A stretch of 32,000 nt of DNA from NCBI RefSeq assembly GCF_000354175.2, contig NC_022349.1, forward strand, positions 480,001-512,000, written 5' to 3'. This DNA comes from Vibrio alginolyticus NBRC 15630 = ATCC 17749 (GTDB lineage Bacteria > Pseudomonadota > Gammaproteobacteria > Enterobacterales > Vibrionaceae). This document shows, piece by piece, positions 1 to 32,000 of the stretch; the stretch's first letter is position 1, and each line of letters begins with the position of its first letter. The translations under genes were made by a program, and so were the position numbers. The notes below the pieces were generated by a model. That model was given only the letters and a program-made list of their open reading frames with translations. It searched no databases and had not been told where the DNA came from.

Positions 1-1257
1 GATCTTTGCATTCGCGTACTAGCTCAAGGTATTGATACCAATATTCCAGTGAGTGAGGTCATGAGTTATGACGTGGTTTCATTGGATTATAACGCCTATG
101 TGTTTGAGGCCATGTTAACCATGTTGCGTTACAACGTACATCATTTACCAATTTTAAAAGATAAAAAGCCGATAGGAATTATTGGCATGACGGACATCGT
201 TCGTTACGAATCTCAGAACAGCCTATTGCTAGTGAGCTCTATTTTTCAGCAAACCAGTGTCGAGGATCTCAAGCAGGTTTCTGAACAAGTAAAAGACTGT
301 TTCGTAAGAATGGTCAATGAAGATGCCAACGCGCACATGATTGGTCGAGCCATGTCGGTTATAGGCAGTAGTTTCAAACAACGCCTCGCTGAATTAGCTG
401 AGCAAGAGTTCGGCCCAGCGCCCATTCCTTATTGTTTAGTCGCAATGGGTTCAATGGCGAGGGATGAGCAGCTAATTGTAACGGATCAAGATAACGCCCT
501 TATTCTCGATAACAGTTATGACGTTGAGATTCACGGAGAGTACTTTGAAAAGTTTGCTAAATTTGTTTGTGATGGTTTAGCGGCATGCGGCTATGCTTAT
601 TGTACTGGAGACATTATGGCTACCAACCCAGAATGGCGAAAAACTCGTGCAGAATGGGAAGAATGCTTTGGAAACTGGATAGACAATCCAACCCCTGAGA
701 GATTGTTAAATAGTAATATCTTTTTTGATCTCCTCGGTGTGCATGGGCGAGTGAAATGGGCGGAGCAATTAAGCAGCTTTATTGTGAGACGAGCGAAAAG
801 AAATAACCGCTTTCTTGCTTGTATGGCGTATAACGCAATACGTAGGACGCCTCCACTGGGCTTTTTCAAAGACTTTGTGATGGAGAAAGATGGTCGTCAT
901 CGCAACTCGATTAACTTGAAGCGAAGGGGGACGGCTCCGTTGGCCGATTTAATACGGGTGCATTCTCTGGCAATCGGTTCGCGATCGCAAAACTCTTTCG
1001 ACCGTTTAGATGACATTAATGATGCTGGCATTTTACCGAAAGGTCGAGGTTTGGATTTAAGGGATGCGATGGAGCTAATCTACATGGTTCGAATTCGTCA
1101 CCAAGCCCTTGATATAGAAAATGGAGAAGAGCCAGACAACAATATTGAGCCGGAGAACATGTCTGAATTTGAACGTCGAAACTTAAAAGCAGCATTTCAA
1201 ATTCTAAGTAACGCTCAGAACTTCATTAAGTTTCGATACCAGAGAAGTAGCAAATAA
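1..1257 (+). CDS. CBS-pair / DUF294-type putative nucleotidyltransferase, 3' portion (5' end outside window)
   Basis: Frame 1 is open from base 1 (DLCIRVLAQGIDTNIPVSEV precedes the track ATG at 49), so the gene is cut by the window edge. There is a CBS-like segment (HHLPILKDKKPIGIIGMTDIVRY). It is followed by a Pol-beta-type NTase core (GSMARDEQLIVTDQDNALIL) and a helical tail of the kind seen in DUF294/DUF294_C proteins. Confidence 0.75.
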   Translation, partial: DLCIRVLAQGIDTNIPVSEVMSYDVVSLDYNAYVFEAMLTMLRYNVHHLPILKDKKPIGIIGMTDIVRYESQNSLLLVSSIFQQTSVEDLKQVSEQVKDCFVRMVNEDANAHMIGRAMSVIGSSFKQRLAELAEQEFGPAPIPYCLVAMGSMARDEQLIVTDQDNALILDNSYDVEIHGEYFEKFAKFVCDGLAACGYAYCTGDIMATNPEWRKTRAEWEECFGNWIDNPTPERLLNSNIFFDLLGVHGRVKWAEQLSSFIVRRAKRNNRFLACMAYNAIRRTPPLGFFKDFVMEKDGRHRNSINLKRRGTAPLADLIRVHSLAIGSRSQNSFDRLDDINDAGILPKGRGLDLRDAMELIYMVRIRHQALDIENGEEPDNNIEPENMSEFERRNLKAAFQILSNAQNFIKFRYQRSSK

Positions 1258-2003
1258 TGTGGTTCTCAAAAAAAGTAGAAAAAGAACAGCCGTTGTTGGA
1301 TACATCCCAGACGCCAGAGTGGTCAATGTTGTTCAAACAACTAGCTAAAGAAGCGAAAGACGAGAGGCTCAAACGCTACTATTCGACACCGATGGTTAAT
1401 GGGGAAACACCAATTGAACAAGTGCCATTTGTCTCGGTAGACTTTGAGACAACAGGATTGAACTCGGAAGAGGATGTCATTCTCACGATCGGACTTGTGC
1501 CGTTCACTATTGATCGTGTTCAATGTAATGGTTCTGCTCATTGGGTCGTTAACCCAAACAGAGAGTTAAACCACGAGTCTGTCATTATTCACGGTATCAC
1601 TGACTCTGAGGTTAAAAACGCGCCGCAGCTGTCTCAGATCTTGGGTGAAATATTGGATGCGTTGTCAGGCAAAGTGGTACTTGTTCACTACAAGAACATT
1701 GAAAGGCAGTTCTTTAATAACGCCTTGCTAAATAGCATCGGAGAGGGGATACAGTTTCCTGTTGTTGATACGTTAGATATTGAGTATGCGATACAACGCC
1801 GTGAATGCAGAGGTTTTATCAATAAGTTGAAAGGCAAGAAACCCGGTTCTGTACGATTAGGGCACGCTCGTGAAAGATATGGCCTCCCTGCTTATCAACC
1901 TCACCATGCCCTGACGGATGCGTTAGCAACTGCGGAGCTGTTTCAAGCACAACTGCAGTATCACTTTAATCGAAACATGCCAATATCTTCGGTTTGGCAA
2001 TAG
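1257..2003 (+). CDS. DnaQ/epsilon-like DEDDh 3'-5' exonuclease
   Basis: 248-aa ORF. Exo I motif VSVDFETTGL and Exo III motif HHALTDALATAELF are present. The Exo II region reads VLVHYKNIERQFF. The ATG overlaps the upstream TAA by 1 nt (TAATG, 1255-1259). Confidence 0.8.
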   Translation: MWFSKKVEKEQPLLDTSQTPEWSMLFKQLAKEAKDERLKRYYSTPMVNGETPIEQVPFVSVDFETTGLNSEEDVILTIGLVPFTIDRVQCNGSAHWVVNPNRELNHESVIIHGITDSEVKNAPQLSQILGEILDALSGKVVLVHYKNIERQFFNNALLNSIGEGIQFPVVDTLDIEYAIQRRECRGFINKLKGKKPGSVRLGHARERYGLPAYQPHHALTDALATAELFQAQLQYHFNRNMPISSVWQ

Positions 2004-2195
2004 GCGTTATTTATGGTGAAAACAATAAAATGCAATGAGAGATAGGGGGCTTTAAGATTATGATGGCGGATTGAGTAACCGCTTATAAGAACAATGTTTT
2101 ATGAACATGTGCTTGGTAGTGATGAAGACGTTTCATTACTCGAACTCCGACGAAAGTAATTTAAACTTGGTCACGTATTTTTAAGGAGATTATCC

Positions 2196-3854
2196 GTGAG
2201 CACCGATAATAACGGTGGCATTCAACGCCCCGATGGAAAAGTAAACGCAATAGATACTGACTATCAAATTGGTCAGGATAACGTTGCGCTAAAGGTAGGC
2301 CCATTTGGCCTTGATATTCACAACCGTGTTTTTGCAATTTCTGGCTTAGCAATCGTCATGTTTGTTGTGATAACACTATTATTCCGAGAACAGGTAGAGC
2401 CGTTTTTTGCAGACCTACGAGCGGGTTTGTTACACAATTTAGACTGGTTTTTTCTCGCTTCAGGTAATATTTTTGTCATTGTCTGTGTCGGATTGATCTT
2501 CACACCATTGGGCCGTGTGCGAATCGGTGGTACTGAAGCAACACCGGATTACTCCTATGCCGGATGGTTGGCAATGCTATTTGCTGCAGGTATGGGCATT
2601 GGTCTCGTATTCTTCGGTGTATCAGAACCGATGTCCCATTTTAGTTCTGCGATTGGTGGCGTGAGCGTTGAGAATGGTGTACGTACTGACTGGGCACCGC
2701 TAGGTGGTGCAGAGGGCGATGCAACTGCAGCTTCGGCATTAGGGATGGCTGCGACGATTTACCACTGGGCACTTCATCCGTGGTCAATATACGCGCTCTT
2801 GGCTCTTGGACTGGCTATCTTTTCATTTAACAAAGGTTTGCCACTCACCATGCGCTCAATTTTTTACCCTTTGTTTGGTGAGCGTGTATGGGGTTGGACT
2901 GGTCATATTATCGATATTCTTGCAGTGGTAGCGACGGTTTTTGGTTTAGCAACATCGCTAGGCTACGGTGCGTCTCAAGCCGCAACGGGTTTGAACTTCC
3001 TGTTTGATGTCCCAATGACCAATACCACGCAGGTTATATTGATTATTGGTATTACTGCGCTCGCTTTAATCTCTGTTGTGGCTGGACTCGATAAGGGCGT
3101 GAAAATCTTATCTGAAATCAACATGGGTCTTGCAGCGCTGCTATTGCTATTTGTTATTGTTGTTGGCCCGACGATTGCGATTTTAACTGGTTTCTTCGAG
3201 AACATCGTTTCCTATGTGGCTAATATCCCTGCCTTATCTATGCCATTTGGACGAGAGGATGTGAATTACTCTCAAGGCTGGACGGCGTTTTACTGGGCGT
3301 GGTGGATTTCTTGGTCACCATTTGTGGGTATGTTCATCGCACGTGTGTCTCGCGGTCGTTCAGTTCGTGAGTTTATTATTTGCGTTATTCTTATCCCATC
3401 TTCAGTTTGTGTGTTATGGATGACGGCTTTTGGCGGTAACGCAATTAGCCAATACGTTAATGATGGCTACGAGGCGGTGTTTAACGCAGAACTACCTTTA
3501 AAACTTTTTGCCATGTTAGATGTTATGCCATTGGCTGAGATAACATCTTTTGTCGGCATTATCTTAGTCGTGGTGTTCTTCATTACCTCTTCTGACTCAG
3601 GATCACTGGTTATTGATACTATTGCTGCGGGCGGTAAGGTCGATGCACCAACGCCACAACGCGTGTTCTGGTGTACGTTTGAAGGTTTGGTTGCGATTGC
3701 ATTGATGTTGGGTGGTGGTCTAGCTGCTGCTCAAGCAATGGCGGTGACGACTGGTTTACCGTTTACTATTGTTTTACTTGTTGCAACGGTATCTTTGATA
3801 AAAGGTTTGATGGATGAACCTCGTCCAAAGGCGGTTTCTAAGAAATCAAAATAA
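2196..3854 (+). CDS. BCCT-family (betaine/carnitine/choline-type) compatible-solute transporter
   Basis: 552-aa polytopic membrane ORF with the BCCT signature region WTAFYWAWWISWSPFVGMFIARVSRGRSVREF. GTG start, with AAGGAG (2183-2188) 7 nt upstream. Confidence 0.9.
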   Translation: MSTDNNGGIQRPDGKVNAIDTDYQIGQDNVALKVGPFGLDIHNRVFAISGLAIVMFVVITLLFREQVEPFFADLRAGLLHNLDWFFLASGNIFVIVCVGLIFTPLGRVRIGGTEATPDYSYAGWLAMLFAAGMGIGLVFFGVSEPMSHFSSAIGGVSVENGVRTDWAPLGGAEGDATAASALGMAATIYHWALHPWSIYALLALGLAIFSFNKGLPLTMRSIFYPLFGERVWGWTGHIIDILAVVATVFGLATSLGYGASQAATGLNFLFDVPMTNTTQVILIIGITALALISVVAGLDKGVKILSEINMGLAALLLLFVIVVGPTIAILTGFFENIVSYVANIPALSMPFGREDVNYSQGWTAFYWAWWISWSPFVGMFIARVSRGRSVREFIICVILIPSSVCVLWMTAFGGNAISQYVNDGYEAVFNAELPLKLFAMLDVMPLAEITSFVGIILVVVFFITSSDSGSLVIDTIAAGGKVDAPTPQRVFWCTFEGLVAIALMLGGGLAAAQAMAVTTGLPFTIVLLVATVSLIKGLMDEPRPKAVSKKSK

Positions 3855-3882
3855 CTAGTATCAGCAGTTAAATTATTGATAA

Positions 3883-3915
3883 AAGCGGTATGCGAAAGCA
3901 TGCCGCTTTTTTTTT
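3883..3915 (+). terminator. Rho-independent terminator after the BCCT gene
   Basis: AAGCGGTATGC / GCATGCCGCTT stem (one G-U pair) with a GAAA loop, followed by a run of about 9 T. Confidence 0.8.
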
Positions 3916-4048
3916 GGATTTCTATTTTTCTCTGAGAAATGAACAGCATGGAAAACGGTCTTATTCTGGTTGTTTTTTGTACTGTGCATTTAGGTGACTA
4001 TTTAATAAATTAGACCTCGAACTATTTTAACTTTTGGTTAATAGGTTT

Positions 4049-4074
4049 ATTTTTGTGATTTGAATCACAAAAAT
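4049..4074. promoter_or_regulatory. CRP-type palindrome (TGTGA-N6-TCACA) upstream of ectA
   Basis: ATTTTTGTGATT|TGAATCACAAAAAT. Half-sites TGTGA (4054-4058) and TCACA (4065-4069) are separated by 6 nt, and the flanks extend the palindrome to 11-12 bp per arm. It lies about 100 nt upstream of the ectA start. Confidence 0.55.
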
Positions 4075-4157
4075 ACCGATAAAAAGGCGGATTATTTGAT
4101 TTTTAGTCGCGAGGGATGCCCATAATAAAAAGGAAATTTAATTAGACCTCAAAGGAT

Positions 4158-4703
4158 ATGTATTTTCACATGATCACATCAGCACCTTGGGTCCTTTATC
4201 CAGAGATTGGAGAAGACTCAAGTAAAAAATGGATTTTTCGTGAGCCTAAAATCTCTGATGGTGACGACATTTACAGCTTGATTGCAGACTGTCCTCCATT
4301 GGACATGAACTCATCTTATTGCAATTTCCTACAGTCTACGCATTTCAGCAAAACCAGTATTTTGGTTGAGCAAAAAGGCGAAATCGCAGGTTTCATTTCC
4401 GGTTATCAGAAACCAGACGAGCAAGACGTTTTATTTGTCTGGCAAGTTGCAGTCTCACCTCGCTTTAGAGGTCATGGTTTAGCATTCCGCATGTTGAAAG
4501 AACTTCTCACCCGAGAGGAATTAGGCGGTGTTAAATCGGTAGAAACTACCATCACGGAAGATAATAAAGCCTCTTGGGCACTGTTCAAAAAGTTAGATGC
4601 GATGAACGGCAATTCTGGCCAAGTAAGCACATTTTTGGATGAAGAAGCCCACTTTAAAGGCAAACACGATACAGAATATTTGTATCGCATTCCTCTCAAA
4701 TAA
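4158..4703 (+). CDS. ectA: L-2,4-diaminobutyrate acetyltransferase EctA
   Basis: GNAT-like ORF (VWQVAVSPRFRGHGLAFRML) immediately upstream of ectB-ectC. An alternative start is the ATG at 4170 (MITSAPW...), since AGGA at 4153-4156 lies only 1 nt before the 4158 ATG. Confidence 0.88.
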   Translation: MYFHMITSAPWVLYPEIGEDSSKKWIFREPKISDGDDIYSLIADCPPLDMNSSYCNFLQSTHFSKTSILVEQKGEIAGFISGYQKPDEQDVLFVWQVAVSPRFRGHGLAFRMLKELLTREELGGVKSVETTITEDNKASWALFKKLDAMNGNSGQVSTFLDEEAHFKGKHDTEYLYRIPLK

Positions 4704-4737
4704 TCCTCAAACAATAGGAAATAAAAACGGTCTCATC

Positions 4738-6003
4738 ATGGATATTTTCAAAAAGCAGGAATCCAACGTACGCTCATATTCAAACAATTTCCCGGTCGTT
4801 TTTCGTAAAGCGAAAGGCTGCTGGCTAGAAACAGAACAAGGTGAACGATACTTAGACTTCCTTGCTGGAGCGGGATCTCTAAATTACGGCCATAACAATC
4901 CAGTACTAAAACAAGCGTTGCTTGAGTACATTGAAATGGACGGTATTACTCACGGTTTGGATATGCACTCAGAAGCGAAAGCATCGTTTCTGGAAGCGTT
5001 GGATACTTACATCCTTAAACCAAGAAACTTGGATTACAAGGTTCAGTTTACGGGCCCAACAGGTACTAACGCTGTTGAGGCGGCATTGAAGCTGGCTAAA
5101 AAAGTAAAAGGCCGCGACAGCGTCGTTGCGTTTACTAACGGTTTCCATGGTTGTACTGCTGGCGCACTGGCTGCAACGGGTAACCAGCATCACAGACAAG
5201 GTAACGGTTCTAGTCTAAGTAACGTCACTCGTATTCCATTTGAAGGTTACGCTGGCGTAGATGGTCTTGCGCTGTTCGAAACCATGCTAAATGATAACTC
5301 TGCAGGTATGGATAAACCAGCCGCTGTACTTCTTGAAACTGTGCAGGGTGAAGGTGGTTTAAATGCTGCTTCAAACGAGTGGTTACAACGTTTGAGCAAA
5401 ATCTGTAAAGCCAATGACATTCTTGTGATTGTCGATGACATTCAAGCAGGTTGTGGACGTACCGGTACTTTCTTTAGTTTCGAGCCGTCTGGTATCCAAC
5501 CGGATATCGTGACGCTATCGAAGTCGATCGGTGGTTACGGTTTGCCGATGGCTGTCGTATTACTTAAGCCTGAGCTTGACCAGTGGAAGCCAGGCGAGCA
5601 TAACGGTACGTTCCGTGGCAATAATCACGCCTTTATTACTGCTGCAAAAGCACTAGAAATTTACTGGGCAAACGATGATTTTGAAACACACATCAAGCAG
5701 TGTTCAGACAAGGTGAGTGCAGTGATTGACCGTTGTGTTCGTCGCTTTCCACAAATGTTTGTGCAGAAAAAAGGCCGCGGCATGATGGTTGGTATTGAAT
5801 GTATCAATGGTGACATGGCATCTGAAATCGCGAAAAACTGTTTCGAGAATGGAATGGTGATAGAGACAGCGGGTCCAGACGATGAAGTTGTGAAGTTCTT
5901 CTGTCCACTAACCATCAGCGAATCAGAGCTAGATCAAGGACTAAGCATCTTTGAAAATGCAGTAGAGACTATCGCTGCGAAACATTTCAAACAAGCATCT
6001 TAA
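4738..6003 (+). CDS. ectB: Diaminobutyrate--2-oxoglutarate aminotransferase EctB
   Basis: 421-aa class-III PLP aminotransferase ([27 protein letters not shown]). The start is set at [15 protein letters not shown]. The track ORF start at 4639 would overlap ectA by 65 nt. Confidence 0.92.
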
Positions 6004-6017
6004 TAAGGATTTTAATT

Positions 6018-6404
6018 ATGATCGTCAGAACTCTAGATGAATGCCGCAACAGCGAACGACGTGTTGTTTCAGATAACTGGGAAAGTGTCCGCATGTTGTT
6101 GAAAGACGACAACATGGGTTTCTCTTTCCACATCACAACGATTTATGAAGATACAGAAACTCATATTCACTATCAAAACCACCTTGAATCGGTGTTTTGT
6201 ATGAGTGGTGAAGGTGAGATTGAAGTTGTAGGTGGAGAAACGTACCCAATCAAACCAGGTACATTATATATCCTTGATAAACACGATGAGCACTACTTGA
6301 GAGCTTATAAGAATAAAGAAATGGTAATGGCGTGTGTGTTTAACCCACCGATTACTGGCGCTGAAGTGCACGATGAAAACGGTGTTTATCCTCTCGTTGA
6401 CTAA
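6018..6404 (+). CDS. ectC: Ectoine synthase EctC
   Basis: 128-aa cupin with the typical EctC N-terminus [43 protein letters not shown] lies upstream. Confidence 0.95.
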
Positions 6405-6413
6405 AAGATGATG

Positions 6414-6435
6414 GTGGGGTGCTTTGCCACCCCAC
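6414..6435 (+). terminator. Intra-operon hairpin between ectC and ask (possible attenuator)
   Basis: Perfect 8-bp GC-rich stem GTGGGGTG / CACCCCAC with a 6-nt loop, followed by an interrupted T-rich stretch (CTCTTCTTTTTTCTTTTT). Confidence 0.35.
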
Positions 6436-6490
6436 ACTTTACTATCTCTTCTTTTTTCTTTTTAAAGTTACCAATCAAAAAAGGCTTATC

Positions 6491-7912
6491 ATGACATTTA
6501 CCGTAGAAAAAATCGGCGGTACATCAATGACAGCATTTGATGCTGTTCTCGACAATATTATTCTTCGTCCCAAAACACCATACAATCGTATTTTTGTCGT
6601 ATCTGCATACGGTGGTATGACCGATGCGCTGCTCGAGTGTAAAAAAACCAGTAAACCAGGCGTTTATCAGCTTATCGCGAAACGCGACGACAAATGGGAA
6701 GAAGCGTTAGCGTACGTTGAAAGCCGTATGTTGCTGACCAATGAAAATATTTTTGCGGACCCAATGAATCGTATCCGTGCGGATAAATTCATTCGCTCCC
6801 GCATTGCTGAAGCGAAAAACTGTATCGCGAATATTTTAGAAACCTGTCAGTACGGTCAATTTTCGTTGCGCCAGTACTTGCCTCAAATTCGAGAGTTTCT
6901 CTCGTCTATCGGTGAGGCACATAGTGCTTACAACACAGCACTAAAACTAAAAAATATGGGTATTAACGCTAAGTTCGTTGACCTGTCTGGTTGGGATAAT
7001 CAAGCGCCAAGAAGCCTTGATGAGTCGATCAGTGACGCGTTTGCTGATATCGATGTATCAAAAGAACTGCCAATCGTGACAGGTTATGCTTACTGTAAAG
7101 AGGGCCTAATGCACACTTATGACCGAGGTTATAGTGAGATGACATTTAGCCGAATTGCAGCAATAACAAAAGCGGATTTAGCAGTAATTCACAAAGAGTA
7201 CCACTTGAGCTCAGCAGACCCACGCGTTGTTGGCCCTGAAAAAGTATTACCAATTGGTAGTACAAACTATGACGTAGCAGACCAACTTGCTAACCTTGGC
7301 ATGGAAGCGATTCACCCAAATGCCGCTGCGGGTTTACGTGAAAGTGGTATTGAGCTACAGATTAAAAATACATTCGAACCTGAACACGAAGGTACTTTGA
7401 TCTCTTCAAGCTACCGCCCAGAAGAAGACAAAGTCGAGATCATCGCAGGTAAAGAAAAAGTATTTGCACTGCATTTGTTTGACCAAGCAATGGTAGGAAA
7501 AGCCGATAACGTTAGTTACGAATTGATGGAAATCATCTCCGATGCTCGTGTAAGTTTGGTTGGTAAAGAGATGAACGCTAACTCTATTACTTACTATCTA
7601 GGTGGCAGTACTGATAGCTTAAACAAAGTATTGTATAAAGCCGAGAAACGTTATCCGAATGCCTCGATTAAAGGTCGTATGGTCGCGCTTATCTCAGCCA
7701 TCGGTTCTCAAATTGATACCAACAAGACGTTGGCGAAAGGTGTGCTTGCATTGATGAATAATGGCGTTACGCCAGTTGCACTGCACTCATCATTGAGAAA
7801 TGTAAATGTTCAATTTGTTGTCGGTGATAAGGAATACCAGCACGCGATTTGCGCATTGCATGATGAGTTTTTCCAAAGTAGCAGTGTAGCTAAATCGGTT
7901 AATGTGGCTTAG
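6491..7912 (+). CDS. ask: Ectoine-cluster aspartokinase (Ask_Ect type)
   Basis: 473-aa ORF starting MTFTVEKIGGTSMTAF (aspartokinase N-terminal KxGGTS motif), located directly downstream of ectC. The upstream extension of the track ORF (6419) runs through the hairpin and is discounted. Confidence 0.9.
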   Translation: MTFTVEKIGGTSMTAFDAVLDNIILRPKTPYNRIFVVSAYGGMTDALLECKKTSKPGVYQLIAKRDDKWEEALAYVESRMLLTNENIFADPMNRIRADKFIRSRIAEAKNCIANILETCQYGQFSLRQYLPQIREFLSSIGEAHSAYNTALKLKNMGINAKFVDLSGWDNQAPRSLDESISDAFADIDVSKELPIVTGYAYCKEGLMHTYDRGYSEMTFSRIAAITKADLAVIHKEYHLSSADPRVVGPEKVLPIGSTNYDVADQLANLGMEAIHPNAAAGLRESGIELQIKNTFEPEHEGTLISSSYRPEEDKVEIIAGKEKVFALHLFDQAMVGKADNVSYELMEIISDARVSLVGKEMNANSITYYLGGSTDSLNKVLYKAEKRYPNASIKGRMVALISAIGSQIDTNKTLAKGVLALMNNGVTPVALHSSLRNVNVQFVVGDKEYQHAICALHDEFFQSSSVAKSVNVA

Positions 7913-7933
7913 TTTATCCACGGTTAAAATACA

Positions 7934-7962
7934 AAGGAGAGCAGGTTAGCTCTCCTTTTTTT
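7934..7962 (+). terminator. Rho-independent terminator of the ect-ask operon
   Basis: GGAGAGC / GCTCTCC stem with a 6-nt loop, followed by TTTTTTT. Confidence 0.8.
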
Positions 7963-8027
7963 GTTTTCAGCCCTAAACCACCTACTTCAGTAGGTGGTTA
8001 TCATCCGTTTCGGCTTTGCCTGTAAAA

Positions 8028-8090
8028 CTACTCATGCTAAATGCGTCTTTGATTTTTCCAGAAGTCAAAGAGGACAAATAACATGAGTAG
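8028..8090 (+). promoter_or_regulatory. Structured tnpA leader that sequesters the SD and start codon
   Basis: CTACTCATG (8028-8036) is the exact reverse complement of CATGAGTAG (8082-8090), which contains the ATG at 8083. A nested stem TCTTTGA (8046-8052) / TCAAAGA (8065-8071) overlaps the AGAGG SD. Confidence 0.5.
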
Positions 8091-8517
8091 ATACAATCAA
8101 GCTTCCCACGTATTTTGGCGTTGTCAATACCATATAGTGTGGACGCCAAAGTATCGATTTAGGATCTTGAAGAACAATATAGGTAAAGAAGTTTATCGAT
8201 GTATTTATGTTTACTGTAATCAACTTGGATGTGAAGTCGTAGAGCTAAACGTACAAGTTGACCACGTACATTTAGTTGTAAAGGTCCCACCAAAGCTTTC
8301 GATATCCAAGTTGATGGGGGTATTGAAAGGCAAAATAGCCTTAAAGCTATTTAGCAAGTTTCCTCACCTTAGGAAGAACAGGCTTTGGGGTAATCACTTT
8401 TGGCAAAGAGGCTATTTTGTCGATAGTGTTGGAATCAATGAAGAAATAATACGCCGATATGTAAGACATCAAGAGAAGCAAGAGCGAGTAGAGCAGCAGC
8501 AATTGGCGCTGGACTAA
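8083..8517 (+). CDS. tnpA: IS200/IS605-family Y1 (HUH) transposase TnpA
   Basis: 144 aa. Contains the HUH motif VDHVHLVV, a C-terminal catalytic-Tyr region WQRGYFVDSVG, and the N-terminus CQYHIVWTPKYR typical of IS200 TnpA. Confidence 0.92.
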   Translation: MSRYNQASHVFWRCQYHIVWTPKYRFRILKNNIGKEVYRCIYVYCNQLGCEVVELNVQVDHVHLVVKVPPKLSISKLMGVLKGKIALKLFSKFPHLRKNRLWGNHFWQRGYFVDSVGINEEIIRRYVRHQEKQERVEQQQLALD

Positions 8518-8654
8518 ACAAAGGCCCCCTTTTAGGGGGCTCACACAAAGCCACCTTCTTTAGAAGGTGGTAATTTACTTTTCAGTTTGTACTCACAATG
8601 CCCACTTTGTATAGGCTAAACAGGCGATTTAAGTAAGTTCCTATGTGGCGATAC

Positions 8655-8688
8655 ACATAAGCCAGCAGAATGGTCTGCTGGCTTATGT
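8655..8688 (-). terminator. Perfect 14-bp hairpin downstream of sulfatase 1 (putative terminator)
   Basis: ACATAAGCCAGCAG-AATGGT-CTGCTGGCTTATGT, lying 27 nt beyond the stop of the minus-strand gene. There is no clear U-tract on either strand. Confidence 0.4.
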
Positions 8689-8714
8689 TACTGATTAACT
8701 AACGTTAACTTAGT

Positions 8715-10280
8715 TTACTTAAACTTGCTGATTTCTTGTTCAACTTTGTCTAGTTGTTGCAGCTTCTCTTGCATTTTTAGAGAGTCGTAGTTTAGTGAAG
8801 CAGGGTTCATCGCTGTGCCACGCTGCATTGGGTATTCTGGAAGTGTTTTAAAGAACTCTCCCACAACGTCTTGTACAGGTACAAATAGCCACATGTTGTC
8901 AGCCATCCAACGCAAGTACATTTGTGATTCGCTTGGGCCTTTTTCGAATGGGTCAGCGCGTAGGTGGATGATTTTAGGCCAGTTCGGAGCAAAACGAACT
9001 GCGTTACTTAGGTTCCCTTCAAGCGTTGCAAAGTGAAGTTTCCAGTCATTCCAGCGGACAGCGTTTAATTCACCATTAGACGTAAAGTAAAGCAGCGACT
9101 CACGAGGGCCTTTTTCTTCCTTACCTTCAAAGTATGGCATGAAGTTATAACCATCTAAATGCACACGCCATTCTTTGCCATTTGCTTTGTAGCCTTCTGC
9201 CAGTTTTTCTTTTACATCAGGTACGCCAGCAGCTGCCAATAATGTAGGCAACCAGTCTTGGTGTGCCATCATTTCATTGATCTTGGTTCCTGGCTTAATG
9301 ACGCCTGGCCAACGAACCAGTTGAGGAACACGCATACCGCCTTCCCAAGTTGTACCTTTTTCACCATGGAATGGTGTTGCGCCACCATCTGGCCAAGTCA
9401 TGGTTTCTGCGCCGTTGTCCGTTGAGTAGATAACGATAGTGTTGTCTGCAACACCTAGCTCATCCAGCTTGTCGAGTAAAACACCTACATGATCATCATG
9501 TTCCAGCATACCATCGGCATAAATGCTTACACCTGATTTACCTTGGTATTTTTCCTGCAAGCGAGTCCAAACGTGCATACGAGTGGCGTTATGCCAAATA
9601 AAGAAGGGTTTATCCGCCTTAACTGCTTTTTCCATAAATGCCAAAGAGCTCTCTAGGAACTCTTCATCTGCGTGCTCCATACGTTTTCGTGTCATCGGGC
9701 CAGTGTCTTCAATCTTACCGTCGGCATAAGACTTAATGACACCACGAGGGCCATAGTTTTTACGAAACTCTGGGTCTTTAGGGTAGTAATAAGTTTCAGG
9801 TTCTTCTTCTGCGTTTAGGTGATATAAGTTACCGAAGAATTCGTCAAAGCCGTGTTTTGTCGGTAAGTGCTTATCTTGGTCACCTAAGTGGTTTTTACCA
9901 AATTGACCCGTCATGTAACCTTGTTCTTTTAACAGATCTGCAATGGTTGGTGCCCAATCAGGTATGCCGTGGTCAGAGCCTGGCATACCAATTGTTAACA
10001 AACCCGTACGAAATGGCTCTTCACCCGTAATAAAGGCAGCGCGACCAGCAGTACAAGACTGTTGTCCGTAGTGATCTGTGAACAACGCACCTTCATTCGC
10101 GATACGGTCGATGTTTGGCGTTTTGTAACTCATCATACCTTGGTTGTATGCGCTGATATTCCAGTAGCCGATATCGTCACCAAAAATTGCCAGTATATTC
10201 GGTTTGTCTGCTGCTATAGCAGCACTAGACGCCGCTAACAGTCCTGCGCCTACAGCGGTTTTGCTCAATTGATTTGCCAT
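8715..10280 (-). CDS. Secreted Cys-type (formylglycine-dependent) sulfatase, paralogue 1
   Basis: 521 aa from MANQLSKTAVGAGLLAASSAAIAADKPNIL (signal peptide), with GGAG 6 nt upstream. The sulfatase core is QQSCTAGRAAFITG, with the Cys codon at 10053-10055. Also present are GDD metal-site residues and STDNG/GEKGTTWEGGMRVP motifs. The track start at 10343 adds 21 implausible residues. Confidence 0.9.
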   Translation of the reverse strand: MANQLSKTAVGAGLLAASSAAIAADKPNILAIFGDDIGYWNISAYNQGMMSYKTPNIDRIANEGALFTDHYGQQSCTAGRAAFITGEEPFRTGLLTIGMPGSDHGIPDWAPTIADLLKEQGYMTGQFGKNHLGDQDKHLPTKHGFDEFFGNLYHLNAEEEPETYYYPKDPEFRKNYGPRGVIKSYADGKIEDTGPMTRKRMEHADEEFLESSLAFMEKAVKADKPFFIWHNATRMHVWTRLQEKYQGKSGVSIYADGMLEHDDHVGVLLDKLDELGVADNTIVIYSTDNGAETMTWPDGGATPFHGEKGTTWEGGMRVPQLVRWPGVIKPGTKINEMMAHQDWLPTLLAAAGVPDVKEKLAEGYKANGKEWRVHLDGYNFMPYFEGKEEKGPRESLLYFTSNGELNAVRWNDWKLHFATLEGNLSNAVRFAPNWPKIIHLRADPFEKGPSESQMYLRWMADNMWLFVPVQDVVGEFFKTLPEYPMQRGTAMNPASLNYDSLKMQEKLQQLDKVEQEISKFK

Positions 10281-10668
10281 AAAAACTCCAGATTGTTGAG
10301 AGTAAAGATAAGCACAAGTGAGCCTTATGCTTAGTTGCTGCATAAGTTAATGATGTATATAGAAAAATCCTCTTATACTCGATATAACTATAAGTTATTG
10401 CTAGGTAGTAACCATTTGTTAATTAAGAAGAAATAGGATTGTCCTGTTAGTTTGTAGAGATTCGTAAAGTAGATTTAGATCACTGAAGAGCCTTATTTTT
10501 ATTGCGTAGTAGAAGAGGGGATGGAAATGAAAAACAATAGGATGCTCGCTTGTTTTACGGTCCTAAAGCAATACTAAAGTCGTTATGTATTGCTTGTAAT
10601 TATTTGTATAACCAGTGATTTAGTGTCTATATTGATTTAGGTTGTGCATTATAAATATAAGGATATCT

Positions 10669-12999
10669 ATGAGTCAGTGGGCAGGCCGGTTTCGTATTTT
10701 ATTGCTGGTCAACGTTGTTGTCAGTTTTATGGCTTTTTCTCAAGAGTTATTAACAGAGAAACCAAATATTCCTTTAGGCTTAAATCCAGAATATGCTGGC
10801 ACACAAGCTTGTATAGATTGCCACCAAAACGAGGTGGAGGCCTGGAAAGGGTCACATCACGATATGGCCATGAAGCATGCAAGTACAACCTCTGTGCGTG
10901 GTAATTTTGATAACCATGTTGTAACACACAAAGGAATGCCTAATCGTTTTTTTAAAAAAGGCGGCGAATATTGGGTCAACATTCAAGGCTCTGACGGGCA
11001 ATGGCATGACTATAAGATCAGCTATACATTTGGCTGGGAACCATTACAGCAGTACATGGTCGAGTTTGAAGATGGCCGCGTGCAGCTTATTCCTTTTGCT
11101 TGGGACACAAGAGCTAAAGTTGAAGGGGGACAGCGTTGGTTTCATCTTTATCCAGAAACGACAACAACGGATGAATTCTATTGGACCAATACCGGGCAAA
11201 ATTGGAACTTCATGTGTGCTGATTGCCATTCAACGCACCTAAAGAAGAATTACGACGCTGACAAAAACACTTACAACAGCTCATGGTCAGAGATTAATGT
11301 GGGATGCGAAGCATGCCATGGTCCTGCTAGTCAGCACATAGAACTGGCCAAGAAATACAAAAATGCTGGCACTTCTTTTGAGCATGACAGCCATTATGGC
11401 TTTGATCGAAATTTGTCTAAAGCAGTGTCGGATTGGGTGTTTGAGGAAGGCCATAGTACGTTACAGCCGAAATCAATTGAAGCAACCAATCAAGTGCAAA
11501 CATGCGCTCAATGCCATAGTCGCCGAACCCAGTTAAATGAAACAGGTGATCATGTTAAAGGTTCCTTTTTTGATAAATATCGCTTAAGTCTTATAACACC
11601 TGAACTCTACTATCATGATGGACAGATTTACGACGAAGATTATGTTTATGGTTCGTTTCTTCAATCTGAAATGGCGGAGAAGGGGGTCACGTGCACTAAT
11701 TGCCATGATCCACACACGGCAGAATTAACGATCCCAGAAGAGGCAGTATGTTCGCAATGCCATATTGCATCTGAATATACACCTGAAAAGCATACCTTTC
11801 ATAAGGCTGGATCTGAAGCATCGCAATGTACGACTTGTCACATGCCAGAAACGACTTACATGCAAGTCGATCCTCGTAGAGACCACAGTTGGCATATTCC
11901 ACGACCAGATTTGAGCAAACATATTGGAACGCCCAATGTTTGCATGTCATGCCATGAAGATAAAAGCAATCAATGGGCCGATGAACAGATAGCAGAATGG
12001 TACCCGAATTCGAAGTATCGTAATCAGCAACATTTTGCTGTCGCATTTTATGCGGATTCAATTGGTCATCAAGGAGCAGCAAATGCGTTAGCATACTCTG
12101 CTCAGGATTCGTCTTTAAAAGACATTATTCGCGCCTCAGCCCTGGAGAGGATGGGAGGCAATACAGACCAAAATACAACAGTATCTTTGGCTAGGGCCGT
12201 TAAGAATGAGAATGAAATGGTTCGATTAGGGGCAATTTCAGGCTCGTCTGGTTATGAATTTCATGATCGGTGGCGGATTCTAGAGCCATTGCTTGATGAC
12301 CCGGTGCTTTCAGTGAGAACGGAAGCTGCCTCGGTGCTGGTAGCGAACTACGCACAAATGACCCCTTTACAAAAAGATATCATTAAATCGCCTTTAGAAG
12401 AGTACATGGAAATTCAAGAGTTTAATGCCGATCGTGGTTTCGGAAGAACCAATTTGGCGAATGTGTACCGCAGCTTAGGTGAAATCGACAAAGCGGCCGA
12501 GCTGTATAAACAAGCGATCAGCATCGAACCCTATTTCGAAAATAGCTACGTTAACCTAGCAGATTTGTATCGTCACCTAGGTAAAGAAGAAGCTGCGCTC
12601 ACGGTGCTACAACAAGGGATGAAAGCTCAACCTAAATCCAGCACGTTACCATACAGCGCAGGTCTTTCTTTGTTGCGTCAAGGCAAAGCTGATGATGCGA
12701 AAAAGCTACTTAGACGCGCCGCAGAAATTGGTGAAACTAATGCTCATTATTGGTACGTGTACGGTCTAGCTCTAGAAAAAAGCGATGTTCTAGAAGCCAG
12801 TAAAGCGTTGCAAACAGCATTTGAAGTCGGTGGCAATCCACAGCACTTGTATGCTCAATGCGAGGTTCTAGCGAGAAATCATAAAAAAGGTGCTGTCGCT
12901 TTTGCTTTCGATAGGTGCATACAAGAGCTTAGTCACTATGCACCTAAACAAGCTATTGATCAGCTTAAAGCCTCTATTGTCGGGGTCAATAGGAGCTAA
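10669..12999 (+). CDS. Secreted octaheme c-type cytochrome fused to HEAT-like and TPR repeats
   Basis: 776 aa from MSQWAGRFRILLLVNVVVSFMAFSQE (signal peptide), with AAGGA 5 nt upstream. There are eight CXXCH motifs (CIDCH, CADCH, CEACH, CAQCH, CTNCH, CSQCH, CTTCH, CMSCH) in the first ~450 aa. The C-terminal ~300 aa carry HEAT-like and TPR-like helical repeats. Confidence 0.85.
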   Translation: MSQWAGRFRILLLVNVVVSFMAFSQELLTEKPNIPLGLNPEYAGTQACIDCHQNEVEAWKGSHHDMAMKHASTTSVRGNFDNHVVTHKGMPNRFFKKGGEYWVNIQGSDGQWHDYKISYTFGWEPLQQYMVEFEDGRVQLIPFAWDTRAKVEGGQRWFHLYPETTTTDEFYWTNTGQNWNFMCADCHSTHLKKNYDADKNTYNSSWSEINVGCEACHGPASQHIELAKKYKNAGTSFEHDSHYGFDRNLSKAVSDWVFEEGHSTLQPKSIEATNQVQTCAQCHSRRTQLNETGDHVKGSFFDKYRLSLITPELYYHDGQIYDEDYVYGSFLQSEMAEKGVTCTNCHDPHTAELTIPEEAVCSQCHIASEYTPEKHTFHKAGSEASQCTTCHMPETTYMQVDPRRDHSWHIPRPDLSKHIGTPNVCMSCHEDKSNQWADEQIAEWYPNSKYRNQQHFAVAFYADSIGHQGAANALAYSAQDSSLKDIIRASALERMGGNTDQNTTVSLARAVKNENEMVRLGAISGSSGYEFHDRWRILEPLLDDPVLSVRTEAASVLVANYAQMTPLQKDIIKSPLEEYMEIQEFNADRGFGRTNLANVYRSLGEIDKAAELYKQAISIEPYFENSYVNLADLYRHLGKEEAALTVLQQGMKAQPKSSTLPYSAGLSLLRQGKADDAKKLLRRAAEIGETNAHYWYVYGLALEKSDVLEASKALQTAFEVGGNPQHLYAQCEVLARNHKKGAVAFAFDRCIQELSHYAPKQAIDQLKASIVGVNRS

Positions 13000-13005
13000 T
13001 TACCA

Positions 13006-13036
13006 AAAGTGGAGCTTTTATCGCTCCACTTTTTTC
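13006..13036. terminator. Terminator hairpin between convergent genes
   Basis: AAAGTGGAGC / GCTCCACTTT stem followed by a T-run on the + strand. It lies between the cytochrome stop (12999) and the FGE-fold gene stop (13046). Confidence 0.75.
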
Positions 13037-13045
13037 TTACTTAGT

Positions 13046-13834
13046 TTAATCAGCGTCTTTCGCTAATCTCAGCCCCATGTCGGACATGATGACTGACTGG
13101 CTAGCAAAATCGCGACGATAGTTTTCGGATTCGTCAGCATCATAGGCAAAGCTACCACCTCGTACAGACTTGTGTGCAAGGCTTTCTTTTTCATCTTTTG
13201 CGTTTACCGGATTATCACTTGGTGCTGATTTGTAATAACCTTCATCAAACGCATCAATAACAAACTCACCAACATTACCCGTCATATCGTATAAGCCAAG
13301 CTCATTCGGTTTTTTCTGACCTACCTTGTGTGCCTTATTGTTTGAGTTACTGGCATACCAGGCAACGTCGTTAATATCATCAGCTCCCGCGTAAGTGAAT
13401 CCTTGACTTAGATTCCCCCCTTTCGCTGCAAACTCCCATTCTGCTTCTGTGGGTAAACGATAGTGCTCTCCCGTTTTTTCATTCAATTTCTTTATAAAAT
13501 AATTGGCTTGTTGCCAGCTAATGTTATTTACGGGCGTATTTGGGTTTCTAAAATAACTCAGAGAAGAGCCTGTAACCGATTCGAATAACTCTTGGGTTAC
13601 CTCAAATTTTGCCAAATAGAAATCTTCCACGCGAACGGTGCGAGCCGGGCGCTCGGATTTATTTGCTGACGGATTATCCGAGCCCATCGTAAATTGTCCA
13701 CCTTCAATAAGAACCATATCTTGATCGATTTTTTGGGCAAGAGGGCTAGGTTGTGTTGTTGCACATCCAGTCATAATTAGCGAAATCGAAATAGCGGCAC
13801 CAAGGTAAAGAGTATTACTTTTGGAATGCTTCAT
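13046..13834 (-). CDS. FGE-sulfatase-fold (SUMF1/PvdO-like) lipoprotein lacking the catalytic Cys pair
   Basis: 262 aa. The lipobox is SLIMTGC. FGE-fold hallmarks are present (RLPTEAEWEFAAKGG, GLYDMTGNVGEFV, VRGGSF). The only Cys in the protein is the lipobox Cys. The region after RGGSF reads AYDADESENYRRD instead of the C-x4-C of active FGEs. Confidence 0.8.
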   Translation of the reverse strand: MKHSKSNTLYLGAAISISLIMTGCATTQPSPLAQKIDQDMVLIEGGQFTMGSDNPSANKSERPARTVRVEDFYLAKFEVTQELFESVTGSSLSYFRNPNTPVNNISWQQANYFIKKLNEKTGEHYRLPTEAEWEFAAKGGNLSQGFTYAGADDINDVAWYASNSNNKAHKVGQKKPNELGLYDMTGNVGEFVIDAFDEGYYKSAPSDNPVNAKDEKESLAHKSVRGGSFAYDADESENYRRDFASQSVIMSDMGLRLAKDAD

Positions 13835-14012
13835 AGGGGAGCTCCATCAACATTTATGATCAAAGAATTTTATCAGGCAAGTCTATGAAAAACAGTTATA
13901 CACACTATAACAAGCGCCACGAATAATTGAACATTATCATCACACTAGGCGATTAACTTAATGATTAGTCTTAGCGCCGTTGGGCACAGGCTAGCAACTA
14001 AGAAGGTGATGA

Positions 14013-15338
14013 ATGCACATAACTCAAGGTCCGCAGTTCAATGGAAAAGCATCCAAGCGATTACATGTCATGGCGAAACCTATCGGTGCAGTGTGCAATA
14101 TCGATTGCACCTATTGTTACTACCTAAGCAAACAAGATTTACTTGAGTACAAGCCAGGCTGCTCACCAGTCATGGATGAGGAAACGCTCGAGACCTATAT
14201 CCGTCAATATATAGCGGGACAAAATACACCTGAAATTATTTTCTCTTGGCAGGGTGGTGAGCCGACAATGCTAGGTTTGGATTATTTCAAGACAATTGTT
14301 GAGCTACAGAATAAATACCGTCCCGATGGCATTACGATCTCCAATGACCTCCAGACTAATGGCACACTGCTTAACGATGAATGGTGTGAGTTTTTAAAGG
14401 CGAACAACTTTCTCGTCGGTTTAAGCATTGATGGCCCAGAAATGATGCACAACGCTTACCGAACAAACCGAGCTGGTAGAGGCACATTCCGGCAAGTTAT
14501 GAATGCGGTTGAATTATTACATAAGCACGAAGTAAAGTTTGCTACGCTCACTTGTGTTAACAACTTGACCGGCCGTAACCCACTTGAAGTGTACCGATTC
14601 TTGCGAGATGAAGTACGCTCCCCTCAAATGCAGTTTATTCCAATAGTTGAGCAGAAAACATTCAGAACAACCGCCCCTCAAACTTGGGAGCCAAACGAGC
14701 AACTAAAGCAAGGAGATAAACGGTTGATCCCAGGTCATAAAGATGCCGTTGTTGAGCCTTTTTGCGTTGCGGATGAAGCATGGGGAAATTTTCTGATCGC
14801 GATTTTCAATGAATGGGTTTTACACGATATCGGCAACGTGTTTGTGCAGTACTTTGAAGCCAGTATCGAAACCTGGATGGGCAGAAAAAACCCACTGTGT
14901 ACGTTAGGTGAAATCTGCGGGAAGGGCTTAGCAATGGAGCCTAATGGTGATGTGTTTGCGTGTGATCATTACGTGTACCCAGAATATAAGGTTGGAAACA
15001 TTCATCACGAAAAGCTCGATACGCTCGCTTATAGCTCTGAGCAGCAGAAATTTGGGTTTGCTAAAAGTCGTACGCTGCCCCAACAGTGCCTTCAATGTGA
15101 TTATCAATTTGCATGTTTTGGAGAATGTCCCAAAAACCGTTTTATCCGTACTAGGCAAGGTGAGCCTGGTCTTAATTATCTCTGCGCGGGTTGGAAGAAG
15201 TTTTTTACCCATGTTGATCAGTCGATGGCGTACATCTTACGAGCGACAGGTAACCCAGTGGTTCACGGTAAATACAGTGACCAGATTCTACACCAGCAAG
15301 CTACTCAAACACAGACTGTGTTTGAAACGAAGTTTTAA
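14013..15338 (+). CDS. Anaerobic sulfatase-maturating enzyme (radical SAM / SPASM)
   Basis: 441 aa. Contains the radical-SAM cluster motif CNIDCTYC, the SAM-binding motif WQGGEPT, and the C-terminal SPASM Cys motifs CGKGLAMEPNGDVFACDHY and CLQCDYQFACFGEC. GAAGG lies 5 nt upstream. No signal peptide. Confidence 0.88.
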   Translation: MHITQGPQFNGKASKRLHVMAKPIGAVCNIDCTYCYYLSKQDLLEYKPGCSPVMDEETLETYIRQYIAGQNTPEIIFSWQGGEPTMLGLDYFKTIVELQNKYRPDGITISNDLQTNGTLLNDEWCEFLKANNFLVGLSIDGPEMMHNAYRTNRAGRGTFRQVMNAVELLHKHEVKFATLTCVNNLTGRNPLEVYRFLRDEVRSPQMQFIPIVEQKTFRTTAPQTWEPNEQLKQGDKRLIPGHKDAVVEPFCVADEAWGNFLIAIFNEWVLHDIGNVFVQYFEASIETWMGRKNPLCTLGEICGKGLAMEPNGDVFACDHYVYPEYKVGNIHHEKLDTLAYSSEQQKFGFAKSRTLPQQCLQCDYQFACFGECPKNRFIRTRQGEPGLNYLCAGWKKFFTHVDQSMAYILRATGNPVVHGKYSDQILHQQATQTQTVFETKF

Positions 15339-15391
15339 GATAGTCACTACGCCTGCTACAGGCCCGGAAATGAAAGAATATAGGTTATTGA

Positions 15392-16489
15392 ATGCAAAAA
15401 ATTAAGCTGCTCTCTAAATCATTACTCGTGATCTCGATCGGCATTGCTGCGAGTCAAACAGCAGTGGCACAAGAAACAACATTGCTAGACCCAGATCAAG
15501 TATCGCCGACAACGGTTGTCACTCCACAAGAAGCTCAAATGACACCGGCGCAACGAGTCGAAAAGCTGTCTTATGATGCGCAAAATAAAAAGTTGTCTTC
15601 AGAAAAACGTATTGATGCTTTACGTGAGTTAGCCAACTATCCAAGCCAAAATGCATTGGTTGCAGTTGCGCGTGGGTTGCAGGATGAAGATGCAGGTATT
15701 CGCGAAGCTGCGATCGTGGGAGCACAGCCATATATGATTGAGCACCGTTGGCGTTTGATTTCACCGTTATTGAGTGATGACGCCGCCATGGTGCGAATTA
15801 CAGCAGCGATTAACCTCGTTCGAGATTACGCCAATTTGAGTTCGGAGCAACAGCAGTCACTTGAGGGGCCTGTTTCAGAGCTGACAGCACACTTGTCCAG
15901 TAAGAACGATAATGTTTCCAAGTTATTACTTGCAGACGTTTACCGTTGGCATCGTGATTGGGATAAAGCGGCGCTGATATACCCAGAGTTAACTAAGCTT
16001 GAGCCAAACAACCCTCAAGTTTGGTTAAGCTATGCAGACAACTTCCGAGCGCAACAGCTAGACCAAAAAGCTATCAACGTGCTTGACGAGGGTATCAAGC
16101 TAAATTCAGAAGATGCCTCGCTGCATTATTCTAAATCTCTCGCTTTGGTTAGATTAGACAAAAAGAAAGAAGCGGCGTTTGAAATAGACAAAGCTGCGAC
16201 GATGGCAACGACGAACAGTTACTTTTGGTATTTAAATGGTGTTCTGCAAGAAGAGTTAGACTTGAAGAAGTCTGTCAACGCTTTTGAGCAAGCGTATTTG
16301 ATATCCGGTGCTCCAGAACAATTGTATGCCGTGTGTGACATCTATGTCAGATACGGCAACCCTAAAACGGATGACTGTTTAACAGAGCTAACGAAGGTCG
16401 CTCCCGACTATGTTATTGAAGAGCTCAATCAGAAAAAGGGACGTAAAAGTGCCTCTACATCAGTTGAAGCCAATGAATTTAAACTCTAA
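15392..16489 (+). CDS. Secreted HEAT/TPR repeat protein, heme-less paralogue of the cytochrome C-terminal half
   Basis: 365 aa with signal peptide MQKIKLLSKSLLVISIGIAASQTAVAQE. It is colinear by eye with residues ~540-776 of the cytochrome. For example, LLSDDAAMVRITAAINLV matches LLDDPVLSVRTEAASVLV, and EQLYAVCDIYVRYG matches QHLYAQCEVLARNH. There is no CXXCH motif. It starts 53 nt after the anSME stop. Confidence 0.75.
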   Translation: MQKIKLLSKSLLVISIGIAASQTAVAQETTLLDPDQVSPTTVVTPQEAQMTPAQRVEKLSYDAQNKKLSSEKRIDALRELANYPSQNALVAVARGLQDEDAGIREAAIVGAQPYMIEHRWRLISPLLSDDAAMVRITAAINLVRDYANLSSEQQQSLEGPVSELTAHLSSKNDNVSKLLLADVYRWHRDWDKAALIYPELTKLEPNNPQVWLSYADNFRAQQLDQKAINVLDEGIKLNSEDASLHYSKSLALVRLDKKKEAAFEIDKAATMATTNSYFWYLNGVLQEELDLKKSVNAFEQAYLISGAPEQLYAVCDIYVRYGNPKTDDCLTELTKVAPDYVIEELNQKKGRKSASTSVEANEFKL

Positions 16490-16651
16490 TCGGTAAATTC
16501 CATGTTCCTATTTCAATAAAATAGTGAACCAATTTAGTGACGGCGTCACTCTTTGGTGGCCGTTGGATATGTCAGTTCAATATGCGCCTGTTTCAATTGA
16601 ACTATACTTTTGATTGGATTCGCACCTAGCACCTCAATATAAGGAATTAAG

Positions 16652-17650
16652 ATGGCTATAAAGTTAAAGGCGATTGTCTTAGCAACAGGTTTAGCTCTGT
16701 CTAGTTACGCTGTTGCTGCTGATATGCAAGATCCACTTCCGTCATGGAACAACACTGACGCTAAGCAAGCTATTATGGCGTTTGTTACGAAAACAACGAC
16801 CCAAGGTTCGGATTCCTATGTGCCTGAAAGCCAACGAATCGCGACGTTTGATAATGATGGAACACTTTGGGCAGAAAAGCCTGTTTATCTACAGTTGTTT
16901 TTTGCGATCGATAGAGTAAAAGAAATGGCCTCTGAGCATCCTGATTGGAAGACAACCGAACCCTTTGCTTCCGCATTAAAAGGTGACATGGAGGGGATTG
17001 GTAAACAAGGACTCGAAGGTGTAATGAAGCTTGTTATGGCAACCCATTCTGGAATGTCTACTGAACAGTTTCATCAAGAAGTTAAGGAATGGTTGAAAAC
17101 GGCTGTCCATCCAACAACGGGTAGACCATACACTGAAATGGTCTATCAACCTATGCTCGAACTGCTCGACTATTTAAGAGCGAACGACTATCAGACCTAC
17201 ATCGTTTCTGGAGGCGGTATTGAATTTATGCGCGTTTGGGCGCCGGAAGTATACGGCATTCCAACGCAAAACATCGTGGGGACGACGTTAAAGGCGGAAT
17301 ATCAAAGTGTTGATGGAAAACCTACCATCCTACGCATGCCGGAAATAGACTTCGTCAATGACAAAGCAGTAAAGCCTGTGACGATTCAAAACTTCATTGG
17401 CAAACGTCCGGTCATGGCGTTTGGTAATTCTGATGGTGATTTACAGATGTTAGAGTGGACGAAAGCAGGTTCAGGTCCAAGATTTTCTGCGATTATCCAT
17501 CACACGGATGACAAGCGCGAATGGGCGTATGATAAAGATTCTCATGTTGGTAAGTTAGATGAATCGTTTAAAGTAGGTGAAGAGCAAGGTTGGCTATTTG
17601 TCGATATGAAACAAGATTGGAATCAAGTGTTTAAAGAGAGCACTAAATGA
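16652..17650 (+). CDS. Signal-peptide-bearing HAD-superfamily hydrolase (putative periplasmic phosphatase)
   Basis: 332 aa with signal peptide MAIKLKAIVLATGLALSSYAVAAD. HAD motif I is FDNDGTLW (DxDxT), motif II is IVSGG, and motif III/IV is GKRPVMAFGNSDGDLQML. Confidence 0.75.
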   Translation: MAIKLKAIVLATGLALSSYAVAADMQDPLPSWNNTDAKQAIMAFVTKTTTQGSDSYVPESQRIATFDNDGTLWAEKPVYLQLFFAIDRVKEMASEHPDWKTTEPFASALKGDMEGIGKQGLEGVMKLVMATHSGMSTEQFHQEVKEWLKTAVHPTTGRPYTEMVYQPMLELLDYLRANDYQTYIVSGGGIEFMRVWAPEVYGIPTQNIVGTTLKAEYQSVDGKPTILRMPEIDFVNDKAVKPVTIQNFIGKRPVMAFGNSDGDLQMLEWTKAGSGPRFSAIIHHTDDKREWAYDKDSHVGKLDESFKVGEEQGWLFVDMKQDWNQVFKESTK

Positions 17651-17702
17651 TAATCTTTGTTTGACCATAACTTGCTGCAACCAAACAATTGCAACGAAAT
17701 AA

Positions 17703-17724
17703 AAGGCCTCACAATTGAGGCCTT
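17703..17724. terminator. Hairpin terminator between convergent genes
   Basis: AAGGCCTC-ACAATT-GAGGCCTT. The T-rich tract falls on the minus-strand transcript (TTTTATTTCGTT), so it fits sulfatase 2 best. Confidence 0.7.
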
Positions 17725-17757
17725 AGTTAATTCCACAGTAGCTTCGATACCTAGGGT

Positions 17758-19275
17758 CTAGTTTCTAGGTTGCTGTGTCATTGTTTCTACCACTTTTTCA
17801 ATACTTAACGAGCTACCTTTCGTGGCAGGGAACTCCTTGAATGTCTCTAGGAACTTACGCACGATAGCTTGAGCAGGAACGAACATCCACATTTGATCAG
17901 CGTAAAAATGTCTGACGTAAAGTGCTGCATCTGGACCGACCTCAAATGGATCCATACGAAGGTTTACAATCAAAGGCCAACTAGGTGTTTTGCGGTATGC
18001 CTCATTAATGGCACCTTCCATAATACTGAAGTGGATCTTCCAGTCTTTATAACGAACGGCGTTTAAATTACCACCAGCATCGAAGTAAAAGATTTCTTTG
18101 CGTGCGCCTTCGTCAGCTTTACCAGTCAGCAGATCAAGTTGGTTGTAGCCATCTAAATGTGCTTTAAAGGTTTTGCCCGCTGCTTTATGACCCTTCAATA
18201 GTTTTTCTTTCACATCTGGTTCGCCCACAGCTGCGAGTATAGTTGGCATCCAGTCTTCTTGTGAAAAGATATCGTTGATAACCGTTCCTGGTTTAATGTT
18301 TCCAGGCCAGCGTACCATCATCGGAACGCGGAATCCGCCTTCCCAAGTCGTACCTTTTTCGCCCTTGAACGGTGTAGTACCACCATCTGGCCAGGTAAAT
18401 TTCTCAGCGCCATTATCAGTACTAAAAACAACAATGGTGTTATCTGCTACGCCTAGCTCTTCAAGTTTATCAAGCATGACACCTACTTGATCATCTAGGT
18501 CCATCATGCCATCGGCGTATAAGCCGTAACCTGACTTCCCTTGATATTCTTCACTCAAATGTGTCCAGACGTGCATACGGGTTGAGTTATGCCAAATAAA
18601 GAATGGTTTGTCTTCTTTTACTGCTTTTTCCATAAATGCCAAGCTAGCATCCATGAACTCTCGGTCTACGTTTTCCATACGCTTACGAGTAAGGGGACCA
18701 GTGTCCTCGATTTTGCCATCCGCAGTCGCCTTCAACACGCCTCGAGGTCCGAATTTTTTACGAAACTCTGGATCTTTTGGATAAAACTCAGACTCAGGCT
18801 CTTCTTCCGCGTTTAAATGGTATAGGTTACCAAAGAACTCATCAAACCCATGGTTAGTTGGTAGGTGCTCATCTTGATCACCAAGGTGGTTTTTACCAAA
18901 CTGACCAGACACATAGCCGTGATTTTTAAGTAACTCTGCGATAGTAGGATCTTTCGATTGAATACCCTCTTTTGCGCCGGGCATACCAATAGTCAATAGA
19001 CCGGTACGAAACGGATGTTGACCCAGAATAAATGAGGCTCGTCCGGCAGTACAACTCTGTTGTGCGTAAGCGTCTGTGAAAATGGCACCTTCATTGGCGA
19101 TTTTATCAATGTTAGGAGTCTTCCCTCCCATCATACCATTGTGATACGCACTAATGTTGTATACACCTACATCGTCACCCCAGAACACAAGGATGTTGGG
19201 CTTATCGGCAGCAAAGGCTGTGGACGCAGCTAATGTACCGACCAATGCCATTACCTTTTTAATCGAGTTTCGCAT
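17758..19275 (-). CDS. Secreted Cys-type sulfatase, paralogue 2
   Basis: 505 aa with signal peptide MRNSIKKVMALVGTLAASTAFAADKPNIL. The core is QQSCTAGRASFILG, with the Cys codon at 19051-19053. It is colinear with paralogue 1 and roughly two-thirds identical by eye. Confidence 0.9.
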   Translation of the reverse strand: MRNSIKKVMALVGTLAASTAFAADKPNILVFWGDDVGVYNISAYHNGMMGGKTPNIDKIANEGAIFTDAYAQQSCTAGRASFILGQHPFRTGLLTIGMPGAKEGIQSKDPTIAELLKNHGYVSGQFGKNHLGDQDEHLPTNHGFDEFFGNLYHLNAEEEPESEFYPKDPEFRKKFGPRGVLKATADGKIEDTGPLTRKRMENVDREFMDASLAFMEKAVKEDKPFFIWHNSTRMHVWTHLSEEYQGKSGYGLYADGMMDLDDQVGVMLDKLEELGVADNTIVVFSTDNGAEKFTWPDGGTTPFKGEKGTTWEGGFRVPMMVRWPGNIKPGTVINDIFSQEDWMPTILAAVGEPDVKEKLLKGHKAAGKTFKAHLDGYNQLDLLTGKADEGARKEIFYFDAGGNLNAVRYKDWKIHFSIMEGAINEAYRKTPSWPLIVNLRMDPFEVGPDAALYVRHFYADQMWMFVPAQAIVRKFLETFKEFPATKGSSLSIEKVVETMTQQPRN

Positions 19276-19522
19276 GAAAATCCTCCGCGATAAATGAATC
19301 CATTATCGTTATATAACGTTACTAATTGTGTTCATCATGGCGAAGTCGAGTGAGATGACACCAAATGAGACAATGTAGTCAGTTGAATATAGTAGAGGTT
19401 TTTTGTTGCTTCCAAGTAATCCCTGTTTTTCAAAAATGTTAACTAACATGGACTAGACTTTAGTGTGTTTTAAGTGTGATAAGACGCACTTACAGGATTG
19501 AATTTCAATGAAAGGCGACACT

Positions 19523-20948
19523 ATGAAAAATAAACTAGCAACTATCCTGTTTCTATGTATCCCGTTAGAAGTGGTTGCGGAAGAGACACCAAATGTCGTG
19601 GTAATGTTGGTTGATAACCTTGGGTGGGGGGAACTAAGTTCCTATGGGAGTACCAGAGGTGTTGAAACTAAAAACTTAGATCAACTTGCTAGAGAAGGTG
19701 TACGCCTTACTAATTTTAATGTGGAACCGCAATGCACGCCAACTCGCTCCTCATTCATGACGGGGAGGCGAGCGCTTAGATCTGGGACAGATAAGGTTGT
19801 TTGGGGAGTGCCTTACGGTATGGTGAACTGGGAGATAACCATTGCAGAGAAGTTTAAGGAACAAGGATATAACACGAGCCTTTACGGGAAATGGCATTTG
19901 GGAGACCAAAAAGGGCGCTTTCCAACGGATCAAGGCTTTGATGAATGGTATGGCATTGCAAATACGACGGATGAGTCAGAATATAGCTCTCAACCCGGTT
20001 ATAAAGCTATATTACCTAAACCTCAAATCCTTTCAGCTAGAGCAGGGCAGGATCCTAAAGGGGTCAAAGAATATAATTTGGACTCACGTAGAACGATTGA
20101 CAGTGAGCTAGTTGAACATGCCACAGATTTTATAAATCGAAATGTGAAAGAGAATAAGCCATTTTTCTCTGTAATTACTTTTACTCAACCACATTTACCG
20201 ACGCTACCTCATCCTGATTTTATTGGTAAAACAGGCAAAGGAAATTACTCAGATGTGTTAGCTGAGATAGATTTTCGAGCTGGGCAAGTTATTGGTGCAA
20301 TAGAAAAAGCAGGAATTAAAGACAATGCACTAGTGATTTGGTTTTCTGACAACGGTCCAGAGTGGCATATGCCATAGCGGACCATGGCGTGGTGCGTACT
20401 TTACGGCTCTTGAAGGCTCTCTCCGAACACCATTTATTGCCTCTTGGCCTAACCACATCAAACCGGGCAGAGTGAGTGATGAAATTATCCATGTTGTGGA
20501 TCTATTTGCCTCACTTTCTCATGTCGGTGGATACAAATTACCAAGCGATAGAACAATAGATAGTATTGATCAGTGGGCCTTTTTAAAGGGAGATAGTGAA
20601 AAGTCTAATCGAGATGGTTTCATCGTTAACAATGGATCTGAAACCTACGCTTATAAGTGGGAAAATTACAAGATGCACTTTATTGATCAAGATATCATGC
20701 CGGAGAAAGGGCGCCCATTACAGATCCCTGAAATATACAATTTGATTGATGACCCTAAAGAGGAGTTTGATTTAAGAAATAATGCCACATGGTTATTTCC
20801 TATCATGATAGGAAAGAGAGTAAAGTTTGAATCTTCCGTTTCAACAAGCTGCGATACGATTCCTTTCCCTGCTCCATTTGGATATGAGCCCGATTGTAGC
20901 AAGGGGAATTTCAATCAATTTCCAGTGGATGGATTACGCCAGAAGTAG
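19523..20948 (+). pseudogene. Frameshifted Cys-type sulfatase (paralogue 3)
   Basis: The N-terminal ORF (to the TAG at 20375-20377) carries a signal peptide and the canonical core EPQCTPTRSSFMTGRR (Cys codon 19733-19735), and ends ...FSDNGPEWHMP*. The conserved C-terminal half (HSGPWRGAYFTALEGSLRTPFIASWPNHIKPG...VVDLFASL) continues in a different frame that opens at 20337. The start could also be the ATG at 19508. Confidence 0.8.
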
Positions 20949-21100
20949 TTTACCCCAATGGCTCTTTCTCGCATACATGAGGTATGTTTTTGGTTCAATA
21001 TCTCATTAGAGCCATTTAGGGCCATGTTTTTTCTAGTTTCATTTGAACAGTCATATTCGTCGACCATACTTAAAGTTCGTTGTTTCATATGGGGCGAATT

Positions 21101-22360
21101 ATGCAGCCAATACTCTACATTCAAATCGGTAATGTTCTTTGGGCGGTTTTAAGTGACGGTTCTTGGATCCAAATGTTGCCCAACGAACAATTAGTTCCAG
21201 AAGTAGAGGTGGTTGTTCTTAATACTGACATTCTCGATATTGCATTTAATGAAGATACAACAAGTGAGGATGAATCGAGTTCGAATGATCTTTTAATTGC
21301 ATCTCAAAACGGTATTGAATCCACTTTTAATCAGAGCGTTCGAGATTTTAGTGAGTCTTCTGGTGGGTTAAGTTTTGTTGCCTATATTCGCGCTGTTTTA
21401 CCTGAGCAACTCGTTTCTAATGGCTATGTTACTAGGCCAGCAGTGCAAGAAAGAGAGAACCCAACTTCTGAGACTCAGGCTCCTGAGCGGTTGAATCCCG
21501 ATGCTATATTAACGGTGGATATTCTTGATGGCGGCGATGGATACGAAAACCAGTTTGAAGTTCCTAGTGTCACGATTCAAGGTGACGCACTCAAGATAAG
21601 CGATGAGTGGCTTGTTACTATCACCATTACCGATAGCCTCAATAATTCTATTACTGTTACAACGACCGTAGAGAACGAGTCTTATACCCTATCAGGCGTT
21701 GATCTGTCTTCTCTTGCCGAAGGGCCGCTTACGGTGACTTCTGTGGTTTCTGACATTTATGGCAATAACCTGAACGCCGTCGATACGACCATTAAAGATA
21801 CGCTTGCAACGGTGAACGTCAATTTTGATGGTGGAGGGGATGAGTATTTAAATCAGTACGAAATCGCGACTACTCGCCTCGAAGGGACGATTGAAAACAT
21901 TGAAGATGGCCAGCGTATCCAAGTTACGGTAACCGACTCGTTAGGAGCGGTCATAAACTTAGAAACGGTGGTGACTGGTGGAAGTTGGTCTCTGGACGAC
22001 GTTGACCTTTCTGGATTGTCTGAAGGTACGCTGACAGTTGTTGCTGAGAGTATTGATATAGCGGGCAACCCTACAACCAGTGAAAACACCATCATCAAAG
22101 ATACGCTCGCAAGTGTGACGGTGGACGTTGACGATGGCGGAGACGGCTATTTAAACATTGAAGAGCGCCAATCTGTCACTTTGTCAGGGCAAGTCAGTGA
22201 TGTTGAAAATGGTCAGACGGTTTCTGTCACGGTTCAAGACAGCTTGGGGGTGATGCTCTCGTTCAATACCGTTGTCGTTGATGGTATGTGGCAAGTCGAA
22301 GGGGCGAACTTATCCACGTTAGCCGATGGGGCGTTTAACCGTATCTGCCTCCGTGAATGA
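21101..22360 (+). CDS. Giant repeat adhesin, N-terminal fragment (truncated by a 1-nt insertion)
   Basis: Starts MQPILYIQIGNVLWAVLSDGSW... (TTG 21080 or ATG 21089 are also possible). After ~140 aa come ~100-aa Ig-like repeats (DGGDGY...V.V.DS.G....V..G.W....LS.L.EG.LTV). The frame ends 8 codons after an extra T (TTT 22334-22336) that is absent from the near-identical copy (TT 25173-25174). Confidence 0.8.
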   Translation: MQPILYIQIGNVLWAVLSDGSWIQMLPNEQLVPEVEVVVLNTDILDIAFNEDTTSEDESSSNDLLIASQNGIESTFNQSVRDFSESSGGLSFVAYIRAVLPEQLVSNGYVTRPAVQERENPTSETQAPERLNPDAILTVDILDGGDGYENQFEVPSVTIQGDALKISDEWLVTITITDSLNNSITVTTTVENESYTLSGVDLSSLAEGPLTVTSVVSDIYGNNLNAVDTTIKDTLATVNVNFDGGGDEYLNQYEIATTRLEGTIENIEDGQRIQVTVTDSLGAVINLETVVTGGSWSLDDVDLSGLSEGTLTVVAESIDIAGNPTTSENTIIKDTLASVTVDVDDGGDGYLNIEERQSVTLSGQVSDVENGQTVSVTVQDSLGVMLSFNTVVVDGMWQVEGANLSTLADGAFNRICLRE

Positions 22361-24337
22361 TGTGGCGGGCAACCAAGCGAAAGCGATGGATGAGGCTACG
22401 ACCATAGATGCCACTGCTCCCACCATTGATATCGATACGGATTTTTATATTAGCGGTGGTCTTGCCATTGATGATTTCCGTGAGGGTATAGTCACGGAAA
22501 TGAGAGGGACAACCAGTGGTGTAGAGCAAGGTTTGGCAGTGACGATTCGGGTAAGTGACGGAGACAGCACGCTGAATTTTACTGGCCTCGTTGATGCATC
22601 AGGTTCGTGGACAGTAACCGGAATTGACGTAAACACTCTCAATCTAAACAACACGTGGACCATTGAAGCAGAAGTGTTGGATGCCGCCGGCAACCACGTG
22701 GTCGATACCATGCCGACAATAGTGCTACCCGGTTCAACGGTATTTTCTGAAAACATCGTTGGATTTTTTGGTGAGCAAAGCAGCTCGGCAGCCATCAACA
22801 TAGAAAATGGTGTGCCAGCACTGCATGCAGAGCAACCAAGTTTGAGCGCGCTTACATCGGTCGGTCAATCTATAAATGTTGTTGTTGCAGAAGATGGGTT
22901 GAGCTTACAAGGAACATCGACTGACGACCGATTAGTTTTCTCAGCAGAAGTCAATGATGATGGTACGGTTCAAATTACTTTTTATGAAGCGATTGATCAT
23001 GGTGTAGGTCAAGATGAGCTGGTGACTAACGTATTGGTTGAAAGCATTCAAAGTGATGCTGACGGCACACAAGAGGCTGTTGTGGCTCCCCTAGAAATCG
23101 CCATCCTTGATGCCGATCCAGTGATCGAAAATGAGTCATATAGTGTAACCGAAGGCCAAGTCATTTCTGGCAATGTACTGGAGAATGACATTGATATTGA
23201 TGGTGACTTGTACATTCGATATGTCAGAGCCGGAGGAGAGATCCAGTCTGTCCCTGATGGTGGCTCAGTAAGTTTTAGTCTAGAGAAGGGTGAATTAACC
23301 GTATTTTCAGATGGCTCTTGGCAGTTGAATGCCAGTCGCAACTTAGATCACACGGTTGAGCAAAGTCTCGTTTTTGATTATCTCGCAGCCGATGATTCAA
23401 AAGATTACGGTGTAGCAACCGCAACTATCGACATTATAGATGGCCAAGCGGGTTATGTAGGCAGCGCTACTATAAACGCAGCAGAAGTACCTCTGGGAGA
23501 GGCATTATTAACCACCGAAGGCAGTGTTAATGTGATTGCTGGCTCTGATAACCCTGATCCGACTAGTTTGTATTTTGGTGGGGCATCCATTACTAAGTTA
23601 GAGGCATTAGGGCTTACAAGCTCAGTCTCTGATAATGAGCTTAGCTACACGTTAAGTTCCAGTGGAAAGCAAATCACAGCATTTGCCAATGGTGTCACTG
23701 TATTTACGTTAACATTGAGTGGCATTGAGTCGGGTAACGATGTACTAGCTTCAATCTCGCTTACTCTTGATCATCCTATCGATCAATTCAATAGTAGTGA
23801 TACGGTCACTTTCCCGCTGACCATTGGAGGGACAGATCTAGACTCCACACCGCTTGTAGAGAACGAAATTGATTTCGTGTTGAAAGATGGTGTTGATCCT
23901 ACGTTGAGCAACTTGACTGTTGTTGCAATGGAGGAGATTAATCTAGAAAGTGGGGCAATCTTTAAAACTGGGAGCCTTCAACTCGATATCGGGAGTGATT
24001 ATGTTGACTCTCTTCGATTTAGCGAATTTAACCAGCCCACATTAGTGAGTAGTGAAAGTGAGTTGCTTTACCGTCTGTCTGATGACGGTACGACAATTAC
24101 TGGCTATATCTTAGAAGGTGGGGTGGAAGTAAATATTTTTCAATCGAAACTATTATCCACATTACCTTTAGAGTCAAGTAGTGAAATAGAGTATTCCTTT
24201 GAATTATATCGCTCTTTCGATCTGTCAAAAGATCAAATCCTGGATATACCATTGTTAGTTAATGCAACAGATTCAGACGGTGACACCACCTCGGTAACAT
24301 TGGATATTACCTTAGAGGCAATAGAAGGTTTGAACGA
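21499..24337 (+). repeat. Tandem duplication unit 1 (2839 bp, includes the extra T)
   Basis: Aligns to 24338-27175 at an offset of 2839 before 22334 and 2838 after it. The minus-strand shadow ORFs are duplicated at the same offsets (21853/24692, 22335/25173, 22445/25283). Confidence 0.9.
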
Positions 24338-27300
24338 TGATGCCTCTTTAACAGTAGATATTCTTGATGGCGGTGATGGATACGAAAACCAGTTTGAAGT
24401 TCCTAGTGTCACGATTCAAGGTGACGCACTCAAGATAAGCGATGAGTGGCTTGTTATTATCACCATTACCGACAGCCTCAATAATTCTATTACTGTTACA
24501 ACGACCGTAGAGAACGAGGCTTATACCCTATCAGGCGTTGATCTGTCTTCTCTTGCCGAAGGGCCGCTTACGGTGACTTCTGTGGTTTCTGACATTTATG
24601 GCAATAACCTGAACGCCGTCGATACGACCATTAAAGATACGCTTGCAACGGTGAACGTCAATTTTGATGGTGGAGGGGATGAGTATTTAAATCAGTACGA
24701 AATCGCGACTACTCGCCTCGAAGGGACGATTGAAAACATTGAAGATGGCCAGCGTATCCAAGTTACGGTAACCGACTCGTTAGGAGCGGTCATAAACTTA
24801 GAAACGGTGGTGACTGGTGGAAGTTGGTCTCTGGACGACGTTGACCTTTCTGGATTGTCTGAAGGTACGCTGACAGTTGTTGCTGAGAGTATAGATATAG
24901 CGGGCAACCCTGCAACCAGTGAAAACACCATCATCAAAGATACGCTCGCAAGTGTGACGGCGGACGTTGACGATGGCGGAGACGGCTATTTAAACATTGA
25001 AGAGCGCCAATCTGTCACTTTGTCAGGGCAAGTCAGTGATGTTGAAAATGGTCAGACGGTTTCTGTCACGGTTCAAGACAGCTTGGGGGTGATGCTCTCG
25101 TTCAATGCCGTTGTCGTTGATGGTATGTGGCAAGTCGAAGGGGCGAACTTATCCACGTTAGCCGATGGGGCGTTAACCGTATCTGCCTCCGTGAATGATG
25201 TGGCGGGCAACCAAGCGAAAGCGATGGATGAGGCTACGACCATAGATGCCACTGCTCCCACCATTGATATCGATACGGATTTTTATATTAGCGGTGGTCT
25301 TGCCATTGATGATTTCCGTGAGGGTATAGTCACGGAAATGAGAGGGACAACCAGTGGTGTAGAGCAAGGTTTGGCAGTGACGATTCGGGTAAGTGACGGA
25401 GACAGCACGCTGAATTTTACTGGCCTCGTTGATGCATCAGGTTCGTGGACAGTAACCGGAATTGACGTAAACACTCTCAATCTAAACAACACGTGGACCA
25501 TTGAAGCAGAAGTGTTGGATGCCGCCGGCAACCACGTGGTCGATACCATGCCGACAATAGTGCTACCCGGTTCAACGGTATTTTCTGAAAACATCGTTGG
25601 ATTTTTTGGTGAGCAAAGCTGCTCGGCAGCCATCAACATAGAAAATGGTGTGCCAGCACTGCATGCAGAGCAACCAAGTTTGAGTGCGCTTACATCGGTC
25701 GGTCAATCTATAAATGTTGTTGTTGCAGAAGATGGGTTGAGCTTACAAGGAACATCGACTGACGACCGATTAGTTTTCTCTGCAGAGGTCAATGATGATG
25801 GTACGGTTCAAATTACTTTTTATGAAGCGATTGATCATGGTGTAGGTCAAGATGAGCTGGTGACTAACGTATTGGTTGAAAGCATTCAAAGTGATGCTGA
25901 CGGTACACAAGAGACGGTTGTGGCACCGTTAACGATTACTATTTATGACTCTGATCCGGTGATTAGAGATGACACATACTCAGTCGCAGAAGATCAAACA
26001 ATTACGGGCAATCTACTTGAAAATGATATTGATCTTGATGGAACACTTTATGTGAAATTTGTAGAGGCTGGCGGGGAGCAGAAGTCAATTCTAGAGGGGG
26101 GATCCGTAAGTTTTAGTTTAGAAAAAGGCGAATTAACCGTATTTTCTGATGGCTCTTGGCAGTTTGATGCAGGTCGAAACCTAGATCATTCGGTCGAGCA
26201 AAGTGTTTCTTTCAGCTATTTAGCTGCAGATGACTCCCAAGACTATGGCTTGGCTAACGCGACGATTGATATTAGTGATGGACAAGCAGGTTACGTAGGC
26301 AATGCGACTATAGACGTAACAGAAGTCCCTTTGGATGGCCCGATATTGAACTCTGAAGGAACTGTTAATATTGTCGCGGGATCTGACAATCCGGATCCGA
26401 GTAGTTTGCATTTCGGTGGGTCATCTATTACTAAGTTAGAAGCATTAGGGCTTACAAGCTCAGTCTCTGATAATGAGCTTAGCTACACGTTAAGTTCCAG
26501 TGGAAAGCAAATTACAGCATTTGCGAATGGTGTCACTGTATTTACGTTAACGTTGAGTGGCGTTGAGTCGGGTAACGATGTATTAGCTTCAATTTCGCTT
26601 ACTCTTGAGCACCCTATCGATCAATTCAATAGCAGTGATACGGTCACTTTCCCGTTGACCATTGGTGGCGTAGATTTAGATGCCACACCGCTTGTAGAGA
26701 ATGAAATTGACTATGTTCTAAAGGATGGCGCAGACCCAACTTTAAATAATTTGAATGGGGTAGAAGTAAAAGAATCTGATCTCGCAAATGGAGGTGTGTT
26801 GAGCTCAGGGAATTTTCAAGTTGAGGTTGGCAGTGATTACCTCGAATCTTTGTCGTTCATCGTCTCTGAACAACCCTTGTTGACGAGTAGTGAACAAGTT
26901 GTGCTTTATCAAGTCTCTGCGGATGGCAAAACACTTGATGGTTATATTCTTGACGAAGATGGGCAAACTCAGATTCCCATCTTTCAAGCTATCCTCAATG
27001 CTTCTTTACCTATTGATGCAAATGGCGACATTACCTACTCCTTTGAGCTTTTTCAGGCTCTCGACCAACAAGAAAATACTGATCCAAACGTACCTCTCGT
27101 TGTTACTGCAATGGACTCAGACCAAGATAACACGTCGGTCGTTTTAGACATTAATGTGATAGATAACGACAATGGACAAGCGCTAATCAATAGTGGCAAT
27201 GTCGAGTTAACCGAAACACCTGTCGATACAAACATTGCTCCTGATGGGGTTTCAGCCATAGCGAATACGGATGTGATAGTTACGTCATCATTCGATCCGA

Positions 27301-30300
27301 TTGTGTATCTGGGTGTTGACATAAATGATGGAGATACTGTCAAAACTACGCTTGGTGATGCTGTTACTTATAACGGAGAGGCTGTCACTTGGTACGATAA
27401 CAATGATGGAAGCTTTGACGCAATTTCAGACACTGGAGACGTTGTATTTAGGGTCACGTTACCTAGTGACTTCTCTTTGCCATCAAATGATACGTCTACC
27501 GTTAATGTAACTGTAGAGCTTTATCACTCGCTTGACCATGTTTTAGGTGATGGGACGCAATTGTCGATCTCTATGCCCATCGTGGCGAGAGATTCTGATG
27601 GAAGCGAGATCTCTACGGAGTCCAACATACTGGTCTATGATGGCTTGTTTCCGGAACTAGTAATTACAGAGGGAATCACAGTCAATGAAAGCGGGTTGAA
27701 TGATGATTCGCTTGATTCTGGCATCGAGGGCTCGTCACCATCCATTACGCTATTACAAGGTTCAGACTCTATCGCCAGTGTGAGCGTGAATATCGATATG
27801 TTCAATGCGCTCGGCTATAAAACAAGTAGTGGTAGCCTGGTTTCGCTTGATTCACCGGACTCGAATGGTTGGTTATATGCAAGAGATGAAAGTGAGCAAG
27901 ACGTCTTTAGAATTAGATTTAATACCGATGGGACTGTCGAGTTTGATCTATACCGTGCACTTGAACACGATGAACCTGACGGTGTTCCAGCGGACGAGAA
28001 CACATTAGAACTCAGTTTTTCAATTTATGCCGTTGATAAGGATGGCGACCAGTCTGAAGCTGAGACATATACCGTAAGTGTAGTGGATGATATCCCCGAA
28101 GACACAAGCTCACCAATAGAAATTGAACTTACCGAGGGGGATGAGTTTTCGGGAAACTGGTTTAGCAATAATGCTGACTTAATCAGTTCAGATGGCACGT
28201 TGATTTCAAGTTTGACCTATGCAGGTGAAACATACGATACGGCGAGTTCGGTATTTAGCAATGATGCTTGGACCATCGATTTAATCAATAGTAGTGATGG
28301 TAACTTAAAATATGGAACGCTGACTATTGCTCAAGATGGGACATTTACGCTAACTACCGAGCTTATTGTTAATACGCCTGTAGGTGGTTTGCTTGATGAT
28401 CTAACGATAACTGTGACGGATGCAGACGGTGACCAAGCAAGCAGTGAAGCTCAATTAATTCTTGATGATGCTAGGGGCTTTATTCGAACTGTTAATGTAG
28501 ATACGTTAGAAGATAATGGCGCGAATAACAGTGGAGACCCCACGCCAGTCGCGTTACCGATTAGAGTTTCTCCTGGGGATACGGAGAATAATGAGCGTGT
28601 TGAAGCGATAAGGATCTCTGTTGAATCTCTACAAGGAGGGGCTCTGTTTTTAGACGGAGTGCGCCTTGAAGATGATGATAATGACGGATTTATTAGTCTT
28701 TCTGGTACAGAGCTAATGGGGGTGGGTATATTCACCGTTCCAAATGGTGATCTCACTTATCAACCAGCGCTAAACCTGTCGGGCAACACTATCAAAGTTT
28801 CGTTAGCAGTGTCTGCATTAATCGTATCTGATGTCGAACCAGATGGTTTTGTATTACAAGGCAATAACACGTTAAATGTTAACGTTTTACCGGTTGCAGA
28901 TTTGCCAGAGTGGTCTAATGATTCGGACTTTTCTTATCAAAGTGTTGAAGATTCCGCTGAATCACTTTCACTCAATATTGTCGCTGAAAAGTTTGACCAA
29001 GACGGTTCTGAAACGCTCCACTACCAAATTTCGAATATTCCAGATGGACTTATATTAACACTTAACGGAAGTGCTATTGAGGAAGGGAAAGCGTATAGCC
29101 AATCCGAGTTAGATCAAATTGAAATCACATCTAACGAAAACTTAGCCGGAAGATTTACTTTTGATGTAACGGCAGTAACGACTGAGTCGGGTAGTGTGTT
29201 TGCCGATGAGCAAGATAAAACAGCGGAGATCACTGAGCAAGTAGTTATCGATATATCTCCAGATGCCGATGTGCCTACGCTGACCGTTAAAAACATTCAG
29301 GGGCTTGAAGACCAAGCGATTGACTTAAAAGAGTACATCCTAGGGCGGCTCACTGACACAGATGGCTCGGAGTCTCTGTCTTATCGCATAGAAGTTCAAG
29401 ATGGTTGGACATTGCCTGTCGGAGCTGGGATCACGCTTATCGGTATTAATACCTACCTAGTGACCTCCAATGCTCTAGCCAATTCAGAGGCGTTACTTCA
29501 ACCAAAATCGGATATCAGCTCATTTACTGAATCTCTATCCCTTCAAGTAACCGCCATTTCAACAGAGTCGACTATTGATGGCTTAGCACCTCTTAATGAA
29601 ACCGCCGAGAGCCAATTTGCAACCATTGATATTAAGCTAAAAGGCGTGGTCGATGAACCAATTGTCCTAGATGGTGGACAGGGGAATTGGCAATATGATC
29701 AAGCGACTAAAGTAATTAGTAATCTCTCTACGTTAGACGAAGATAACCTGATACAACTGGATTTTATCATCCAGACATCAGACGACGATCTATCAGAAGA
29801 AATTAATATCTTGCTTCAGAACATCCCTTTGGGAACACAACTGACAGATGTAAATGGTGACCCTATTGTTCTTCCAATTGCTTACGTGGACCCAATAACG
29901 GGGCCAGTTTATCAGGTCTCGAACGCTGTTCTTGAAAACACTTACCTCAAAACAGAGCAAGATTTTAGTGGAACACTGAGCATGGATGTTATCGTCGTTT
30001 CAACAGAGCCGGATGGTGATTCTGCTGAAACCCCTCTTAAAGTGGAAATGGAAATATCACCTATTGTTGATCAAACTGACGGTCAAGAATTACAAAGCAA
30101 TGGTGTTGAGGACAATTTCATCACACTAAATCTTGAGCCTGTCGTTAATCAAGATATAGATTCTAGTGAGTCCTTGACAGGATACACCATTGTATCCATT
30201 CCAGATGGCTTAACACTTTACTTTGATGGTAATGCAGTAGAGGAAAGTAATTTACCGTTAGAACTCAATGAACTACTCGATGGTAGCTCGGCAACATTAT

Positions 30301-32000
30301 CTGAGTTGTTAAACAGTGGACGAATCACTGTAAAAGCTAATGAAGACCTAAGTGGGACATTTAGCCTGGAAGTTCAGTACGAAGTGACAGACACGTCTCC
30401 GACGATGGAGACTGATGTAAAGGCAATCAATGGCTCTTTGAGCGTCGTGGTTTCTGGCAAAGTGGATATTGGTAATGAAGATATTGACAAAACACGTTTA
30501 GAAGGCGCGACTGAAGTATTCACAAGTACGGATGGGTCTGCTGTTGACGTGAGTGGAGGCATTACATTTACAGAAGCGGATATTGATGGTTCAGAGTATC
30601 TCGATTACATCGTTTTACAGATACCGCAGGGTCAAGACCTCATTGTTACTCATCCGAACGGTGCTTCTCAAGATGCCGATGGGAACTGGCTGATTCCAAT
30701 GGAAGGAATCACAAGTGATAGCGTGTTGGAAACCGCTCAAGATTTGCTTGCTGGCGCATCGATTTATAGCCCATCTAATACAGAGATACTTGATGTGAAT
30801 GTGTTAGCGTATGTTCGAGATGGAACGGATGCTCAATACATCACAGGTCAGTTCCAAATTCAAATTACTGGCCATGAAGGAGATGGAGACCAGTGTGCTG
30901 ATCCTGGTGAACCAGGAAGCGTTCAAAGTGGGGATATTGTAGGTAAAGAAGGTGAAGATGTCTCAATTGGGGCGTTTTTAAACCCTGATGTAGCGAGTAG
31001 TGATGGTAACTTAGTTTCCTTCTTTGTCGCCGCAGATTCTTTACCTGAAGGAGTCGAGCTTACTGGCGAAGGTGTGATACCTGCTTATGATAATGCGGGC
31101 AATCTGTTAGGTTATTCAATTTCTAGCGCTGGATTGTCTTCCTTGACGCTTACTGGCGTGGATGAGGACTTTGCTGGTTGCATTACTTTCAATTTAGAAG
31201 TGACAGAAACGGCCCCATGCGATGGTGACTCGAAAACAACCGCTCAGACCATTACGGTACAAATCTCTCCTGTTGTCGATGATATCGCGATAGCACCAAG
31301 CCAAGTTACGGTTCAAGAAGATACTATAACCAACCTGAATCTTGCTCTTGTATTGGGCGATAGTGAAGGACCAATGCAGTCCATTACTGGAGAAGGTGAC
31401 GCAGCGACTGGCCTTGAAAGTGTCAATTGGGTTTCTTTATCGGTGTCTGACGAGAATGCGCGGTTTACGGCCGTGGACCCGAGCCTACTCATTGACAACG
31501 GTGATGGAACATGGGTAGTGACAGATGTTACGCGTCTAAACGAAATTCAGTTAATCCCACCTGAAAACTACAGTGGAGAGCTTGTTATTTCCGTTGACGC
31601 AAACATTACTGATGAAGTCACGGGAAGTTGTTTAAGTACTGACAGTGCGAAAGATACTCAAACTAAATCAACAGAAGTTACCGTTACCATTGCCCCAGTG
31701 GTTGATAAAGCGGTTCTGGAAACAGAAGACGTAGTTGGTGATGAAGATAATTATATTTATTTAGGAAACTTATCTGCATCATTAATCGATCAAGATGGTT
31801 CTGAGTCGATGTCTTTGGTCATGACAGGAGTGCCAGACGGAGCCGTGTTGGTTTGGGACAATAATGGGACGTTCGAATTACTCCCTGATAACGGTTCAAC
31901 GGATGGTGAGAGCAAGGAGTGGCAGCTAACTCAAGCACAACTTGATAAGGTTTACTTTCTACCGCCACTAGATTTTAGTGGGGATATTTCATTAACACTG
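22326..32000 (+). CDS. Giant repeat adhesin (T1SS/RTX-adhesin-like), main body, 3' end outside window
   Basis: Frame 0 is open from 22323 (first ATG at 22326) to the last base, about 3225 codons. It is not in the ORF track because it has no stop in the window. I checked about half of the frame codon by codon (22335-~24360 and copy 2 to ~26290); the rest I read by eye. Homology to the upstream fragment resumes at 22335. Content includes Ig-like repeats, cadherin/VCBS-like segments (DDTYSVAEDQTITGNLLENDIDLDG), T1SS-143-like segments (ITAFANGVTVFTLTLSG) and distal DxDGSE modules. Confidence 0.85.
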   Translation, partial: MGRLTVSASVNDVAGNQAKAMDEATTIDATAPTIDIDTDFYISGGLAIDDFREGIVTEMRGTTSGVEQGLAVTIRVSDGDSTLNFTGLVDASGSWTVTGIDVNTLNLNNTWTIEAEVLDAAGNHVVDTMPTIVLPGSTVFSENIVGFFGEQSSSAAINIENGVPALHAEQPSLSALTSVGQSINVVVAEDGLSLQGTSTDDRLVFSAEVNDDGTVQITFYEAIDHGVGQDELVTNVLVESIQSDADGTQEAVVAPLEIAILDADPVIENESYSVTEGQVISGNVLENDIDIDGDLYIRYVRAGGEIQSVPDGGSVSFSLEKGELTVFSDGSWQLNASRNLDHTVEQSLVFDYLAADDSKDYGVATATIDIIDGQAGYVGSATINAAEVPLGEALLTTEGSVNVIAGSDNPDPTSLYFGGASITKLEALGLTSSVSDNELSYTLSSSGKQITAFANGVTVFTLTLSGIESGNDVLASISLTLDHPIDQFNSSDTVTFPLTIGGTDLDSTPLVENEIDFVLKDGVDPTLSNLTVVAMEEINLESGAIFKTGSLQLDIGSDYVDSLRFSEFNQPTLVSSESELLYRLSDDGTTITGYILEGGVEVNIFQSKLLSTLPLESSSEIEYSFELYRSFDLSKDQILDIPLLVNATDSDGDTTSVTLDITLEAIEGLNDDASLTVDILDGGDGYENQFEVPSVTIQGDALKISDEWLVIITITDSLNNSITVTTTVENEAYTLSGVDLSSLAEGPLTVTSVVSDIYGNNLNAVDTTIKDTLATVNVNFDGGGDEYLNQYEIATTRLEGTIENIEDGQRIQVTVTDSLGAVINLETVVTGGSWSLDDVDLSGLSEGTLTVVAESIDIAGNPATSENTIIKDTLASVTADVDDGGDGYLNIEERQSVTLSGQVSDVENGQTVSVTVQDSLGVMLSFNAVVVDGMWQVEGANLSTLADGALTVSASVNDVAGNQAKAMDEATTIDATAPTIDIDTDFYISGGLAIDDFREGIVTEMRGTTSGVEQGLAVTIRVSDGDSTLNFTGLVDASGSWTVTGIDVNTLNLNNTWTIEAEVLDAAGNHVVDTMPTIVLPGSTVFSENIVGFFGEQSCSAAINIENGVPALHAEQPSLSALTSVGQSINVVVAEDGLSLQGTSTDDRLVFSAEVNDDGTVQITFYEAIDHGVGQDELVTNVLVESIQSDADGTQETVVAPLTITIYDSDPVIRDDTYSVAEDQTITGNLLENDIDLDGTLYVKFVEAGGEQKSILEGGSVSFSLEKGELTVFSDGSWQFDAGRNLDHSVEQSVSFSYLAADDSQDYGLANATIDISDGQAGYVGNATIDVTEVPLDGPILNSEGTVNIVAGSDNPDPSSLHFGGSSITKLEALGLTSSVSDNELSYTLSSSGKQITAFANGVTVFTLTLSGVESGNDVLASISLTLEHPIDQFNSSDTVTFPLTIGGVDLDATPLVENEIDYVLKDGADPTLNNLNGVEVKESDLANGGVLSSGNFQVEVGSDYLESLSFIVSEQPLLTSSEQVVLYQVSADGKTLDGYILDEDGQTQIPIFQAILNASLPIDANGDITYSFELFQALDQQENTDPNVPLVVTAMDSDQDNTSVVLDINVIDNDNGQALINSGNVELTETPVDTNIAPDGVSAIANTDVIVTSSFDPIVYLGVDINDGDTVKTTLGDAVTYNGEAVTWYDNNDGSFDAISDTGDVVFRVTLPSDFSLPSNDTSTVNVTVELYHSLDHVLGDGTQLSISMPIVARDSDGSEISTESNILVYDGLFPELVITEGITVNESGLNDDSLDSGIEGSSPSITLLQGSDSIASVSVNIDMFNALGYKTSSGSLVSLDSPDSNGWLYARDESEQDVFRIRFNTDGTVEFDLYRALEHDEPDGVPADENTLELSFSIYAVDKDGDQSEAETYTVSVVDDIPEDTSSPIEIELTEGDEFSGNWFSNNADLISSDGTLISSLTYAGETYDTASSVFSNDAWTIDLINSSDGNLKYGTLTIAQDGTFTLTTELIVNTPVGGLLDDLTITVTDADGDQASSEAQLILDDARGFIRTVNVDTLEDNGANNSGDPTPVALPIRVSPGDTENNERVEAIRISVESLQGGALFLDGVRLEDDDNDGFISLSGTELMGVGIFTVPNGDLTYQPALNLSGNTIKVSLAVSALIVSDVEPDGFVLQGNNTLNVNVLPVADLPEWSNDSDFSYQSVEDSAESLSLNIVAEKFDQDGSETLHYQISNIPDGLILTLNGSAIEEGKAYSQSELDQIEITSNENLAGRFTFDVTAVTTESGSVFADEQDKTAEITEQVVIDISPDADVPTLTVKNIQGLEDQAIDLKEYILGRLTDTDGSESLSYRIEVQDGWTLPVGAGITLIGINTYLVTSNALANSEALLQPKSDISSFTESLSLQVTAISTESTIDGLAPLNETAESQFATIDIKLKGVVDEPIVLDGGQGNWQYDQATKVISNLSTLDEDNLIQLDFIIQTSDDDLSEEINILLQNIPLGTQLTDVNGDPIVLPIAYVDPITGPVYQVSNAVLENTYLKTEQDFSGTLSMDVIVVSTEPDGDSAETPLKVEMEISPIVDQTDGQELQSNGVEDNFITLNLEPVVNQDIDSSESLTGYTIVSIPDGLTLYFDGNAVEESNLPLELNELLDGSSATLSELLNSGRITVKANEDLSGTFSLEVQYEVTDTSPTMETDVKAINGSLSVVVSGKVDIGNEDIDKTRLEGATEVFTSTDGSAVDVSGGITFTEADIDGSEYLDYIVLQIPQGQDLIVTHPNGASQDADGNWLIPMEGITSDSVLETAQDLLAGASIYSPSNTEILDVNVLAYVRDGTDAQYITGQFQIQITGHEGDGDQCADPGEPGSVQSGDIVGKEGEDVSIGAFLNPDVASSDGNLVSFFVAADSLPEGVELTGEGVIPAYDNAGNLLGYSISSAGLSSLTLTGVDEDFAGCITFNLEVTETAPCDGDSKTTAQTITVQISPVVDDIAIAPSQVTVQEDTITNLNLALVLGDSEGPMQSITGEGDAATGLESVNWVSLSVSDENARFTAVDPSLLIDNGDGTWVVTDVTRLNEIQLIPPENYSGELVISVDANITDEVTGSCLSTDSAKDTQTKSTEVTVTIAPVVDKAVLETEDVVGDEDNYIYLGNLSASLIDQDGSESMSLVMTGVPDGAVLVWDNNGTFELLPDNGSTDGESKEWQLTQAQLDKVYFLPPLDFSGDISLTL
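24338..27175 (+). repeat. Tandem duplication unit 2 (2838 bp = 946 codons)
   Basis: Same as unit 1. It is near-identical over 24360-25913, diverged over 25914-26426, highly similar again over ~26427-26670, and then strongly diverged. Confidence 0.9.

What the first reader, a model, noticed from the sequence alone, without database searches (positions are those of the whole stretch)
8715..20948. Sulfatase island built around a secreted octaheme cytochrome-HEAT/TPR protein, a Cys-less FGE-fold lipoprotein, an anSME and a secreted HAD hydrolase
Seen: within ~12 kb, three sulfatase genes bracket five other genes. The sulfatases are 8715-10280 (-), 17758-19275 (-) and the frameshifted 19523-20948 (+). 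The five bracketed genes are:
- a signal-peptide octaheme cytochrome c with a HEAT/TPR tail (10669-12999);
- an FGE-fold lipoprotein (13046-13834, -);
- a radical-SAM/SPASM maturase (14013-15338);
- a secreted HEAT/TPR protein (15392-16489);
- a secreted HAD hydrolase (16652-17650).
Established: sulfatases need Cys/Ser-to-formylglycine conversion, either by FGE (O2/Cu) or by anSME (radical SAM, cytoplasmic). Neither route is known to need a periplasmic multiheme cytochrome.
Inference: every partner except the maturase carries an export signal. The cluster may therefore encode a periplasmic redox/scaffold module that works with the sulfatases. It could be an electron relay coupled to processing of a sulfated substrate, or a respiratory enzyme acting on a released sulfur species. 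The island begins right after an IS200 copy and shows no regulator or transporter, which fits accessory DNA.
Basis: partly seen in the sequence, partly recalled or inferred. Interest (0 to 1): 0.7.

Follow-up and report, generated by a model that had tools for sequence, protein, structure and literature searches.

The report
Sulfatases linked to an octaheme cytochrome
A Vibrio gene cluster pairs secreted sulfate-ester hydrolases with an uncharacterised eight-heme periplasmic cytochrome, and the same pairing recurs across many bacterial phyla, pointing to an undescribed partnership between sulfatases and a redox protein.

Summary
The window comes from Vibrio alginolyticus or a very close relative.

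In 76 species-representative loci holding homologues of the cytochrome, a sulfatase is by far the commonest neighbour (29 loci). It is usually the adjacent gene. Sulfatase density is about 25-fold higher within 2.5 kb of the cytochrome than at 5-10 kb (p = 1.6e-10).

The linked sulfatases form one subfamily with an invariant S-C-T-A-G-R motif. They are scattered over at least eight branches of the cytochrome tree. Other recurrent partners are the secreted HAD hydrolase, the Cys-less FGE-fold lipoprotein and a MoxR/Bat operon.

The heme domain folds like OcwA and MccA, which are catalytic multiheme reductases.

- The IS200 is a strain-specific insertion, not an island border.
- sulf2 and sulf3 are a variable add-on.
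- The stand-alone HEAT/TPR paralogue is lineage-specific.

The anSME is an ordinary maturase and is rarely co-located elsewhere. The function of the cytochrome is unknown. I favour a docking and redox role in activating the sulfatases, with low confidence. I found no prior report of this pairing.

The parts
8715..10280 (-). sulf1: secreted Cys-type S1 sulfatase of the CTAGR subfamily (an alternative upstream start lies at 10343)
   Evidence: PF00884, E = 9e-55. Motif QQSCTAGRAAF at residue 76, and this is its only Cys. Conserved at this site in L166 and L167.
10669..12999 (+). Octaheme c-type cytochrome (residues about 40-440, with a beta-sheet domain at 68-160) fused to a HEAT/TPR alpha-solenoid (about 434-772); Sec signal peptide
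   Evidence: Eight CXXCH motifs, invariant across the family. AlphaFold2 model, pLDDT 86.7. The heme domain folds like OcwA (E = 4e-13, TM 0.61) and MccA.
13005..13033 (.). Hairpin of 11 base pairs followed by a T-run, between the convergent cytochrome and FGE-like genes; probably a bidirectional terminator
   Evidence: Terminator scan. This is a consensus match only.
13046..13834 (-). FGE-fold lipoprotein without the catalytic cysteine pair
   Evidence: PF03781, E = 9e-44. Its single Cys is the lipobox Cys. The best PDB match is T. denticola Tvp1, 2y3c, not a true FGE. Orthologues lie between sulfatase and cytochrome in L011 and L145, and between sulfatase and MoxR in L095.
14013..15338 (+). 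Anaerobic sulfatase-maturing enzyme (radical SAM/SPASM), cytoplasmic
   Evidence: TIGR03942 equivalog at 482.8 bits, cut-off 349.45. PF04055 and PF13186. CNIDCTYC cluster motif.
15392..16489 (+). Secreted HEAT/TPR protein, a heme-less paralogue of the cytochrome's C-terminal solenoid; lineage-specific
   Evidence: 32% identity over 295 aa to cytochrome residues 474-766, E = 7e-45. Present in L166 and L167. No stand-alone counterpart in the other 160 loci.
16652..17650 (+). Secreted HAD-IB-type hydrolase (DxDGT motif FDNDGTLW), the most frequent partner of CTAGR sulfatases
   Evidence: PF12710. PDB 4ovy, E = 7e-113. Next to a CTAGR sulfatase in 16 of 80 metagenome loci and in 9 of 76 cytochrome loci.
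17758..19275 (-). sulf2: second CTAGR sulfatase, 66% identical to sulf1; part of a strain-variable segment
   Evidence: Absent at this position in L166 and L167, where a DeoR gene follows HAD.
19508..20948 (+). sulf3: canonical CTPTR S1 sulfatase, broken by a frameshift near 20,370 (pseudogene or sequencing error)
   Evidence: Two ORFs, 19508-20377 and 20472-20948, matching the N- and C-terminal parts of sulfatases. Sequence read.
8083..8517 (+). IS200 transposase; a strain-specific insertion and not a component or border of the module
   Evidence: NF033573 at 153 bits. Absent between the aspartokinase gene and sulf1 in L166 and L167.

Best explanation
The region is a genuine, conserved functional module built around secreted Cys-type S1 sulfatases of one subfamily, marked by an invariant S-C-T-A-G-R motif.

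Shown or standard:
- The sulfatase precursors carry the Ala variant of the (C/S)-x-(P/A)-x-R signature. Radical-SAM maturases accept this variant.
- The cluster's cytoplasmic anSME is the expected maturase. It would convert Cys to formylglycine before Sec export.
- The octaheme cytochrome-TPR protein is a periplasmic member of the OcwA/MccA/c554 branch of catalytic multiheme cytochromes.
- Across phyla its strongest genomic partner is this sulfatase subfamily.
- The secreted HAD hydrolase, the Cys-less FGE-fold lipoprotein and (elsewhere) a MoxR-DUF58-BatA/B/D operon are recurrent accessory members.

Inferred mechanism, which I commit to with low confidence:
- The cytochrome acts as a redox-active docking partner that helps bring CTAGR sulfatases into, or keep them in, their active state in the periplasm.
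- The HEAT/TPR solenoid would bind the sulfatase. The FGE-fold lipoprotein would be a pFGE-like, non-catalytic binder of the motif segment.
- The heme chain would move electrons between the respiratory chain and a distally open heme (heme 2 by homology).
- That heme would carry out or support an oxidative step on the active-site residue. This would be an alternative or back-up to the oxygen-sensitive anSME route.

The HAD and the phosphodiesterase seen in other loci suggest that the module's overall job is extracytoplasmic hydrolysis of sulfate and phosphate esters, not polysaccharide catabolism or respiration.
For: Linkage:
- Sulfatase is the top neighbour family of the cytochrome: 32 loci by BLAST clustering and 29 of 76 with phmmer support. 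The next family reaches only 16.
- The nearest sulfatase is the adjacent gene or one gene away in 22 loci.
- Sulfatase density is 9.4 per 100 kb within 2.5 kb of the cytochrome and about 0.36 per 100 kb at 5-10 kb (binomial p = 1.6e-10).
- Of 42 flanking sulfatases, 26 carry S-C/S-TAGR.
- Linked cytochromes lie in at least 8 separate clades with different gene orders.
- Reciprocally, 10 of 80 sulfatase-anchored contigs hold the cytochrome, despite short flanks.

Pointers towards maturation or activation:
- The conserved context is dominated by maturation and assembly-type proteins: anSME, FGE fold, MoxR AAA+ with VWA, and TPR.
- No transporters, glycoside hydrolases or quinol dehydrogenases recur near the proteobacterial clusters.
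- Both independent Ser-type SSTAGR copies sit beside an anSME, against 1 of 100 Cys-type copies. In contrast, 26 of 100 Cys-type copies have the cytochrome within two genes.
- CTAGR is a substrate motif for a radical-SAM AtsB, while classical FGE uses CTPSR (PMC8068374).

Redox competence:
- All eight heme motifs are invariant, with seven conserved non-motif His for eight hemes.
- The fold matches OcwA and MccA, including the beta-sheet domain those two share (PMC6703420).
- Hemes 1-3 align to OcwA hemes 1-3, where heme 2 is the open active site (PMC6703420).
- In FCB-group loci the gene neighbours a Rieske/cytochrome b complex.
Against: - The association is facultative. About 62% of cytochrome loci have no sulfatase within 10 kb, and most CTAGR sulfatase contigs show no cytochrome.
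- The window already encodes an anSME, which is sufficient for maturation by known biochemistry.
- There is no precedent for heme-dependent formylglycine formation.
- The OcwA/MccA-like fold and the Rieske/cytochrome b neighbourhood fit a small-molecule or terminal reductase at least as well.
- The FGE-fold protein's best structural relative is T. denticola Tvp1, of unknown function. It is closer to PorK/GldK-type lipoproteins than to FGE.
- I could not inspect model coordinates, so no open heme or binding groove was demonstrated.
- The 80 genome loci are the hits most similar to a sulfatase-linked query, which may inflate the frequency.
- Gene calls in the loci were made with a crude longest-ORF rule.
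Confidence: 0.33

Rival explanations
1. The cytochrome-TPR protein is a periplasmic reductase or terminal electron-transfer enzyme. Its substrate would be made available by the sulfatase and HAD hydrolases, for example a redox-active aglycone such as a quinol or catechol freed from its sulfate or phosphate ester, or another small oxidant. The sulfatase would feed the cytochrome; the cytochrome would not serve the sulfatase.
For: - The fold is closest to OcwA, a terminal reductase that also reduces nitrite and hydroxylamine, and to the sulfite reductase MccA (PMC6703420).
- Arg/Asp/His residues are conserved in the heme core (RRDH and CHSRR).
- A Rieske/cytochrome b/cytochrome c operon sits next to the gene in six FCB-group, Calditrichota and Aminicenantes loci.
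- Tight, often co-directional, sulfatase-(HAD)-cytochrome arrangements.
Against: - S1 sulfatases release sulfate, which is not reducible without activation (established knowledge).
- There is no MccA-type Cu site: the heme domain has no Cys outside the heme motifs.
- No dedicated quinol dehydrogenase or MccBCD/NrfH-like partner recurs in the proteobacterial clusters.
- The natural substrate of the sulfatase subfamily is unknown.
- This reading gives no role to the TPR solenoid, the FGE-fold protein or the MoxR/Bat genes.
Confidence: 0.27
2. The genes work independently. The cytochrome-TPR protein would belong to a Bat/MoxR-type envelope redox or stress system, and it would sit near the sulfatase, HAD and phosphodiesterase genes only because all are co-regulated extracytoplasmic functions of the same lifestyle.
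For: - The MoxR-DUF58-DUF4381-BatA-BatB-BatD operon follows the cytochrome in Vibrionaceae and Cellvibrionales even where no sulfatase is present (L008, L012, L013).
- Most family members have no sulfatase nearby.
- In the window the cytochrome has its own terminator and looks monocistronic.
Against: - The enrichment is sharply distance-dependent and specific to one sulfatase subfamily.
- It recurs in at least 8 clades and several phyla with rearranged gene orders, including 10-bp co-directional junctions.
- The Bat operon itself also turns up beside CTAGR sulfatases in about 8 of 80 sulfatase-anchored contigs. That ties all three together rather than separating them.
Confidence: 0.25
3. The cluster is a chance mosaic of accessory DNA, delivered or bordered by IS200, with no functional relationship among its genes.
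For: - An IS200 copy lies at 8083-8517.
- Two broken genes lie downstream: sulf3 and the adhesin.
- Base composition does not differ from the flanks, so composition gives no argument either way.
Against: - The six-gene core lies at the same chromosomal site without IS200 in V. alginolyticus GCA_018458625 and in Vibrio sp. 1CM7H.
- The cross-phylum positional enrichment has p = 1.6e-10.
Confidence: 0.02

Closest known systems
anSME-sulfatase gene pairs (Klebsiella atsBA, Clostridium perfringens and Bacteroides anSME systems)
   Same: - A radical-SAM/SPASM maturase is encoded with Sec-exported S1 sulfatases.
- The Ala variant of the signature also occurs in the anSME-matured C. perfringens enzyme (SCIASR, PMC6189696).
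- Ser-type copies in related Vibrio loci sit directly beside the anSME.
   Different: - Those systems contain no cytochrome, TPR protein, FGE-fold lipoprotein or HAD.
- Here the anSME is the least conserved member of the neighbourhood.
OcwA (Thermincola nonaheme terminal reductase, 6i5b) and MccA (Wolinella octaheme sulfite reductase, 4rkm)
   Same: - Best structural matches for the heme domain.
- Shared c554-like N-terminal heme module and the extra beta-sheet domain (PMC6703420).
- Eight hemes, as in MccA.
   Different: - Only 13-20% sequence identity.
- Eight rather than nine hemes, compared with OcwA.
- All motifs are standard CXXCH, there is no Cu-binding Cys pair, and no mccBCD genes are present, compared with MccA.
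- A roughly 340-residue HEAT/TPR solenoid follows the heme core.
- Genomic partners are sulfatases, not respiratory genes.
pFGE / SUMF2 (Cys-less paralogue of the formylglycine-generating enzyme)
   Same: FGE fold that lacks the catalytic cysteine pair, encoded in a sulfatase context. 1y4j is among the PDB hits (E = 2e-9).
   Different: - The window protein is a bacterial outer-membrane-type lipoprotein.
- It is closer in sequence to T. denticola Tvp1 and PorK/GldK-type proteins.
- Binding to sulfatases has not been tested.
MoxR AAA+ / VWA 'Bat' (Bacteroides aerotolerance-type) operons
   Same: In related loci the cytochrome-TPR gene directly precedes or follows MoxR-DUF58-DUF4381-BatA(VWA)-BatB(VWA+TPR)-BatD. 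From my own knowledge, MoxR/VWA systems generally act in the maturation of metalloenzymes.
   Different: - The window itself has no MoxR or Bat genes.
- As far as I know, classical Bat operons contain no cytochrome and are not linked to sulfatases.
LbcA-CtpA type periplasmic TPR adaptors
   Same: A TPR solenoid in the cell envelope that binds and activates a periplasmic hydrolase. LbcA (7rqf) is among the structural matches of the tail.
   Different: This is an analogy of mechanism only. There is no heme domain, the enzyme class differs, and no homology beyond the TPR repeats is shown.

Membership tests
Anaerobic sulfatase-maturing enzyme (anSME, TIGR03942) | Equivalog HMM score above the curated cut-off | tested here: met
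   482.8 bits against a cut-off of 349.45.
Anaerobic sulfatase-maturing enzyme (anSME, TIGR03942) | CX3CX2C radical-SAM cluster motif plus a SPASM domain with auxiliary-cluster cysteines | tested here: met
   CNIDCTYC at residues 28-35 and 15 Cys in total. PF04055, PF13186 and TIGR04085.
Anaerobic sulfatase-maturing enzyme (anSME, TIGR03942) | Converts Cys or Ser of the cluster's sulfatases to formylglycine | not testable with these tools
   Needs mass spectrometry of the sulfatases with and without the anSME.
S1 formylglycine-dependent sulfatases | Sulfatase domain PF00884 and the (C/S)-x-(P/A)-x-R signature | tested here: met
   PF00884 with E = 9e-55, 5e-50 and 5e-36. CTAGR, CTAGR and CTPTR.
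SulfAtlas subfamily S1_13 | Phylogenetic placement with S1_13 members such as PsFucS1 | tested here: inconclusive
   PsFucS1 (7aj0) is the closest solved chain (E = 1e-62), but its motif is CTSSR, not CTAGR. SulfAtlas itself was not available.
Aerobic formylglycine-generating enzyme (FGE) | FGE-sulfatase fold (PF03781) | tested here: met
   E = 9e-44, covering residues 38-259.
Aerobic formylglycine-generating enzyme (FGE) | Pair of catalytic, Cu-binding cysteines | tested here: not met
   The protein has a single Cys, the lipobox Cys at residue 24. It therefore cannot be a canonical FGE.
MccA-type octaheme sulfite reductase | Eight c-type hemes and the MccA/OcwA fold with the beta-sheet domain | tested here: met
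   Eight CXXCH. Foldseek match to 4rkm with E = 3e-4 and TM 0.35-0.38. Beta domain at residues 68-160. The similarity is weak.
MccA-type octaheme sulfite reductase | Cu(I) site formed by two cysteines, an unusual CX15CH motif for heme 8, and mccBCD partner genes (features recalled from the literature) | tested here: not met
   All 16 heme-domain Cys lie in standard CXXCH motifs, and the other two Cys are in the TPR tail. No such partner genes occur in the window.
NrfA pentaheme nitrite reductase | CXXCK motif at the catalytic heme | tested here: not met
   No CXXCK motif.
OcwA-type nonaheme terminal reductase | Nine hemes with two distally open hemes (2 and 5) | tested here: not met
   There are eight heme motifs. 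The fold is nevertheless the best match (E = 4e-13, TM 0.61), and hemes 1-3 align.
MoxR/Bat operon | MoxR AAA+ (AAA_3), DUF58 and VWA BatA/BatB genes in the cluster | tested here: not met
   Absent from window 8-21 kb. Present next to the homologous cytochrome or sulfatase in L004-L010, L016, L075 and L145.

The most novel reading that the evidence does not exclude
The octaheme cytochrome-TPR protein, helped by the Cys-less FGE-fold lipoprotein and in many genomes by a MoxR/Bat chaperone system, is a periplasmic, heme-dependent route for generating or restoring formylglycine in Cys-type CxAxR sulfatases after Sec export. That would be a third sulfatase-maturation system, independent of both FGE and anSME, with the electrons passed to the respiratory chain.
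Probability: 0.12. Interest if true: 0.9.

Novelty: new variant of a known kind. Interest (0 to 1): 0.62.

Why it matters
Sulfatases control access to sulfated organic matter in the sea, in sediments and in animal hosts. Their activation is thought to need only FGE or anSME.

Bacteria are known to mature Cys-type sulfatases without either enzyme. The E. coli machinery is still described as elusive (PMC6189696, citing Benjdia 2007).

A widespread but uncharacterised octaheme cytochrome-TPR family has 1,713 clusters at 50% identity with E < 1e-30. Its best-conserved genomic partner is one sulfatase subfamily, which gives a concrete and testable candidate for a redox step in sulfatase biology.

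It would also give this large multiheme family its first functional handle. Even if the link proves to be metabolic rather than maturational, it would connect ester hydrolysis at the cell envelope to electron transfer in a way not described before.

Tried and rejected
1. A fold search with the full-length model returned only TPR proteins. I re-modelled the heme domain alone.
2. A profile search of the PDB with A3 was swamped by the TPR tails. I repeated it with the heme domain alone.
4. The IS200-bordered island idea is rejected, because relatives lack the IS200 at the same site.
5. MccA-type sulfite reductase, NrfA and canonical FGE assignments are rejected on missing defining residues.
6. 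I looked for another conserved partner in the 45 cytochrome loci without a sulfatase. There was none, apart from MoxR/Bat in Vibrionaceae and a Rieske/cytochrome b complex in the FCB group.
7. I looked for stand-alone HEAT/TPR paralogues outside the V. alginolyticus lineage and found none.
8. Nine literature searches (sulfatase with multiheme or octaheme cytochrome, MoxR, TPR, Vibrio arylsulfatase) found no report of the pairing.
9. My first 'HAD' cluster in the metagenome set had merged with MoxR through one fused ORF. I used phmmer labels instead.

Full report
**Observation.**

The window comes from Vibrio alginolyticus or a very close relative. The cytochrome is 98% identical to a V. alginolyticus protein.

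- sulf1 (8715-10280, -) and sulf2 (17758-19275, -) are 66% identical S1 sulfatases. Each has a single cysteine, inside the motif S-C-T-A-G-R.
- sulf3 (19508-20948, +) has the canonical CTPTR motif. A frameshift near 20,370 splits it.
- The protein at 10669-12999 has exactly eight CXXCH motifs followed by TPR/HEAT repeats.
- The FGE-fold protein (13046-13834, -) has one cysteine only, the lipobox Cys.
- 14013-15338 encodes a bona fide anSME (TIGR03942, 482.8 bits against a cut-off of 349.45).
- 15392-16489 encodes a heme-less paralogue of the cytochrome's tail (32% identity over 295 residues, E = 7e-45).
- 16652-17650 encodes a secreted HAD-type hydrolase. A very close homologue has been solved (4ovy, E = 7e-113).

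By inspection, every product except the anSME has a Sec-type signal peptide.

**What is conserved locally.**

In V. alginolyticus GCA_018458625 and in Vibrio sp. 1CM7H, six genes lie directly after the ectoine operon's aspartokinase gene: sulf1, cytochrome, FGE-like, anSME, TPR and HAD. No IS200 is present there, and a DeoR regulator follows HAD.

The IS200 at 8083-8517 is therefore a strain-specific insertion. sulf2, the broken sulf3 and the giant adhesin form a variable segment. The 'accessory island bordered by IS200' reading is rejected.

A strong hairpin (13005-13033) separates the convergent cytochrome and FGE-like genes. The anSME, TPR and HAD genes are co-directional, with gaps of 53 and 162 bp.

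**The cytochrome family.**

The heme domain alone finds 1,713 clusters (at 50% identity) with E < 1e-30. Most members are 750-800 residues long, so the heme-plus-solenoid architecture is the norm. All eight heme motifs are invariant. Six further histidines are invariant and one more is nearly so. Seven spare histidines for eight hemes is consistent with one heme lacking a His distal ligand, but does not prove it.

No NCBIfam equivalog exists for the family.

The AlphaFold2 model is confident (pLDDT 86.7, pTM 0.87). It shows a beta-sheet domain (residues 68-160) between hemes 1 and 2, a heme core, and an alpha-solenoid from about residue 434 to the end.

The heme domain modelled alone (pLDDT 83.9) matches, in order:

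- OcwA (E = 4e-13, TM 0.61);
- the Carboxydothermus undecaheme S-layer cytochrome;
- the octaheme sulfite reductase MccA (E about 3e-4).

OcwA and MccA share an extra beta-sheet domain that other NrfA-family proteins lack, and heme 2 is an open active-site heme in OcwA, c554 and MccA (PMC6703420). The window protein's hemes 1-3 align in sequence with OcwA hemes 1-3.

The protein lacks several defining features of related enzymes:

- It has no CXXCK motif, as in NrfA.
- It has no non-motif cysteines in the heme domain, so no MccA-type Cu site.
- It has eight hemes, not OcwA's nine.

It is thus an uncharacterised member of an enzyme-type multiheme superfamily, not a member of any characterised family.

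An alignment of 34 diverse family members was used to scan one genome per species. More than 600 matches were found, and 80 loci were kept. They span Vibrionaceae, Alteromonadales, Cellvibrionales, Pseudomonas, Alpha-, Beta- and Deltaproteobacteria, Planctomycetota, Gemmatimonadota, Acidobacteriota, Bacteroidia, Calditrichota and Aminicenantes.

I called ORFs, searched them with the window's proteins and clustered all neighbours without preconceptions.

- Sulfatase is by far the most frequent neighbour family: 32 loci by clustering, 29 of 76 with phmmer support. The next families are a histidine kinase (16 loci) and LysR (12 loci).
- The nearest sulfatase is the adjacent gene in 9 loci and one gene away in 13.
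- Sulfatase genes occur at 9.4 per 100 kb within 2.5 kb of the cytochrome, 2.6 at 2.5-5 kb and about 0.36 at 5-10 kb.
- 32 of 42 fall in the first bin, against 28% expected (p = 1.6e-10).
- 26 of the 42 carry the S-(C/S)-T-A-G-R motif of sulf1 and sulf2.
- CTAGR sulfatases are linked in 14 of 69 non-Vibrionaceae species.

Gene orders differ between loci. They include sulfatase then cytochrome co-directional with a 10-bp gap in a Planctomycetota MAG, sulfatase-HAD-cytochrome in Pseudomaricurvus, divergent sulfatase-HAD | cytochrome in Microbulbifer, and cytochrome-anSME-sulfatase in an acidobacterium.

On a tree of the heme domains, the linked members fall in at least eight separate clades. The association is therefore not one inherited block.

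**Reciprocal test.**

I scanned metagenome contigs with an alignment of CTAGR sulfatases. This gave 80 mostly short contigs.

- The octaheme cytochrome is present in 10 of them. Complete copies have all eight heme motifs.
- In the flank-length tally (which counted 8 of these 10 loci), 5 of the 32 contigs with at least 6 kb of flank carry it.
- The HAD homologue is present in 16 of 80.
- An anSME is present in only 2 of 80.
- The FGE-fold lipoprotein is present in 2 of 80. It sits between the sulfatase and the cytochrome in L145, and between the sulfatase and MoxR in L095.
- A MoxR(AAA_3)-DUF58-DUF4381-BatA(VWA)-BatB(VWA+TPR)-BatD operon is present in about 8.

Contig L145 carries CTAGR sulfatase, FGE-fold protein, cytochrome, MoxR, DUF58, DUF4381, BatA, BatB and a BatD-like gene, all on one strand. 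The same Bat-type operon follows the cytochrome in V. parahaemolyticus, V. owensii, Aliivibrio logei, Gilvimarinus and Pseudomaricurvus.

A secreted NPP-type phosphodiesterase is another recurrent neighbour.

**What the motif says.**

The S1 signature is (C/S)-x-(P/A)-x-R, and the Ala variant occurs in an anSME-matured clostridial sulfatase (PMC6189696). CTAGR is used as a tag for a radical-SAM AtsB, while classical FGE uses CTPSR (PMC8068374). So the cluster's anSME is the expected maturase of sulf1 and sulf2.

Both independent Ser-type (SSTAGR) copies in my data lie directly beside an anSME, against 1 of 100 Cys-type copies (Fisher p = 6e-4, on very few Ser-type cases). In contrast, 26 of 100 Cys-type copies have the cytochrome within two genes.

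The closest solved sulfatase, PsFucS1 of SulfAtlas S1_13, has CTSSR (PMC8484680). The subfamily assignment remains open.

**Interpretation.**

The linkage between the cytochrome-TPR family and CTAGR sulfatases is real and widespread, and I found no report of it. Its meaning has to be inferred.

The conserved context is rich in maturation and assembly-type components: anSME, an FGE fold without catalytic cysteines (reminiscent of pFGE/SUMF2), MoxR/VWA proteins and a protein-binding solenoid. It is poor in transporters, carbohydrate-active enzymes and quinol dehydrogenases. For that reason I favour, with about one-third confidence, a role for the cytochrome as a redox-active docking partner that helps activate or maintain these sulfatases in the periplasm.

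The main rival, nearly as likely, is a reductase acting on something the hydrolases release. The OcwA/MccA-like fold supports this. So does the fact that in six FCB-group, Calditrichota and Aminicenantes loci the gene lies next to a Rieske/cytochrome b/cytochrome c operon. Reduction of the released sulfate itself is not chemically plausible.

A third reading treats the cytochrome as part of a Bat-type envelope system that is merely co-regulated with secreted esterases.

Chance is excluded.

The association is facultative. Most family members on either side have no partner within 10 kb, and this counts against any obligate one-to-one mechanism.

**Caveats.**

- The 80 genome loci are the hits most similar to a sulfatase-linked query.
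- My gene calls are longest-ORF approximations.
- Species-level sampling does not remove all phylogenetic dependence.
- I had no signal-peptide predictor, no model coordinates and no whole-genome presence/absence data.

**Verdict.**

The anSME-sulfatase part is ordinary. The conserved pairing with an uncharacterised octaheme cytochrome-TPR family is new and testable.

Noticed in passing
window 2196-7912: A BCCT-family transporter gene, followed by ectA, ectB, ectC and an aspartokinase gene (an ectoine biosynthesis operon), lies immediately upstream. The same arrangement is found in relatives L166 and L167.
   Followed up: partly
window 8083-8571: An IS200 transposase gene with two GC-rich hairpins just downstream (8524-8571). 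The element is absent from the same site in close relatives, so it is a recent insertion between the aspartokinase gene and sulf1.
   Followed up: yes
window 21080-32000: A giant adhesin-like gene with Ig-like and cadherin-like repeats (Big_13, Cadherin_4, Big_9) runs off the window. Its first 426 codons are in a different frame from the remaining 3,226 or more, with the overlap at 22323-22357. Together with sulf3, that makes two broken genes in the strain-variable segment, either pseudogenes or sequencing errors.
   Followed up: partly
L022, L051, L052, L056, L062, L085 (e.g. L062:1440-5312): In Bacteroidia, Calditrichota and Aminicenantes the octaheme-TPR gene is divergently adjacent to an operon for a Rieske protein, a cytochrome b and a membrane multiheme/cbb3-type cytochrome c. 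This is a bc-type quinol oxidase module.
   Followed up: partly
L101:4838-6538, L110, L121, L095: A secreted NPP-type phosphodiesterase (PF01663, about 570 aa) recurs next to CTAGR sulfatases, directly downstream in L101, L110 and L121. DUF1254/DUF1214 proteins and a Phenol_MetA_deg-type outer-membrane protein also recur.
   Followed up: partly
L004/L005:13302-16244, L009:13285-16268, L147:697-4412: Ser-type variants of the subfamily (SSTAGR) sit next to an anSME gene: directly upstream of it in V. parahaemolyticus and V. owensii, and one gene downstream of two anSME-like ORFs in a metagenome contig. In the Vibrio loci a LysR gene separates this pair from the cytochrome.
   Followed up: yes
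L002/L003:10001-16447 (V. vulnificus): In V. vulnificus the cytochrome homologue is followed by DUF4136, a FadL-type porin, a glutathione S-transferase and an anSME-like radical-SAM gene (749 bits to the window's anSME). No CTAGR sulfatase lies nearby; a 600-aa CTPTR sulfatase lies 9 kb away.
   Followed up: no
window 10642-10669 and 10280-10343: Both the cytochrome (TTG at 10642) and sulf1 (ATG at 10343) have possible upstream starts. The shorter forms give proper signal peptides and match the gene calls in relatives.
   Followed up: partly
L001:10001-12316 (Shewanella gaetbuli): A 68%-identical cytochrome homologue sits between ferritin genes and dinB with no sulfatase, HAD or Bat genes within 10 kb. 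This shows that the family also occurs as an isolated gene.
   Followed up: no
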